In this document: piece by piece, positions 1-64,000 of the stretch | How positions within the stretch are numbered: the first letter of the stretch is position 1 | Layout: each line of letters begins with the position of its first letter | Source: Candidatus Latescibacterota bacterium | GTDB taxonomy: Bacteria > Latescibacterota > UBA2968 > GCA-2709665 | Length of the DNA stretch: 64,000 bases | NCBI GenBank assembly: GCA_965203805.1 | Contig: OZ241917.1 | Span: forward strand, 5,504,001-5,568,000 | Direction: 5' to 3' | Notes under the pieces: model-generated | What the model was told of the DNA's origin: nothing | Databases searched by the model: none | What the model saw: only the letters and a program-made list of their open reading frames with translations | Translations under genes and position numbers: made by a program

Positions 1-1
1 G

Positions 2-217
2 GCAACCAGAGCAAAAGGAAAAGAATTCGACACTGTCATTCTGCTCGACACGGTTCAAGGCATCTGGCCGCATAACAGGGCAGTAGACGCACGAGAGTTG
101 GAGGCGGAACGCCGGCTCTTCTACGTTGCCTTCACTCGTGCCATGAATCGGGTCCTGCTGCTATGCAGCACCGATTCGGGGATCAGAAGCCAGTTCATCG
201 ACGAATTGGGCATTTAA
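2..217 (+). CDS. C-terminal end of a UvrD/Rep-like SF1 helicase (5' part lies outside the window)
   Basis: Frame 2 reads ATRAKGKEFDTVILL...EAERRLFYVAFTRA (SF1 motifs V and VI); stop TAA at 215-217. Confidence 0.9.
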   Translation, partial: ATRAKGKEFDTVILLDTVQGIWPHNRAVDARELEAERRLFYVAFTRAMNRVLLLCSTDSGIRSQFIDELGI

Positions 218-647
218 AGTGCAGGCGGGCAACGCTTTATTGTACTCCGTCCATCTTCCCAAATGTTGTAACGCACTTTATTGCGTCAGCACTTCCTAGA
301 TTGCACTTTTCGGATTACTCACTACGCTCCAATGTCGTGGGATGTTATGGAATGCGCCATGCGTTACGCCTTAATCGAGCAATTCAAGAGGAAATAAAAA
401 GAAAAGCAACACCCGTTACACAATCCACCCAACCGACAGTTGGACTTCGCATGTCCAGAGTCAGGATAAAGGGTGGAGTCCTTGCGTGCAGGCGGTGATC
501 TAATACGGCCCTAAGTTCAATGCAGGAAACCTCCTCAAGGGTAACCGGGACCGTCTTGGTCTACTTGCTGATTTACGTAACCACGGACGTATTGTCGGGT
601 AGACGACAGTTAGACGCGAAATTGCAATTTCAGAACTGCCAGTCTCG

Positions 648-899
648 ATGGGGGATTTGATGGCATCCAGAGATCATTTTGCGATGGATATGACCTGTCC
701 AGCATGTCTACGGCAAGGAAAGGCTGGAGTCTCGGAGGACGATTACCCGTTTATGAAGCCACACTCCGGGTTTTCAATTGACCGAGTTTCCGATGGCTTT
801 ACCGTAGTCTGTCGTTCGGATTTTGAGAGGGCAACAGTGAGCTGTGAATGCGGGTGTGTTTTTGAACTTCAACATACGAGCCCAGCCGTCTTTGCTTAG
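648..899 (+). CDS. Small hypothetical protein, possible zinc ribbon
   Basis: 83 aa with CPAC near the N-terminus and CECGC near the C-terminus. Confidence 0.55.
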   Translation: MGDLMASRDHFAMDMTCPACLRQGKAGVSEDDYPFMKPHSGFSIDRVSDGFTVVCRSDFERATVSCECGCVFELQHTSPAVFA

Positions 900-1003
900 C
901 CGAAACCAAAAAGATCGTGGACAACGCTATGTCCGCGAAGTTTTTGGCAATGATCAATAGCGTACATCTATTGTGCTGTAAATTGCGCAACGAAGTGGGC
1001 ATA

Positions 1004-1921
1004 CTAGAGCGCATGTGTGAGTAGCAGTCTGTCTGCCACGACCTCGCGTTCCAGGGTTTGTCCGCGCATTTGGAACCGTCTAAGCATTGAACGGCCGCAA
1101 TTTATCCGTACCTCCTTTTCAAATACGCCGTCAGGCACCGAATAGTTACAATCTTGGTTGCCAGATTTTTTGGTGCCGTCTAGACTAAGGGCTACGAACA
1201 CGCCGCGGTCTTTTGCTCGCCGTATAACGTGAAACAAGTGTTCTTGACTGAAAGATTGCGCGCCATATAGTATGGCTTGGCTATATGAGTATGGTGGGTC
1301 ACAATACACGACATCACCCTTACGAGTTTTTTCGATAGAATCTTCATATTCCCTATGAAAAAACTGCGTACCTTTAACACGTCTCGTCCATTCGTCAACC
1401 CGACGTCCGAAGGTACCATAGTGGATAGGTTTGTGTACTCCACAGGGAGTGGACATATATCCATCGCGTTGTCTGAATCTCATCACTCCGCCATATGCAG
1501 AACGGCTTAGAAAGAGAAGATCGCCTGGATTAGCATTGTGATTATACCGAGCTTTTATCTTCTCGTACTGGACAGTTTTTTCACCTCGTTGGGCTTCTTT
1601 CCAACGCTCGCGGTACCACTGCTTAAGCGTTTCAGGATCGTCCTTTAGAGTTTGCCAGATTTCAACAAGTGGCTTAAAGCAGTCCGAGGCCTCTGCCTTG
1701 CGTGGTGCAAGTACTGCCAGCACACCGCCAGATCCCAAAAAAGGTTCGTGATACGTACCAAATCTTCGTGGAAAATGTGAGATGATTTCATGTGCGAACC
1801 TTTGTTTATTCCCAATCCACTTGAGAAGCTGGGACTTGTATGGCTCAATTCCTAGTGTTGAATTGAAATGGGCGGAATCCTCATCGTCAATTTGGCCAGC
1901 AAGATTAAGTCCTAATTGCAT
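1004..1921 (-). CDS. DNA adenine methyltransferase (Dam/D12 alpha class) of a type II R-M system
   Basis: LKWIGNK, EPFLGSGGV (SAM-binding motif I) and YCDPPY (motif IV). Confidence 0.93.
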   Translation of the reverse strand: MQLGLNLAGQIDDEDSAHFNSTLGIEPYKSQLLKWIGNKQRFAHEIISHFPRRFGTYHEPFLGSGGVLAVLAPRKAEASDCFKPLVEIWQTLKDDPETLKQWYRERWKEAQRGEKTVQYEKIKARYNHNANPGDLLFLSRSAYGGVMRFRQRDGYMSTPCGVHKPIHYGTFGRRVDEWTRRVKGTQFFHREYEDSIEKTRKGDVVYCDPPYSYSQAILYGAQSFSQEHLFHVIRRAKDRGVFVALSLDGTKKSGNQDCNYSVPDGVFEKEVRINCGRSMLRRFQMRGQTLEREVVADRLLLTHAL

Positions 1922-1933
1922 CGGTTCCTCCTT

Positions 1934-2007
1934 CGTCTTGATCGATTGATCATAAAATACACGATTTTGGGATATTCCGCAAGGAAAAAACCCTTGCTTT
2001 CAAGACG
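1934..2007. promoter_or_regulatory. Divergent M / C-R control region with inverted repeats (candidate C-protein operators)
   Basis: CGTCTTGA (1934-1941) pairs with TCAAGACG (2000-2007); GCAAGG-N7-CCTTGC (1979-1997); AAAAT-N5-ATTTT (1954-1968); two GATC sites at 1940 and 1948. Confidence 0.45.
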
Positions 2008-2017
2008 GTTGGATGTC

Positions 2018-2281
2018 ATGGCAAATCTCATTACAAGATCGCGAAGGGTCCTGCTGGGGCTCCTAAGAGATACTAGAGTTGAGGCGGGCTTTCGGCAAAT
2101 CGACTTGGCAAGATGCCTGAATATACCGCAATCCCGAGTAAGCAAATACGAAGTCGGAGAACGTCGACTCGATCTCTTGGAACTTCGGGAGATCTGTACT
2201 GCACTTGGAAAGCCATTAGGAGAGTTTGTGCTAGAACTTGAGAGTCGAATCCGAGCAGAGAACAATGAAACCGACAGCTAG
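2018..2281 (+). CDS. XRE-family HTH protein, probable R-M controller (C protein)
   Basis: QIDLARCLNIPQSRVSKYEVGERRLD HTH; divergent from the MTase and overlapping the start of the nuclease gene. Start chosen at ATG 2018. Confidence 0.85.
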   Translation: MANLITRSRRVLLGLLRDTRVEAGFRQIDLARCLNIPQSRVSKYEVGERRLDLLELREICTALGKPLGEFVLELESRIRAENNETDS

Positions 2282-3143
2282 ATTTATGCGGAAGCCCAAG
2301 TCATTCTGGGCAGCTGTGAGATCCTTGAGCCAACAGGTAGGTTACAGTTTCGCGGGGTCCGTAATTGTTCCGACATTGGACGAAATGTGGACGGCCTTTT
2401 CGAAAATTAAACTTGAGTCGTCTCATTTGATGGTGAATGGAGAACCGACCAAATTTGCCACAGACCTGTTAGATTACTTTAAGGAACGGGCACGAGTTCT
2501 CAATTGTGAGGTCGAACCGAGTTTAATGAACGTGCATGAAGCAAAAGCCCTGTTCGAGCAACTTCGCGACGAATTCACTCCGAATTGTCCAATCCCGATG
2601 AACAAACAAAAGGGCGACAAGAGAGCGGAGGCGTATTTAACAGGCATCGTGAATATGATGATTGAGAGGTACTCTGAGGGACTGCCTTGCGACTACGATC
2701 CACGGGAGCTTACTACATTTACTTACAAAGGTGCGCCGCTGAGGACTCTGGCACGCAGAGTAGATGGAGCTTTTCCTTCTGCGAAAAACCCGATAGCTCT
2801 TTGGGAGATAAAGGAATACTATTATACTACTACATTTGGCAGCCGGGTGGCCGATGGCGTTTATGAAACACTGCTTGATGGGATGGAGATTGAGGAACTG
2901 CGGGAACACGAGGGCGTAGATGTGAAGCACTATCTGATGGTTGATGCGTACTATACTTGGTGGGAATGCGGCAAGGCCTATCTATGCAGGATGTTTGACA
3001 TGCTTCATATGGGATACGTGGATGAGATATTGTTCGGAAAACAGGTGGTTCACGAAATGCCCCGGATTGTTCGGGAGTGGGTAGATGCCTATAATAGGCG
3101 GCTATTGCAGGATCTGCGTGATAATACCGTTTCAAACTCCTGA
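2265..3143 (+). CDS. Probable type II restriction endonuclease (PD-(D/E)xK fold)
   Basis: RRVDGAFP...LWEIKEY (D...ExK); lies downstream of the C gene and divergent from the MTase. Confidence 0.75.
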   Translation: MKPTARFMRKPKSFWAAVRSLSQQVGYSFAGSVIVPTLDEMWTAFSKIKLESSHLMVNGEPTKFATDLLDYFKERARVLNCEVEPSLMNVHEAKALFEQLRDEFTPNCPIPMNKQKGDKRAEAYLTGIVNMMIERYSEGLPCDYDPRELTTFTYKGAPLRTLARRVDGAFPSAKNPIALWEIKEYYYTTTFGSRVADGVYETLLDGMEIEELREHEGVDVKHYLMVDAYYTWWECGKAYLCRMFDMLHMGYVDEILFGKQVVHEMPRIVREWVDAYNRRLLQDLRDNTVSNS

Positions 3144-3513
3144 GATCGGAATTCTTCGATCAGTGGGGCAGTTCGTGAGAGTTGTGTTCGACATCTACTT
3201 GAACGGTACCACCGTCTAACGCTAGCCTGCTTCGGTGTGCGATTTTGTTCCATTTGAGTCAAGTTTTCTGCTGAGAGCGCTCATCGGGGGCCTGTTTTAT
3301 GTACGCCACGACGGCTATGCGACAACACGTCTTGGCGCACTGAGGCGAAGCCTCGTTTGAAGCTTTGCGGTTACGTGGTCCTTGATGAATGGCTCCCAGA
3401 CCGCCAATGCGAGAACCTTGGGCGTTCGCACGCGTACAGGAAGTTCCAGTATTTCACCGATACGATGTGTCGAATGACACCTATCACGTTTGTATCCGGA
3501 ATGGCATATCAAC

Positions 3514-3951
3514 ATGACGCATGAGGCTAGTTTCGAAATAAAAACTGCTCAGGATTTTTTGCATGAAATGGTTATACCTCAGTACAACGATTTCATTAGC
3601 AAGAATTCATCTTCACGCTATGCTTTGACGGCAATAATACTTGCATACCATATGTACGAATGGGTTCACGGGGCAGGGAAGTTTTGTCCTCAACATTTCC
3701 AGACGACCTATCCCAATGATCAAGGCTTGACGGAAAAATTCGATCTTGCAAGGAAGATTACAAACGGCACGAAGCACTTTTTGCCGAAGGTTCAAACTCT
3801 GAAACAATCAGGTTTCTCGTCCGGATTCAGCAACGCCTTCGCTCGCCCCCTGAACGTGATTTTGAACGATGGCAGTATGCTTTCCGTTGACGATTTATTG
3901 CGTGATATTGTGGAATTCTGGAAGAAACTGGACAAATGTGGCGGACTCTGA
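3514..3951 (+). CDS. Hypothetical helical protein with a HEPN-like R-x3-N-x3-H motif
   Basis: Low-GC ORF containing LARKITNGTKH, with AYHMYEW upstream. Confidence 0.6.
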   Translation: MTHEASFEIKTAQDFLHEMVIPQYNDFISKNSSSRYALTAIILAYHMYEWVHGAGKFCPQHFQTTYPNDQGLTEKFDLARKITNGTKHFLPKVQTLKQSGFSSGFSNAFARPLNVILNDGSMLSVDDLLRDIVEFWKKLDKCGGL

Positions 3952-4063
3952 GGCTGTTCCGTTGCCGCCGCTCCCGTTCTATTTCCACATCGGTGGATCT
4001 CGCCACACTGCAGGATGGGCAAACGCGCGTCTCGATCACGTTTGCGGCGCGTTACCGGGAAAT

Positions 4064-4336
4064 ATGAGGATCAGGCACAAGGGCTTACGGGCGCTGCACG
4101 AGCGGGACGATCCAGCACGGCTTCCGCCCAGTTGGGTGCCGCGGCTTCGGCGCATCCTGTTCCGTCTGCAAGAGGCGAACCATCCAGGCAGCGCGGACGC
4201 GCCTGGCTTCCGTCTACATCCATTGAAGGGAGACCGGGCGGGTGAGTGGAGCGTTAGCGTCACCGGAAACTGGCGTGTAGTATTCCGTTTTGAGGACGGA
4301 GAGGTCGTGGACGTGGACCTGACCGATTATCACTGA
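4064..4336 (+). CDS. higB: HigB (RelE/ParE superfamily) toxin
   Basis: MRIRHKGLRALHE...GFRLHPLKGDRAGEWSVSVTGNWRVVFRF...DYH; toxin gene precedes the antitoxin gene. Confidence 0.92.
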   Translation: MRIRHKGLRALHERDDPARLPPSWVPRLRRILFRLQEANHPGSADAPGFRLHPLKGDRAGEWSVSVTGNWRVVFRFEDGEVVDVDLTDYH

Positions 4337-4355
4337 CCGGAAGGAAACGCTGACC

Positions 4356-4640
4356 ATGAACGAAGTTTCATACAACCGTGTGGGCCCGATGCTGAACCCG
4401 CCGCATCTGGGTGAACTGATCCGCGAGAGCATGGATGAGGTTGGCTGGAACATCACCGAGACGGCGGTACGCCTTGGCTGCGAACGAGGTACGCTATCGC
4501 GCGTGTTGAACGGCAAGGCGGGGGTGTCCGCGAAGATGGCGCTTGCGCTGGAGGATATCGGCTGGGGCACCGCCGATCACTGGATGCGAATGCAGGCGAG
4601 TTACGTGCTTGCACGGGCACGCCAGGAACACGTTGCCTAA
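4356..4640 (+). CDS. higA: HigA family antitoxin
   Basis: PPHLGELIRE...HTH...MALALE...WMRMQASY. Confidence 0.92.
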   Translation: MNEVSYNRVGPMLNPPHLGELIRESMDEVGWNITETAVRLGCERGTLSRVLNGKAGVSAKMALALEDIGWGTADHWMRMQASYVLARARQEHVA

Positions 4641-4810
4641 TGGACCAGTTCGTAAGGAGGGGGATAGATTGAGCCGCAGAGTTCCGTAACAATGGCTGTC
4701 TCCGCCAGTTTACGGGATGGCACACCCGCTGAAAGGGTATCAACGATGTGCGGGTGTTGGCTTCACGCTCCGGCACGATCCCGAAGGGGTTTTCTGTGGG
4801 ACATCAGGTT

Positions 4811-5734
4811 TTGAGTACGGACGTCGGTTCCCGGATTCAGCCGACGATTGTCGAGCACGTCGGCAGGACGCCGCTGTTGCGCATCCGGAAGTTCGCGGAC
4901 CACCTGGACGGCGTTGAGATTTACGCGAAAATGGAGATGTTCAACCCGGGCGGATCGGTCAAGGACCGGCCGGCGCTGCAGATGATCCAGGACGCTGTCG
5001 CGACGGGGGAATTGACACGCGACAGGGTGATTATCGATTCCACGTCCGGCAATACGGGTATCGCCTACGCCATGATCGGCGCGGCGCTGGGGTACCGGGT
5101 GGAACTGGTGATGCCGGGCAGCGTGAGCGTGGAACGCCGGCACGTGATCCAGGCCTACGGGGCCGACCTCGTGCTGAGCGATCCGCTGGAAGGCTCCGAC
5201 GGCGCCATTCTGAAGTGCAGGGAGATTCTGGCGGCGAATCCCGAGCGTTATTACAAGCCGGATCAGTACAATAACCCGTCGAATCCCAGGGCGCACTATC
5301 TGCAGACCGCACCGGAAATCTGGCGGCAGACGCGCGGCCGCGTGACCCATTTCGTGGCGACGCTCGGCACCAGCGGCACGTTGATCGGTACCGGCCGGCG
5401 GCTGAAGGAATACAACCCCGAAATCCGGATTGTCGCCGTGGAGCCGCCCGAGTTTCACGGAATCGAAGGACTCAAGAATATGGACGTGTCCATCGTGCCG
5501 GGCATTTACGACCCTTCCGTGTGGGATCGCAAGATCCGCGTGGAGACCGAAGACGCCTATACGGCCGCCAGGCGGCTGACGCGCGAACTCGGCGTGCCCG
5601 CCGGGCAGTCGTGCGGCGCGGCCTTCGCCGGGGCGTTGCGCGTGGCCGAGGAGGCGGGCGAAGGGGTGGTGGTTACCCTTTTCCCGGACAGCGGCGAGAA
5701 ATACATGAGCACGCCGCTCTGGCGCCTGGACTGA
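4811..5734 (+). CDS. cysM: Cysteine synthase family PLP enzyme, probably sulfur-carrier (CysO)-dependent CysM type; start uncertain (4748 or 4811)
   Basis: NPGGSVKDR (PLP lysine), STSGNTG, LGTSGT; adjacent to mec and cysO homologues. Confidence 0.85.
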   Translation: MSTDVGSRIQPTIVEHVGRTPLLRIRKFADHLDGVEIYAKMEMFNPGGSVKDRPALQMIQDAVATGELTRDRVIIDSTSGNTGIAYAMIGAALGYRVELVMPGSVSVERRHVIQAYGADLVLSDPLEGSDGAILKCREILAANPERYYKPDQYNNPSNPRAHYLQTAPEIWRQTRGRVTHFVATLGTSGTLIGTGRRLKEYNPEIRIVAVEPPEFHGIEGLKNMDVSIVPGIYDPSVWDRKIRVETEDAYTAARRLTRELGVPAGQSCGAAFAGALRVAEEAGEGVVVTLFPDSGEKYMSTPLWRLD

Positions 5735-5746
5735 AGGAGAGCGGAT

Positions 5747-6214
5747 TTGGATCGGGCGGTCTGGAAAGAGATTCACGAACACGCGGGAAGGGATTATCCC
5801 GCCGAATGCTGCGGGATCGTCGCGGAAGGTGCGGACGGCGGTTTTCAGGTGCATCCATGCGAGAACATACAGGACCGGCTGCACGCGCGAAGCCCGGAAG
5901 AACACCCGCGCACCTCGAAAAACGCCTACCGTATGGACGATCTGGAAGTCCACCGGATTTTTACGGAGACGGAAAATGCGGGCGGACGCGTGGCCGCGTT
6001 CTATCATTCGCACATCGACTGCGGCGCGTATTTTTCCGAGGAGGACCGTCAGGCCGCCATGTTCATGGACCAGCCGGCCTTTCCCGACGTGGTGTACCTG
6101 GTGGTCTCCGTGGTGGACGGCGCCGTACGGGGCGCGGCCGGATTCGCTTGGGACGAGCAGACGAAGGAATTTGCGGAATCGGCGCTGGAGGGCTACGATC
6201 CGGCAATCCGATAG
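5747..6214 (+). CDS. JAMM/Mov34 (M67) metallopeptidase, Mec-like
   Basis: YPAECCG and FYHSH...FSEED (E...HxH-x10-D JAMM motif). Confidence 0.9.
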   Translation: MDRAVWKEIHEHAGRDYPAECCGIVAEGADGGFQVHPCENIQDRLHARSPEEHPRTSKNAYRMDDLEVHRIFTETENAGGRVAAFYHSHIDCGAYFSEEDRQAAMFMDQPAFPDVVYLVVSVVDGAVRGAAGFAWDEQTKEFAESALEGYDPAIR

Positions 6215-6357
6215 GGTCCGGATCGCGGGTGGGCCTCACGAAAAAAAACGGGCGCACACAGGAATAAACGGACAGACCGACGCATTCAGATTTCAATTGC
6301 CGTAACATATTTCCGGGACGGGACACCAGATTCAACCACAATCAGGAGGCTTGGACG

Positions 6358-6642
6358 ATGGGCTTGACCGTACGAATTCCGACGCCGTTGCGAAAATTCA
6401 CGGGCGACCGCGCGGACGTTGAAGCCAGCGGCTCGACACTGGGCGAATTGCTCGACGACCTGGAAGCCAGACATCCGGGCATCAAGGAAAACCTGGTCGA
6501 TGCGGGCACCGGCGGCTTGCGCCGGTTTGTGAACGTGTACGTCAACGACGAGGACGTCCGTTTTCTCGATGGTACGGAGACGCCGCTCAAAGAAGGCGAC
6601 AGCGTAACCATCGTTCCGGCTATCGCCGGAGGGCGATGTTGA
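6358..6642 (+). CDS. MoaD/ThiS ubiquitin-like sulfur carrier (CysO-like) ending GG-RC
   Basis: VRIPTPLR...RRFVNVYVNDEDVRFL...IVPAIAGGRC*. Confidence 0.92.
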   Translation: MGLTVRIPTPLRKFTGDRADVEASGSTLGELLDDLEARHPGIKENLVDAGTGGLRRFVNVYVNDEDVRFLDGTETPLKEGDSVTIVPAIAGGRC

Positions 6643-6687
6643 TTACCGCCGTGGCCCATCTCCGCCAGGCTTGTTCGGAGGCCGCCT

Positions 6688-7116
6688 ATGCAAATCTCCT
6701 CAAAGGGCAATTACGGATTGCGGGCCGTTCTGGATCTGGCGCTTCATTACGGCGAGGGGGTCGTGCAGAGTGCGGATATCGCGACCAGACAGGACATTCC
6801 GGAGTCATATCTTGCACAGTTGCTGAATCTGCTGCGCAATGCCGGGCTGGTACGGAGCGTCAGAGGACCCCGGGGCGGCCACGAACTGATCCGGCGGCCC
6901 GACGACATTACCGTGGGGGCGGTTCTGGAGGTCCTTGAGGGGCCGGTCCGGTTGTCCGGAGAAACGCCGGAAGGCGAGCACGGGACAAAGGACGTTTTGC
7001 GGGAAGTCTATGAACGGCTGGAGGCGGCCGTGGAGGAAGTCCTGGACTCGGTCACGTTCGGCGACCTCTGCGCGAAATATCGAACCAAAAGCGGGCGTAT
7101 TGTCTTTCGGATCTAG
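6688..7116 (+). CDS. Rrf2-family transcriptional regulator (CymR-like, lacks the Fe-S Cys triad)
   Basis: YGLRAVLDLA...IPESYLAQLL...VRSVRGPRGG. Confidence 0.9.
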   Translation: MQISSKGNYGLRAVLDLALHYGEGVVQSADIATRQDIPESYLAQLLNLLRNAGLVRSVRGPRGGHELIRRPDDITVGAVLEVLEGPVRLSGETPEGEHGTKDVLREVYERLEAAVEEVLDSVTFGDLCAKYRTKSGRIVFRI

Positions 7117-8274
7117 TGTTTCGTCCCAGGAGTAACTTGCAAAAATAGTTCACTTGCCATAGATTCCCTATAGCGAAAGGAGGAATCTATGGCCAGGGGA
7201 CGTCCGTTAGCGCCACTGAGTATTGGGGATGAGGTTCGTGCGCAACTGGAAACCATTTCCCGTTCAAGAAGCATGTCGCACAGTCTTGTGTGCCGGGCGA
7301 AGATCGTTCTGATGAGTGATCAAGGGCTGTCGAATCAGCAGATCGGACGACAGCTTGGTCTGTCGGGAGCCACAGTCGGGAAGTGGCGCCGTCGGTTTTT
7401 AGAACAAGGTCTGATGGGGCTTTATGATGAATTGCGCCCCGGGGGGCCCCGCTCGATCAGCGATGAGCGCATCGCCTCGCTGATTCATGCAACGCTCAAA
7501 GACAAGCCGTCGGGAGCCACCCACTGGACCTGCCGCTCTCTGGCAGCCCAGACGCAACTGTCCAAGTCCACGGTTCAGCGCGTGTGGAAAGCGTTTGGTC
7601 TACAGCCGCACCGGCAAAAACACTTCAAGCTGTCCAATGATCCGTTCTTTGTCGAGAAGGTACGTGACATTGTCGGACTGTATCTGAACCCTCCCGACAA
7701 CGCGATGGTATTATGCGTTGACGAAAAGAGTCAGATCCAGGCATTGGAGCGAACGCAGCCGATATTGCCTTTGGGGTTGGGCTATGTGGAAGGGGTCACC
7801 CACAATTATATCCGGCACGGCACCACGACCTTGTTCGCCGCGCTGGAGGTCGCTTCCGGCAAGGTGCTGGCCCAATGCAAACCCCGACATCGACACCAGG
7901 AATTTTTACAATTCCTCAAATATATCGACCAAAACGTCCCGAAGGACCTTGACATTCATCTCGTCGTCGACAACTACGCCACGCACAAGCACGAAAAAAT
8001 CAAACGCTGGATCGCAGCCAGGCCCCGATACCACGTTCACTATACACCGACCTATGCGTCCTGGCTCAACCAGGTCGAGATCTGGTTCGGCATCATTACC
8101 CAGAAAGCCATCCGACGCGGGACCTTCAAAAAGGTGAAAGACCTCATCGCCAACATTCAGGATTTCACCAACCATTATAACGCCAACTCACGACCGTTCG
8201 TCTGGACCGCCACCGCAGAATCGATCCTTGACAAGATCACCAGACTTTTTGAACTAATTCATGGGACAAGACAC
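7116..8274 (+). mobile_element. IS630-family insertion sequence A
   Basis: Ends TA|GTGTTTCGTCCCA ... TGGGACAAGACAC|TA; flanking TA at 7114-7115 and 8275-8276; encodes a DDE transposase. Confidence 0.93.
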
Positions 8275-8277
8275 TAG
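7189..8277 (+). CDS. IS630-family transposase
   Basis: N-terminal HTH, VLCVDEKSQIQ, VVDNYATH, SWLNQVEIWF. Confidence 0.95.
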   Translation: MARGRPLAPLSIGDEVRAQLETISRSRSMSHSLVCRAKIVLMSDQGLSNQQIGRQLGLSGATVGKWRRRFLEQGLMGLYDELRPGGPRSISDERIASLIHATLKDKPSGATHWTCRSLAAQTQLSKSTVQRVWKAFGLQPHRQKHFKLSNDPFFVEKVRDIVGLYLNPPDNAMVLCVDEKSQIQALERTQPILPLGLGYVEGVTHNYIRHGTTTLFAALEVASGKVLAQCKPRHRHQEFLQFLKYIDQNVPKDLDIHLVVDNYATHKHEKIKRWIAARPRYHVHYTPTYASWLNQVEIWFGIITQKAIRRGTFKKVKDLIANIQDFTNHYNANSRPFVWTATAESILDKITRLFELIHGTRH

Positions 8278-8438
8278 TATCCTGTCCCAAAAATACCTCA
8301 CCATTCTTCCGCCGATTCATCCCGTCTCGCGGCGTTGCCAGCGCTCGACGACCTGGCCAGGTCGCCTGCGCTCTGGCGCCTTGCGAGCCGGGCGACTCGA
8401 CGGCCGAATTCAGGCAACTTATTTCCGGGACAGAACAC
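8277..8438. mobile_element. 162-bp MITE with IS630-type ends
   Basis: Ends GTATCCTGTCCCAAAAATA / TATTTCCGGGACAGAACAC, TA on both sides, no transposase; internal long hairpin centred on GACCTGGCCAGGTC. Confidence 0.85.
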
Positions 8439-8440
8439 TA

Positions 8441-9598
8441 GTACTTAATTGGTTAAATTAGAGTATTTTTCTTCAAGGGCTTTGGGTCGGACTTTTGTGG
8501 ATTTCCACTCGAAGGGATGTGCGTTCTCGTTGTAGGCGTCAATGAAGTGATTGATGGCGGTGCGTAAGTCTCGAATCGAGGTGAAGGAGCCGCCTTTGAG
8601 CGCGCTTCTCCACAGGATGCTGAACCAGATTTCGATCTGGTTGAGCCAGGATGCGTGGGTGGGGGTGTAGTAGAAGTGGACATTGGGATGGCGTGGCAGC
8701 CAGCGGTCATTCTTGGGCTTGTGGGTGTTCAGGTTGTCGAGGATGATGTGGAGTTCCTGATCGGGGTATTCGGCGACAAGTTCGTTCATAAAGCTCAGAA
8801 ACTGGCGTCGTTTGCGCCTTTTGTAATGCCCGGCCTTGACGAGGCCGGTGGCGACGTTCAATGCAGCGAATAACGTGGTGGTGCCGTTTCTCTTGTATTC
8901 GTGGTTAAAGCCGGTTACGGCCTTGCCGTTGGGCAGCTTGAGCCATCCCTGTACCCTTTCCAACGCCTGAATCGCGGGCTTTTCGTCGACGCACAAGACA
9001 ATCGCATTTTTGGGAGGTTCCAGATACAACCCCACGATGGCTGCGGCCTTGGTGGCAAATTCCGGATCGGTGCTGATACACCAGCTGCGCCTTCTGGCCA
9101 GCGAAATGCCGTGGTTGCGCAAGACCTGCCAGACATAGTGGACAGAAATTCCCAGCTTGTCGGCCAACAACGGACCGGTCCAGTTTCCATAGCCCTTGGG
9201 CGGGGCATCGTCCAAGGCCTCCAAAATGCGCTTTTCGCTTGACTGGTCGTACTTGGCAGGCTTGCCCGATCTCGCCTTGTCCTGCAACCCGGAAAGACCC
9301 GACTCGTGAAAGCGCCGGCGCCACTTGCACACCGTGGCCTCGCGCGTTCCCAGATCCCTGGCGATGTCCCGGTTCGCATCGCCCTGGGACGCTGAAAGAA
9401 CAATCCGGGCGCGCAGCACATAACGGTGTTGCGTCTTGCCTGAACGTGTCCAACTCAACAGCGTCTCTTTTTCCTCGTCACGCAACGTGATCAACACGGC
9501 GGGGCGGCTCATAGGCGGTCTCCTCTCCACAGTTGAACTGAGATCGATTCCCTATGAGCACAAGATATATTATTTCGCTTTTTTTGTCAAGTAAGTAC
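8441..9598 (-). mobile_element. IS630-family insertion sequence B (a different element, opposite orientation)
   Basis: Ends TA|GTACTTAATTG ... CAAGTAAGTAC|TA; TA at 8439-8440 and 9599-9600. Confidence 0.9.
8445..9512 (-). CDS. IS630-family transposase
   Basis: VLCVDEKPAIQ, ILDNLNTH, SWLNQIEIWF; AGGAG upstream of ATG 9512. Confidence 0.95.
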   Translation of the reverse strand: MSRPAVLITLRDEEKETLLSWTRSGKTQHRYVLRARIVLSASQGDANRDIARDLGTREATVCKWRRRFHESGLSGLQDKARSGKPAKYDQSSEKRILEALDDAPPKGYGNWTGPLLADKLGISVHYVWQVLRNHGISLARRRSWCISTDPEFATKAAAIVGLYLEPPKNAIVLCVDEKPAIQALERVQGWLKLPNGKAVTGFNHEYKRNGTTTLFAALNVATGLVKAGHYKRRKRRQFLSFMNELVAEYPDQELHIILDNLNTHKPKNDRWLPRHPNVHFYYTPTHASWLNQIEIWFSILWRSALKGGSFTSIRDLRTAINHFIDAYNENAHPFEWKSTKVRPKALEEKYSNLTN

Positions 9599-9606
9599 TA
9601 GATATT

Positions 9607-10557
9607 ATGTCCACCTCCAGGACCCACCCAATGGATTCCCTCAGGAAGGGCGACAGCATTCTGGATCTCATCGGCGCGACGCCCATGGTCCGGCTGAACC
9701 GGGTCGTCCGCCCTGAGGGCGCCGACGTGTGGGCCAAGCTGGAGGCGTTCAATCCGGCGGGCAGCGTGAAAGACCGGACGGCGCTGGCCATGATCGAGGC
9801 AGCCGAAGCGCGCGGCGATCTGAAGCCCGGAATGAGAATCATCGAGCCCACCAGCGGGAACACGGGCATCGGGCTGGCGATGGTCGCTGCCGTGAAGGGG
9901 TACGGGCTGACGATCACCATGCCGGAAGGCGTCAGCGACGAACGCCAGAAGCTGCTCAGGGCGCTGGGCGCCGAGGTTGTGTTGACATCGGCTTACGACG
10001 GGATGCAGGGCACCATCCAGAAAGCGCTGGAACTGGTCGAGGACGGTACGGAATGTTATCTGCCTCAACAGTTCGAGAATCCGGCCAATCCGGATGTGCA
10101 CCGCCGAACGACGGCGCGGGAGATCCTGCGGCAGATGGATGGCGCGCCCGACGTCTTCGTCGCTGGCGTGGGCACAGGCGGGACGGTCACCGGCGTGGGA
10201 GAGGTCCTGAAGGCGGAATTTCCGAAAACCTGCATTGTCGGCGTCGAACCCCAGGATTCCGCAGTGTTGTCCGGCGGACAGGCCGGACCCACGGAAATCG
10301 ACGGGCTGGGCGCCGGGATGGTCCCCGACGTTCTCAATGTGGATATCCTGGACCGCGTCATACCGGTTACCAATATACAGGCGCGCCGGATGTCCCGCAG
10401 ACTGGCGAGAGAAGAGGGCATCATTGCCGGCATTTCCTCCGGTGCGGCTGCCCATGCCGCCACAGCGGTCGCCCGCCCGATGTCGCCGGATGAACGTGTG
10501 GTCGTGATCCTGCCGGATACGGGTGAACGATATATGGACGCTTATCTCTTTGCGTAA
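9607..10557 (+). CDS. cysK: Cysteine synthase A
   Basis: NPAGSVKDR, EPTSGNTG, QQFENPAN, GVGTGGT, PDTGERY. Confidence 0.93.
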   Translation: MSTSRTHPMDSLRKGDSILDLIGATPMVRLNRVVRPEGADVWAKLEAFNPAGSVKDRTALAMIEAAEARGDLKPGMRIIEPTSGNTGIGLAMVAAVKGYGLTITMPEGVSDERQKLLRALGAEVVLTSAYDGMQGTIQKALELVEDGTECYLPQQFENPANPDVHRRTTAREILRQMDGAPDVFVAGVGTGGTVTGVGEVLKAEFPKTCIVGVEPQDSAVLSGGQAGPTEIDGLGAGMVPDVLNVDILDRVIPVTNIQARRMSRRLAREEGIIAGISSGAAAHAATAVARPMSPDERVVVILPDTGERYMDAYLFA

Positions 10558-10564
10558 ACGAGCG

Positions 10565-10614
10565 GGAAAGAAACGCGCCCGGTGTCTCAATGGACACCGG
10601 GCGCGTTTCTTTCC
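10565..10614. terminator. Probable bidirectional terminator between the convergent cysK and rpsT
   Basis: Perfect 22-bp stem GGAAAGAAACGCGCCCGGTGTC-(6 nt)-GACACCGGGCGCGTTTCTTTCC. Confidence 0.8.
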
Positions 10615-10626
10615 AGGAAAGGTCGT

Positions 10627-10878
10627 CTACAGGGCATTTGCCCGTCGCGCGAGGTCGGATTTGTACCTGGCAGCGGTGTTTCGATGCAGGACACCCTTCT
10701 TTACGCTTCTGTCTATGACCGACACCGCCTGCGGCATCAACGCTTCCATTTCCCCTCTGTCACTGGTGTTCGCCGCCTTTTTCAGGACGGTTCTCAGAGC
10801 GGAACGCGCGCTTCGATTGCGCAGCCGGGCTCTCCGGTTCTGCCGGAGCCTCTTGTGGGACGACTTTAGCGTGGGCAA
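10627..10878 (-). CDS. rpsT: 30S ribosomal protein S20
   Basis: KSSHKRLRQN...RNRSARSALRT...KKGVLHRNTAARYKS. Confidence 0.95.
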   Translation of the reverse strand: MPTLKSSHKRLRQNRRARLRNRSARSALRTVLKKAANTSDRGEMEALMPQAVSVIDRSVKKGVLHRNTAARYKSDLARRANAL

Positions 10879-11085
10879 CTCGTACCTCCTTCGCGCCCTC
10901 GAGGGCGGGAGCGGACATTTCAGATTTCATCAGATATCGAAGCGAAAAATGTAATAAAAAACGTCACCGTCCACAACAGAATTATTGAAAGTCGCTGAAT
11001 TACATATCGTTTCCACTGCGCCGTAACCGCTTTATTTCCGGACAGATCGTGGATCTTCCCGCAATGCGGATTGCCGCGCCGGTTC

Positions 11086-12006
11086 TCAATTGACCTTCAG
11101 CAGCTCAACCTCGAAGATGAGCGTCGAACCGGGCGGGATTCTGGGAATGCTGCGGTCGCCGTAGGCAAGATGGGAAGGAATGTAGAAGACGTATTTCGCG
11201 CCTTCCTTCATCAGTTGCAATCCTTCCGTCCAGCCCCGGATGACGCCGTTGAGCGGGAATGTGGCCGGTTTTCCACGTTTGATGGAGCTGTCGAATTCGG
11301 CGCCGTCGAGGAGCGTTCCCCGGTAGTGCACGGTCACCTGGTCCGTGGCGGAGGGCGACTTCCCGGTACCCTCTCTGGTCATCTTATACTGCAGTCCGCT
11401 GGGCAATTCGACGACGCCGTCCTTTGTCTTGTTTTCCGCCAGGAACTGCCTGCCCTCCTCTTTGTTCTTCATCGCCATTTCTCCAGTGTTGGGTCTCGGG
11501 CTCCGCGCCTTCATCTGCGCCCGCTGCTTTTCGATCATCTTTTCCCGCAGCGCAGCCATTGTGGCTTCGATCTCCTCTTTGGTCATCCGCGATTCTGTCT
11601 TTAATACGCGGTCCTTTACACCGAGCGAGAACGCATCGGGGTCAACTTCAATACCAGTATTCTGGCGCAGGCCGTTTACGATGTCTCTGCCCACGGCGTA
11701 ACCGAGCGAATAGTTGAGTTTCTGCGTGTCCGGTATGTCTTTCTCCTGGCGAAAGGCCAGCAGCGTCTGCTCCATTTCCTCACGGGTGTAGAGGGTCCCG
11801 CCGCCCGCCGCCGCTTCTCTGACGCCCTTTCCGTACGCATCGGCATCGAGGGAGATCTGCGTTTTTTGCAGCCCTTTCGCAACTTCCTGGCCGATCGTGA
11901 ATCCCAGGCTGTAGCTGGTTCGCTCGTTTTCGGTTGCCAGTTCCTTTTTATCGGCTTCACATGCGATGAGTAGAAGCGATACAAGCAATATCCATCCTTT
12001 TCTCAT
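11086..12006 (-). CDS. FKBP-type peptidyl-prolyl isomerase (FkpA/Mip-like lipoprotein) with two N-terminal dimerisation domains
   Basis: LLIAC lipobox; SYSLG/NYSLG repeated; VHYRGTL.DG.EFDSS, VIRGWTEGLQLM, LIFEVEL. Confidence 0.92.
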   Translation of the reverse strand: MRKGWILLVSLLLIACEADKKELATENERTSYSLGFTIGQEVAKGLQKTQISLDADAYGKGVREAAAGGGTLYTREEMEQTLLAFRQEKDIPDTQKLNYSLGYAVGRDIVNGLRQNTGIEVDPDAFSLGVKDRVLKTESRMTKEEIEATMAALREKMIEKQRAQMKARSPRPNTGEMAMKNKEEGRQFLAENKTKDGVVELPSGLQYKMTREGTGKSPSATDQVTVHYRGTLLDGAEFDSSIKRGKPATFPLNGVIRGWTEGLQLMKEGAKYVFYIPSHLAYGDRSIPRIPPGSTLIFEVELLKVN

Positions 12007-12135
12007 TGAACTCTCCTGTCTGATCGGGTGATTTCTTCGCTCGCTACGTCACATCAGCAACGGGAGCCGTGTCGAACGGGCAAAAGAGGCTGACACTTCC
12101 GTTCATAGCCCGCCGTCGAACGACGCCGTTCGTGG

Positions 12136-12903
12136 TCAACGTATGTAAATCCCTCCGTTGGCGTCGATGATTTCGCCTGTGATGAAGCTGCCCTGGTCCG
12201 ATGCGAGGAGCAGCACGGCGCCGACCATTTCCTCGGGTCGGCCGACCCGTTTCAGCGGTGTGGCTTCTCCAAAGGACTCGAGTTGCTCCGGTGTGGAGTG
12301 CCGGTGCTGCATCGGCGTGTCGATCACGCCCGGCGCCAGGGCATTGACCCGTATGCCGAACGGCGCGAGCTCTTTAGCGAGTCCCCGTGTGAAGGTATTG
12401 ACGCCGCCCTTTGCCGTGCCGTAAGGCAGGGTGCCTCCTCCTCCTCCGGTATGACCGGCCACCGACGAGATATTCACAATGGCCCCGCCGCCCTGCTCTT
12501 GCAAGGCGGGAATGGCCGCGCGGCAGCACAGGAACACACTCTTCAGGTTGACGTTGATGATGTGGTCCCACACGTCGTCCGGGCACTCCGCAATGGACAC
12601 TTTGTCCATCCACTGACCGGCGTTGTTTATCAGTACATCCAGCCGCCCGCCGAAGACTTCGAGGGTATGGTCCACCAGGCGCTGAACGTCTCCGGCGCTG
12701 CAGACGTCGGTCCTTACGGTCTCGACGCGGCCCTCCGACGTCGAGGCGTCTGCTTTGAGCGCGTCCGTGCCGGCCTTGTTGCTATTGTAGGTGGCCATGA
12801 CCGATGCGCCCTCGCTCGCCAGGGCGAGTGCGACGGCACGGCCGATCCCGCTGCTGGCGCCGGTAACGATAGCGACTCTGCCGTTGAATTGCCGGTGGCT
12901 CAT
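12136..12903 (-). CDS. SDR-family oxidoreductase
   Basis: TGASSGIG, NNAG, YGTAK. Confidence 0.92.
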   Translation of the reverse strand: MSHRQFNGRVAIVTGASSGIGRAVALALASEGASVMATYNSNKAGTDALKADASTSEGRVETVRTDVCSAGDVQRLVDHTLEVFGGRLDVLINNAGQWMDKVSIAECPDDVWDHIINVNLKSVFLCCRAAIPALQEQGGGAIVNISSVAGHTGGGGGTLPYGTAKGGVNTFTRGLAKELAPFGIRVNALAPGVIDTPMQHRHSTPEQLESFGEATPLKRVGRPEEMVGAVLLLASDQGSFITGEIIDANGGIYIR

Positions 12904-12943
12904 ATCAGTCCTCTCTCAGCGCAAGGGATTTTGAAACAGCTTC

Positions 12944-13711
12944 TCAGGGTTTGTCGAAGAGCTTCTTCCAGTCCGAAAACGCCATCTGCCCGCCGTCCGC
13001 GACAAGCGTCTGTCCGGTAATGAACCGGGCGTCTTGAGTGGTAAGAAAGTATGCAATGCCTGCGATTTCTTCCGGCTCGCCGTACCGGCCCTGAGGAATG
13101 AGCTTGAGGTAATTGTCCAGGGTCTCCCTGTCGTCCAGCAGGTCGTCGTTCGCCGGTGTGTTGATCACGCCCGGACAGATCGCGTTCACACGAACGTTGT
13201 GCGGCGCGAATTCTCCCGCGGCGGTCCGGGTAAGGGCGACGAGCGCGGCTTTGGAAGAGTCGTAGGCGGCGGAGCCCTTGCTGGAAACCATCGCGTTACG
13301 GGACGCGATGTTGACGACAACCCCGTCGCCGCGTTCGATCATGCCGGGTGCGACCTCCCGCGTCAGGACGAATGGCGCCGTGGTATTGATTCGGTAGATC
13401 TCCTCCCATCGAACCAGAGCAATGTCCACCAGGGGTTCGTAGCACCATGCGCCGGCATTGTTGACAAGTACCTCAATGGCGCCGTTCTCTCTTGCGAGGC
13501 CCGCCGCCAGTTCAGGTATGGACTCCAGATCGTTCAGGTCGAAGACGCACGGGATGACGTTGCAAACGCATCCGGCCAGCGCTTCGAGGGCGCGCTCCGA
13601 ACGGTCCAGGGCGATGACACGATCGCCTTCTGCTGAGAATCTCTCCGCAATGGCTTTGCCGATGCCGCTGCCGGCGCCGGTGACCAGCACCAGCCTTCCG
13701 GACCTGTTCAT
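12944..13711 (-). CDS. SDR-family oxidoreductase
   Basis: TGAGSGIG, NNAG, YDSSK. Confidence 0.92.
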   Translation of the reverse strand: MNRSGRLVLVTGAGSGIGKAIAERFSAEGDRVIALDRSERALEALAGCVCNVIPCVFDLNDLESIPELAAGLARENGAIEVLVNNAGAWCYEPLVDIALVRWEEIYRINTTAPFVLTREVAPGMIERGDGVVVNIASRNAMVSSKGSAAYDSSKAALVALTRTAAGEFAPHNVRVNAICPGVINTPANDDLLDDRETLDNYLKLIPQGRYGEPEEIAGIAYFLTTQDARFITGQTLVADGGQMAFSDWKKLFDKP

Positions 13712-13802
13712 GGACGAACGCCTCCGGATTGACGGACGATCCCGCGACGCGGGAAGAGCAACGACATGAATCTGCCGCCCTTTCGGGGGGTGATCGCGTC
13801 CG

Positions 13803-15005
13803 CTACAGCCAGCCCGCGACGGTCCACATGGCGCTCAGCCGGCCGTAGGGCGCGTTGAGGAGTCTTCGGGCATCCGCCACGGGATCGCCGCCGTAGGTGC
13901 GCGTGAATTCGGCACGGATCCGTTCTTCCAGGCCTGTGGTTGCCTTCAGCGGGATGTCAACCCACCCGCCCCCCGTGTCGGCGCTTTCCCGCAGCGCCAC
14001 CCACATTTCGTAGTCCAGCCGGCCACCGGTGGCGCCGTATTGCGGGTCTGTGTCGCGGGTGACGGCCGTGTGCAGGCTCTCGAGGATTGCGGCCTTCGCA
14101 ACGTCGTCCTGGCTGGAGACCCTGTACGGCTTGTAGGGATTGTCCCAGGCGACCGGAGGGTCCGTGTCCACCTGAACCCTCGCGAGGATCTGTTCTCCAT
14201 CGACTTCCTCGTATATTTCGCGAATGGGATAGGTCTCGCGCCCCGCCGGGTTGTAAAGCGTCAATTCGCCGCCCGAGAGGTAGCCGTTCAGACCTTCGAT
14301 GTCCCAGTTCATGCCGGGCGCGGCGCCGGGGACGGTGGGCATCTCGTAGATGCACGCCACGTCGTTTTCGAATTCGATCACGCCGCATTCCCACCAACGG
14401 GCCGTTTCGTCACCCCCGCCGTAGTTCTTGTAGGGCGGTACCTCTACTGCCTGCGCGTAGCCCATCGCGCGCCGGGGTCTGCTGTCCAGTATCGTCCGGA
14501 CGGCGTTCAGACCGTGGTAACTTCCCGCGGGATACCGGAGACGGGCATGGGTAAGCCTGCCCAGGATGCCTTCCCGTGCGATTTTCTGCTTGAGTCGCTC
14601 AGTGGGCCAGAGCCAGACGTTTTCGGCGACCTCCCATTTCAGTCCCCTTTCCCGTGCCGCGCGGTCAATTGCGTCCCCCACGTCCAGCGTGAGCGCATAG
14701 GGGATTTCGGTGACGATATGGCAACCGTGCGCAACGCCCGCGAGGGCCGCTACCGTCTGGCCGTCGGTGGGGAGCAGGACGAAAAAGACGTCCGGCTTCT
14801 GTTCCTCGAGCAGCGTGTCGATACACGTATAGCGGGCCGGAACGTCGAACAATTCCCCCGCCGCGTGCAGGGCGTCTTCGCCGGCGTCGCAGATCGCGCA
14901 AAGGTCATAGAGATGCGCCAGCTTACGGATCGTGGCCAGGTAGCCCCTGGCGCGCGATCCCGGCTGGGCGCCGACACCCGCAACGGCCATGCGCAGCGTG
15001 GACAT
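13803..15005 (-). CDS. Gfo/Idh/MocA-family oxidoreductase
   Basis: N-terminal Rossmann fold AVAGVG, AICD, EIP (EKP-like), VAEN. Confidence 0.8.
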   Translation of the reverse strand: MSTLRMAVAGVGAQPGSRARGYLATIRKLAHLYDLCAICDAGEDALHAAGELFDVPARYTCIDTLLEEQKPDVFFVLLPTDGQTVAALAGVAHGCHIVTEIPYALTLDVGDAIDRAARERGLKWEVAENVWLWPTERLKQKIAREGILGRLTHARLRYPAGSYHGLNAVRTILDSRPRRAMGYAQAVEVPPYKNYGGGDETARWWECGVIEFENDVACIYEMPTVPGAAPGMNWDIEGLNGYLSGGELTLYNPAGRETYPIREIYEEVDGEQILARVQVDTDPPVAWDNPYKPYRVSSQDDVAKAAILESLHTAVTRDTDPQYGATGGRLDYEMWVALRESADTGGGWVDIPLKATTGLEERIRAEFTRTYGGDPVADARRLLNAPYGRLSAMWTVAGWL

Positions 15006-15145
15006 GCGAAGGGTTCCTCGAGTATATCAGCGGCGACCGTCCCATGCGAGGCGATGACGCTGAGATCGGATCGCACGGCGCGTGATCGCGCGGCGCGGGC
15101 CTTCCACCGTGTACGGGAAAGATGGCTGAAACGCCGCAGATGCGG

Positions 15146-15955
15146 TCACGGGATGTGGTCTTCGGCGCTGTCCTGGGGGACAAAGCCGAGAACGTCCCTC
15201 GCATGGCCCATGTCTACCCAGCAGTACCTGTTGTTGGAGATGCTGTAGAAGATATCAAAGCGAAGATCGTCCGGAGCGTTGATACAGTCCTCGGTGATCT
15301 TCACGACGTCGCGCTGGCTGCACCAGACCGCGGAGAGTTCGGGGCCGGCCGGCCGGTCTTCGGCGTTGACAGCTCCGATCCGCAGGGAAATGCACGAGAG
15401 CCCGTGGACGTCGGCGTAGAATCGGGCCAGGGCTTCGCCCCAGACCTTGCTCGCGGAATAGGGTTCCGTGGGCCGCGTGGGGTCCTTGTGCGTTACGATG
15501 GGAATGGGATCGGGAACCTCGTCGAACCGGCACTCTCTGATGGCCTTGTAGGGTTCGTCGTCCTGATATCCCCAGTTGGTCATGATGGAACTGGCGTAGA
15601 TGATCCGCCGGACCCCCGCGATGCGGCACGCTTCGAAGACGTTGTAGGCGCCGATCACGTTGCTCTTGAGGATGTTGTCCCAACTCGCATCGGGCCGGGG
15701 ATCGGCGGCCATCTGGACGACCGTGTCCATGCCGTTGACGGCGTTCTGCACGGCTTCCGGGTCGGAAAGATCGGCGAGGTGGAATCTGTCGTCCGGGATG
15801 GTGAGTACACGCCCGTCGGGCGCCCGGTCGGAAGGATAGCGCCTGCGCGCGAGGGCGTAGGTGTCGTACGCGTCGGGCGACTGCATCAGATGCTCGTAGA
15901 TGGCGCCGGGAATGAGCCCGTATACGCCGGTGACGAGGACTTTTCGGCGCGGCAT
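15146..15955 (-). CDS. NAD(P)-dependent epimerase/dehydrogenase (uronate dehydrogenase-like)
   Basis: TGVYGLI, YASS, YSASKVWGE, SLRIG. Confidence 0.85.
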   Translation of the reverse strand: MPRRKVLVTGVYGLIPGAIYEHLMQSPDAYDTYALARRRYPSDRAPDGRVLTIPDDRFHLADLSDPEAVQNAVNGMDTVVQMAADPRPDASWDNILKSNVIGAYNVFEACRIAGVRRIIYASSIMTNWGYQDDEPYKAIRECRFDEVPDPIPIVTHKDPTRPTEPYSASKVWGEALARFYADVHGLSCISLRIGAVNAEDRPAGPELSAVWCSQRDVVKITEDCINAPDDLRFDIFYSISNNRYCWVDMGHARDVLGFVPQDSAEDHIP

Positions 15956-16182
15956 GTCACCTCCATAGACCGATGGTTTCGAGGGAGAAAGTGTTCCGGT
16001 TGAATAATGGGTCTTTTAAGATAAATCCATATATTCTAAATGTTTACAACGATCGTGCTGAAATTCTGAACCGATGCGGACGTCCGAACCGTACCGATTC
16101 GGCCGGCGGATCAAGGTAACGAAAGCGTGTGAATCGCGAAAGAGAAAACGCAAGCGCCCGCCTCACGCGGGAAGCGCAAAAC

Positions 16183-16370
16183 CGGTGAGACGGTAGACGT
16201 TAGACGGTAGATGACGTCCTTGCCCGATTGGATCTTTCTTAATGCCTCCGGCACGAAATGAATCCGCACCGCGCAATCACATCCTCTAACGTCTACCCTC
16301 TCCCCTCTCACCGCCTTTAGGGCACTGATATCATCTCACGTCTCACCTCTCCCGTCTCCCCGCCTTTAGG
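16183..16370 (+). repeat. Dispersed ~137-bp element with heptamer-repeat arms, plus a duplicated right arm (16329-16370)
   Basis: Arms of (AGACGKT)n and (TCTCMCS)n; homologous to the reverse complement of 62295-62431, including the core. Confidence 0.85.
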
Positions 16371-16419
16371 AAATTTGGGGAAAAGGGGGTTTTGACTTTG
16401 ATTTTCGCTTTTGATTCAA

Positions 16420-16451
16420 GCTGACGGCTGATGGCTGACGGCTGACAGCTG
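16420..16451 (+). repeat. Heptamer tandem repeat (GCTGAYR)x4
   Basis: GCTGACG GCTGATG GCTGACG GCTGACA GCTG. Confidence 0.85.
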
Positions 16452-16491
16452 CTGTTGCCGTGACCGGCCGATGGGGAGGAATTGAATTTCG

Positions 16492-16519
16492 TTGACACAC
16501 GCCGTGACGATTCTATATT
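16492..16519 (+). promoter_or_regulatory. Sigma70-type promoter for pyrH-purD-purE
   Basis: TTGACA-16 nt-TATATT. Confidence 0.6.
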
Positions 16520-16707
16520 AAATCCGTATGGCATCCAGGACGGCGCCGCCGGGCGGCGTTCCGGATCAGGAGCTCCCGATATCCCCATCGGGTCGCCTCG
16601 TGACATCGGCATAACCGGTCTCCATCGTCTGTCCCCGGACCAACCATTCTGTTTCACGAACCATCCCTCACTTTCTTCCCATCCGCACCCCGGAGTCTAC
16701 CAGAATA

Positions 16708-17442
16708 ATGAGATACAGTCGAATTGTACTTAAATTGAGCGGCGCCGCCGTCGCGGGCGATCGGGAATTCGGATTCGATCCGGTCGCGCTGGAGTACATT
16801 GCGGATGAGATCCTGGCCGTGCACAGCATGGGCGTCGGCGTGGGCGTCGTTATCGGCGGCGGCAACATTTTCAGGGGGATGCTCGGCGCACAATGGGGAA
16901 TCGAAGAGTCTGAAGCCCACAACATCGGTATGCTGGGTACGATCGTCAACAGCCTGATGTTGCGCGGCGTGATGACCGCCAGGAGCGACGCCGAAGTGCG
17001 GGTGATGACGGCAATTCCGATCAACGCGGTCGCGGAACCCTTTATCCGGTTGCGCGCCATTCACCATATCGAAAAGGGATATATCGTGATCTTCGCCGGG
17101 GGCATTGGCAATCCGTACGTGACAACGGATTATCCCGGTGTGCAGCGCGCCCTGGAAATTCGGGCCGATGCCATTCTCTTCGCGAAACACAAGACCGCCG
17201 GCGTCTACACCGACGATCCGAACAGGAGTCCCGAGGCGCGCCTGTATCGCAGCGTCGACTACGATACCGTCGTGCGGGAAAACCTGGGCGCGCTGGACCA
17301 GTCCGCGGTCATTCTTGCCCGCGACAACCGGCTCCCCATCCATGTCTTCGATTTTGACACGCGCGGGACGATGCGCCGGATTCTGGAGGGCGAAGACCTG
17401 GGTACGGTGATCGCGCATGGTTCCGGAGACGAGTTGGCATAA
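16708..17442 (+). CDS. pyrH: UMP kinase
   Basis: RIVLKLSG, VIGGGNIFRG, GNPYVTTD, GVYTDDP. Confidence 0.9.
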   Translation: MRYSRIVLKLSGAAVAGDREFGFDPVALEYIADEILAVHSMGVGVGVVIGGGNIFRGMLGAQWGIEESEAHNIGMLGTIVNSLMLRGVMTARSDAEVRVMTAIPINAVAEPFIRLRAIHHIEKGYIVIFAGGIGNPYVTTDYPGVQRALEIRADAILFAKHKTAGVYTDDPNRSPEARLYRSVDYDTVVRENLGALDQSAVILARDNRLPIHVFDFDTRGTMRRILEGEDLGTVIAHGSGDELA

Positions 17443-17501
17443 CGGCAGCCGCGAGGGATCGCGCAGGTAGAGATGAATCCGAATTCGGGGGAATCGTGCC
17501 A

Positions 17502-18782
17502 ATGAAAGTCCTGATTGTGGGAAAGGGAGGCCGCGAGCACGCGTTTGCGTGGAAGATCTCCCGGAGTCCGAAGGTAAGCGGCATCTATGCCGCTCCGGGC
17601 AACCCCGGTATGGCAAGACATGCCACCTGCGTGGACATAGGCGTCGACGATCTTGACGGTCTGGTGGAATTCGCACTGCGGGAGCGGATCGATCTGACCG
17701 TGGTCGGGCCGGAGGACCCGCTTGCGGACGGAATTGCAGACCGTTTCGAAGCGGTCGGCCTCCGCGTGTTCGGCCCCTCGCGGCAAGCCGCCCGGATTGA
17801 GGCCGATAAGGATTTCGCGCTCCGCCTGATGCACAAATACGACATTCCAACCGGGCAGTATCGGACGTTTACGGACCCGGATGCCGCGCGCGGGTTCGTC
17901 CGGGATTGGGGGGCGCCGGTGGTGTTGAAAGCATCGGGTCTGGCCGCGGGAAAGGGCGCGCTCGTGTGTGCTTCGGTCGACGAGGCGCTGCGTGCCGTGA
18001 ACCGGGTGATGGTGGACCGGGAATTCGGCGCCGCGGGAGATAAGCTGGTCGTTATGGAATACCTTGCGGGCGAGGAAGCGTCGATTACCGGGTTTACCGA
18101 CGGTGAACACGTGGTGTGCATCGTGCCGTCGCAGGACCACAAGACCATTGGCGAGGGCGATACCGGCCCCAATACCGGCGGGATGGGCGCGTACGCGCCG
18201 GCGCCCGTGGTGACGCGGGAGATGCAGCAGTCCATTCTGGAACGCGTGATGATTCCCACCGTGAAGGCGCTGGCCGCGGAAGGGAGGCCCTACAAGGGGA
18301 TCCTCTATGGCGGCCTGATCATTACGGAGCGCGGCCCCCGGGTCATTGAATTCAACTGCCGCCTGGGCGACCCGGAGGCGCAGGTGGTGCTGCCGCTGCT
18401 CAAGACCGATCTTGTCGATATTATGGTGGCGGTGTCCGACGGCACGCTCGAAGACCTGGAGATCGAACTGGACAGCCGGGCCGCGACCTGCGTCGTTCTG
18501 GCCTCCGGAGGGTATCCCGGCGAGGTTGAAACGGGAGTTGCCATTTCGGGCCTGGACGAGGCGGAGGCACTGGACGACGTGCTGGTGTTTCACGCGGGTA
18601 CGGAGCGGAATGAAGGGACAACGGTGACCGCCGGCGGCAGGGTCCTTGGCGTTACGGCCATCGGGGAGGACATTCGCGATTCGGTCCATCGTGCTTACGA
18701 GGCGGTCGCGAAGATAGAGTTCGACAATGCAACCTACCGGAGGGACATCGGATACCGCGCGTTGGCGCGACAGGAGGTGTGA
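17502..18782 (+). CDS. purD: Phosphoribosylamine--glycine ligase
   Basis: GKGGREHA, GLAAGKG, QDHK, GPNTGGMGAY, EFNCRLGDPE. Confidence 0.96.
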   Translation: MKVLIVGKGGREHAFAWKISRSPKVSGIYAAPGNPGMARHATCVDIGVDDLDGLVEFALRERIDLTVVGPEDPLADGIADRFEAVGLRVFGPSRQAARIEADKDFALRLMHKYDIPTGQYRTFTDPDAARGFVRDWGAPVVLKASGLAAGKGALVCASVDEALRAVNRVMVDREFGAAGDKLVVMEYLAGEEASITGFTDGEHVVCIVPSQDHKTIGEGDTGPNTGGMGAYAPAPVVTREMQQSILERVMIPTVKALAAEGRPYKGILYGGLIITERGPRVIEFNCRLGDPEAQVVLPLLKTDLVDIMVAVSDGTLEDLEIELDSRAATCVVLASGGYPGEVETGVAISGLDEAEALDDVLVFHAGTERNEGTTVTAGGRVLGVTAIGEDIRDSVHRAYEAVAKIEFDNATYRRDIGYRALARQEV

Positions 18783-18794
18783 GATCTCCGGTCC

Positions 18795-19052
18795 GACGTT
18801 TCGGCGGATTTTCTGACCGATGCGTTCAGGGCGCAGGCGTTGCGGATCATGGGATATCGAACGGACGTCGTGGAGTTCGTGGATCCGGATCGCACCGCGA
18901 AAAACCTCATGATTCGCGCATTGAAGACGTCGCCCCCCGGCGACGCGGAGGCTGTGGATTCCTATCGGAAACTGAAGGCATTCTGGAACGTCTCGCCGAG
19001 CATCGAACGGCTGCTCGGCAAGCCGTTCACGCGGATGGTGGAAGCTGTCTGA
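18795..19052 (+). pseudogene. C-terminal remnant of a SAM-dependent methyltransferase-like gene
   Basis: DFLTDAFRAQALRIMGYRTDVVEFVDPDRTAKNLMIRA resembles the C-terminus of Methyltransf_32-type proteins; there is no room for an N-terminus after the purD stop. Confidence 0.6.
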
Positions 19053-19124
19053 GGCGCCGGCGCCGCGATGGAATTGTGAAACCGGCAGCGAGTCGTTCAA
19101 ACGTCACAGAGGAGGAAGAGGATT

Positions 19125-19571
19125 GTGGTAGGCATAATTATGGGCAGCAAGTCCGACGAACAGATCATGCAGAAGGCAATACCCATGTTGGAAGAATTCG
19201 GTATACCGTACGAGATGACGGTGTCGTCCGCGCATCGGAACCCCGAACGGACGGGCGAGTATGCGCGCACCGCCGAGGCGCGCGGTCTCAAAGTCATTAT
19301 CGCCGGGGCGGGCCTGGCGGCTGCGCTGCCCGGCGTGATGGCGGCGCATTCCACGTTGCCCGTAATCGGAGTGCCGGTCGCCTCCGGGGCGCTGAACGGG
19401 ATCGATTCGCTGTACGCGATCGTACAGATGCCGCCGGGAGTGCCCGTGGCCTGCGTGGGGATCGACAACGCGAGAAACGCCGCCGTGCTTGCCGCGCAGA
19501 TCATCGCGCAGACGGACGCGGGCGTCAAGGAAAAACTGGACGCCTACAAGAAGGCCCTCGCGGAGGGGTAG
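19125..19571 (+). CDS. purE: N5-CAIR mutase
   Basis: [43 protein letters not shown]. Confidence 0.96.
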
Positions 19572-19657
19572 GTTCGGATATCGACCGATTGGAGATTGGA
19601 GGCGCATGCCGTGAGGGATGCGCCTTTTCTCTTTGGGAGCGATCGGGCCGGGCGGAG

Positions 19658-20785
19658 TCAGGCAGGGGATGTCAGTCGGGAGGCGGCGGTCATTTCCCGC
19701 ACCACCGACCGGGCATCGCCGGTCCTGTTCAGGATTTCCACCTGCCGCTGGGCCCAGGTCGGCCTGGCGGCAAGGTCCAGATTCCTCTCCAGATAGGAAA
19801 CGCAATCCAGGTCATCGGCCGTCGGTTTCAGCTGATCCACGAGGCGCCTGACCATTTCCCGCGCCGGCTGCAACTGGTAGGTATCGGAGTCGACGAGTTG
19901 GGCATCGAGCCCGTAACGGGCGGCGCGCCACTTGTTCTGCCGGATGAGCATCGGGTGGCAGTCGTGCTGATAGGCGCCGTGGTCGATGTGGTCGGAGAGG
20001 TATTTTACAAGGGACTGGATCAGGGCGACCAGGCCCAGGGTATCGTGGAAGTTGCCTGGAATGTCGCAGATGCGGATCTCGACCGTACCGAATTTGTTGT
20101 GGGGTCGGACGTCCCACCAGATTTCCCGGATGGTCTCGATATAGCCGGTTTCCACGAGGTGGTTCACCAGCCAGACGTATTCACTCCAGTTGCGCATCAG
20201 CGGCGGCAGCCCGGCGGTGGGCAGACCGTCCATGATCTTGGACCGCCAGGAGCAGACCCCGGTATTCCGGCCCTCCCAGAAGGGACTGTTGCAGCTCGAC
20301 GCCAGAAGGAGCGGCATGTAACGCAGGATGAATTCGCAGATCATGACCGCCTTGTCGCCGCTGTCCACGCCCACGTGCACGTGCAGCCCGAACGTGACCA
20401 GCTGGCGCGCCGTGTCCTGCAGGAGGTCCACCAGGCCGGCGTATCGCTTGTTGGGCGTGATCTCTTGGTCTCGCCACGTCGAAAACGGATGGGTTGCAGA
20501 CCAGAAGAGTCTCACGTCCTCCCGATCGGCGACGGCCTCGAGCGCGCGCAATTTCTCCCTGAGATCGGCTTCGACCTCCTTGAGGTTCATGCAGACGTCG
20601 GAGTTGATCTCCACGTAACACTGCATCAACTCAGGCTTGATCGTTCCCTCGAGTTGGGGCGGGACCCGCGCGATGAGCCCCTGGCTGGCGCTGCGCAGGG
20701 CCATCGTGCGAGAGTCCACGAGCGCAAGCTCGATCTCCACGCCGACCGTGGGTTCCAGGCTGGGGTTGAACTCCATTCGGCTCAT
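19658..20785 (-). CDS. YbdK-family carboxylate-amine ligase (GCS2)
   Basis: TVGVEIEL, PELMQCYVEI, FGLHVHVG, WWDVRP, GTVEIRICD, NKWRAARYG. Confidence 0.92.
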   Translation of the reverse strand: MSRMEFNPSLEPTVGVEIELALVDSRTMALRSASQGLIARVPPQLEGTIKPELMQCYVEINSDVCMNLKEVEADLREKLRALEAVADREDVRLFWSATHPFSTWRDQEITPNKRYAGLVDLLQDTARQLVTFGLHVHVGVDSGDKAVMICEFILRYMPLLLASSCNSPFWEGRNTGVCSWRSKIMDGLPTAGLPPLMRNWSEYVWLVNHLVETGYIETIREIWWDVRPHNKFGTVEIRICDIPGNFHDTLGLVALIQSLVKYLSDHIDHGAYQHDCHPMLIRQNKWRAARYGLDAQLVDSDTYQLQPAREMVRRLVDQLKPTADDLDCVSYLERNLDLAARPTWAQRQVEILNRTGDARSVVREMTAASRLTSPA

Positions 20786-22026
20786 TGATCTGCCTCTTTG
20801 TCGTGAGTTTTCGGTTCCGACCATGACACGACCGCGCGCGCCAGAATCTTCGCGCCGATGCCCAGGGCGCGTTCGTCGATGTCGAAGTCCGGCGAATGCA
20901 GGCCGGTCACCGGCGCTCCGGGAGCCGAGCATCCGAGGCGAAACAGGCTGCCCGGCACGCGGTTGAGATAGTGGGCGAAATCATCGCCTCCCATGCTGGG
21001 CTGCCCGATGCGCTGGACCCGGTCGGGCCCGAGCAGATCGGCCGCGCATTCCCGGATCAGATCGGTCAGCCCCGGATCGTTCACGACCGATGGGGGCCCC
21101 GACCTGAACGTGATGTCGATTTCCGTGCCGGACGCGCGCGAAACCCCCGCCCCGACCTCCCGCACGCGTTCCAGCGCCCGGCGACGCGCTTCTTTGTCGA
21201 GGCTGCGTACGGTGCCCTTGAGCACCGCACGGTCGGGAATCGCATTGTAACGGGTTCCGGCTGTTACGGAGCCGACCGTAAGTACCACGGTATGCCGCGG
21301 ATCGAGCGACCTCGGCACAGCCACGTAGAACGCGTTGATCAACTGCGCCGCCGCGGCAATGGGGTCCCTGGACTCATAGGGTCTTGCGGCGTGGCCGCCG
21401 CTGCCCCGGACGAGCACGTGCATCTCGTCGCAATGCGCGGTCATGACGCCGGATCGATGCCCGATGGTTCCCGCGGGACGCGACGGGTCCACGTGGAGCG
21501 CCAGCATCGCGTTGACGCCGTCGAGCGCGCCGGCTTCGATCATTTCCAGCGCGCCCTGGTTGGTCTCTTCGGCCGGCTGAAAGACCGCCCGCCAGGAAAC
21601 GGGCCAGGGCAGTGTTCCGGATTCTCCGGCGGCGTGGAGCGCCAGCGCGGCCCCCAGCACCGCTGCGGCGTGGGCGTCGTGGCCGCAGGCGTGCATCGCT
21701 CCGCGCACACTGCTGCGATAGTCGACGGCTTTGGCGTCCTGTATGGGGAGCGCGTCCAGGTCGGCCCTCACGGCGATTCTGGGCCCGGACCCGTTCCCGG
21801 GGGACTCGGCGATCACCCCGCGGCCGGCGGGGCCCGTGCGGACGTGGAAGCCGCCGGACACCAACTGCGCTTCCAGATACCGGGTGGTCTCCGTTTCCTC
21901 GCCGCTTACCTCGGGATGGGTATGGAGATGCCGCCTGGTCTGCACCATGCGGTCCCGCAACGCATCGACGGTACGGTCGAGTTGCGTGATCCATTCTTTC
22001 TGATCTGACATTGACGACGTGTTCAT
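20782..22026 (-). CDS. M20 amidohydrolase (start uncertain, 22011-22053)
   Basis: RRHLHTHPE, RADLDALP, MHACGHDAH, FQPAEE, MGGDDF, LHSPDF; stop overlaps the ybdK start (ATGA). Confidence 0.92.
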   Translation of the reverse strand: MNTSSMSDQKEWITQLDRTVDALRDRMVQTRRHLHTHPEVSGEETETTRYLEAQLVSGGFHVRTGPAGRGVIAESPGNGSGPRIAVRADLDALPIQDAKAVDYRSSVRGAMHACGHDAHAAAVLGAALALHAAGESGTLPWPVSWRAVFQPAEETNQGALEMIEAGALDGVNAMLALHVDPSRPAGTIGHRSGVMTAHCDEMHVLVRGSGGHAARPYESRDPIAAAAQLINAFYVAVPRSLDPRHTVVLTVGSVTAGTRYNAIPDRAVLKGTVRSLDKEARRRALERVREVGAGVSRASGTEIDITFRSGPPSVVNDPGLTDLIRECAADLLGPDRVQRIGQPSMGGDDFAHYLNRVPGSLFRLGCSAPGAPVTGLHSPDFDIDERALGIGAKILARAVVSWSEPKTHDKEADQ

Positions 22027-22125
22027 CCCGAAAGTAGCTGAAAGGAATTTCAAAAGGGCGTTGGGCGCTATCGTCGAACTTCATCCAGGGACGAGTCCGC
22101 CCCGCAAGCGCTATCCGGCCCGTGT

Positions 22126-24600
22126 CTACCGACCGAAATGATTGGCGAACAGGATAAAGTCGGCGAAGTCGACGGCGCCGTTGGCGTTCAGGTCGAAGCG
22201 GAGGTCGCTGCCGCCGAAGGCCCTAGCGAAGAGCACAAAATCGGCGAATCCGACCTCGCCGTCACCGTCGAAGTCGGGTGTGGCCTCTATGGTGGCGGTG
22301 AAATGCACGGCGTCGAGCCCCCGGACTTTCGCCGCAACCTTGATTGGGCCGGGTTCGCCCCCTAAAATCAGCGTGGTTGCGGCCCGACCCGATGAATCGG
22401 TAGTAACATCCGACATGGCAAGCGTGCCGCTTCCCTCGGTGACGGAGAAGGTGACGTGAGATCCTGCCAACGGTTCACCATACTGGTCTCTTACCTGGAC
22501 GATCAGGGCGTCGGAAAGGCGCGCGCCAGGAATGTCCCTTTGTACGTCGCCCGCGACGACCGCCAATTCGCGAGGCCGAGGCTGCCATTCGACGGCATCC
22601 CACAGCTCAACTCCGTACGGCGATCCGGAGGCAAGGGTGTTTCCATCGGGAGAAAACACAACGACGTCGACTATTCCCCGGTGCGCGAGGGCGTCGACCT
22701 GCGTTCGAGTCCCTACGTGCCATAGCTTTACAACCTCACCCGAGGCGCAGGCGAGAATAACCCCATCGGGTGAGAACGCCATGGAACTGCCGCCTCGTAT
22801 GTTCTCGATTGTGCCGACGTGGCGCAACGTCTTCACATCCCAAAGCTTGACGAGGCCGTCCCATCCCGCCTTGGTGGCAAGGGTGCCGCCATAAAGTGTC
22901 GAGGAGGCTACGGCGCCGACCCAACCATCATGTCCTTCCCAGTCGGCGATCCGTTTCCCGGTTGACGCGTCCCACAGATAAAGCGTGCCGTCAGTCGAGC
23001 CTGATGCCAGACGTGCGCCATCGGGCGAGAAGGACACGGACGTCACCCTTGAGTCATGTTCGAGTTCGGCGTAATCTGCTCCCGTTGCGATATTCCACAG
23101 CTTTACCGTTTTGTTCCCGGACAGCACCGCCAGTGTCCCGCCACCAGGCGGCAGGAAGGCCACGTATCTGAAACGGTAGTCCCCCGGTTGTACATTAATG
23201 GTGGCGGTATTGGATCCCGTGGAAAGGTCCCACAGTTTGGCCGTACCGTTGTGCTCGGTGGCAAGCGTGGCGCCGTCCGGCGAGATCGCCACTGAGAAGG
23301 CCGTGGATTCACGCCCGAATCTCGCGATGATCTGTTGGTTCCGCAAGTCCCAGAACCTGACCGGGGAATTCAAGGCCCCCGAGACCAGTGCCGGCCGGGA
23401 CGGAGAGAACGCCAGGGAGGTGACTCCGGGTTCGTCCAGGGTGGCGACGTGGCGTTCCGAAAGCTGATACATTGGAATATACAGGCGACCTATCCTCCCG
23501 GACGTGTCGACGGCCCATACGTGCATCCGATGCACGATGGGGTCGGCGAGACTCGAGCGGTTATCGGAGGGGATGACGCCGTCGTAGTCGAATTCTACGA
23601 ACGCGGTGCGTTCGCCCGAAAAGGATCGACACGCCTTTACCTCCCGGTGACCCGCGGCGAAATGCGGAAGTCCAGACGTTGCGAAAAGGAATACCTGATG
23701 AAGTCCTCTTGCGTCTTCGATTCTGACCTGGATAGGAATGCTCTTTGAATCGGCAGCATAGCCAAGTGGTGATAATAGTTCGAAGGACGATAAAGATGAT
23801 CCTTTGGCTTCCGGGATGCTGTCGTCTAAAAAAGGGTGGACGGACAGAAACTCAGCTGCGCACGCGGATAGCCTCCGCCGGTTGCCCCCGCCGTAGGACA
23901 TGATGAACTCGTCGTCTCTGAAGTCGTGCTCCAGTCCGAAGGTGTGGCCGAGTTCGTGGGCAATCGTTGTCCATGAAAAAGAACCCGGTACCAAGACCCA
24001 TCCACCTTCTGCGGTCCGCGAGGCTACAGCGCCCGCCGGCCCGCCAAGGGTCGGTATTGTCTGGGCGCTCAAATCAATGACATTGATCTCAATTCGCGCT
24101 CTTCCTGCAGACCGCCAGATTTCTCCTACTGCGCCGCCTCCATTCAGATAGTGCACATCCGCGTGTTCCCCGACCACATCGCGAACCAGCGGTTCACCCT
24201 GGCGATCGGTTTCAAATCGAAACGTCCGATTCCCGTAGCCGTGCCTTTGCATCTCTGCCGCGAAAAATCCCTGAATCTGCTGGATCGTTTTCTTCATTGA
24301 GTCTACGACTTCGGCGCGAAAGGGACGGTCATTGGGCCGGAAATAGACCATTCGCACCGTCCGAGGGGCGTCCGCATTCAGAAAGACCGGCTTTGCGGCG
24401 GCGCCAGCGATGAGGTTCGGATCTTCCCGGGACTCGACTAACCGACAAAATGCCACGTCCTCCGCACCTGCAGGATTCGTAGTGGCGTATCCGGGCGGAA
24501 TCGAAGCCAGGAAAATGCCGGCAAGTGTAAGACAGCAGGCGGTCCGAAGCAACGCCCGATGGTTGATCGCCTGTCTCACAGTCGCAAACACCGTTTGCAA
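22126..24600 (-). CDS. Secreted protein: metzincin protease + WD40 repeats + Ig-like (Big_1) domain + dockerin/EF-hand-like tail
   Basis: Signal-like N-terminus; HELGHTFGLEH with Met-turn FIMSY; several FSPDG..LASG...LWD repeats; VQVRDQYG...TTDSSGRA; DFDGDGEVGFADF and DLNANGAVDFADF. Confidence 0.85.
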   Translation of the reverse strand: MQTVFATVRQAINHRALLRTACCLTLAGIFLASIPPGYATTNPAGAEDVAFCRLVESREDPNLIAGAAAKPVFLNADAPRTVRMVYFRPNDRPFRAEVVDSMKKTIQQIQGFFAAEMQRHGYGNRTFRFETDRQGEPLVRDVVGEHADVHYLNGGGAVGEIWRSAGRARIEINVIDLSAQTIPTLGGPAGAVASRTAEGGWVLVPGSFSWTTIAHELGHTFGLEHDFRDDEFIMSYGGGNRRRLSACAAEFLSVHPFLDDSIPEAKGSSLSSFELLSPLGYAADSKSIPIQVRIEDARGLHQVFLFATSGLPHFAAGHREVKACRSFSGERTAFVEFDYDGVIPSDNRSSLADPIVHRMHVWAVDTSGRIGRLYIPMYQLSERHVATLDEPGVTSLAFSPSRPALVSGALNSPVRFWDLRNQQIIARFGRESTAFSVAISPDGATLATEHNGTAKLWDLSTGSNTATINVQPGDYRFRYVAFLPPGGGTLAVLSGNKTVKLWNIATGADYAELEHDSRVTSVSFSPDGARLASGSTDGTLYLWDASTGKRIADWEGHDGWVGAVASSTLYGGTLATKAGWDGLVKLWDVKTLRHVGTIENIRGGSSMAFSPDGVILACASGEVVKLWHVGTRTQVDALAHRGIVDVVVFSPDGNTLASGSPYGVELWDAVEWQPRPRELAVVAGDVQRDIPGARLSDALIVQVRDQYGEPLAGSHVTFSVTEGSGTLAMSDVTTDSSGRAATTLILGGEPGPIKVAAKVRGLDAVHFTATIEATPDFDGDGEVGFADFVLFARAFGGSDLRFDLNANGAVDFADFILFANHFGR

Positions 24601-24818
24601 AGTGCTTACCCTCGTTGCCTTGTGGCTGGCGCGCGATCGGGCCCGGCCACAAGACGGATAAGATCGTGCAATGAAACGTGGGGATGTCCCTCAAGGCAGG
24701 ATTGCCGCACCAAAGCGTCGAGCGCGAATCGCCCTTCAAATATCACTTCAGGGCAAATTGACCGCGGCCGAGTATGACCAGGTCTGGCGTTTCCAGTTCT
24801 GCCGAGTTTCCCGATAGA

Positions 24819-26759
24819 CTACCCCGCGACCTCTCTGGCGATGGCGACGCATTTGGCGGCGAAGGTGTCGTAGGCGGCCTGGAACTCGGCACTGGTTTTC
24901 TGCACGGAACCGAATTCCGGCCAGTCTCCGGGTTCCAGGCCCCGGGTCTGCCAGCCGGCAACGTCGATGCCGACGACGTTCTGCAGGAAGTCCTTGAGGG
25001 ACGGCGTGAGGTCGTACCCGCGGCAGAAATCGGGAAGTTCGCGCAGGCGCAGGTCCACGCCGGGCTCGTAGGAATCCAGCACCGCGTCACGGAAGTCCTC
25101 GAGGATGAAGCCGTCGGCTTCGGAGGCCATCTGAACGGCGCGCGCGTGGTTCGGAAATTCGGTGTTGCACATGTTGGACGCGCCCAGCGTGTGGAAGGAG
25201 TCTTCGGGAATGCGTTTGGAAGCGGGAAGGACGTCCATGGAATCCACGATCCACGTTGCCTGGTCGTCCGTGACGCCGAAGGTCCCGCGTAGATGGGCGA
25301 CCCACTTCGGCCGGTTCTCCGGGCTGAAGAAGACCCAGTAGACGCGGCGCGCCACCAGGGTGCCCGCTTTCTTCAGATCTTCTTCCAGCAGCAGGATCGC
25401 GTCCGCGGACTGGCCGGCGGCTTCGGCGGCCTCCAGGACGACGGGGTGATCGAGTGATTTGAGATTTGCGTAAGCGCAGACGGCCCCGGCCCTGTCTGAC
25501 AAAGACCCGTTCGACGCATCTCCGACTCCCAGGTCGTCCGCGAGGGCGCTAAGGAGTTCGCTCGCCCTGCCTTCGCCCGCCTTTGCCGCGGCGTTCAGGA
25601 AGATCTTCTCGGCTTCGACCTCCCGAAGGTGACTTACGAACCGGCCGCCCATGTTGGTTTCGTAGGTGCGCACGACCTGTTCACCCGCCTTTGCGGCCCG
25701 AGCCTTGCCCTCGAACGCATCCAGGATCAACTGGACTTCCTGGGCCACGGTGTAGACCACGGTATTGTTGGAACCGATGGCATTGCCGTTGAGCGTCGTC
25801 GTTATCTTTCGGGCGGCCTCGTGGCTGGCGGCGACTTTGAAGACGATGTTCGGGTTCACCCGGCCGGAGCGCTCGCCCAGGCCCAGCAGGCGGTCGTATC
25901 CTTCGAGGAAGTCGGCGGCCAGCCCGTACGCGTTTCCCGCATCCTCGATACTCGCGTCGGCCCGATCGGCGATGTTGGGATTGAGCTGGAAGCTGACCAT
26001 ATAGTCCTTGAGGTCCGTATGCACCGCGAGCGGCCGGAAGATGGACAGGTTGGGCCAGAGGGCGATGAGGGTGGCCGCCATGGCGATTTCATCTGCATGG
26101 CGCTCGGGATTCTCCATCCAGTTGTCGTGTTTCTCCACTTCGTCCTTGAGTTGATCGGCAAGCGAACCGTCTTCGTCGAATGCCTTGGCCGCCAATACAG
26201 GGTTGGTGGAGACCTGGCAAAACCCGTAGTGGCGGAGGTATTCCAGGCCTCGCGCGAAATCATTGCCGAATTTGCAAAAGTCGTCGCCGATCATTTCCCA
26301 GTAGACGCCGCTGCGCATCTGCCGTTTGAGCAGCGTCAGAAATGAGCCGCCCGGGGTTGCCGGTTTCAGGTCCGCTTCAATGCGTTCCGCGAGGAGGCCG
26401 GAGAGGCTGTCGCTCCCGTTGACGGACTTCATGTCGGCCAGGAATTCAGCAACGACGTCCGCCATGACGGCCCCTTCGAGATCGTCGACGGCGGATAGAA
26501 CCTGCTCGAGCGCCCCGTCGGCCTCGTCCGCCCCGTACCCCACGATCTCGGCGTCGCGCCCCACGAAGTTCATGCCGAGCCGGATCAGGGTTCGGCACAC
26601 GCCGTCGGCCGGGCAATCGTTGTTCTGAATCGCCGACAGGAGTTCGTCCACGCGGGTGTTCAGCGTGCCGGGCTGCGGATCGATGAGAATCCGGTCGGCG
26701 GCGGCGAGTGTATGCCCATTCTCGATGGCTTCCGCCACAGCTGAAGCGTCGATTGCCAT
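24819..26759 (-). CDS. Long transaldolase-family protein
   Basis: QVSTNPVL, SFQLNP, NIVFKV (Schiff-base Lys), NNTVVYTVAQ, GGRF. Confidence 0.75.
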   Translation of the reverse strand: MAIDASAVAEAIENGHTLAAADRILIDPQPGTLNTRVDELLSAIQNNDCPADGVCRTLIRLGMNFVGRDAEIVGYGADEADGALEQVLSAVDDLEGAVMADVVAEFLADMKSVNGSDSLSGLLAERIEADLKPATPGGSFLTLLKRQMRSGVYWEMIGDDFCKFGNDFARGLEYLRHYGFCQVSTNPVLAAKAFDEDGSLADQLKDEVEKHDNWMENPERHADEIAMAATLIALWPNLSIFRPLAVHTDLKDYMVSFQLNPNIADRADASIEDAGNAYGLAADFLEGYDRLLGLGERSGRVNPNIVFKVAASHEAARKITTTLNGNAIGSNNTVVYTVAQEVQLILDAFEGKARAAKAGEQVVRTYETNMGGRFVSHLREVEAEKIFLNAAAKAGEGRASELLSALADDLGVGDASNGSLSDRAGAVCAYANLKSLDHPVVLEAAEAAGQSADAILLLEEDLKKAGTLVARRVYWVFFSPENRPKWVAHLRGTFGVTDDQATWIVDSMDVLPASKRIPEDSFHTLGASNMCNTEFPNHARAVQMASEADGFILEDFRDAVLDSYEPGVDLRLRELPDFCRGYDLTPSLKDFLQNVVGIDVAGWQTRGLEPGDWPEFGSVQKTSAEFQAAYDTFAAKCVAIAREVAG

Positions 26760-26883
26760 TCCGGGCCTCCCTTCACATTACATAAGGTGCTCGATTGTTC
26801 CCGCTGCGTTTCATGTCTGTCGTCTTGCGCATCGGCGTTAACGCCGGCGAGCCGTCCGGTACCCGCCTGCCTCGCGAGATTCC

Positions 26884-27690
26884 TTACTCGATGCCCAGCA
26901 CGTCCCGCATGGTGAACATTCCCGGGGGCGCGTTCACGACAAACCGGATGGCCTCGAGGACACCCACGCCGTAGGAATCCCGGCTCTGCGCGCGGTGAAC
27001 CAGCTGGAAGATTTCGCCCGTGCCGCCGAAGATGACGGTATGCTCCCCGGCCAGGTCCCCGGCGCGGATGGCGTGGATGCCGATTTCATCCCCCGTGCGG
27101 GCGCCCACTTCTCCGTGGCGTCCGAAAAGGGCCACGTCCTCCAGGTTTCGACCCAGGCCAGTTGCCGCTGCCTTCGCCAGCGCGAGGGCGGTTCCGCTGG
27201 GCGCGTCGGTCTTGAAATGGTGATGCGCCTCGACGATTTCCACGTCGTACCCCCGGCCCATCATGCGCGCGGCGTCTTCGACGAGTTTCGTGAGTACGGT
27301 CACGCCGATGCTGAAGCTTGGCGCAAAGACGCAGGCGACGTCCCCAAGTGCCATTTCGAATTCGGCAAGTTGCTCTGGCGACATGCCCGTGGTGCCCACC
27401 ACCATGGGCCTGCCCGCTTTCCCGGCGATCCTTGCGGCGTCCAGCGTGCCGTCAGGGGGCGCGGTAAAGGCGACGACCACGTCGGCATTTTCGACAACGG
27501 ATTCCGGGCTGTCGACAACGTGGTGACCGGTGCGCGCGGTTCCCAGGATCTCGCCGATATCTCGTCCGATGGCCGGGTTGCCGGGTGCCTCCACCCCGCC
27601 GACGACTTCGAGGTCGACGGACTCCATGGCAAGATGGGCGATGCGCCCGCACATGCGTCCCGCGATGCCGCAGATAACCAGGTTTGTCAT
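26884..27690 (-). CDS. dapB: 4-hydroxy-tetrahydrodipicolinate reductase
   Basis: GIAGRM, VVGTTG, EAHHHFKTDAPSGTA, GEHTVIF. Confidence 0.95.
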   Translation of the reverse strand: MTNLVICGIAGRMCGRIAHLAMESVDLEVVGGVEAPGNPAIGRDIGEILGTARTGHHVVDSPESVVENADVVVAFTAPPDGTLDAARIAGKAGRPMVVGTTGMSPEQLAEFEMALGDVACVFAPSFSIGVTVLTKLVEDAARMMGRGYDVEIVEAHHHFKTDAPSGTALALAKAAATGLGRNLEDVALFGRHGEVGARTGDEIGIHAIRAGDLAGEHTVIFGGTGEIFQLVHRAQSRDSYGVGVLEAIRFVVNAPPGMFTMRDVLGIE

Positions 27691-27728
27691 TTGGGTTCTC
27701 CGGGTGGTTTGCCTGCGCTCCCGGTTCT

Positions 27729-29522
27729 CTATGTTCTCAGTCGTTCCTCGAGAGCATCGAGTTCCGTCTGAAGTTCCGACGGCAGTCGATTGCCGAATCC
27801 CGCGTAAAACTCGCGGATATCCGGCAGTTCGGCGCGCCAGTCGTCCGGGTTCACGGAAAGCAGTTCCTCGACGTCGGCATCAGGGATGTCCAAGCCGTCC
27901 AGATCCAGGGCTTCGGGCGTGGGCACGAAGCCGATCGGGGTCTCGACCGCGTCGGCGGTTCCGTCTATCCGCTCGCAGATCCACTTGAGTACCCGACTGT
28001 TCTCGCCGAATCCGGGCCAGAGCCAGCCGCCACCGGTGTCTTTGCGGAACCAGTTCACGTAGAAGATCCTGGGCGCGTTGTCGCCCAGCCTGGCGCCGAT
28101 TTTGAACCAGTGGCTGAAATAGTCGCCCATATTATAGCCGCAGAATGGAAGCATTGCAAAGGGGTCTCTCCGCAGCTTGCCCACCGCCCCGGCAGCGGCG
28201 GCCGTGGTTTCGGACGCCATGATGGAGCCCAGGAAGACGCCGTGCCTCCAGTTCAATGCCTCGAATACGAGAGGGACGACCGTGGAGCGCCTGCCGCCGA
28301 AGATAAAGGCGGACATGGGGACCCCATCCGGATTCTCCCATTCCGGGTCGATAACGGGGCACTGCGCGGCGGGGGCGGTGTATCTCGCATTGGGATTCGA
28401 TGCCTTGTCGTCCGACGCCGGGGTCCAGGCGCGCCCGAGCCAGTCTTCCAGTTGGGGCGGCGGGTCGTCCGTCATCTCTTCCCACCAGACGTCGCCTTCC
28501 GGGGTGAGCGCCGTGTTGGTGAAGAGGCTGTTCTTTTCAAGGGCGGCCATGGCGTGCCCGTTGGACTTCATGCTGGTACCCGGAGCGACACCGAAGAATC
28601 CGGCTTCGGGGTTGATCGCCCGCAGCCTGCCGTCGGGGTCCTGGCGCATCCACGCGATGTCGTCGCCGACGCAACTGGCCTTCCAGCCCGGGACCGTGGG
28701 CTGCAGCATGGCCAGGTTCGTTTTTCCGCACGCGGACGGAAAGGCGGCCCCGATGTAATGTTTCCTGTTCGCGGGCGACGTGAGACCCAGGATGAGCATG
28801 TGCTCGGCCATCCAGCCCTCGTCCCGCGCCATGGTCGAAGCGATCCGGAGAGCGAAACATTTCTTGCCGAGCAGCGCATTGCCGCCGTAGCCCGAGCCGT
28901 AGGACCAGATGGACGGCTCGTCGGGGAAGTGGACGATGTATTTCTGATTGGCGTCGCAGGGCCACGACACATCGGCCTGACCGGGCTCGAGGGGGGCGCC
29001 CACGGAATGCATGCAGGGAAGAAAGTCGCCGTCGGCGAGCGCATGCAGCACTGCGTCGCCCGTCCGGGTCATGATGAACATGCTGCAAACGACGTACGGC
29101 GAGTCAGAGATTTCGACGCCGATCTTGGACGTGGCCGAACCGATCGGCCCCATGGAGAACGGGATGACGTACATCGTCCGTCCGCGCATGGAACCGGCGA
29201 ACAGTCCCTTCAACGTGCGTTTCATCCCAACGGGTTCGCGCCAGTTGTTGGTGGGGCCCACGTCTTCTTCGATCGGAGTACAGATATACGTGCGGTCTTC
29301 CACCCGCGCGACGTCGCCGGCGTCCGAACGGGCGAGAAAGCTGTTGGGCCGCCGGTCCGGATTCAGCCGGATAAAGGTTCCCGCACGGCACAGCACGTCG
29401 GCAAGCCGATCGTACTCTTCCCGGGATCCGTTGCACCAGTAAACGTCATCAGGTTGGCAGAGTTTCGCGGCTTCGTCGACCCAGTTCAGCAGTTTACGGT
29501 TCGTGGTACGTGCGTTTCTCAT
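27729..29522 (-). CDS. pckG: Phosphoenolpyruvate carboxykinase (GTP)
   Basis: [59 protein letters not shown]. Confidence 0.97.
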
Positions 29523-29546
29523 TCTACTCCTTCCAGGCTTTGCGTT

Positions 29547-30584
29547 TTAGTCTGCGTACGCCAGGTCTTCGAGAACAGAGGCGTCCGAGACGCGGTTTGA
29601 AATGTCCACATTGAAGAATTGTTCGATGGGCGCAAAGAGTTCAGGGTTATTGTCCTGCACGGTTCGCGCGATTTCAAGCACCTGGTTCAGACCGCCCCGG
29701 TTCATCCGGCCAAGCGGCCGCCGGCACGGTCCGGCCGGCATGCCGAGGATATTCATCAACGTCTTTATGGGCACGGGGTTGCGGGCTTTGACCTGCGTCG
29801 TTCCGAAGGCCGTCTCTTCGTCCGAAAGGACGGTGACCATTCCGAAGAGGGGTTTGAGCGCGTCCGCAAGGCGGTCCGCTTCATCCATATCGCCTTTGAG
29901 GATCGCCTGCGTGAAACGCTGAATGGGACCGGGGACCACGTTGGACATCACGGAAATGACTCCGGCTGCGCGGATTCGGGCGTCGGTCATCATGGCGTAG
30001 GTGATGTCGTCGTCCCCTGAGAGAATGTAGAAGTCGTCCCCGCAGACTTCACGCGTCCGGGCCATATTTTTCAGGTCGCCCGTGGCTTCTTTGACGGCGT
30101 TCACGTTGTCGCAGCCGCGGTGCAGAATGGCCAGGTCTTCCGGGAGCAGTTTCGTTCCCGAGCGTCCCGGAATGACGTAGGAGACCATCTGAATCTCGGG
30201 AAAGGCTTCCGCGACGGGCGCGACGTATTCCCGGCGGATTTCAAGCGAACTGGGACCGTTGTAATAGGGATCCACCAGCAGGGCGGTATCGGCGCCGGCG
30301 TGCGCGGCGTGCTCCGTGGCGCGCAGCGTTTCCTCCGTGGAATTCCCTCCGGTGCCGGCAATGGCGCGGCACTTCCCCCGGGCCAGCGCGCAGACCCGAT
30401 CCGTGACGCTGTTGTGTTCTCCACTGTTGAGGGTTGGACTTTCGCCGGTGGTACCCACCGCCAGAACGCCGCTGACACCCTGTGATATCTGGAAATCGAC
30501 CAGCTTTTCCAACCCCGGTTCGTCCACGCCTTTGTCGGCGTCCAGGGGAGTGATGAGGGCCGTATAACACCCGCTGAATAACAT
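29547..30584 (-). CDS. dapA: 4-hydroxy-tetrahydrodipicolinate synthase
   Basis: ALITP, GTTGESPTL, PYYN, VKEATG, LSGDD, NPVPIK. Confidence 0.93.
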   Translation of the reverse strand: MLFSGCYTALITPLDADKGVDEPGLEKLVDFQISQGVSGVLAVGTTGESPTLNSGEHNSVTDRVCALARGKCRAIAGTGGNSTEETLRATEHAAHAGADTALLVDPYYNGPSSLEIRREYVAPVAEAFPEIQMVSYVIPGRSGTKLLPEDLAILHRGCDNVNAVKEATGDLKNMARTREVCGDDFYILSGDDDITYAMMTDARIRAAGVISVMSNVVPGPIQRFTQAILKGDMDEADRLADALKPLFGMVTVLSDEETAFGTTQVKARNPVPIKTLMNILGMPAGPCRRPLGRMNRGGLNQVLEIARTVQDNNPELFAPIEQFFNVDISNRVSDASVLEDLAYAD

Positions 30585-30633
30585 GGGGTCACCTCCAGGT
30601 GGAATTGGGGGAAACCGGAAACCCCATCAGGGC

Positions 30634-30680
30634 AAAAAAAACAGCCGGTTCCCGAAGAGGATGGAGGCAAGGCCGGCCGT
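30634..30680 (-). terminator. Intrinsic terminator forming the riboswitch expression platform
   Basis: Minus strand ACGGCCGG...CCGGCTGT followed by a U8 tract, between the aptamer and dapA. Confidence 0.7.
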
Positions 30681-30701
30681 GCAAGTTCCAGCATGGATGG
30701 C

Positions 30702-30878
30702 GCAAGAGAGCGCTCCACGGAGGTTTCCGTGACAGTCCAGCGGATCTTATCCGAGTGGACCAGCCCCGTTCTGCGGCGGAGCAGATTCGGGACTTCGGCA
30801 GGCTTCCCCTTTCACCGATGCGATGGTTACGCCTCGTTATCACCGGGTACTTTTGAAAACCTGCGCCTCTACCCTTGC
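30702..30878 (-). ncRNA. Lysine riboswitch aptamer
   Basis: Minus strand GCAAGGGT-AGAGGCGC...AAGTA...GAAAGGGGAAGCCTGCCGAAG...GGCTGG...CTGTC...GGAGCGCT-CTCTTGC, with P1 closing, upstream of dapA. Confidence 0.92.
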
Positions 30879-30890
30879 CTGTCGGAAGAC

Positions 30891-30919
30891 AAATTAGCCA
30901 ATGGTCAGGCCTGTGTCAA
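30891..30919 (-). promoter_or_regulatory. Sigma70-type promoter for the riboswitch/dapA operon
   Basis: Minus strand TTGACA-17 nt-TAATTT just upstream of the aptamer. Confidence 0.7.
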
Positions 30920-31099
30920 GTGGAAAGATGGAACGCGGAACCCCACGTCGGGTGATCGAGGGGGACCGGGACGCCCGTCAAGTCGCGAAATGTGCGATCT
31001 GTCGACCTGTTTTCACTTTTCTTTGTCCACTCCGTAGCCTATATTCCGTCTTTCGGTTTCCGGCGGTCTGTCGGCCATGAACGGGCTGCCCGCCGGCTA

Positions 31100-31294
31100 A
31101 CAGCCCGTTGATAAAGTCCATCCGGTCTGCGTCCGGCCCTTGTGACCGAAATACGGCGTTGCCTGCCTGCGCCAAGCGAAGCGCGGCAGGCAGGCGCTCC
31201 CTCCCCGAATCCAGGGATTCGCGTCGGTCACGCGCCTTGTCTTCGGCCACAATGACTCGGCCTCGCCTGCAGAGCGACTTTTTCAACGGACTGC
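31100..31294. mobile_element. MITE with CAGCCCGTTGA...TCAACGGACTG ends, carrying a 33-bp nested palindrome
   Basis: Near-identical to 37919-38080 apart from the insert at 31162-31194; TA flanks. Confidence 0.88.
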
Positions 31295-31320
31295 TATGGC
31301 TATCCCACGGAAGGATGATT

Positions 31321-32568
31321 ATGCATCCCGGTGAACCGCAGCGATATACGTTGAATAATGGAATAGAGGTCGTCGCCGAGTCCATGCCCGGCGCTCAATC
31401 CGTTGTGGTTGGGTTCCGTTTCGGCTTCGGGGCGAAAGACGACCCTGCCGACCGGCTGGGCCTGGCCTGGGTCGCCGAAGAAACGCTTCTGAAGGGCACG
31501 TCGACGCGGGACGCGCGCTCGATCTACGACGCCTTCGATTCCCTGGGCGTACGACGCGGCTCCGCGACGGCCGTTGAATTCACGGAATTCCAGGCGCAGC
31601 TCCTGCCCAGGCATTTTACCGAAGGCCTCAGGCTTTACGCCGAAGTGTTCCGCAGCGCATCATTTCCCGATGAACAGGTTGAGGTGACGAAAGCGCTTGC
31701 GCTAGAGGAACTGAAGCGACTGGAAGACAATCCGACGCATCAGGTTATGTATATGGCCTATCAGGCCGCGTTGGGGGATCCGATGGGGCGGAATCCGCTG
31801 GGAGAAGCCCCGACGATTACCGCCATCGACCCGTCCGACGTCCGAGGTTTCTGGCGGCGGCTGTGCGGCCCGCAGCGTCTTCTGATTTCTGTGGCCGGCG
31901 GACTGAAGGCGGAAGAGATGTTCAGCGGCCTGGAGGAGGCTTTCGGCGACTGGAGCGGGTCCTGGCCGGCGCCCGGCGATCCGCAACCGGTGTCCGTGGC
32001 GGATCGGTCCGTACACCATCCCAAGGAATCCGAGCAGGCCCACATCGGCATTCTTTTTGCGGCCGCGCCGCGGGGCCACGAGTACTACTATCCCGCCCAG
32101 TTGGCGGTGTCCGTACTCTCGGGCAGCGGGTCCAGCCGGCTGTTCACGGAGGTCAGGGAGAAGCGGGGGCTGGCGTACAGTGTCTCGGCCTCTTACCGGG
32201 CGCGTCGGGGGGGCGGTCTGATTGCGCTGTACGCCGGCACCACGGCCGAACGCGCGGATGAAACCCTTGCCGTGTGCCGGCGTGAGGTCGGGAGGCTCGC
32301 AGAGGACGTGACGCAGGCCGAACTCGACCGGGCGAAGACCGTCCTGAAGGGTCAGTTGTTCACGACCGGCGATTTGCCGGAAGGCCGCGCGGGCAGTATG
32401 ATGGACGGCCTGTTTCTGGACGGGCGGCCGCGTTCCATTCACCAGATTGCGGCAGGGATTGACGGCGTGACGCTGGACCTGGTGCCGGCCTGTCTCGATG
32501 CGTATCCGCCGTCGCCGGCCACGCTCGTTACACTGGGGCCGCGAGCCCTGGACGTACAGCGTACCTGA
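31321..32568 (+). CDS. M16 (pitrilysin) family protein, non-catalytic subunit
   Basis: M16 fold (SSRLFTEVREKRGLAYSV), but HxxEH is replaced by WVAEE. Confidence 0.88.
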   Translation: MHPGEPQRYTLNNGIEVVAESMPGAQSVVVGFRFGFGAKDDPADRLGLAWVAEETLLKGTSTRDARSIYDAFDSLGVRRGSATAVEFTEFQAQLLPRHFTEGLRLYAEVFRSASFPDEQVEVTKALALEELKRLEDNPTHQVMYMAYQAALGDPMGRNPLGEAPTITAIDPSDVRGFWRRLCGPQRLLISVAGGLKAEEMFSGLEEAFGDWSGSWPAPGDPQPVSVADRSVHHPKESEQAHIGILFAAAPRGHEYYYPAQLAVSVLSGSGSSRLFTEVREKRGLAYSVSASYRARRGGGLIALYAGTTAERADETLAVCRREVGRLAEDVTQAELDRAKTVLKGQLFTTGDLPEGRAGSMMDGLFLDGRPRSIHQIAAGIDGVTLDLVPACLDAYPPSPATLVTLGPRALDVQRT

Positions 32569-32590
32569 GCAGAATGACGGGGAGATTTCC

Positions 32591-33823
32591 ATGCAGTCAA
32601 TGTTTTCCACCCACACGCTCGATAACGGTCTTCAACTGGTATTTGAGGCGATTCCCAGGATAAACTCCGCAGCACTGGGATTCTACGTTCATACCGGCTC
32701 GCGCGACGAGCCCGCACACCTGGCCGGCGTGTCGCATTTTCTGGAACATATGTGCTTCAAGGGAACGGCAAGCCGGGACTGGCGCCAGCTGAGTCTCGAC
32801 GTCGACGATCTGGGTGCGATGTGGAACGCGTATACCTGGTGGGAGGGCACGGCCTATTTTCACTGGGTTCAGAGCGAACGGGCTGCGAATTCGGCGGAAA
32901 TCCTGGCCGACATGATGCGGTCCACGCTGCCGGAAGACCAGTTCGACATGGAGAAGAAAGTCATCCTCGAAGAGATCTCGATGTACCGCGATCGGCCCGA
33001 CGCGTTGATTATCGACGAACTGATTCAGGAAGCGTTCGCGGGCCACCCGCTCGGACAGAGCGTACTTGGCACCGAGCACACCGTCGGGTCGATCTCCCGG
33101 GAGCAGATGTCGGGATATTTCGGGGATCGATACGCGCCGGACAACATGTCGTTCGTCGTGACCGGCAGATTCGACCGTGACGAGATGATTCGCGTGGCTG
33201 ACGCGCAATGCGGCGCCTGGAAACCGAGTGAGGCGGCTCGGGAGCAGGTGACGCCGGAATTCCGGCCCTGCAGGCGTGTTCTGGAGCGTCCGAACGTGAT
33301 CCGGGAGCACATCGCCATGGCCTGGCCCGCGCCGTGCGAATCCGATGAATGGGCTGCGACTGCCGATCTGCTTTCCCACTACCTGGGCGCGGCCACCAAC
33401 AGCCGCCTGTTCTGGTCCGTCGTCCAGCAGGGGCTGGCTGACGAGGCGTCGGCTGATTTCTACGGCTTCAGCGACACCGGTCTGTTCTATGTGTACGTCT
33501 CGGTCGACCCGAAGAACGTCTCGCGGGTGCTGGAAATCGTGCAGCGGGAAATCGACGCCCTTAAGCGGGGTGTGGACGGGGAGGCCCTTGCGAGGTCCAG
33601 AACGAGACAGGCGACCGCCCTCGTGATCGGGGGCGAGCACGGCCTCCGGCGGTTCTCGCAGATCGTTGGAAGCCTGAGTACCGGTACGCCGCTGAAAACA
33701 CTGGAAGAGGAGCTGGCCGAGATCGACGCCGTGACGCCGAAACGGGTCGCCGAATACCTGGAGCGTTACCCGCTGGATGGGGAAGCGGCGATGGTCGCGC
33801 TCGGGCCGTTGACATCCATTTGA
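32591..33823 (+). CDS. M16 (pitrilysin) metallopeptidase, catalytic subunit
   Basis: GVSHFLEHMCFKG, WNAYT, EKKVILEE. Confidence 0.92.
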   Translation: MQSMFSTHTLDNGLQLVFEAIPRINSAALGFYVHTGSRDEPAHLAGVSHFLEHMCFKGTASRDWRQLSLDVDDLGAMWNAYTWWEGTAYFHWVQSERAANSAEILADMMRSTLPEDQFDMEKKVILEEISMYRDRPDALIIDELIQEAFAGHPLGQSVLGTEHTVGSISREQMSGYFGDRYAPDNMSFVVTGRFDRDEMIRVADAQCGAWKPSEAAREQVTPEFRPCRRVLERPNVIREHIAMAWPAPCESDEWAATADLLSHYLGAATNSRLFWSVVQQGLADEASADFYGFSDTGLFYVYVSVDPKNVSRVLEIVQREIDALKRGVDGEALARSRTRQATALVIGGEHGLRRFSQIVGSLSTGTPLKTLEEELAEIDAVTPKRVAEYLERYPLDGEAAMVALGPLTSI

Positions 33824-33838
33824 ACGGCGACGGACGGG

Positions 33839-35062
33839 TCAGGCGTAGCGGGCGAGGACGTCGTCGAGGGAGCGGGCGGGTTTGAAAAAGGAAAGGACGC
33901 GCAGCAGCACGGCGTCGACAATAGCGTCCGGGCAGGAAGCGCCTGATGTCAGCGCCATGCTCAAGGGACGATTTTCCGGAATCCAGTCCGTCGTCAAGGC
34001 GGTTTTTTTTGTTCCAAGGTTGAAGTGGCGGATCATGGATTCCGAACGGATCTCATCGGCGTCCTTGATGAAATAGGTGGGCATCCGTTCGAGGCAGAGC
34101 TCCACAATGTGCGACGTGTTGGACGAGTTGTAACCGCCGACGACGAGCGCCAGGTCGGCGTCCTGGTCCACCAGGGCATAGGTCGCATTCTGGTTTTCAT
34201 TGGTCGCGTAGCAGAGCGTATCCGACGTGTCGGCGTAGTGATTTTGCAGGTTTGCCTCACCGTAACGGTCCGCGAGGGCTTCGCGGATGACCTCGGCGAT
34301 CTGTCTCGTCTCGGCAGCCAGCATGGTGGTCTGATTGACGATTCCGATGCGCTCGAGGTGCAGGTCCGGATCGAAGCCTTCGGAGCACTTGTGGCCGAAT
34401 CGCGCGAAGAAAGCGTCACGGTCTGAGGCGCCCCGGATGAAGTCGGCGAGAATATGCGTCTCATCCACGTCCATGACCACAACCGTTGGCGCGTTTCGGA
34501 CGCTGTGGGAGAAGGTGGCGCGGGTTTCCTGGTGGGTGTCGTTACCGTGCACGACCACCGAAAATCCCGAATCGCCCAGTTTGGCGCTGCGGTTCCAGAC
34601 CCGCTCCACAAAGGGGCACGTCGTGTTGTAGGTGTAGGCGTCGATACCGCGGGCGGCAAGGGCTTCCTGGATCTCCAGGGTGGTGCCGAACGCGGGCACC
34701 ACAACGATGTCTTCCTGTGAAAAATGTTCCCATGGGATGAGTTGCATTCCGTAGGGGTCGAAAATAAACTCCACGCCCCGGTCCTTCAGGTCGTTGTTGA
34801 CGTTCGAATTGTGAATCATCTCATTGAGGAAATAGATGCGTCGATCCGGGTGCTCGTCCAGGGTCTTGTAAGCGATCTCAATTGCGTTTTCCACCCCGAA
34901 ACAGAACCCGAAGTGCCGGGCCAGCAGAAACCGTACCGGGCCGAAGTCGAGGACCGAAGGCGAGAGGTCCCGTTTGCGCATGTCCTGCATCTGCCTGAAC
35001 GCCTTTACGCGTGAGATAACAGGACTCTTGTAGAAGTCGGGAATGTCGAACTGGCGTGCCAT
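33839..35062 (-). CDS. ispH: 4-hydroxy-3-methylbut-2-enyl diphosphate reductase
   Basis: FGFCFGVENA, MIHN, PAFG, TTCPFV, NQTT, TLCYATNENQ, GGYNSSNT, TSGASCPD. Confidence 0.95.
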   Translation of the reverse strand: MARQFDIPDFYKSPVISRVKAFRQMQDMRKRDLSPSVLDFGPVRFLLARHFGFCFGVENAIEIAYKTLDEHPDRRIYFLNEMIHNSNVNNDLKDRGVEFIFDPYGMQLIPWEHFSQEDIVVVPAFGTTLEIQEALAARGIDAYTYNTTCPFVERVWNRSAKLGDSGFSVVVHGNDTHQETRATFSHSVRNAPTVVVMDVDETHILADFIRGASDRDAFFARFGHKCSEGFDPDLHLERIGIVNQTTMLAAETRQIAEVIREALADRYGEANLQNHYADTSDTLCYATNENQNATYALVDQDADLALVVGGYNSSNTSHIVELCLERMPTYFIKDADEIRSESMIRHFNLGTKKTALTTDWIPENRPLSMALTSGASCPDAIVDAVLLRVLSFFKPARSLDDVLARYA

Positions 35063-35135
35063 GATTCGGCTCCGGCCTGTGAATCGGACCAACCCCGGCA
35101 AGCAATGAGCCGGGGGGCCCGCCATATCCGCACCG

Positions 35136-35582
35136 CTATCGCCCGGTGCTCCCGAACCCGCCCCGGTCGGGCGCGCCGAGGGTTTCGGTCTCTGTCCAGT
35201 CGGCCTGGACGATACGGACGAAAATCCCCTGTGCGAGCCGTTCCCGGCGCTGGACGCTCACCGGACGACCTGTAAAATTGTAGACCTGGACGTGGATCTC
35301 GTCATTGGGACCCCGGTAATCCTGATCGACAATGCCCACGCCGTTCGGTACCATCAGGCCTTTTCTGTGCGGCAGGCTGCTGCGGGCTGCCAGCAGGAGC
35401 ATGTAACCGGGAGGTACCGCAACGATGAGATTGGCCGGAACAAGACGAATTTCGCCCGGCGGGACGACCATGTCTTTCCGGCAGAGCAGATCGAATCCGA
35501 CCGAACCCGATGTCTGATGGCGCGGCAGAGGCAGCGTCGGGTCTACTCGTCTGACCTGGATTTTCTTGACTGACTCGCTCAG
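35136..35582 (-). CDS. dut: dUTP diphosphatase, probably initiating at CTG
   Basis: SVGFDL (motif 1) lies upstream of the first ATG; ARSS, NGVGIVDQDYRG, RLAQ, RGGFGSTG; AAAGGA 9 nt before CTG. Confidence 0.9.
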   Translation of the reverse strand: MSESVKKIQVRRVDPTLPLPRHQTSGSVGFDLLCRKDMVVPPGEIRLVPANLIVAVPPGYMLLLAARSSLPHRKGLMVPNGVGIVDQDYRGPNDEIHVQVYNFTGRPVSVQRRERLAQGIFVRIVQADWTETETLGAPDRGGFGSTGR

Positions 35583-35621
35583 TGTCGCGCTTCCTTTCCG
35601 GGCTGGCTTGTCGACGTGTCA

Positions 35622-35650
35622 ATGTTAACCATCGAGTCGCGGGCTGTCAA
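35622..35650 (-). promoter_or_regulatory. Sigma70-type promoter for dut-ispH
   Basis: Minus strand TTGACA-17 nt-TAACAT. Confidence 0.65.
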
Positions 35651-35898
35651 TAGTTTTCCTGAAATCAGCGATGGATTCCGTCGAATCGTCCTGCCGTTAT
35701 GGCTTGACTTTCCGGTACCCCGTTGCAATCATATACCGCGTCTGCGACCGGTGCGACAGCGCATACCCGCGGTACCCCGCCGGCGTCCGACGGGCGTTTC
35801 GCGACCACGTGCGGCGCGGGGGTCCGGGCGGGTTTCTTCGACGATCCTCAAACGTCGTGGATGCAGGGTTGAAGTGAGATCCAAAAGGTGAATGAGGG

Positions 35899-37887
35899 AT
35901 GGAAAGTCGATACGAGCAATGGAAGCGTCACCTGCTGCCACTGCCTCACGAGATTGCGATCCAGGGCGATATTGAATGTCGGCCCGAACAGGTTTCGATT
36001 GCGGTAAGGCCCGGAGCGGGCGCGGTCGAGAGGCATGCGGCCGCGACGCTGGAACGCCTGTGCCTGCCTGCAGCGCAGGGCACTGCGCAGGCAGGCGCCG
36101 CCGGCAAAGGCGCGATGCCCGCGCCCGCCGCTTTCGAAGTCTCGATCGGGCTGGTGGAACGCGGTCCGGACGCGGATCTGCTGCGGGGGTTGCCTAATTG
36201 CGGTCAGGCGTATACGATCCGGCCGGAGGGGCGGCGGCGCCTGGCGCTTGCCGCGCTGTCCGAACCCGGAATTTCGTATGCGGCCCGGACGCTCTGCCAA
36301 CTGCTGGAACCAATGCTGACGCCCGGAAGCATCCGCATCCCGCTCGTCTCGGTGACCGATTGGCCGGATCTGGACGAACGCGGCATGTGGAACTTTCCAC
36401 CGCCGGAGGAGTGGATTCCGTGGATGGCGTCGATGAAATTGAACTACGGCAAAATGGCATCCACGGAACTGTCCAGGGTGGCGCGAGGGAAGTCCAACCG
36501 CGCCAGGATCGACGCGGCGCTGATGGAAAAGGCGCGTCTGCTGGGATTTCACTATGTGCCGATGATCACCCATCTGAATTTCCTGCATGAACGCGGCCTG
36601 TACCGCGCCTATCCCGAGTTGGCGGGCAGGGGCGACGGGGCGCTGGCCGGGCGGTATTTCGCCCACAAGCAAGGCAAACAGCATCGAGCGCCCTGCGCAT
36701 CCAATCCTCTGCTTGTGGATATATTGGCCGAGTGGATGTCGGACATCGCGTCCCAGGGCGCGCTGGAGGTGGGCTGCTGGCTGACCGAGCGGCCCGCCCA
36801 GTGTGAATGCGACGATTGCACGTCACGCGGGCAGTTTGTGCTCGAAGCCAGGGCGTTCGTGCGCGCCTGGAAGCGGATGCGCCCCAGATACCCCGAGTTC
36901 AACATTCGCGTGTTTCTCTCGACCACGACATCTGAGCGGGATTACCGGGTCGTGGCGGAGTTGCCGCCAGAGGTCAAGATCGAACGGGCATGCGCAACCG
37001 AAATGGAGCGCGTGCCGCACCTGCCCCGGGATCTCACGGCCAATCCCCTTCTGGATCACCTTGCGTCGCAGGGTCGCTGGATCGCCAGCTACGACGTGCC
37101 GATCAACGCGAACGGAAGGGTGGATACACCCGAATTCAAGGTTCCGCAGTCGTCACCGCATCGGATCCGGGACTACGTGGGTCAGCTGATTCGCAGGCAA
37201 TACAGCGGGGCCTACGGAATGATGGCGTGGGCCACCAGGGGCAAGGAGACGTGCGGGTACAACGTCGCGGCCCTGGCGGAATATTCGTGGAACCTGAACG
37301 GACGCAGCGAAAGGGAGTTCGCCGTGGCTTGGGCCACGCGGGAAGGGTATCGGGACGCCGACGCGTTCGGAGAATGGTCGGAACGGACGGGGCCGGTGGC
37401 GTTCGATGTCTACGATTCGGATTTCCCGATCTGTTATTCCTGGGGCAAAGCGGCTGAGATGATTCGGCGGAAAGAGCGACCGTATCTCGGCGAAGGCATG
37501 TTCCGCTATTTTGAAGATGAACCGGCCTTTGAGCGGAAGGTCGACGCGTGCCGCCAGGCAATCCGGATCGCTTCTGAATTCGAGCGTCCGCATCGCGCGA
37601 ATGAGACACGCGTGGTGATGACCTACGTGGAACTTGCCCGGTGCGTCTATCGCGTCGCGGAACAGGTGGCGACGCGCGACCTGGCTGACGCTGACGTTCA
37701 AACCCAGCTTCATGCCGCGCTTGAATCGCTCGAAAAAGCAGGCCGGGACAACGTTGCGGCGATCCGGAACTGGCGGGCGGCGCTGGGACCGGAACCGTGG
37801 CACGTTCGCGTCCACGATGCGATTCGAGGTACGGAGACAACCGTTGGCGAGATTGCGGGGTTCCTTCGCGATCGATATCTGTATTAA
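35899..37887 (+). CDS. Hypothetical protein with a GH20 domain-2-like N-terminus (putative glycoside hydrolase-like)
   Basis: LLPLPHEI...QAYTI...GISYAARTLCQL...VTDWPDLDERGMW...MKLN. Confidence 0.65.
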   Translation: MESRYEQWKRHLLPLPHEIAIQGDIECRPEQVSIAVRPGAGAVERHAAATLERLCLPAAQGTAQAGAAGKGAMPAPAAFEVSIGLVERGPDADLLRGLPNCGQAYTIRPEGRRRLALAALSEPGISYAARTLCQLLEPMLTPGSIRIPLVSVTDWPDLDERGMWNFPPPEEWIPWMASMKLNYGKMASTELSRVARGKSNRARIDAALMEKARLLGFHYVPMITHLNFLHERGLYRAYPELAGRGDGALAGRYFAHKQGKQHRAPCASNPLLVDILAEWMSDIASQGALEVGCWLTERPAQCECDDCTSRGQFVLEARAFVRAWKRMRPRYPEFNIRVFLSTTTSERDYRVVAELPPEVKIERACATEMERVPHLPRDLTANPLLDHLASQGRWIASYDVPINANGRVDTPEFKVPQSSPHRIRDYVGQLIRRQYSGAYGMMAWATRGKETCGYNVAALAEYSWNLNGRSEREFAVAWATREGYRDADAFGEWSERTGPVAFDVYDSDFPICYSWGKAAEMIRRKERPYLGEGMFRYFEDEPAFERKVDACRQAIRIASEFERPHRANETRVVMTYVELARCVYRVAEQVATRDLADADVQTQLHAALESLEKAGRDNVAAIRNWRAALGPEPWHVRVHDAIRGTETTVGEIAGFLRDRYLY

Positions 37888-37918
37888 CCGGAGGCGAACG
37901 GCGCCTTCAGGGAACTAA

Positions 37919-38080
37919 GCAGCCCGTTGAAAGAGTCCATCCGGGCTGCGTTCGGCCCTTGTGGCCGAAATACGGCGTTGCGCTCCCTCCCCGAATCCAG
38001 GGATTCGCGTCGGTCGCGCGCCTTGTCTTCGGCCACAATGACTCGACCTCGCCTGCAGAGCGACTTTTTCAACGGACTGT
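37919..38080. mobile_element. 162-bp MITE, second copy of the 31100 family
   Basis: GCAGCCCGTTGAAA ... TTTCAACGGACTGT terminal inverted repeats; long internal hairpin. Confidence 0.88.
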
Positions 38081-38083
38081 TAG

Positions 38084-39139
38084 ATGCCGATTTTGTCGCA
38101 TGAAACCTTAAGAAAATGCGGGTACGCGGTATTTGTCGCCGCCGGGCTGCCGGAAGACCAGGCGCGGATTGTAACCGATCACCTCGTGGATGCGAATCTG
38201 ATGGGCCACGACTCCCACGGCATCCACCGGATGCCCGGCTACGCACGCGGCGTGAAGGCGGGGACGATCAAGCCCGCCGGAAACCATGAAGTGGTTCGGG
38301 AGACGCCGGCTTCCCTGACCATCGACGCCGGCGGAGGAATCGGCATCGTGGTGGCCAATATCGCCATGCGCATGGCGGTAGACCGGGCCCTTCGGCACAC
38401 GCTCGGTGCGGTTGCGGTGCATCGGTCCGGACACATCGGCAGGCTGGGAGACTTTCCGTCCGTTGCGGCGGCGCGCGATTGTATCGGAATCCTGATATTG
38501 AACGGCGGAGGGCGGTTCGCTGCGCCCTTCGGCGGCACCGCCCAGCGGCTGCCCCCCAACCCGATCGCAATCGGCGTCCCCACCCGAGACGGCCCCCCCA
38601 TGACGCTGGATATCACGACCAGTATGGTCGCGGGCGGCAAGGTGGACATCTGCCGTTTGCGGAATCAACGAATGCCCGAAGGCTGGATGGTCGACCTGGA
38701 TGGAAACACCGTCACTGATCCCGAGGAATTCTACGCCGGAAACGCGGCCATGCTGCCCCTGGGAGGCCCGGTGGGCCATAAGGGATACGGTCTGGCAATG
38801 ATGATCGACGCCATCGCGGGCGGACTTTCCTGGGCCGGATGCAGTACGGAGGCGCCCACCCGGGGCGCGAGCGGATTTCTGGCATTGGCAATAAAGATCG
38901 AGAGCTTCGTGGACGTGGACGATTTCAAGTCGGAGGTGGGGAAACTGATCGATTGGGTGAAGTCGTCGCCGAAGATGCCCGGGGTTGAGACGATCTACGT
39001 GCCGGGTGAGATTGAAACGGAGACGCGAAGGGAACGGGAGTCTGAAGGGGTGTATCTGGAGGACGCGACATGGTCGGAGATCCGTTCCGTGGCCGAAGAA
39101 ATGGGCGTACCGGTGACGGAATCGGGCGCCGTGGAATAA
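38084..39139 (+). CDS. Ldh_2 family (malate/L-lactate/ureidoglycolate-type) oxidoreductase
   Basis: GHDSHG, GHIGRLG, PNPIAIG, LDITTS, GHKGYGL, VPGE. Confidence 0.92.
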   Translation: MPILSHETLRKCGYAVFVAAGLPEDQARIVTDHLVDANLMGHDSHGIHRMPGYARGVKAGTIKPAGNHEVVRETPASLTIDAGGGIGIVVANIAMRMAVDRALRHTLGAVAVHRSGHIGRLGDFPSVAAARDCIGILILNGGGRFAAPFGGTAQRLPPNPIAIGVPTRDGPPMTLDITTSMVAGGKVDICRLRNQRMPEGWMVDLDGNTVTDPEEFYAGNAAMLPLGGPVGHKGYGLAMMIDAIAGGLSWAGCSTEAPTRGASGFLALAIKIESFVDVDDFKSEVGKLIDWVKSSPKMPGVETIYVPGEIETETRRERESEGVYLEDATWSEIRSVAEEMGVPVTESGAVE

Positions 39140-39160
39140 ACCTCACAATGGAGACCGGGT

Positions 39161-41788
39161 ATGACCGCTCGTCCGGGGTCGGTTGTCAACTTCTGCAAGA
39201 CGGTGTTGCCGCTTCTGCACGGGAAATCGGACGGAAGACGGATTCTTCAGGACGTACGCGAGGTTGTGGCTACCGACCGGTGGAATTCATTCGACCGGTT
39301 CGCGGACACCACGGCGTTTCTTGTGCGTCGTTACGAGGAATCCGGCGCGAAGGCGGAAGTGCATACCATGCGGACCGGCGGAGCCATCGGGTCGGGGCGT
39401 TGGATCATCCACAAGGCCGCGGACGTGCGTTCCGCGACGATGGACGTGATCCGACCGGTGAAAACGCGTGTCCTGGACTACAGAGAGAATCCGTGGCACG
39501 TCATTCAATGGAGCGATGCCACGCCGCCGGGAGGGATGGAGAACGAGTTGGTTGTCGTGGATTCAAAGGAGGCCCTGACCCGGATTCCCGCAGGCGGACT
39601 GGCAGGGAAGTTGGTCCTGACGCGCATGGATCCACGCGGCATGTTGCGGTCCTTCTCGGAGGCCGGCGCGGCGGGGGTGGTCGCCGATCATCCCGTACCG
39701 AATCTGCCCGACGCGACCGCGTGGACGAAATTCGGGTGGGGCGGGGTCCCCATTCAGGATGCGGCCGTCCAGATGGTTGGCCTGGTTTTATCGGAGAACC
39801 AGGGAAAACGCCTGCGACGCCTGCTGCGCAGGCACGGCTCATTGACCGTCCGGACAGACGTGGACATCCGTCACTACCAGGGAACGCACGATCAGGTGAG
39901 CGGGGTTGTGCACGGTGACGCGGATCCCCAGGATGAAGTGTGGGCGCTCGCGCACAGCGCGGAACCCGGTGCAATCGACAATGCGTCGGGGGTGGCGCTG
40001 TGCCTGGAAATCGCGCGTGTCCTCGAGGAACTGATCGCAGCCGGTGAACTGGCGCGGCCCAGACGCACCATACGTCTGCTGAACGCCTACGAGTGTCACG
40101 GGTTTTTCAAGTATCTGGAGGACACACAGCGCCTGCAGACTCCTCTCGCCGGCGTTGTGATCGATTCGGTGGGAAGCAAGCCCTCGGTATGCGGCGGCCG
40201 GATCGAGTGGCATGCCTCAATTCCAATGTCGGCCGGTTTCGTGGACCGTCTGGGCGAGACGATCCTGACGGAAACGCTGCGGCTGCGAAACCCCGGCTAT
40301 CGCCTGTCTATGGAGCCGTTCCAACCCACCTCAGACACGCTCATCGGGGATCCGAAGTATGGATTTCCGTGTCCCTGGCTCACCACGCACCACCATAAGC
40401 CCGGACGGGGATTCGACGCCTACCATTCGTCCGCGGACACGCCGGCTCTGTTAAGCACAAGGGGGCTTGCGGCGTGCGCCACGGCGATGGCGGGATATCT
40501 CTACTGGCTGGCGGACGCAGGCACGGAGGACATCGTCGACGTGGCCGCCGCGGAGACCGCACGGACGATTGACCGGTTAGGGGTGGAGGGCCAGTCGGTT
40601 GCTCAGGTCGAATACGAACGCGAGCAGCATCGCGTGAACCTGGAGAAGCTTCATCGCTGGTTGTGGGGCGGGCGCCGTCGGGACGTTCTGGAGCAGTTCG
40701 CAGGGTACGAGCGCGAGGTTCGGGAGTCCGCGGCGGATGCCGAAAGGGGCAAGAGACGTCCGCGCCGAAGGCGTGTCGAGAGTGCGGACCGGATTCCGAG
40801 GCGCACGCGTGTGTTGTCTCCGATCGGGGAAAACACGCCGCCGGAGATCGCCGGACGTATCAGCAAAACAGGGCTTTCTCCCTGGACGCTGTTCTGGGCG
40901 GATGGCAACCGGACAATTCAGGAGATTTCGCAGGCCGTGGCGTGCGAGACCGGCAACGAAGTGAAAGCGGCGAGCGTCGTCGCTTATTTCGAAGCGCATG
41001 CTGAACTGGGGTACGTGGAGCTTATCGAGAAATCGGAACGGGTGACGCGCGCGAGCCTCGCGGCGGACCTCCGTTCACTGGGTCTGGCCCGTGGCATGGA
41101 CGTGATGGTGCACAGTTCCCTGTCGTCCATCGGGCACGTGGCGGGTGGCGCGGATACGGTGATCCAGGCGTTGCTGGACGTGATCGGAAAGCGCGGCACA
41201 CTGATGATGCCCTCGTTTCACCACCGGGCCGCACAGGTGTACAATCCGATGACGACACCCACGACCAACGGCGCGATCCCCGATGCGTTCTGGCGGCGTC
41301 CCGACGCGGTCAGGAGCGACCATTCCACGCACGCGGTGGCGGCGGTGGGACCCAGAGCCGAGGCCTTCTGCAAGGATCACGGCGGGAAAGGACTGTGGAC
41401 GCCCAACAGCCCCATAGGCCAACTCGTGCACGGAAACGGTCACGTACTCCTGCTTGGCGTCGACCACAATGCCACGACAGCCTACCACGTGGCCGAGTTA
41501 TCGGTGCCCTGTGGATGCATCGACCCTTTCGGCAACTTCTACAGCGTCGTCGCGCCGGACGGGGGCGTGCGGAAGGTCAGGGGGCTGGCGTTCAGATCGG
41601 CGCTGTGTCCGGTGCCGCCGGGCAAGCTGAACAGGGCTCTGGACCGCAGGGGAAAACAGCGCCGTGGAAAAGTGGGCCGGGCGGACTCGTTCTTCGTGCC
41701 CGCAATAGAGGTCTGGAAGGCGCGGCGGGACCATCTGCGGCGCGTTTGTCCGACGTGTGATATCAAACCTCGAATCGATGCGTCATAG
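39161..41788 (+). CDS. Fusion of an M28/DUF4910-like peptidase and an AAC(3)-family N-acetyltransferase
   Basis: AHSAEPGAIDNASG, YHSSADT; then VMVHSSLSSIG, GTLMMPSF, RSDHSTHAVAAVG, LLLGV...TAYHVAE. Confidence 0.85.
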   Translation: MTARPGSVVNFCKTVLPLLHGKSDGRRILQDVREVVATDRWNSFDRFADTTAFLVRRYEESGAKAEVHTMRTGGAIGSGRWIIHKAADVRSATMDVIRPVKTRVLDYRENPWHVIQWSDATPPGGMENELVVVDSKEALTRIPAGGLAGKLVLTRMDPRGMLRSFSEAGAAGVVADHPVPNLPDATAWTKFGWGGVPIQDAAVQMVGLVLSENQGKRLRRLLRRHGSLTVRTDVDIRHYQGTHDQVSGVVHGDADPQDEVWALAHSAEPGAIDNASGVALCLEIARVLEELIAAGELARPRRTIRLLNAYECHGFFKYLEDTQRLQTPLAGVVIDSVGSKPSVCGGRIEWHASIPMSAGFVDRLGETILTETLRLRNPGYRLSMEPFQPTSDTLIGDPKYGFPCPWLTTHHHKPGRGFDAYHSSADTPALLSTRGLAACATAMAGYLYWLADAGTEDIVDVAAAETARTIDRLGVEGQSVAQVEYEREQHRVNLEKLHRWLWGGRRRDVLEQFAGYEREVRESAADAERGKRRPRRRRVESADRIPRRTRVLSPIGENTPPEIAGRISKTGLSPWTLFWADGNRTIQEISQAVACETGNEVKAASVVAYFEAHAELGYVELIEKSERVTRASLAADLRSLGLARGMDVMVHSSLSSIGHVAGGADTVIQALLDVIGKRGTLMMPSFHHRAAQVYNPMTTPTTNGAIPDAFWRRPDAVRSDHSTHAVAAVGPRAEAFCKDHGGKGLWTPNSPIGQLVHGNGHVLLLGVDHNATTAYHVAELSVPCGCIDPFGNFYSVVAPDGGVRKVRGLAFRSALCPVPPGKLNRALDRRGKQRRGKVGRADSFFVPAIEVWKARRDHLRRVCPTCDIKPRIDAS

Positions 41789-41825
41789 GCGCACGGACGG
41801 ATGCGCCGGGAGCGGATAGTACACG

Positions 41826-43121
41826 ATGAATACGGTTCGATCCACAGCGCTTTTCGAGGCGAGTTCCCGATACCTCGCGATGGGTGTGTCTTCGGGTATG
41901 CGTCGCGCCGTGACGTCCCCGCCGCTTTTCTTCGAGCGGGCGGACGGGGCGTACTACTACGACGTGGACGGAAACAGACTGCTGGACTATACCCTGGCGT
42001 GGGGGCCGTTGATTCTCGGTTCGAATCATCCGGAACTGAATGCGGCCGTGGCGGAGGCGGTTCGGAATTCATACACCCTCGGGGCCCAGCATCCGGGCGA
42101 GGTTGCCTTCGCAAAGCTGCTGGTGGAAACACTTCCGGGCGTCGACCAGGTGATTTTCTCCAATACGGGCTCCGAGGCCGTTCAGGCGGCCCTGAGACTT
42201 GCGCGCGCCGCAACCGGTCGTACCAAGTTCGTCAAATTCGAGGGACATTACCACGGATGGTTGAACAACATTCTCGTGAGTTACCACGAATCCGACGAAG
42301 CACTCGGGAACCTGGAAGCACCCAGGGTCGTGCCCGCCTGCGGCGGCCAGCCGGCGGCCGAATATGCGGAGACTGTCACGTTGCCATGGAACCGGTTGGA
42401 CCTGCTGGAAAACCTGTTCGCCGAACGGGGATCGGAGATTGCAGCGGTCATCACCGAGCCGGTACTGGCCAACTCCGGATCCATCATGCCCTCGGAGGGG
42501 TTCCTTCAGGGGATGGTCGATCTGTGTCGAAGCAACGGCGCGGTTTCGATATTTGACGAGGTCATTACCGGGTTTCGCCTCGCTCTTGGGGGCGCCAGGG
42601 AATATTTCGACGCGATCCCCGATCTCTCGGTCTACGCGAAGGCGTTGGCCGGCGGATTCACGCTTTCCGCGGTGGCCGGTTCGCGCAGGATGTTTGACGT
42701 GCTCAGAAACGGCGCGACAATCCACGCGGGGACGTACAACGGCAGCACGGTCAATCTTGCCGCAGGGCTTGCGACGGTTACGATCCTGAGCGCGGATCCC
42801 CGGGCCTTCCAACGGATGCATGAGCACGGATACGCGATTCGGCGGGCGATTGAGGCGGCTGCGGCTTCCCGGGGAATCCACGTCTGCACGTCGGGAGCGG
42901 GCACGGTCTTCAACGTTCACTTCGGTGTAGGTTCTCCCCCCGTTCACTACAGGGACCTGACGGCGACGGATATGGCGCTTTATACGCGATTCAGGACCGG
43001 CATGCTGGAGGCTGGCATTCAATTGTTGCCGGACGGCCGATGGTACGTGGGTCTGGCCCATGGAGAAGAGGAACTGAGTCAGGTGCGCGCGGCGGTAGGG
43101 TCTGTGGTCGCCGCAATGTAA
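41826..43121 (+). CDS. Class III aminotransferase (GSA-aminomutase-like)
   Basis: WGPLILG, NTGSEA, KFEGHYHG, IFDEVITGFR, AKALAGG, HAGTYNG. Confidence 0.9.
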   Translation: MNTVRSTALFEASSRYLAMGVSSGMRRAVTSPPLFFERADGAYYYDVDGNRLLDYTLAWGPLILGSNHPELNAAVAEAVRNSYTLGAQHPGEVAFAKLLVETLPGVDQVIFSNTGSEAVQAALRLARAATGRTKFVKFEGHYHGWLNNILVSYHESDEALGNLEAPRVVPACGGQPAAEYAETVTLPWNRLDLLENLFAERGSEIAAVITEPVLANSGSIMPSEGFLQGMVDLCRSNGAVSIFDEVITGFRLALGGAREYFDAIPDLSVYAKALAGGFTLSAVAGSRRMFDVLRNGATIHAGTYNGSTVNLAAGLATVTILSADPRAFQRMHEHGYAIRRAIEAAAASRGIHVCTSGAGTVFNVHFGVGSPPVHYRDLTATDMALYTRFRTGMLEAGIQLLPDGRWYVGLAHGEEELSQVRAAVGSVVAAM

Positions 43122-43277
43122 CGTGCCGTTCGCCGGAATTGTCGCGATCGATTCGCAATGTCGTCCCGTTTCCCCGCGTCAGCCTGCGCCGGCTCCGTGG
43201 TAACGGGTCTGCGGGAACCGGCTGCCCAACCGCTCGTCGGCCGTGGCGCGCTTATCCTGTTTACAGGGTCAAATACC

Positions 43278-43306
43278 TTGACAACGGGGAGGCGTTATGG
43301 TAAAAT
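43278..43306 (+). promoter_or_regulatory. Sigma70-type promoter with an extended -10
   Basis: TTGACA-17 nt-TAAAAT, preceded by TGG. Confidence 0.7.
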
Positions 43307-43380
43307 CACAGAGAGTTCCGGGATAATGGTTGCAGTTCGAAGGGCCGCCCGCACCCGTGGAAAGCTGGAGGAAAACGTAT

Positions 43381-44157
43381 ATGGGGATGGATGACATTCA
43401 GCCTCTTCTGGAAAGCTGGCCATACGAGCCGGACAAACTCTGTGTGAGACGCATCAAGGGGACGGATGGCGAGGAAAAAATACAGCTCCGCGTGGAGATG
43501 GGGATACTGCAGATGGAAGTCTCAGGCCGCCCGGACGGACAGCGCCCCCACGGATATGAGTCGCTGCTCCACTACTACAAGGCGAAAGTGCGGGCGTCGC
43601 CGGAGGACTCGAAGACCTACAGGCTCGACCCGGACGTCTGCCTGTCACTTCAGGTCGAAGGGCTCCAGTATTACCATCGACGGATCAGTTTTCTTGAACT
43701 GGGAGAATATCGACTCGCTCAGGATGACGCTCAGCGAAACCTCGATATGTTCGACTTCGTCAAGGAACACGCGCGCGAAGAAGAAGATAGCATGGTCCTT
43801 GAGCAATACAGGCCCTTCGTTATCGGACATCGCATACGTGCGGTGGTCCTGCAGGAACTGGAGGACGAGAATTTCGATCGGGCGCTCCTGGAAATCCACA
43901 ACGGCATTGAAGAGATCCAGGGGTTCTTCAAAGAGTACGACAGGCCCGACCTTGTGGAAGACAGCGAAGAGGTAGTTTTTTTGAAGGAATGGGCGGAAGA
44001 AATCCGAAAGGATCGACCCAGGCCTCTGTTTCAGGACCTCAAGGAGCAACTCAGCGAGGCGGTCGCCATTGAAGATTTCGAGCGCGCCGCCCAGCTGCGG
44101 GATCAGCTGCAGGCACTTTCGCCCGGTTCAGACCGAAAATCCGGAACCCGCAAGTAG
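43381..44157 (+). CDS. Conserved hypothetical protein with a C-terminal UVR (UvrB/UvrC) motif
   Basis: GGAGG RBS; C-terminal LSEAVAIEDFERAAQLRDQL. Confidence 0.85.
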   Translation: MGMDDIQPLLESWPYEPDKLCVRRIKGTDGEEKIQLRVEMGILQMEVSGRPDGQRPHGYESLLHYYKAKVRASPEDSKTYRLDPDVCLSLQVEGLQYYHRRISFLELGEYRLAQDDAQRNLDMFDFVKEHAREEEDSMVLEQYRPFVIGHRIRAVVLQELEDENFDRALLEIHNGIEEIQGFFKEYDRPDLVEDSEEVVFLKEWAEEIRKDRPRPLFQDLKEQLSEAVAIEDFERAAQLRDQLQALSPGSDRKSGTRK

Positions 44158-44184
44158 CGTCCGGCCCGAAAGGGGACTGATCTA

Positions 44185-45486
44185 TTGGCGGTGCATGAAA
44201 TCTTCACCTCAAGGGAGCCGGAACGCGCAATTCTGGTGGGCATGGCGCTTCCGGGCAATTCATCCTGGGATACAGACGACACGCTGAATGAACTTGCGTT
44301 ACTCGCGGACACTGCAGGTGCGCAGGTTGTGGGCCGGATGGTGCAGGAGCGGGAAAGCATCGATCCGGCTTTTTTTATCGGCCGGGGCAAGGCTGAGGAA
44401 CTTGCGGTCCGCGTGAAACAACTCCGGGCGCAAGTGGTAATCTTCGACGACGACCTGTCGCCTGCCCAATTCAAGAACATCGAGGAAGTGGCGGGCGCCA
44501 ACGTCATCGATCGGAGCCGGCTGATCCTGGACATCTTCGCGGGACGGGCCAAGACGCGCGAGGCCCAGACCCAGGTGGAACTGGCACAACTCAACTACCT
44601 GTTGCCGCGGCTGACGCGCCGATGGACGCATCTGTCGCGCCAGGCCGGCCACGGCGGGACGACCGGTGGAATCGGCACCCGGGGTCCGGGAGAAACGCAA
44701 CTGGAGGTGGACCGCCGGGCGCTGCGGAGCCGTATCGGGGTCTTGACCAGAGCGCTGAACCGGATCGCCAGGCGGCGTGTACTGGGGCGTAAGCAGCGAA
44801 CGGATACGTACCGTATCTCCCTGGTGGGCTATACGAATGCCGGAAAATCGACGTTGATGCGCGCACTTTCCGGCGCCGACGTGTTCGTGGAAGACCGCTT
44901 GTTCGCAACGCTGGACTCCACGACCCGCAGAGTCTATCTGGGGTACAATCGGGAAGTCCTGCTGACCGACACGGTCGGGTTTATCCGAAAGCTGCCGCAT
45001 CACCTTGTCGCTTCGTTCAGAAGCACACTCGAGGAGGCGGTTGATGCGGACCTGTTATTGCACGTTGTCGACGTGAGCCATCCAATGTGCGAAGAGCAGA
45101 TCGGGGCGGTGCATGAAACGCTCCACGGACTGGGCATCGCGGAGTACCCCACGTTGATGGCATTCAACAAGATCGATCAGTTTCACGATCCGTCTATGCA
45201 GGGGCGGCTTCGGGCCGGGTATCCGGACGGCATCTGGATCTCGGCACAGGAAAACCGCGGGCTGGACGATCTGCGGTGGGCGATTTACGACCGGCTCGAG
45301 GGCGAACGCAAGGTGATGCAACTGCGTGTTCCCCAGGCGGAAGGAAAGCTCCTCTCGGAACTGTATCGGGTGGGGGAGATATTGAATACGACCTATAAGG
45401 GAAACGATGTGTTTCTGGAGATCAAGCTGAGCCGCCAGAATGCGAGGCGGCTCCTTCCCGACGGAAGGTTTCGGATCAAACGATGA
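44185..45486 (+). CDS. hflX: GTPase HflX
   Basis: GPGETQLEVDRR, GYTNAGKST, LFATLD, DTVGFI, NKID. Confidence 0.96.
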   Translation: MAVHEIFTSREPERAILVGMALPGNSSWDTDDTLNELALLADTAGAQVVGRMVQERESIDPAFFIGRGKAEELAVRVKQLRAQVVIFDDDLSPAQFKNIEEVAGANVIDRSRLILDIFAGRAKTREAQTQVELAQLNYLLPRLTRRWTHLSRQAGHGGTTGGIGTRGPGETQLEVDRRALRSRIGVLTRALNRIARRRVLGRKQRTDTYRISLVGYTNAGKSTLMRALSGADVFVEDRLFATLDSTTRRVYLGYNREVLLTDTVGFIRKLPHHLVASFRSTLEEAVDADLLLHVVDVSHPMCEEQIGAVHETLHGLGIAEYPTLMAFNKIDQFHDPSMQGRLRAGYPDGIWISAQENRGLDDLRWAIYDRLEGERKVMQLRVPQAEGKLLSELYRVGEILNTTYKGNDVFLEIKLSRQNARRLLPDGRFRIKR

Positions 45487-45519
45487 ATTGAAGCTCGATC
45501 TTTGCGGGATGATAAAACG

Positions 45520-45561
45520 AAACAGGCGTTTGCGGTTTCCATCCGCAAACGCCTGTTTTTT
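45520..45561. terminator. Bidirectional intrinsic terminator
   Basis: 16-bp stem AAACAGGCGTTTGCGG-(7 nt)-CCGCAAACGCCTGTTT plus T run, between convergent genes. Confidence 0.85.
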
Positions 45562-45595
45562 CTGAATAGCCGGTATCTTCGGACACGCCAGCAGG

Positions 45596-46018
45596 TCAGG
45601 TCGGGGATTCATCTTCTGTATCGGCAGGCGGAGACTCCTGGCCATCAACCTCCGCGGGCGATGCAACTTCGTCTCCAGCAGCGCACTTCCCCCTGATAAT
45701 GGCGCCTTCTTCCACGACGATGGAACGCGCCGCGATGTCTCCGTTGAAGACGGCGCTGGCTTCCAGCTTGACGCTCCCGTCGGCTTCCAGTTTTCCGGTA
45801 ACTTCCCCGCCTATCACCGCGTCACGCACCCGGACGACCTCTGCATCCACTCTTCCGGACGGACCGATGACAAGCGTGCCCGATGCATGCAGTTCGCCCT
45901 TGAGCGTGCCATCCAGTCGGATGCTCTCGTCCGACGTTACCGATCCTTCCATCACCGTGTCTTTGCCGATCACCGTTTTGATGGCTTCTTTTTCCAGCTT
46001 TTGTTTGAACGCTAACAT
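45596..46018 (-). CDS. Bactofilin (polymer-forming cytoskeletal protein)
   Basis: TVIGKDTVMEG...IRLDGTLKG...VIGPSGRV...GDI...IVVEEGA beta-helix. Confidence 0.92.
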   Translation of the reverse strand: MLAFKQKLEKEAIKTVIGKDTVMEGSVTSDESIRLDGTLKGELHASGTLVIGPSGRVDAEVVRVRDAVIGGEVTGKLEADGSVKLEASAVFNGDIAARSIVVEEGAIIRGKCAAGDEVASPAEVDGQESPPADTEDESPT

Positions 46019-46156
46019 TCGGATGTCCGCTCACGAGTCTTTTGCTATGTAAGATTGTCCGATGGGTATTTCCACGCGTTGGGGAATCTCATATTTCTGC
46101 GGACCGGCCGGAGACATCGCGGAGAGGTCGGGAACCGGGTACCGGTCATCCTGCAT

Positions 46157-46618
46157 TCATCTGGAATTCACGGAATCGCGGGGCGACCCGGCAGCGCCCT
46201 CGACCGTACTGGCGGCGGGCGCGCCTTTCTCTCCGTTCTCCTCCTGGCGTCCGGAAGAAATCGCATTCGTGAAGGAAGCCTGCGTCGGCCCCGCGTCGGG
46301 CAACAGCATCTGACGCAGTTTCTGATCGGTTCCCTGGATTCGCTTCAGGGTCAGCGCAAGTTCTTCCACACGAGCCACTTCCGCTTTCAGCCGGCTGTTC
46401 TCCGCCCTCAGGGTGTGCGCCGACTGTCGCCACTCCTGAATCTTCCATATGAAGGCGAATTCCAGGATCAGCATGATGAGCAGCAGGAGAATCGCGCCGG
46501 CGACCGCCCTGAACGGCCAGTAACCGAGCTTGAACACAATGGTGCGCGAAGCGTCGTCGGGTATGAACAGTACCGACATCTTTCTGCGCCGTTGTCTGGC
46601 CACGCAATCGGTCTCCAC
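46157..46618 (-). CDS. Single-TM coiled-coil protein resembling the N-terminus of bactofilin-associated M23 peptidases
   Basis: KMSVLFIPDD motif, TM segment and coiled coil; no LytM HxxxD/HxH motifs. Confidence 0.65.
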   Translation of the reverse strand: METDCVARQRRRKMSVLFIPDDASRTIVFKLGYWPFRAVAGAILLLLIMLILEFAFIWKIQEWRQSAHTLRAENSRLKAEVARVEELALTLKRIQGTDQKLRQMLLPDAGPTQASFTNAISSGRQEENGEKGAPAASTVEGAAGSPRDSVNSR

Positions 46619-46812
46619 TTCGGGTTCCGCCTGGTGCCGATGGCGCCGGAGGCGATTACCGCCTTCGCATCGGCGCCGATGCCTGAGATCACGTCTGCGT
46701 TCAGGTTAGCAGGCGGCGGCGGTTTTGTCAAGCGGTTTAGGGCGGGGCCGCCGCCCGATGGCGGTGCACGATGCTCGGGGACCGGCGGGTGTCCCGGTCC
46801 GCATGGTCGCAG

Positions 46813-46974
46813 CTACACGCGTTTCTGCAGCAGCCAGCCGGCCGTGAAAATCAGACCGCCGATGATCGCAAAGCGCACCTCCCGGCCGATGTCCTCTTCG
46901 TAGAGGCCGACAAACAGGCCGAAACCCATATAGATCAGCCCGGCAAGTTGAAGGATGCGAGCAAGCAGACGCAT
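46813..46974 (-). CDS. Small 2-TM membrane protein
   Basis: 53 aa with two hydrophobic segments. Confidence 0.6.
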   Translation of the reverse strand: MRLLARILQLAGLIYMGFGLFVGLYEEDIGREVRFAIIGGLIFTAGWLLQKRV

Positions 46975-47191
46975 TCGAAACCCTGTCCCCGCCTTGTCCC
47001 GTCCCGTCCGCATTTCATCGCGGCAGATCGGAGGAGGATGTGGCTTCTACGCCAGGAACATTAAGAAATTGCGGGCAATCGGTCAACCGTCCTCGTCTGC
47101 ATCGTTCCGGAAACCGGCGTAGCGTGGGCGGCGAAAACGAAAGCCGACATCAAAAGACATCGGCATTTATTCGGAGTGATAGCTTACGGCG

Positions 47192-47389
47192 GTGTTAGCG
47201 CCCCAAACACGCAACACTAAAACTGCAATCAATTGCACCGTAGACCAAGAAAGCCAAATTGATCAAAATCATCAATTCTCGCTTTTTTTGGGGCGAACAC
47301 GATAGGTGTCCAAAGACGCTTGTATAGTCGATTTTTAATACCTGATGTCTAAGTAACCAACGGTTCTTCGGCAAAATGGGCTAACACGA
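47192..47389. repeat. Three copies of a GTGTT(A/C)GC(G)CC motif in an AT-rich island flank
   Basis: GTGTTAGCGCCCCAAA (47192, +), TTTGGGGCGAACACGA (47287, -), ATGGGCTAACACGA (47376, -). Confidence 0.55.
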
Positions 47390-47434
47390 AACCTTCATGG
47401 ACCCCTATTCGAAGGCGACTCAGGATCGTATCAG

Positions 47435-50400
47435 TCAGGCCCAAAGCCAATCCAACTCCGAAAAAGCAAGTTTCCGATCGAAGTTCTCGATGTTGTCCCG
47501 AACGTTGAGAATCAGACAGCGGTCGCCGCCACCGTTCAGTGGTCCCCTCAATCCGCGACCGATCATCTGGAAGTATAGGTTCGGGCTGTATACGGGCCGA
47601 GCGACGATTATGGCCCGTGTCTTGGGAGCGTCGAAGCCCTCGCGGAATACCCCATAGTTGACGAGTGCCTTAATCTCTCCACGGCGGAAGTTTTCGACCA
47701 CACGTCGTCGAGTCGCCGTTTCCGTCTCTCCGCTAACTGCACGCGACCGTATTCCCTTCCGGTTGAGGAGTGCTGCCAGCGTCTGCGCATGCTCGACCGA
47801 TGTCGCGAAGATTAGTGTAGACCATTCCGGATCAATACGTGACACATAAGCTTCGATGATGCGTTTGGTTCGCTCGACGCTATGAGCGATGCGCTCTTCC
47901 ACGCTCTGGGGAAGCCAGGGCAGTGCCATCCACTCGTTAAGTGTCCGTGTCAATTCTTCCTTGTCTACCGAGCCATTCAGGATCTCGTCGAGCGGAAACG
48001 TCTCGCCCTCAATGGTCTCATGATCGGCTTGGGCAAGTACGCCCATTTCTTGCAATTCACAGATGACGGCTTCCGGCTCGTCGCTCGCGAACGCTCCCGA
48101 GTCCAGTCGCCTGTTTCCGTAGCGTCGAACGAGTCTCTTCGTCTCCTCTTCGTCGCGTCCGCGATAGGGCGTAGCCGTAAGGCCAAGCATCAGTGGCTCC
48201 TCCACCCGTTGAAAGCGGGTCAATCCGATATCCTCCATGACAGACGTGAAAGTCGGGGCGATTGACCGATGTGCCTCATCGAAAACCACTAGCTTGAAGT
48301 TGGCCAAGAACTCGTACTCATCGGGCTGGTGTGTGAGCCTCGCCTTAAGAGTCTGGATGGTCGCAACGACGACGTGAAGTTCGCTCGTGGGTTGCGGCCT
48401 CTCCAGCCCACCCCACAATCTGGAGATACGTAGCCGAGTCGCCTGTGTGCCGACACTTGACCACACCTGCCGCCATCCTTCCACGGCTTGCTCGCACAGT
48501 TCGTCCCGGTCAGCAACCCAAAGGACGCCGCCAGGGAAGCCGTCATCCCGCATGGCTTCAATGATCGCCTGCACAGCGACCCGGGTTTTTCCGGACCCGG
48601 TCGGCATGCTAATGATCCCTCTCCGATCGGACCCACCCTCCTGTTCGCCAAGCAGCATGTTCCGGACATTGTCGACGACAGTCTGCTGGTAGCCATGAAG
48701 GTCTGGAAGAGAGTACGGACCCTCGATCTCCAGAAAGGGGTCGCGTTTCTGGTCCCGCTCACCGGCCCAATTGGCGGAGAACCCGAGGGACCGCACGAAG
48801 TCCACAGCCCGCTGCGAGCCAGCCCAACGTACCGGCGGGTCGAGACGTTCCAACGCCCACCTGTATTGCTTGAGTGCGTCGGTGTGCCAGGTGGCTATGG
48901 CAGCCTCCGCAATGTCAGTTCCCGCTAGTGTGACGTCGCCACTCTCAAGTATCGATAGAAGAGAATCGGGAAGACTTGAGCGTAGGGCCTGTTCTCCCAC
49001 TGCGGCCAAGAGGCGTTTAGCGTCGGAAGAATGCTGCCGTATCGCGAAGCGTCTCTCCTTGACTTCCTGCGGTGTCCTTCGGTGCAGTATTGCGTCGGTC
49101 TCATTTACGTCAATCCCAAGCTCCAACTCTTCCACGACGAGTTGTAATTTTCGTAGCTCGTCACCAACCGAGTCCGAGATATATATATTGGAGGCATGTA
49201 GAACGCACTCGCGAGGTTGTCCTAGGACGAGTATCCGCTCGCAGCGAATGAGACTGCACGTTCGCCGATACCCAGGAAGGTATTGCCCAAGGCCTGGCCA
49301 GATATCAGTCAATGGGATAGGTTCGTCTTCTACGAAGAATTCCGGCGTCGGCTGCGCCAGATCAAACGCCTTCTTGATATCGTCAGCATTCGAATGGAAA
49401 AGCAGCACGTGCAGTGCTTTCGGACTCTTCGGGTGTGGTCCAAGCGCGTCCTCCAGCGGAACGATCCCGCCGTCGGTTCGGATTCGCCCGTGTTTCCTGA
49501 GCATCTGGACAGTTGGCGATTCGCATTGTAACGATGGACACGGGTTTTGTGTGTCGTGGCGCATCGTCCACGGGCTATAGGTCGTCTCACTTGAAAGCAG
49601 GCTATCCGTGTATCGCGCACTTCCTTCATCGGAGAGAAGACGGAGAACCTCCAACGGTCCGCGACCAATGTTGGTTTCGAAATTCAGTAGATGCGAATGT
49701 GGGTTTCTTTTTAGTTCGCGACTTGTGAAGCGTTCGCGGCACTCTTCCAAGAAACCCGGAAACCATGGTTCTGGCGAAAGGTCGCGACCATCATTGGGCG
49801 TCTCTGCCACACCAAGAGCGCGTAACAGCTCATCGTCGGCTTCATGGAATTCGATGTCCGCAGTAACGTCTTTGTCACGGCTTCCGTCGCCGGGTACGAT
49901 ATCGCCGGGCCGCAGTACGGAATGGAGCGGTCTCCAACCGCCAGCCCTTGTCCGAACCCGGAGTTTCGTAGTCCAGACGTCTACTCCCCTGTCGTTGTTC
50001 TCCCGAATGACGTCCGTAGCGGACTTCGTAGATAACTTACGGGAAGTGGTCCAGAACTCTTGGTGGAGATCGGCACTCAACTCACTATCAGCTCCGCTTC
50101 CGATGATGAGTTCTGCCAGAACCCTGAATCTGGTTTCCCACGATGGCGGCTTAAGTCCGAGTTCCTTGAGCGCCGCAAACGTGTCGTGGTCCGATGCCAG
50201 TTTGGGGTGGACGCACGACGCCGGGCTCTTGGCTCCGTCACCGTTTAGCGACTCACTAGGCAGGAAGAGGTGCTCAGGATCAGGCGACCGCCAATCCCCG
50301 CTCGCCGTTAGAACGATAGCGCCAAGTCTTGCTCCCGATCTCTTTTCAGGCGATATCGCCGCAGCGGTCTGAATCGCCGCCATGGACGCGCTTGCCGCCT

Positions 50401-51952
50401 CATCCGCTTCCTTCCCGTACATAAGTGCCTGCAACCACTCCTCTATGGACGCCCTTGGCGCACCCGAAGATGACAATCCTGGCGGGTTTCCTTCCGTGTG
50501 AAACAGTCGATCGATTCTGGGGAGCCTGATGCGGGTGAGCGCTTTGTGATGAAGCCAATCGCGTGGCCGGTCCGCGTATGCTGCCCACCGTTCGAACGGT
50601 CGTGTATCTATCTGGGGCTCTGAGGTAAGTTCCAACGGAGGATAGAAGATGTTCCCGTGTACATGCAGTTTTCCGTCCTGATCTGGAACGATTTCACGTT
50701 CGTGGAGATCGGAGAACAGGATTCTGCGGAGAAGATTAACCTGGTCGGAATCGGCCCAACCTCGTTCGCGTGGCAAAGCATCCAAGTGTCGCGCAGGATC
50801 GTCGGATGTTGCCAGCCCTGGGAGTGCCTCGGCGATCATTGTCGCGGCGGCTTTGATCAATTCGTCATTGTATGGCCCCGGCAATAGATTTTGACGATCC
50901 TCATTGGTCTTCCATGGCGCATTCAGGATACCGGCAAGGAGGCTTGCGGTCTTGGTCGGAAAGAAAGCCCAGAAGTGTCCGGGGCGATCGAGGCGATCTA
51001 GCGGTACTGCCCACGAGATCGGCACGTTGCCGCTGTCTTTATCTAAGCCCCAGTCGCTTAGTGCTTCGGAAGAAAGGGTATGGGTTGTCTTGAAAAGCCG
51101 CCAATGCGAAGTCTCGTCGCCGGTATCGAGATGGAACTCCTCCTTCCGATGCTGCAACATGAAACTTCGGGAGACTTCTCCACATTCAAGGGTCAGATAA
51201 CGGACATGATCGACGAAAAGCAGAAATTCGGGCGGAAAGTCCCTGATTTGTTTTTCGAGGTCATCTCGCGCACCGGGCTTAAGGGGCAGGCGTACGATGT
51301 TCGTCGCCCAACCCATCAGTTCCTGCATTTCCTCGTCGGCATTCCTCTCAATGTAGGGATCGATAGGTTCCGGCAACCGCAGAACCGGGTATTGATCGGC
51401 TTGCGCGATGTCCGCTATTCTTTTCGCCGAGCGTGTTTTGTCAAACATGAACGAACCAGACCGGCTGTAGAACTCGGGAGCATCCGTTACTCTCAAGACC
51501 GATTTGAAACCTTTCCCGAACCTTCCGATCGCCGAGGTGTTCCGTTTGCTCGACATGCGGTCGAACATGAGCCCCACGATCCCGTCTTCGTCGATGGATT
51601 TTCCATCGTCAGCACAGTATAGGAAGTGTTTCGTCACGCGGATCAGAATGCTTTTCCCTTTTGGAGCGTCAAGTAAAGCGTCCGCGCTGTTTTGGACGAG
51701 TTCGAAGAGCTGCCGTCGAGCATATCCTCCGTGGGCGGTATCATATTCCTGGTTGAAATGCTCGGTTACGTGTCGTGGCTGCACACGGTATGAATCGAGG
51801 GTCTTCTGCGTCTCTTTGACAATGAACTCGGCAAGCGGACCGTCGGGGCCAACCCAAACCGCTTTCTTGTCGAGAGTGGGAAAGCTCACGTTAGCGTTTC
51901 TCTGGGCGAACCTGCCGCGTACACTCTTGGAAAAGTCGTATTCGGTCTTCAT
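47435..51952 (-). CDS. 1505-aa fusion: BrnA-like antitoxin N-terminus + sacsin/GHKL ATPase + SF2 (DEAH, ResIII-like) helicase
   Basis: MKTEYDFSKSVRGRF; ELVQNSADA, ADDG, IGRFGKGFKSV; MPTGSGKT, DEAH, GLTATP, EGFDAPK, QMIGRGLRG. Confidence 0.9.
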   Translation of the reverse strand: MKTEYDFSKSVRGRFAQRNANVSFPTLDKKAVWVGPDGPLAEFIVKETQKTLDSYRVQPRHVTEHFNQEYDTAHGGYARRQLFELVQNSADALLDAPKGKSILIRVTKHFLYCADDGKSIDEDGIVGLMFDRMSSKRNTSAIGRFGKGFKSVLRVTDAPEFYSRSGSFMFDKTRSAKRIADIAQADQYPVLRLPEPIDPYIERNADEEMQELMGWATNIVRLPLKPGARDDLEKQIRDFPPEFLLFVDHVRYLTLECGEVSRSFMLQHRKEEFHLDTGDETSHWRLFKTTHTLSSEALSDWGLDKDSGNVPISWAVPLDRLDRPGHFWAFFPTKTASLLAGILNAPWKTNEDRQNLLPGPYNDELIKAAATMIAEALPGLATSDDPARHLDALPRERGWADSDQVNLLRRILFSDLHEREIVPDQDGKLHVHGNIFYPPLELTSEPQIDTRPFERWAAYADRPRDWLHHKALTRIRLPRIDRLFHTEGNPPGLSSSGAPRASIEEWLQALMYGKEADEAASASMAAIQTAAAISPEKRSGARLGAIVLTASGDWRSPDPEHLFLPSESLNGDGAKSPASCVHPKLASDHDTFAALKELGLKPPSWETRFRVLAELIIGSGADSELSADLHQEFWTTSRKLSTKSATDVIRENNDRGVDVWTTKLRVRTRAGGWRPLHSVLRPGDIVPGDGSRDKDVTADIEFHEADDELLRALGVAETPNDGRDLSPEPWFPGFLEECRERFTSRELKRNPHSHLLNFETNIGRGPLEVLRLLSDEGSARYTDSLLSSETTYSPWTMRHDTQNPCPSLQCESPTVQMLRKHGRIRTDGGIVPLEDALGPHPKSPKALHVLLFHSNADDIKKAFDLAQPTPEFFVEDEPIPLTDIWPGLGQYLPGYRRTCSLIRCERILVLGQPRECVLHASNIYISDSVGDELRKLQLVVEELELGIDVNETDAILHRRTPQEVKERRFAIRQHSSDAKRLLAAVGEQALRSSLPDSLLSILESGDVTLAGTDIAEAAIATWHTDALKQYRWALERLDPPVRWAGSQRAVDFVRSLGFSANWAGERDQKRDPFLEIEGPYSLPDLHGYQQTVVDNVRNMLLGEQEGGSDRRGIISMPTGSGKTRVAVQAIIEAMRDDGFPGGVLWVADRDELCEQAVEGWRQVWSSVGTQATRLRISRLWGGLERPQPTSELHVVVATIQTLKARLTHQPDEYEFLANFKLVVFDEAHRSIAPTFTSVMEDIGLTRFQRVEEPLMLGLTATPYRGRDEEETKRLVRRYGNRRLDSGAFASDEPEAVICELQEMGVLAQADHETIEGETFPLDEILNGSVDKEELTRTLNEWMALPWLPQSVEERIAHSVERTKRIIEAYVSRIDPEWSTLIFATSVEHAQTLAALLNRKGIRSRAVSGETETATRRRVVENFRRGEIKALVNYGVFREGFDAPKTRAIIVARPVYSPNLYFQMIGRGLRGPLNGGGDRCLILNVRDNIENFDRKLAFSELDWLWA

Positions 51953-52236
51953 TATCGAGACTCGTATTGGCGTCGCTCGTTTTGGGTGGCGACGCGAGCT
52001 GAGATTATCCTTATTGTCGGTTTTTCGTCGTCGAACTCAGCATCAGTGTGACATACCACGAGTAGGCGACCGTCACGAGCATATCCCATGGTTACCCAGC
52101 GTTCCTCGAACTGACTGTGATCGTCGTCTGGAATTGACTTTGAGAGCGGATCCAGGAGGACCGCTGCGGCAAGTTCGAAGCTCACACTATGCTTCCGTAG
52201 ATTGCTCGCTGCCTTGGCTGGATCCCAATCGAACAT
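51952..52236 (-). CDS. brnT: BrnT-family toxin (ribonuclease)
   Basis: FDWDPAKAASNLRKHSVSFE...HSQFEERWVTMG...LLVVCHT...IRIISARVATQNERRQYE. Confidence 0.93.
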   Translation of the reverse strand: MFDWDPAKAASNLRKHSVSFELAAAVLLDPLSKSIPDDDHSQFEERWVTMGYARDGRLLVVCHTDAEFDDEKPTIRIISARVATQNERRQYESR

Positions 52237-52446
52237 ACGATTCCATTCAAAGCGGCGAACGATCTGCGGATTGGCTTATGCTTGACGCGATGGGCTGTGC
52301 TACAAGGAATGGATTCGCACGCGAAAGGAAAAAAGGTATCGCAACGTCTATTCACAGTAGGGACTTGCAAAGGGCTACTACTGCGTCCCGCGTCGGGAGC
52401 CGAGGACAATGCGGTAAATTGGAACGAGTGCACCGCTAGAGCGGAA

Positions 52447-52917
52447 CTAGAATGCCCTGTTGAGGTTCAAGCGGACGCCCCTGGCTTTGAGGTCGCCGTT
52501 CACGGCCAGGCCTACGCCTTTCATTTCAACCAGGTTGTTTCGCTTTTCCGGGGGCGGGAGTTCCTCGCCTTCATCCGAAAGAAAGAGATGGACGGAGTAC
52601 GCCAGGGTTCCGACGCCGAGCCCGAACATGATGGCGGCCTTGGTATCGCCGGATTTGCTCTCGCCGTAAAGGTCTCCCGCAGTCTGGGAGGAAGTGGTCG
52701 TTCTGTACTGTTCGTACGCGTTGTTCGCGTCCTTCCTGGCTGCGTGCGCCTCGGTGAAGAACCAGATACTCGCACCCAGCGACAGAACTCCGTGGAATTT
52801 CCTGGAATACAGGAAGTCTTTCGTCTTCTTTTGCGCCTGGGCCGGGCCCGCTGAAGCGAATAACGTGGCAGCGGCGACCACGATGGCGACCGCGCAGGTC
52901 CGATAACGGATGTACAT
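52447..52917 (-). CDS. Hypothetical exported/membrane protein
   Basis: Signal peptide ending AQA, two hydrophobic segments and a C-terminal Phe beta-strand; GGGAGG RBS. Confidence 0.7.
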   Translation of the reverse strand: MYIRYRTCAVAIVVAAATLFASAGPAQAQKKTKDFLYSRKFHGVLSLGASIWFFTEAHAARKDANNAYEQYRTTTSSQTAGDLYGESKSGDTKAAIMFGLGVGTLAYSVHLFLSDEGEELPPPEKRNNLVEMKGVGLAVNGDLKARGVRLNLNRAF

Positions 52918-52960
52918 TGCGTCCTCCCGGGGTCGATTGGGTCCCTGGCGGAACTTCAGA

Positions 52961-54334
52961 TTACTCGTCGGTCTGAACAGACGGCCCACCGACGTGCTGT
53001 TCCAGTTGGGCCAGTTCGATCTGGTATTGAAATCTGTCCTGCACAAGCTGGTTTCGGGCCGCAAAGAGTTGGAGTTGCGCCTGTTGGCGATCGAGAAACG
53101 TGCCGCCTCCGAGGTTATAGCGCTGGTCCTGAAGCCTGAAGTTCTCTTCGGCGGCCTTCACCGCCGCCTCGTTGGCCGTGACGCTCCGACGAAGTCTCTC
53201 GAGGTTCAGAAAAGACAATCTGATATCCATGGCCTTCTGACGTTTTGCCTGGTCGAGTTGCTCCCGGCTCCTCAGGTACTCCAGTTTCTGGATCTTGATG
53301 CTGTTCACGGTATTCAAGCTGTTGAATAAAGGGAGCCTGATACTGATGCTCGTGCTATACGAATAGTTCTTGATGAAGAGGTCTTCCACGCCCGCAAAAC
53401 TCTCACCCCGGTTCAACCGCCAGCCGTACCCCGCGCTGCCCGTAATGGACGGGAAGCGCACGCCGTACTTTGTGGCTCTCAATTCATCCCTGCTGGCCAG
53501 CATTCTGTGTTTTTGCGCCAGAATTTCAGGACTCCCCCTGAGCGCCCTCTCCAGCGACGTCTCGTAAGTTATGGGGGGCGGTTTGACTGAAAACGTCTTT
53601 TCGGTTGGAAAAATGTCCACGTCGGGACGGAGTCCGAGCGAAAATGCAAGCTCCGCGCGAGCCGTGGCAACGTCGTTTTCCCTGGCGATGAGCGCGACGC
53701 GATCGCCCGCCAGCTGAGACTCCGTGCTCAGGACCTCGGCGATCGTGGTCGAGCCGATCTCATACATCGTCTTTTCGCGTCGCAGGTCTTCTTCCGAAAA
53801 ACTGACCTGCTCTTTCGCCAATTCCAGTTGTTCGAGACGCTGGAGCAGGGTAAAATACCGCTGCTTTACGAGAAATGTCGTCTGCTGCCGGGTCTCCGAG
53901 AAGTCCATCTCCGCCGCACGCGCGTTCTTTTTGCTGGCAGACAGATTCGCAAGATTGGCGGCGTTGAAAATCGTAATGCTCAGGCTGGATCCGACGTTCT
54001 GGGATCCGCCCACCTGGTCTTCACCCACGGTGGTGACGATCGTCTGCGTGGCGGCGTCGAAGATTGCCCCTTCCCTTGGGCCGGTCACGCTCCTGGACAT
54101 GCCGTAGTTGCCGCTCAGGCTGGGCAGAAACGCATTTCGCCTCTGGTCGATCTGGGCAGCGGAAATCTCACGCGCGAATCGGGATTGAGTAATCGCCGTG
54201 TTGTTGCCCAGGGCGATTTCGATGCATTCGGAGAGGCTGAGGTGCATGTCTCGCGGCGCTTTTTCCTCAGCGGCCAGCGGCCATGAAAGAGCCGTAGCAG
54301 CGGTGAAAAGCGCAGTTCTCAGCACATGTAACAT
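52961..54334 (-). CDS. TolC-family outer membrane efflux protein
   Basis: Signal peptide; LSLSECIEIAL, two OEP repeats, LPLFN. Confidence 0.9.
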   Translation of the reverse strand: MLHVLRTALFTAATALSWPLAAEEKAPRDMHLSLSECIEIALGNNTAITQSRFAREISAAQIDQRRNAFLPSLSGNYGMSRSVTGPREGAIFDAATQTIVTTVGEDQVGGSQNVGSSLSITIFNAANLANLSASKKNARAAEMDFSETRQQTTFLVKQRYFTLLQRLEQLELAKEQVSFSEEDLRREKTMYEIGSTTIAEVLSTESQLAGDRVALIARENDVATARAELAFSLGLRPDVDIFPTEKTFSVKPPPITYETSLERALRGSPEILAQKHRMLASRDELRATKYGVRFPSITGSAGYGWRLNRGESFAGVEDLFIKNYSYSTSISIRLPLFNSLNTVNSIKIQKLEYLRSREQLDQAKRQKAMDIRLSFLNLERLRRSVTANEAAVKAAEENFRLQDQRYNLGGGTFLDRQQAQLQLFAARNQLVQDRFQYQIELAQLEQHVGGPSVQTDE

Positions 54335-54781
54335 ACCTGGTACTCCTACTTTCGTCCCGTCAGTGGTTTTCTCGACGTCATGGAAAGGGGTAGCAACCGG
54401 TTCGATTCAAAGCCGCGGGATGCCGATCATGATTATTAGACAGCGCAAAACAGGAAAAGTTACCGGTCAATTGCTTTCCCGTTGTCGATGACGAATCACA
54501 AAGAAAGCAGAAACCACATGAAAAGGAAAGTGAAAACTTCCGCGTGTGCAAGCTATGATTGGTTGTTGCGGTTTCCGATATCAGCCTTAATTCGACGAAA
54601 ACAGCCACGGGTCGCTGCGACGAATCCTTCCGAAACGGGCCGAAAAGGTCGTCCGGAAGGACATTTTTTTCGTTCACGTCCAGTGCCTGAACGTTCATGG
54701 AAATCAGCAGTTAAATCGCCTTTATTCACTTGCGCCTATTCGAATTAACGTCCCCGAATAATGACGAATCAAGGATAGACT

Positions 54782-57700
54782 TCAGTCCCCCCGATCCAGC
54801 AGGGAATAGACGGTCGGTATGACGATGAGCGTGAGCGCGGTCGAACTGATCAGGCCGGCGACCACGGTGATGGCCATTGGCGTGCGGATCTCCGAGCCTT
54901 CGCCCAGACCCAGAGCCATGGGCAGCAGTCCCAGAACGGTGGTTGCCGTGGTCATCAGAATGGGGCGCAGCCGCACCGAGCCGGCCTGTACGATCGCATC
55001 GGTCCTGGACCGGCCACTGGCGCGCAGATGGTTGATATAGTCCACAAAAACGATGGCGTTGTTGACCACGATACCGGCAAGCATGATCAGACCCAGGAAG
55101 ACCACGACGCTGAATGAGATTCCGGTCACGAAAAGGATGAAGAGAACGCCGATCAGCGCCAGCGGAATCGTGAAAATGATGACAAAGGGATGGACGAAGG
55201 ACTCGAACTGGGAGGCCATGACGATGTAAACCAGAAAGACGGCCAGGCAAAGCGCGAAAATCAGGCTCTGTAGCGAGGTCTGCATCTCCCGGTTCTGACC
55301 GCCGATAACGAAGGAGACGTCCCCGGGAATATCGATTTTCTCCAGGGCCTGCTGAATCAGCCCCGTTGCCGTCCCCAGATCGATACCGCCCACGTTGGCC
55401 GATATCAGCACTGCCCGCTGCTGGTCGATGCGCCGGATCTCGCTGGGGCCCTCCCGTACCTGAATATCGGCGACGGCGGAAAGGTAGATTGGGGCGTCGC
55501 CCTCAGGGTTGACCACCAGCCGTTTCAAATCGGATACGCCGGAACGATCGGCTTCGTCCACGCGAACCAGAACATCGATGCGTCGGTCGGCCTCCCGGAA
55601 CCGGGTGACCACGTCGCCCTGCACTTTCTCCCGGACCAGCGTGGCAACGCTTCGCAGATTGAGGCCGTACGACGCCAGAAGGTCCCTGCGGTAGACGATC
55701 TGTACTTCCGGGTTTCCGCGCTGGAGGCTGGATTTCACGTCGTAGAGCCCCGGGATTCCGGAAAGGGCGCGTTCCACGTTGCGTCCCAGGCTGGCGAGGC
55801 TGGCAAGGTCGTAGCCTCGAATTTCCAGTTCTACGGGTGTCTTGAACGTAAAAAGCGCCGGACGCGAAAAATCAACCGTGACCTGCGGGAGGTCGCCCAG
55901 CCTGTCGCGCAACCGGGACATGAGGTCCGTCTCCCGTTTCGCCAGCAGCGTGTTGCCGGAGATTCCCGCCCAGACTCTATTCGGAAACGTGCGGACGTCG
56001 TGCCAGAGCCGGCCCACGTCGTTAGCGCCGTTTGCCGCGTCGCCGGATACGACGATGGTGACCGTCGAGGTATGTTCTCCCTGGTCGGACGTGGATACTG
56101 ACGTCTTGTCCACCCCAACGACGGTGGCAATGCGCGCAACGTCCCGTTCTTTCAAAACCCGCGATTCCACGTCGGCCACGGTCTTCCCCGTGCGTTCCAG
56201 GGGAGTGCCCACGGGCATGGAGAGTTCCAGGTCGAATTCGCCCTGGTGAACGGCGGGAATGAGTTCGCGACCGATATGAGGCACCAGAAAGTACCAGCAC
56301 AGAATGAACGGCAGGAGGGCCATGGAGACGATGGTGAGCCGGTTCTGCAATGCCCAGCGGATCACTGGAGGATAGGCGCGGCTGACGGCGCCGAAGCCGA
56401 GGTCAAAGGCGTGTATTGCGGGCGCGAGCAGGGGAAGGGCGACGGCGGCCAGCAGAGCCGCGACCGTGACCCCGACCGGAAAGGTGATCATCATCAGCAG
56501 GATCAGCAGTTTTCCAAGCAGCGAGACCATCTGGAAGATCAGGAATCGAAGAATGAAATATAAGGGTCCGAGTACGAAGAGCAGGACAAGCAGAAGAACA
56601 CCGGCCAGGGCCGCGGGAACACGCGGGACCATGGCGAGACGCCTGCCGCGTAACGGCCACCGGCATGTTCGGCCCGCGGAGCGCCACGTCCATCTCACGC
56701 AGTCGGCGAGCCCTTCGCCGAACGGAACCGGGGCGTTGAAAACCAGCAGATCGTGCCAGATGGCCCGGACGATTCCGGAACCGAACGGCGTCGGGTTGCC
56801 GGCCCACGCGCAGAGATTCCGCCATGCGTGTGCGGGTTTCTTCCTGATCTTCAGGACGAGGGCGGCGGCGGGGAAATACAGGACGGGCGCAAGGATCACG
56901 CAGGCCGCCTTCAGAATGACAATCACGATCGCGAATACCACCCAGAGGGTGCGCCAGACGCATTCAAAGATCAGCCACGGCAGGTAGATGAGGCCCTTGA
57001 GTACCACGGATGGGAGCTCTGTCAGAGACCGGTCGCCCGCGAGCTCTTTGAGTCGAACGAGGGATCTGAACTGCAGCAATTCCGAATTGAACACGCCGCC
57101 TGCGGGCGAGCCGGCGCGCCCGCTTCCGGGTCCCCCGATGCGGATCCGGCGGGATGCCAGCATGGGAATGAAGAACAGCGCGACCGCGAGTGACGCCAGA
57201 AGCGAAAAGACCACGGTCAGGGACATATCGCCAAATACCTGGCCGGCCACCCCTTCGACGAAGACAATCGGAAAGAAGACCGCGACCGTGGTGAGCGTGG
57301 AGGCGAAGACCGCGCCCCCGACTTCCCCGGTGCCTCTCACCGCCGCAGTGACGATGTCGTCTCCCTCCTCGCGGCACCGGAAGATGCTTTCCAGTACAAC
57401 GATGGAGTTGTCTACGAGCATGCCGACACCCAGCGCCATGCCTCCCAGCGACATGATATTCAATGAGACACCGAATAGCTTCATGGGAGCAAACGTGGCG
57501 ATGATCGAGATAGGAATCGCCAGGCTCACGATGCCCGTATGGGAAGGATTTCGCAGGAAGATATAGAGCACCAGGATGGCGAGCACGCCCCCGATGACGG
57601 CGGTCTGTTTGACTTCGTCGACCGATCGCTTGATAAACAGCGACTGGTCCGAAAGCACTTCCACCTGCATGCCTTTCGGCATCGAATAGGCAATGTAGCT

Positions 57701-58783
57701 GGTCATCTCCTTGAGCTTGACGAACTGCCGCACCTGCGCGGCCCGGTCGGTGGCGTCTGCCGGCTCGATCTCTCCGGCATTCAGCCGCTTCACGTAGGCC
57801 AGTTGTTCCGGCGTGCCGAACAGTCGATCGCGTACCCGTTGCGCGGTGGCGACGATATTGGCGTCGGCTTCCTTGTAGATGTCGATTTCCACGCTCTCTA
57901 CGCCGTTGACACGGGTAATGATCTCCCGATCCTTGTGACCGCGTACAACATGGCTGACGTCTTTGAGCCGGATGTCCGCACTGTTCTTCTGTCCGATGAC
58001 GAGGTTGCGGATTTCGTCGACGGTCCGGAATTCGTTCAGGGTGCGGACCATGTACTGCGTCTGGCCGTCCAGAAGACTGCCGCCGGCGAGGTTGACGTTC
58101 TCTTCGCGGAGTCGCCGGTTGATGTCGCCGATGCCAAGGCCCATCAGGGCGAGCTGCCGTTCGTTGATTTCGACGCGGATTTCCTCTTCCAGACCGCCGT
58201 GCACCCGGGCCGCGGCAACGCCTTTCATCGCCTCCAGCGCCTGCTTGATTTCTTCCTCGGCGATATGCCTCAGCGCATACAGGTCGGCGTCGCCGTACAG
58301 ACCGATCCGCATGATCGGGTCCTGCGTTGGATCGTAACGCAGGATGAGCGGTTTGTTAACGCCCCGGGGCAGGTTCAGCCGATCCAGGTTCTCCCGCACC
58401 GTCTGTACAGCGTCGTTCATTTCCGTGTCCCAGCCGAATTCGAGGATGACGTCCGACATTCCCGCCCGGGAGATGGAGACGATGCTGGCCAGATTGTTGA
58501 CGACCCCCAGCCGCTGTTCTATTTGCCTGGAAATCAGGTTTTCAACTTCCTCGGGCGCGGTATCGGGATAGTCCGTGCGGATGGTGAGGGTGGGATAGGA
58601 GATGTCCGGCATCAGGGTGAGCGGCAGCTGCTGGTAGGATATATAGCCGAAGACCGCGATAGCCAGGACGACCATAAAAATGGCCACCGGCCTCCGGGTG
58701 GTGACTTCGAACGTGCGGGAAATATGGGTTCCGGCGCGGGAAAGGGGATTTCGTGATCCGGCGCCTGCGGATTCGTCGTCCAT
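54782..58783 (-). CDS. RND efflux permease (AcrB/MdtB-like) with large insertions
   Basis: GMLVDNSIVVLE, ASTLTT, GIVVNNAIV, RLRPILMTT; 1333 aa. Confidence 0.93.
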   Translation of the reverse strand: MDDESAGAGSRNPLSRAGTHISRTFEVTTRRPVAIFMVVLAIAVFGYISYQQLPLTLMPDISYPTLTIRTDYPDTAPEEVENLISRQIEQRLGVVNNLASIVSISRAGMSDVILEFGWDTEMNDAVQTVRENLDRLNLPRGVNKPLILRYDPTQDPIMRIGLYGDADLYALRHIAEEEIKQALEAMKGVAAARVHGGLEEEIRVEINERQLALMGLGIGDINRRLREENVNLAGGSLLDGQTQYMVRTLNEFRTVDEIRNLVIGQKNSADIRLKDVSHVVRGHKDREIITRVNGVESVEIDIYKEADANIVATAQRVRDRLFGTPEQLAYVKRLNAGEIEPADATDRAAQVRQFVKLKEMTSYIAYSMPKGMQVEVLSDQSLFIKRSVDEVKQTAVIGGVLAILVLYIFLRNPSHTGIVSLAIPISIIATFAPMKLFGVSLNIMSLGGMALGVGMLVDNSIVVLESIFRCREEGDDIVTAAVRGTGEVGGAVFASTLTTVAVFFPIVFVEGVAGQVFGDMSLTVVFSLLASLAVALFFIPMLASRRIRIGGPGSGRAGSPAGGVFNSELLQFRSLVRLKELAGDRSLTELPSVVLKGLIYLPWLIFECVWRTLWVVFAIVIVILKAACVILAPVLYFPAAALVLKIRKKPAHAWRNLCAWAGNPTPFGSGIVRAIWHDLLVFNAPVPFGEGLADCVRWTWRSAGRTCRWPLRGRRLAMVPRVPAALAGVLLLVLLFVLGPLYFILRFLIFQMVSLLGKLLILLMMITFPVGVTVAALLAAVALPLLAPAIHAFDLGFGAVSRAYPPVIRWALQNRLTIVSMALLPFILCWYFLVPHIGRELIPAVHQGEFDLELSMPVGTPLERTGKTVADVESRVLKERDVARIATVVGVDKTSVSTSDQGEHTSTVTIVVSGDAANGANDVGRLWHDVRTFPNRVWAGISGNTLLAKRETDLMSRLRDRLGDLPQVTVDFSRPALFTFKTPVELEIRGYDLASLASLGRNVERALSGIPGLYDVKSSLQRGNPEVQIVYRRDLLASYGLNLRSVATLVREKVQGDVVTRFREADRRIDVLVRVDEADRSGVSDLKRLVVNPEGDAPIYLSAVADIQVREGPSEIRRIDQQRAVLISANVGGIDLGTATGLIQQALEKIDIPGDVSFVIGGQNREMQTSLQSLIFALCLAVFLVYIVMASQFESFVHPFVIIFTIPLALIGVLFILFVTGISFSVVVFLGLIMLAGIVVNNAIVFVDYINHLRASGRSRTDAIVQAGSVRLRPILMTTATTVLGLLPMALGLGEGSEIRTPMAITVVAGLISSTALTLIVIPTVYSLLDRGD

Positions 58784-58856
58784 GTACTCTGAGTCCTCGA
58801 TCAGCGGCGCCGTTTGGCAATGTCCGTACGGCTACCGCTGCCGCCCGGGGGGCGCT

Positions 58857-60050
58857 TTACGAACCGGATGTCTGCGGTTCCTGCTCGGTGGTATCGGGTT
58901 TGGCCGGTATGCGCAGGCCCTTTCCCTGGATCACCCGGACCCGGGCCAGATCCTTGAGGCCGTTCTGGCCGACGACGACGATGCTGTCGCCCCGAGCGAC
59001 GCCGCTGAGAGCTTCCAGGTTCTCGGTGTCTTCAAATCCCACGTCCAGCTGTATCTTTCGGGCGGTGCTGTCCTGAACCACGAACACATGAGGATGTCCG
59101 TCGTCGTAGACAACCGCGCGCTTGGGCACCAGCAAAGCCTCTTCGTGGGTAGCCGTGACGATTCTGGTCGTGACGAACATACCGGGCCGCAACCTTTCGT
59201 CCGCGTCGTCGATCGCCAGCGTTACCCGGAACGTACCGCTGTTCGGATCGACAACAGGGCTGATGCGAATAATGCGGCCGGGGAAATTGTCATCGGGAAG
59301 AAGATCCGTGGTGATGCGGGCAGGCTGTCCAACGGAGATGTTGGGCAGTTCTCCTCCCGGTATGTGCGCCCTGGAGATCAGGCTTTTCATGTTGACGAGC
59401 GAATACAGTTTGGTTGACGGGCCGATACGGTCGCCCAATCTGACGATCCGTTCCGCCACGACGCCGGTTATCGGAGATCGAACCCGTGCGTGGTCCAGAT
59501 CCAGCTGGGCGCGCTGCCACCGGATTTTGGCCTGTTCCAGGTCGAATTCGTTACGTTCGTACTCTTCTTTGGAGAGCAGGTTTTTGTCGAAGATCTTCTT
59601 CTGACGGTTGAAGTCGTTCTCCAGCTTGAGGTAGGCGACTTTGGCTTCCGCTTCGGCGAGCTTGAGTTCGTCGTCGACCAGGTGAACGAGGACCTGATCC
59701 ACTCGAACCCGGTCGCCTTCTTCGGCCAGTACGCGCTTGACGAGCCCGGTTCCGTGGGCGTAAACGTCCACGGTTTCTTCCGCCTCTACCTTGGCATTGT
59801 AGACCATGTATGAAGAGATCGCACCCTGTTGAACGTGATGCACCTTTACAGGAACGCCTTCCGGCGTCTTCTTTGCTTTCTCTTCAGCGGCTTTGGTCGT
59901 GTCGGTCGCCGTCGTGTCGGTCTTTGTGGAATCGGCCGCGGCGTCGGTCTTGTTCTCGCCCTCGGCTTTTTCACCGCCGCACCCGGTGAGCGCGCCGCAC
60001 GCCAAGACCGCGGCCAATAAGACAAAGCGTCCTATGATGCGGTTTTCCAT
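58857..60050 (-). CDS. RND periplasmic adaptor (MFP) lipoprotein
   Basis: LTGC lipobox, EEGDRV, VRSPITGVV, ISPVVDPNSGT, LRPGMF. Confidence 0.92.
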   Translation of the reverse strand: MENRIIGRFVLLAAVLACGALTGCGGEKAEGENKTDAAADSTKTDTTATDTTKAAEEKAKKTPEGVPVKVHHVQQGAISSYMVYNAKVEAEETVDVYAHGTGLVKRVLAEEGDRVRVDQVLVHLVDDELKLAEAEAKVAYLKLENDFNRQKKIFDKNLLSKEEYERNEFDLEQAKIRWQRAQLDLDHARVRSPITGVVAERIVRLGDRIGPSTKLYSLVNMKSLISRAHIPGGELPNISVGQPARITTDLLPDDNFPGRIIRISPVVDPNSGTFRVTLAIDDADERLRPGMFVTTRIVTATHEEALLVPKRAVVYDDGHPHVFVVQDSTARKIQLDVGFEDTENLEALSGVARGDSIVVVGQNGLKDLARVRVIQGKGLRIPAKPDTTEQEPQTSGS

Positions 60051-60273
60051 TATCCGTACATCCTTCCGGACGATGTGTGGACATTCCCGGCAACAGGCGG
60101 CATTACCGCGGAAACTTCGCCCGGCGCCGCGCCGGTTCATGCGACGCCGGTTCGGGTGAAATCTCCCACCGTCTTTGACGCTCCAGACATGCCGGATGTT
60201 TCGCAAAAAAACCACCGGGCCGCCATTCGTTCGACGGCCCGGTCTTGCGGGACGGATGTCCGATGCGCTGGTG

Positions 60274-61068
60274 TCAGCCCTCCACGGCTTTTCTGACGCT
60301 TGACGCGATTTCGGCGTAACGCCGGGAGATCGGGGATTCGGGATCGGCGGCCGAAATGGGGGCGCCGGTATCTCCGCCCCGTCGTATCCGCATGTCGAGC
60401 GGGATTTCGCCCAGCAGCGGCACGTCGTATTCGGCAGCCATTTTTCTGCCGCCCCCCTGCCCGAAGATATCGGTCCGGGTATTGCAGTTGCCGCAAATAT
60501 ACTCGCTCATGTTTTCGACGATTCCCAGAACGGGTACGTCCACCGTATTGAACATCCGGATGCCGCGACGCACGTCCTCAAGCGCCACGGACTGCGGCGT
60601 TGTGACAATGACGGCGCCGTCCAGGCGCGCGGACTGAATCAGCGTAAGCTGAACGTCGCCCGTTCCAGGCGGCAGATCGATGAGCAGATAGTCCAGCGGC
60701 GCCCACGCAACGTCCCGGAGGAACTGCAATACCATTTTGGCCAGCATCGGACCCCGCCAGATCACAGGAGCGCCCGCTTCGGTGATCAGACCGAGGGAGA
60801 TCATTTTGACGTTGTGGCGTTCGAGGGGAACAATCCCGCCGTTCGGATCCATGTCCGGTGTTTCGTCGATGCCCATCATGATCGGAACATTCGGGCCGTA
60901 GATGTCCGCGTCCATGAGACCCACCGCGGCGCCCTGGCGCGCCAGCGCCACGCAGAGATTGGCGGCCGTGGTGGATTTTCCCACGCCGCCCTTGCCGCTG
61001 GCGACGGCGACCAGGTGCCGGACACCCGGAATTGGCGCGGGCCGGGGCACGGTTGCGTTCGTATTCAA
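60274..61068 (-). CDS. Mrp/NBP35 (ApbC) Fe-S carrier ATPase
   Basis: SGKGGVGKST, DADIYGP, WRGPM, DLPPGTGD, ENMS..CxxC; GGAGG before TTG 61068. Confidence 0.93.
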   Translation of the reverse strand: MNTNATVPRPAPIPGVRHLVAVASGKGGVGKSTTAANLCVALARQGAAVGLMDADIYGPNVPIMMGIDETPDMDPNGGIVPLERHNVKMISLGLITEAGAPVIWRGPMLAKMVLQFLRDVAWAPLDYLLIDLPPGTGDVQLTLIQSARLDGAVIVTTPQSVALEDVRRGIRMFNTVDVPVLGIVENMSEYICGNCNTRTDIFGQGGGRKMAAEYDVPLLGEIPLDMRIRRGGDTGAPISAADPESPISRRYAEIASSVRKAVEG

Positions 61069-61105
61069 GACAGGGCCTCCTTCGACGTGGCCACGATTCA
61101 TGCGT

Positions 61106-62230
61106 TCAACCCGGCAGTTTGCGGCTTCTGCGAATGCAATCGGCCAGAATGGGTATGCCGCTGCGGATATCCTCGTGTGTAGCGTAACCGAATGCAAGCC
61201 TGATGTACGGTACATCCTTATTGTACACGTGGAATGCCTTGCCGGTCGCGTAGTCGATACCCATCGACTCCGCTAGCTGTTCACATGCGACGGTGTCGGT
61301 CGCGTCGGGCAGCTTGACCCAGATAAACAGACCGCCGCTGGGACGGCTGAACCACTCGAATGCGTCCGGAAAACGCGAGAGCACGTCGAACATCAGATCG
61401 CGTTTCCTCCCGACGATGGCGTTGATTCTGTCCACGTGCGACCAGAGTTCCTCTCGGAAATATTCGTAGACGATGGCCGCGCTGAGCGCACTGGTCCCTC
61501 CGTCGCGCCGGTACTGGAGAATCCGGTCGAGCAGATGCCGGGGCGCCGCGAGATAGCCCAGACGGATACCGGGTCCCAGGATTTTGGACAGAGACTCTAT
61601 GTGAATCACCGGTGTATCGTGCCCGAGTGTCCACAGGGCGGGTTCGTGGCGGTCTTCATAAACGGTGTCGGCGTAACAGTGATCTTCTACCACCGGTATC
61701 CCGTAACGGCCGGCAATGTCCAGGAGTTCCCGGCGTCGATCGACCGGCATGATCGATCCCGTGGGGTTCTGGTAGGTTGCCAGCGTGTAGATGAATTTCG
61801 GCTTTCTGTTCCGGGAAACCAGCTGGCCGAGGGTATGTTCGAGGGCGTCCATCCGCATGCCGCGCTCGTCGAGCGGGATGCCGACGAGTTCGGCCCCCTC
61901 CCTGCGATACGCGCTCAGCGTGCCCGAGTACGAGTATTCCTCGAGCACGATCACGTCGCCGGGCGAATCGACGAATACCTGCGCCATGAGCGTAACCGCC
62001 TGCATGGAGCCGGTGGTGAGTGCGATTTGATCGACTGGCAGGACGACGCCTTCCCGGCGCGCGAACCTCTGAGCCATCAGTTTCCTGAGCGGCTCGTACC
62101 CCAGCGAGCCGGGATAGGACGCCAGTTCGTCGCCCAATTCCGGGAGAATGCGCATGGCCGCTTCCGCCAGGCCCCGTTTGGGAAAGGATGCCGGATCGGG
62201 ACGGCCGCTGCCAAAGGGGAATGTTCTCAC
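61106..62230 (-). CDS. PLP-dependent class I/II aminotransferase (LysN/MocR-like, no HTH)
   Basis: GSGRPDP, YQNPTG, VEDHCY, SLSKILGPGIRLGY, GGLFIW. Confidence 0.9.
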   Translation of the reverse strand: MRTFPFGSGRPDPASFPKRGLAEAAMRILPELGDELASYPGSLGYEPLRKLMAQRFARREGVVLPVDQIALTTGSMQAVTLMAQVFVDSPGDVIVLEEYSYSGTLSAYRREGAELVGIPLDERGMRMDALEHTLGQLVSRNRKPKFIYTLATYQNPTGSIMPVDRRRELLDIAGRYGIPVVEDHCYADTVYEDRHEPALWTLGHDTPVIHIESLSKILGPGIRLGYLAAPRHLLDRILQYRRDGGTSALSAAIVYEYFREELWSHVDRINAIVGRKRDLMFDVLSRFPDAFEWFSRPSGGLFIWVKLPDATDTVACEQLAESMGIDYATGKAFHVYNKDVPYIRLAFGYATHEDIRSGIPILADCIRRSRKLPG

Positions 62231-62294
62231 TCCGTAACGATATCCTTATTTTCCAGTTATTACCAGGAGAAGTAAATGGTGGCCAGTGGTCAGT

Positions 62295-62431
62295 TAAAGG
62301 CGGTGAGAGGGTAGACGTTAGACGTGAGATGATATGATTGCGCCGTGCGGTTTCATTGCTTGCCAAAGGCATATAGGAACATCCAGTCAGGCAATGACGT
62401 CTTCTACCGTCTCCCGTCTCCCGTCTCACCG
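62295..62431 (-). repeat. Second copy of the heptamer-armed element
   Basis: Reverse complement aligns end to end with 16183-16319. Confidence 0.85.
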
Positions 62432-62485
62432 ATTTCAGGCGCCGGCATTGATCGACGGGCCGGGCGCCAAGTGTCCGCGGGCGCT

Positions 62486-64000
62486 TCAGATCCCTTTTTC
62501 CTTGCCCCGTATTCTGGGATCGAGGGTGGCGAGAAGTTGGTTATCCTCGGTGATTTCGATGGCCCGGACGTCTGCGGCCGCACTCCCCCTGCCCAGCGTG
62601 TATTTGATTTCCGACTTCAGGTAATCGGGCGCGATTTCTCCAAAACCCTCTTCAACGGCAACCCATTCGTTGCCCTCGGAGTGCACCCTTGGCGCGCTGA
62701 CCGCCCAGTCGAGGTCCTCGTCCAGCACCAGTCGCCTTGCGAGCACCTGAAACAGCGAGGACGGAATGCGGGTTCCTCCCGACGCGCCGAGTGTCATCAC
62801 CGGCTCCCCGTCGCCGAGGATGAGCATGGGGCACATGTTGTTGACGGGCGACTTGCCCGCGTCCACCGAATTGGGCAGTCCCGAGCCGGGATCGAAACGG
62901 GACATGCCGGCGTTCAAGATCAGCCCCATTCTGGGCACGGTGACAAACGAACCGAAACCAGGACCGTGGGTCAGGGTCAGGGAAGCCATATTCCGGTCGC
63001 GGTCCACGACAGAGATGTGGGTTGTGCCGCCGTACGAAAGCGGGCGCATCAGTGCCTGCCCGCGCGTTCCCTCCGATACGTGCTCCGCGATTTCGCGCCC
63101 CGTTGCCCCGATCTGGACATCGGAGGTCAGGGTTTCGAGGGGTACTTTGACGAACGCGGGGTCGCCGAAATATCGGTAGCGGTCCAGCCATGCGGCGCGG
63201 ATGGTTTCGGTCAGGCCGTGGGCGAGGCGCGCGGCGTCGCGCGCCCAGAGATCCAGTTCGGCCACTTCCGCAACGCGGCACATCTGCAGTACCGTTAGGC
63301 CGCTGGAACACAGTGGCGCGGTGTACAGATCGTAACCGAGACAGGAGGCGCGGACGGGTTCGACATGGCGGGCTTTGAAGTCCGAGAAGTCGTCTTCCGT
63401 CAGTATGCCGCCGTTTTCCCGTATATACTTGACAATTCTACCCGCGATTCTTCCCCGGTAAAATTCATCGACGCCGTTTTTCGCGACCTGCTCGAGGATC
63501 CGGCCCAGATTCGGATTGGCAGCCCTGTCCCTGGTGGTGGGCAACGAACCGTCGACCAGCAGCAGTCGTTCGGTATCGCGGGACGCGCGGATGCGTTTTT
63601 CGTTCGCCGCGACGGCGTCTGCGTAATCGGGTGAAACCCGGAAGCCGTTCTTGCATGCCCGAATGGCGGGAGCAAGCGCCTGATCCAGCGGAATTTTCCC
63701 GTATTTTTCGAGTGCCGCAGCCAGTCCGGCGAGTACGCCGGGAACGGAGACCGCGAGGCAGCCGATCTCGTTGGCGCGGTTCCTGACCAGCGACCCGAAG
63801 CGCCCGTCGGAGCGGACAACCTGGAACATCCTTCCGGTGGCGTCCCCGGGCGCGACTGTGTTGAAGTCGATGCACCCGACTTCACCGTTCAAATAGACCA
63901 TGAGGGCCCCGCCGTAGCCGCCGATACCGGCGTGGTGCGGCGTCACCACGCAGGCGAGCAGGGCCGCCGTGACGGCTGCATCAACCGCATTGCCTCCTTT
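62486..64000 (-). CDS. ggt: Gamma-glutamyltransferase (5' end outside the window)
   Basis: GGNAVDAA, GIGGYG, VSVPG, TTHISVVD (catalytic Thr), GASGGTRI, APRVH. Confidence 0.93.
   Translation of the reverse strand, partial: KGGNAVDAAVTAALLACVVTPHHAGIGGYGGALMVYLNGEVGCIDFNTVAPGDATGRMFQVVRSDGRFGSLVRNRANEIGCLAVSVPGVLAGLAAALEKYGKIPLDQALAPAIRACKNGFRVSPDYADAVAANEKRIRASRDTERLLLVDGSLPTTRDRAANPNLGRILEQVAKNGVDEFYRGRIAGRIVKYIRENGGILTEDDFSDFKARHVEPVRASCLGYDLYTAPLCSSGLTVLQMCRVAEVAELDLWARDAARLAHGLTETIRAAWLDRYRYFGDPAFVKVPLETLTSDVQIGATGREIAEHVSEGTRGQALMRPLSYGGTTHISVVDRDRNMASLTLTHGPGFGSFVTVPRMGLILNAGMSRFDPGSGLPNSVDAGKSPVNNMCPMLILGDGEPVMTLGASGGTRIPSSLFQVLARRLVLDEDLDWAVSAPRVHSEGNEWVAVEEGFGEIAPDYLKSEIKYTLGRGSAAADVRAIEITEDNQLLATLDPRIRGKEKGI

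Follow-up and report, generated by a model that had tools for sequence, protein, structure and literature searches.

Architecture of the locus

In the window (the whole stretch of 64,000 nucleotides analysed here), two overlapping genes lie on the reverse strand. The first, brnT (51952..52236, 94 aa), is predicted from its family match to encode an RNase toxin of the BrnT family, with a RelE-like fold. Its product covers the Pfam BrnT_toxin profile (PF04365) from end to end (positions 1-77 of 77; E 2.2e-25; 89.2 bits, cut-off 34.5). The nearest solved chain is 7vd7_A, annotated as 'toxin' (E 3.8e-14), and among 14 BrnT sequences the residues N12, K15, H16, E44, R46, R76, S79, A80, R81 and E87 are invariant. 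The second gene is a large ORF of 1505 aa (47435-51952, reverse strand). The two are joined by TAATG (51950..51954, reverse strand), where the TAA stop of brnT and the ATG start of the large gene have one base in common. The 11 homologous junctions compared have an ATGA overlap, unlike the TAATG in the window.

Being adjacent, co-oriented and overlapping, the pair has the gene arrangement of type II toxin-antitoxin systems, and the overlap indicates that brnT and the large gene are translationally coupled. No separate brnA was found at the locus: the overlap leaves no space for one between the two genes, and the small ORFs flanking the pair have no Pfam match. An earlier note on this DNA had described an intact brnT, the TAATG overlap, the lack of a separate brnA and a 1505-aa protein with a GHKL/sacsin ATPase and an SF2 helicase. 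All of these hold, the last on the matches and invariant motifs given below.

Domains and fold of the large protein

Residues 33-440 of the large protein (50633..51856, reverse strand) comprise a conserved N-terminal flank, a GHKL ATPase of the sacsin/Tiamat type and an adjoining region. The NCBIfam model of the sacsin N-terminal ATP-binding domain (NF047352) matched residues 80-162 with 57.1 bits (cut-off 50), and Pfam SACS (27.9 bits) stayed under its cut-off of 32.8. The PADLOC models of TmtA (Tiamat) align to the N-terminal part only. The best alignment (E 2.4e-53) covers residues 41-437, and all of them stop by residue 516, which is the first third of the protein. The top fold match of the predicted ATPase model is the SR1 domain of human sacsin (5v46_A, E 1.8e-6), followed by GRP94/Hsp90, SMCHD1, MORC2 and GyrB. 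In 60 homologues the GHKL motif residues E84, N88, D115, G117, G143, G146 and G148 are invariant.

The C-terminal part (residues 1081-1505 and the stop codon; 47435..48712, reverse strand) is an SF2 helicase with a ResIII/DEAD N-lobe and a Helicase_C domain. Pfam ResIII (7.6e-27), DEAD (1.9e-17) and Helicase_C (1e-14) all exceed their cut-offs, within residues 1085-1469. Walker A, DEAH and motif VI are all invariant in the 60 homologues, with the motif residues G1119-T1123, D1225-H1228, Q1462, R1466 and R1469. The best NCBIfam match to this part is RadD, a partial one of 112.8 bits against a cut-off of 720.

Between ATPase and helicase lies a conserved core of 640 aa (residues 441-1080; 48713..50632, reverse strand) without a clear solved fold. 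Zero Pfam families matched residues 417-985 at E≤1. The model predicted for residues 430-1085 has a mean pLDDT of 85.9, and a Foldseek search of the PDB with the core model gave no match (best E 0.98). VIA-align gave weak matches to a helical repeat at about residues 604-717 (Z up to 4.8) and to zincin-like, YbeY and Wss1 folds at about residues 874-960 (Z 3.4-4.3).

Tiamat is described as an antiviral ATPase in which, in its authors' models, residues N-terminal to the ATPase help form the dimer interface (bioRxiv 10.64898/2026.09.30.754977). Like Tiamat (TmtA), the large protein begins with a sacsin/Hsp90-type GHL ATPase followed by a long, poorly annotated core. Unlike Tiamat, it ends in an SF2 helicase where Tiamat has a PD-(D/E)xK nuclease: Pfam, PADLOC and NCBIfam detected no PD-(D/E)xK (DUF3883/NOV_C) nuclease family, the C-terminus being ResIII/DEAD/Helicase_C. 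A further difference is that Pfam did not detect DUF3684 in the large protein. [quoted passage not shown]

The same preprint, of October 2026, describes a Tiamat-like type III-A in which the ATPase and core are followed by a C-terminal UvrB-like SF2 helicase replacing the nuclease. The large protein has this domain order, and is assigned to the type on that basis. It differs in carrying an antitoxin-derived peptide of 25 residues and a translationally coupled brnT; neither BrnT nor DUF497 occurs in the main text of the preprint. What the earlier note proposed as a candidate new defence system is therefore new in one respect, the coupling of BrnT and the peptide, since the architecture of ATPase, core and SF2 helicase had already been described. 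PADLOC-DB 2.0 was consulted for an existing name. It returned partial matches only for the large protein (TmtA for the N-terminal third; PbeA, mREase_IV and DpdF for the helicase lobes) and no family for BrnT, and neither gene has a full-length match to a named defence system there.

The N-terminal peptide and its origin

Residues 1-25 (51878..51952, reverse strand) form the BrnA-derived peptide, which is the proposed element for binding and neutralising BrnT. In 60 homologues Y5 is invariant and M1, K2, E4, D6, F7, S8, R12, G13, F15 and P25 are conserved in at least 90%. Residues 1-21 are disordered in the predicted model (pLDDT under 50). After residue 25 the sequence enters the conserved ATPase flank, and Pfam detected no ribbon-helix-helix DNA-binding domain, so the module has no obvious autoregulation.

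The BrnA-type signature that the earlier note had read in this segment is not recovered by Pfam. Residues 1-60 match no family at E≤10, BrnA (PF14384) and CopG_antitoxin (PF12441) included, and the full-length protein has no Pfam BrnA match. The signature does stand by comparison with small antitoxins linked to BrnT. In the genome of the window and 40 relatives, antitoxins located 3' of BrnT mostly open with ..EYDFS..(R)(G/N).., irrespective of their C-terminal type. The 25-residue peptide recurs in L124, an antitoxin of 66 aa that aligns over 34 residues at 47% identity (pairwise E 1e-9), and two antitoxins with the EYDFS motif pass Pfam BrnA_antitoxin (L104, 9.1e-9; L001, 5.5e-9). A profile of the peptide found 1101 cluster representatives at E≤1e-3; among the best 150 of these, 143 are no longer than 135 aa, with the peptide mostly at the N-terminus. 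By these comparisons the first ~25 residues of the large protein are the N-terminal part of a small antitoxin of the BrnA type, the part that would face the toxin. The DNA-binding domain of the antitoxin appears to have been exchanged for 1480 residues of ATPase-helicase, and the free antitoxin to have been replaced.

The locus is like a type II BrnT/BrnA module in that the toxin comes first, the partner overlaps downstream and the N-terminal motif of the partner is of BrnA type. It is unlike one in that there is no free antitoxin and the partner is a 1505-aa ATPase-helicase. Rearrangement of BrnT modules by gene fusion has been described for single-chain BrnT-BrnA proteins (Gerdes, mBio 2025, PMC11980606). 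These join the toxin to a whole RHH/HTH antitoxin, whereas here only the N-terminal peptide of the antitoxin survives, on a different, large protein; the word 'helicase' does not occur in that paper. One protein of 181 aa (P0269) is a BrnT fused to an antitoxin bearing this same peptide.

A predicted complex of BrnT with residues 1-60 had an ipSAE of 0.35 (runs 0.34, 0.35 and 0.36; best of three controls 0.00), which the tool rates as weak support; by its calibration, a pass of this kind is false in most cases if the pairing was not probable to begin with. That mark is reached by 58/80 solved complexes and 2/110 mismatched pairs, and scores of 0.60 or less include only 7/80 solved complexes yet both passing mismatches; these counts apply only roughly because our own alignments were supplied. 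In the runs at least 65% of the contacts agree and the pLDDT of the partner is at least 48. A sequence search of the PDB found no BrnA bearing the EYDFS motif.

Conservation of the fusion and co-distribution with brnT

A homologue search with the large protein (8000 scored) gave 1514 proteins at E≤1e-3. The peptide opens 109 of the best 120 of these, which have lengths of about 1500 aa and identities of 59-99%. The other 11 are five gene calls that start inside the conserved body and six proteins with different short N-termini. In genome contigs 19 loci were found. Seven have the peptide, all with brnT directly upstream (7/7), and ten are peptide-less, none with an adjacent brnT. The remaining two are L022, which has a different N-extension together with brnT, and L015, which is without its N-terminus. 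At one peptide-less locus (L020) a complete brnT-brnA pair lies ~0.5 to 1.1 kb upstream of the possible starts of the large gene. In metagenome contigs 18 family loci were examined, of which seven have the peptide. Six of these have brnT, and the contig of the seventh ends 71 nt upstream. L039 has the alternative extension and brnT, and ten peptide-less loci are without brnT. Two extra loci in the same genus (G013, G008) both have brnT. With duplicates merged, an overlapping upstream brnT is present in 15/15 distinct evaluable peptide-bearing loci and in 0/18 peptide-less loci. Such counts are not independent, as they go back to a single old acquisition by the Tiamat-like family, another in the L022/L039 lineage and at least one in PD-(D/E)xK proteins.

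The fusion is retained down to ~47-57% identity of the large protein and over several phyla, with the ~1500-aa body and the catalytic motifs intact. These observations support a coupling, both physical and evolutionary, of BrnT and an antitoxin-derived peptide on a GHKL-helicase protein. Since the 18 peptide-less relatives evidently work without BrnT, it is an add-on rather than the effector of the family.

A tree built from 27 full-length proteins unites the eight that have the peptide in a single clade (support 0.959), which is nested within the peptide-less proteins, and places L022 outside that clade. The N-extension of L022 and L039 can be aligned to residues 1-48 of the canonical BrnA at L020 (48% identity, E 8e-15), which matches PF14384 (1.2e-13) and adjoins a peptide-less relative. 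By this comparison a brnT fusion arose at least twice in the Tiamat-like family, the second time with the N-terminal half of another BrnA.

The long ORF might have been an artefact, created by faulty assembly or by a single deletion that fused the start of a brnA with an unrelated helicase gene. The window comes from a single-contig assembly of metagenome type, and one homologous locus (L018) has frame problems of the indel type. Such an artefact is rejected: 109 of the best 120 homologues carry the peptide, and the arrangement recurs at 15 distinct loci. Moreover, the junction of brnT and the large gene is covered by contigs from runs of three other studies without an indel in the coding part. 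They differ from the window at the junction by two letters (X4), 17 letters (X6) and none (X7). The possibility of a one-off fusion, raised in the earlier note, fails because the coupling is conserved, strictly co-distributed and of at least two origins; other genomes with brnT and an antitoxin-GHKL-helicase fusion, which that note suggested looking for, are among those 15 loci.

Proposed mechanism

The reading we favour, at a probability of about 55%, is that the peptide holds BrnT until activation or disabling of the large protein sets it free. The module would produce a BrnT RNase toxin along with its Tiamat-like partner, which consists of a sacsin-type GHKL ATPase, the core and an SF2 helicase. 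The overlapping stop and start codons would couple the synthesis of the two, and BrnT would dock on the disordered peptide and thereby be inactive. The helicase or core might then sense nucleic acid, leading to an ATPase cycle that frees BrnT. Alternatively, in a guard arrangement, a phage would disable or destroy the large protein and so free it. Either route of release is possible because the peptide directly precedes the ATPase flank, part of the dimer interface in the Tiamat models. Free BrnT would cut RNA and arrest the infected cell. We infer the toxicity of BrnT, its binding and neutralisation, the anti-phage role of the module and its trigger.

In PrrC-EcoprrI, PARIS (AriA-AriB) and Hachiman (HamA-HamB), a latent effector is kept in check by a defence protein, be it an ATPase, a helicase or a restriction enzyme. 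In these, a bound toxic nuclease is unleashed once the large protein senses infection or meets a phage inhibitor. The toxin-holding logic proposed here would be analogous to theirs, without any sequence relationship and with the hold provided by a grafted antitoxin peptide.

The strict co-occurrence and translational coupling could also mean that nothing is released, with BrnT serving permanently as the RNA-binding or RNase subunit in a helicase complex that acts on RNA as a whole, and the peptide as its docking site. Tiamat-like proteins do occur beside helicase-RNase fusions, including one of a RelE-like domain with a helicase, according to the section of the Tiamat preprint on such neighbours (bioRxiv 10.64898/2026.09.30.754977). 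For RtcR-associated CoCoNuT systems, a co-oriented BrnT-like RNase gene is reported just upstream of the large defence gene with its several domains (eLife 2024, PMC11090510). There, unlike here, the downstream system is of McrBC type, and the passage concerned does not mention an antitoxin peptide. We regard a constitutive subunit as quite improbable: small free antitoxins, whose job is neutralisation, use the same peptide, and it is short and disordered, with no structured docking domain. Alleles without the helicase, described below, also keep the pair.

Conditional release, if true, gives a simple and testable picture of how toxin-antitoxin pairs merge with dedicated defence proteins, in which the antitoxin loses its regulatory domain, and a sensor or a first-line defence protein acquires the toxin-binding peptide. 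It would also suggest an effector used by Tiamat-like proteins without a nuclease, and provide a minimal transferable peptide-toxin pair for the study of conditional toxin release.

Insertion and decayed alleles

The two genes form an accessory insertion of 5.3 kb (47165..52446; the right edge is exact, the left one approximate). A single site in the genus is used, occupied in five and empty in eight of 13 evaluable genomes, and at 52446 the contigs from X4 and X7 change over to sequence like that of the empty site. Downstream of the module is a terminator-like hairpin (47143..47164, reverse strand) with a 9-bp stem and a T-run. An alignment with L147, a locus where the site is empty, shows its homology to the hairpin directly 3' of the upstream gene in empty-site genomes. 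The compositionally distinct island of the earlier note is thus a real insertion, present or absent at one site, with only a mild shift in G+C: 0.53-0.58 in the island against 0.60-0.64 further out, the adjoining 52-55 kb also having 0.56-0.58. The neighbours in the window are an efflux pump and housekeeping genes, and not a defence island. Between one genome of the genus (G001) and the window the flanking genes are 93-96% identical, the large protein 76% and BrnT 70%. The locus is accessory and fast-evolving.

In two genomes the large gene is shortened, to ~442 (G001) and ~610 (G008) residues, with brnT and the N-terminal part kept and most of the large gene gone. This is exactly the remnant expected of a selfish toxin-antitoxin pair, and it brings in the main rival to conditional release, plain addiction. 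Recombination would have placed a brnT-antitoxin pair at the 5' end of the gene next to it, whose product then bears the neutralising peptide, and the pair would persist because loss of that 5' end kills the cell; BrnT would have no part in the work of the large protein, and infection would release nothing. Peptide-less relatives are common (the 18 distinct loci), as this predicts, and the brnT-brnA pair adjoining the large gene at L020 is a plausible pre-fusion state. We nevertheless find addiction less likely, as it fails as a stabiliser of the whole gene, because truncations happened, and the fusion has been kept with an intact body through the divergence described above. That the same kind of fusion arose at least twice within the Tiamat-like family also speaks against it.

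Other carriers of the peptide

The same peptide heads PD-(D/E)xK proteins (PF14281) in 32 of the 120 listed homologues, with one variant in addition. Across 168 sampled genomes from the phylum, an overlapping upstream brnT was found in 4/5 peptide-bearing loci of this kind (the one without it is L170) and in 0/6 peptide-less loci. Nine more peptide-less loci in relatives have no brnT either. By sequence alone, the peptide is also found on an Mrr_cat protein and a histidine kinase.

So unrelated a set of cargoes is what addiction would lead one to expect. On the other side, the cargoes with genomic context are defence-type proteins and not random neighbours. Since nuclease-family proteins already own an effector, the peptide on them fits a guard or addiction better than the supply of an effector.

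Building on conditional release, it is tempting, at somewhat less than even odds, to regard brnT and the 25-residue BrnA peptide as a portable 'arming' cassette. Recombination at the 5' end of a gene would tether a latent RNase toxin to unrelated defence proteins, and attack on the carrier or its activation would lead to abortive infection. This would amount to a guard strategy that is both general and modular, with the antitoxin cut down to a peptide tag. The peptide-less relatives, the two independent fusions, the truncated alleles and the second carrier family make up a natural control set for straightforward bench tests.

The portability of the peptide to other protein families had not been noticed in the earlier note. 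Carriers with genomic context are the Tiamat-like ATPase-helicase and the PD-(D/E)xK nuclease-family proteins; the Mrr-type carrier is known as a sequence only.

The brnT gene and the large gene

The brnT gene (51952-52236, minus strand) encodes a 94-residue protein whose match to Pfam BrnT_toxin spans the full length of the profile (E 2.2e-25), and its closest solved chain is 7vd7_A (E 3.8e-14). The last base of its TAA stop codon is the A of the ATG of the next gene, a one-base overlap. That gene (47435-51952, minus strand) encodes a large protein of 1505 residues in four parts. The first is a short peptide, residues 1-25, that the structure model shows as disordered (pLDDT below 50 at residues 1-21). 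Next comes a sacsin/Tiamat-type GHKL ATPase at residues about 33-440 (NCBIfam NF047352 above cut-off), matched by the PADLOC models of the Tiamat protein TmtA (best E 2.4e-53, residues 41-437). When the predicted model of this region was compared with solved structures, the best fold match was human sacsin SR1 (5v46_A, E 1.8e-6), and GRP94/Hsp90, SMCHD1, MORC2, and GyrB came next. Residues about 441-1080 are a well-conserved core with a confident model (mean pLDDT 85.9). A Pfam search of residues 417-985 gave nothing, Foldseek found no match for the core model in the PDB at E≤0.001, and the VIA-align rows for the core are weak and support no particular fold; there is no convincing solved fold. 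Residues 1081-1505 are an SF2 helicase (ResIII 7.6e-27, DEAD 1.9e-17, Helicase_C 1e-14). The catalytic motifs of ATPase and helicase are invariant in 60 homologues.

The TAATG overlap and the GHKL plus SF2 helicase layout described in the earlier note are thus confirmed by the ORFs and profile matches, and no separate brnA was found beside the pair, as it had stated. Its reading of the protein start as that of a BrnA-type antitoxin holds by comparison with small BrnT-linked antitoxins. Residues 1-60 have no Pfam match, which keeps the peptide from being assigned to the BrnA family.

Conservation of the fusion

A search with the large protein (8000 scored) gave 1514 relatives at E≤1e-3. The best 120 of these 1514 are 59-99% identical and about 1500 residues long, and 109 of the 120 start with the peptide. 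The other 11 are gene calls starting inside the conserved body (5) or proteins with other short N-termini (6). In an alignment of 60 homologues Y5 is invariant and M1, K2, E4, D6, F7, S8, R12, G13, F15, and P25 are conserved in at least 90%; the mean column identity of the whole large protein in the homologue alignment is 67%. Contigs assembled from runs of three other studies read across the brnT/large-gene junction, showing 0 to 17 substitutions and no coding indel. Misassembly is therefore excluded as the source of the fusion. A one-off deletion, which would also have undone the proposal, does not agree with the peptide being present in so many of the best relatives. The fusion is a trait of the family and no accident.

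One locus, L018 (5806-7260), was considered as a true in-frame fusion of BrnT to the large protein. It was rejected because, compared with its relatives, the junction has a one-base difference within a homopolymer-like run, and a frameshift lies inside its large gene; an indel error or a pseudogene is the probable explanation. On the short metagenome contig L045 (72-878) the peptide and ~45 N-terminal residues are joined directly to the part of the large protein near residue 1278, the result of either an internal deletion or chimeric assembly.

Co-distribution of the peptide and brnT

Among 19 loci examined in genome contigs, 7 encode the peptide, each with brnT directly upstream, while an adjacent brnT occurs in 0 of 10 peptide-less loci. 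The others are L022, which has a different N-extension and brnT, and L015, which lacks its N-terminus. Metagenome contigs gave 18 family loci, a count that leaves out five C-terminal fragments and many unrelated helicases (similar in the helicase domain only, 24-34% identity). The peptide is found in 7 of them; brnT is present in 6, and the seventh contig stops 71 nt upstream. L039 has an alternative extension and brnT, and none of the 10 peptide-less metagenome loci has brnT. Both peptide and brnT are present in two further loci, from the same-genus genomes G013 and G008. With duplicates removed, the merged tally is brnT in 15/15 loci with the peptide against 0/18 without it. The junctions printed for 11 homologous loci show an ATGA overlap.

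Among 27 full-length proteins placed in a tree, the 8 with the peptide group as one clade (support 0.959), nested among peptide-less proteins. The tree leaves out three duplicates and eight loci whose genes are truncated or frameshifted, and L015 was not assigned a peptide label. Because the peptide-bearing proteins form a single clade, these counts are not independent events; what they show is long retention of the arrangement. Proteins as far diverged as roughly 47-57% identity still have it, and the records concerned carry the labels Gemmatimonadota, Latescibacterota, Binatia, Spirochaetia, Terriglobia, and Gammaproteobacteria. The comparative evidence for coupling is unusually clean.

A conserved third gene was sought across the loci and none was found, the shared clusters being shadow ORFs inside the large gene. 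The sole other shared context is RND pump synteny in close relatives. Ten flanking ORFs from 6 loci include an integrase, an IS1595 transposase, an AAA_5 ATPase, a UvrD-type helicase, and two DEAD/Helicase_C helicases; this sample is suggestive only. Five peptide-less, Dehalococcoidia-labelled loci (L011, L013, L014, L016, L020) carry, in place of the peptide, a putative lysine/arginine-rich N-extension of about 30-50 residues on the large protein.

Origin of the peptide and its predicted fit to BrnT

Antitoxins were sampled from 33 loci, 29 from relatives and 4 being further BrnT loci of the window's genome, and BrnT ORFs are present in 31 of the 33. The downstream antitoxins mostly start with M..EYDFS..(V)R(G/N).., whether an RHH domain or another tail follows, and two of this kind pass Pfam BrnA_antitoxin (L104, 9.1e-9; L001, 5.5e-9). 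The 66-residue antitoxin of L124 consists of the same 25-residue peptide and then a short RHH-like domain (47% identity over 34 residues to the window's large protein, E 1e-9). A peptide profile searched against 1.84 billion cluster representatives matched 1101 proteins at E≤1e-3, 106 of them at E≤1e-10. Of the best 150 of the 1101, 143 are at most 135 residues long, with the peptide mostly at residue 1. Since it is the sole element common to otherwise differing BrnT partners, the peptide is read as their putative toxin-facing segment. For its origin in BrnT-linked antitoxins the comparative evidence is clear.

BrnT and residues 1-60 of the large protein, which the earlier note had suggested co-folding, give a predicted complex that scores above the controls (ipSAE 0.35; the best of three controls scored 0.00), but the support is weak. 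The ipSAE mark was calibrated on 80 solved complexes, 58 of which pass it, and 110 mismatched pairs, 2 of which pass; just 7 of those 80 solved complexes score 0.60 or less, together with both passing mismatches. The runs share at least 65% of contacts, partner pLDDT is at least 48, and alignments prepared for this analysis served as input, for which the calibration counts are approximate. A sequence search of solved structures found no BrnA with this motif, so the score is not the memory of a known complex.

P0269 is a single-chain BrnT-antitoxin fusion with this peptide. The window's genome holds four other BrnT loci. Two are intact brnT pairs with small antitoxins, L001 of the RHH type and L003 with another tail. 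The BrnT of L004 has an in-frame TGA, and that of L005 is a 61-residue ORF covering just the first 46 of 77 profile positions.

A second, independent extension

L022, which sits elsewhere in the tree than the peptide-bearing clade, and L039 have brnT upstream and an N-extension of another kind, roughly 90 residues long, in which Pfam found nothing. Residues 1-48 of the extension align pairwise with the N-terminal half of a canonical BrnA, that of L020 (48% identity, E 8e-15). This BrnA matches PF14384 (1.2e-13) and is encoded with its own brnT 5' of a peptide-less large gene. The canonical pair (L020, 4664-5222) ends about 0.5-1.1 kb upstream of the possible starts of the large gene, and a 171-residue helicase-like fragment lies between them. 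L020 is possibly the pre-fusion state of the L022/L039 type: a brnT-brnA pair would have stood beside the large gene, and a deletion would then have joined the 5' half of brnA to it. The loci look like a before-and-after series. Both kinds of extension end in a similar D(F/W)S.(G/A).RG.(F/L) motif.

The peptide on other proteins

The longer matches of the peptide profile include P0261 (529 residues, PDDEXK_4). Among its 120 listed homologues, 32 show the peptide pattern and another shows a variant of it, and its close relatives begin exactly at the end of the peptide-plus-linker. Across 168 genomes sampled from the window's phylum, the peptide occurs at 5 loci of the nuclease family. Four of them encode PD-(D/E)xK (PF14281) proteins of about 400-545 residues with an overlapping upstream brnT: L168 (1215-3120), L169, L171, and L172, in genomes G133, G141, G132, and G129, respectively. 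The brnT products of the nuclease-family loci are 53% identical to the window's BrnT. The fifth, L170 (1150-2721; G137), lacks brnT and is the one exception to the rule that peptide and brnT occur together; in place of brnT it has another small ORF, which ends in TAATG where the peptide-bearing gene starts. No brnT was found at peptide-less loci of the nuclease family, neither in L173-L178 (0/6) nor in nine more in close relatives (0/9).

P0290 and P0291 (Mrr_cat), P0248 (HisKA + HATPase_c), and P0260 also start with the peptide. P0292 and P0294 are peptide-less relatives of P0290/P0291 that start exactly after it, and the histidine kinase P0248 is possibly a chimeric gene call. In the 168 phylum genomes all 7 loci examined for Mrr_cat relatives of P0290 and P0291 are peptide-less and brnT is absent from them. 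Taken over all these carriers, the peptide is portable between protein families.

Relation to known systems

Tiamat was reportedly discovered by Millman et al. in 2022. By architecture the large protein belongs with the Tiamat-like type III-A class (ATPase, core, SF2 helicase) as laid out in bioRxiv 10.64898/2026.09.30.754977, and it would work in a similar way. It is not a strict member of Tiamat, because it has no PD-(D/E)xK nuclease. For a DUF3684-type core there is no Pfam match in the core and the fold rows are weak. By the arrangement of its genes the pair counts as a type II toxin-antitoxin module. The large protein is not a BrnA family member, since it has neither a profile match nor an RHH domain.

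The closest published cases are whole-protein BrnT-BrnA fusions (PMC11980606) and BrnT-like genes upstream of CoCoNuT systems (PMC11090510). In the literature searched, neither BrnT coupled to a Tiamat-like protein nor an antitoxin cut down to an N-terminal tag carried by defence proteins is described. Searches for BrnT with sacsin found nothing, and those for DUF497 with helicase gave papers unrelated by title. The main text of the Tiamat preprint contains neither BrnT nor DUF497; its supplementary neighbourhood tables may name small upstream genes. The coupling of BrnT to the peptide is rated as new, and the architecture of the large protein and BrnT-BrnA pairs as already known. These observations set up simple, decisive experiments on the coupling.

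Proposed mechanism

The function of the module is inferred throughout. The favoured reading, with a probability of roughly 0.55, is that BrnT is tethered to the peptide and freed when its carrier, the large protein, is activated or disabled. BrnT would be co-translated with the large protein, dock on the disordered peptide, and stay silent; once freed, it would cut RNA and arrest the cell. That BrnT would instead be a permanent RNase subunit of the large protein is quite improbable.

The peptide directly precedes the conserved flank of the ATPase (W33 onward), a position suggestive of a link to it. In models of the Tiamat preprint, the dimer interface is built in part from the 20-42 residues that precede the ATPase (bioRxiv 10.64898/2026.09.30.754977, Fig. 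3 legend). With the peptide beside this putative interface, ATP-driven dimerisation could, purely speculatively, be coupled mechanically to BrnT release. The peptide is also found on nuclease-family proteins, which need no extra effector, and this leans toward a guard, a toxin that would fire upon neutralisation of the first-line protein. PrrC, in its pairing with EcoprrI, is a toxin that fires in this manner.

The insertion site and its surroundings

The brnT and large genes form a 5.3-kb insertion directly after the stop of a 205-residue gene and before the terminator hairpin of that gene. The compositionally distinct island proposed for the pair holds as an insertion, but its G+C contrast is modest. 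The site was surveyed at 14 loci (the window's genome and 13 other same-genus genomes), 13 of which could be evaluated; apart from the 13, one contig stops at the site, and another genome of the genus gave no match. It is occupied in 5 and empty in 8 of the 13. The occupied sites are intact in the window's genome, G004, and G013, and truncated in G001 and G008.

The decayed alleles, at the same site as window positions 47435-52236, retain ~442 residues in G001 (L137) and ~610 residues with internal stops in G008 (L136). Both keep brnT and the N-terminal part, a hint that this part is enough to live with BrnT. Such retention is equally a hallmark of addiction, in which a selfish toxin-antitoxin pair would ride on the carrier gene. 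Plain addiction fits these truncated alleles and the promiscuity of the cassette across carriers, but it leaves the long retention of an intact 1500-residue body unexplained and is held to be rather unlikely.

Between G001 and the window the flanking genes are 93-96% identical, the large protein 76%, and BrnT 70%; these lower values point to fast divergence or allelic replacement. In metagenome runs X4 and X7 contigs break exactly at 52446 into sequence resembling the empty site, so that strains carrying the module and strains lacking it seem to live side by side. The stretch occurs in runs labelled as sponge, coral, and marine metagenomes. A sigma-70-like promoter was sought in 52237-52446 without success, and co-transcription of the module with the upstream gene is a guess.

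The surroundings of the module are not a defence island. The neighbouring genes (52447-58783, minus strand, and 44185-47013) are syntenic in the genus. The first encodes the 205-residue protein, which has no Pfam match. Translations inspected by eye resemble a 457-residue TolC-like outer-membrane factor, a 1333-residue RND-type pump, small membrane proteins, bactofilin, and HflX. The 3' flank of the insertion, which is low in G+C, holds a 59-residue ORF (47195-47374, minus strand) without a Pfam match. This ORF is only weakly conserved in the genus (about 51-52% over 42-47 residues, two loci) and is probably non-coding.
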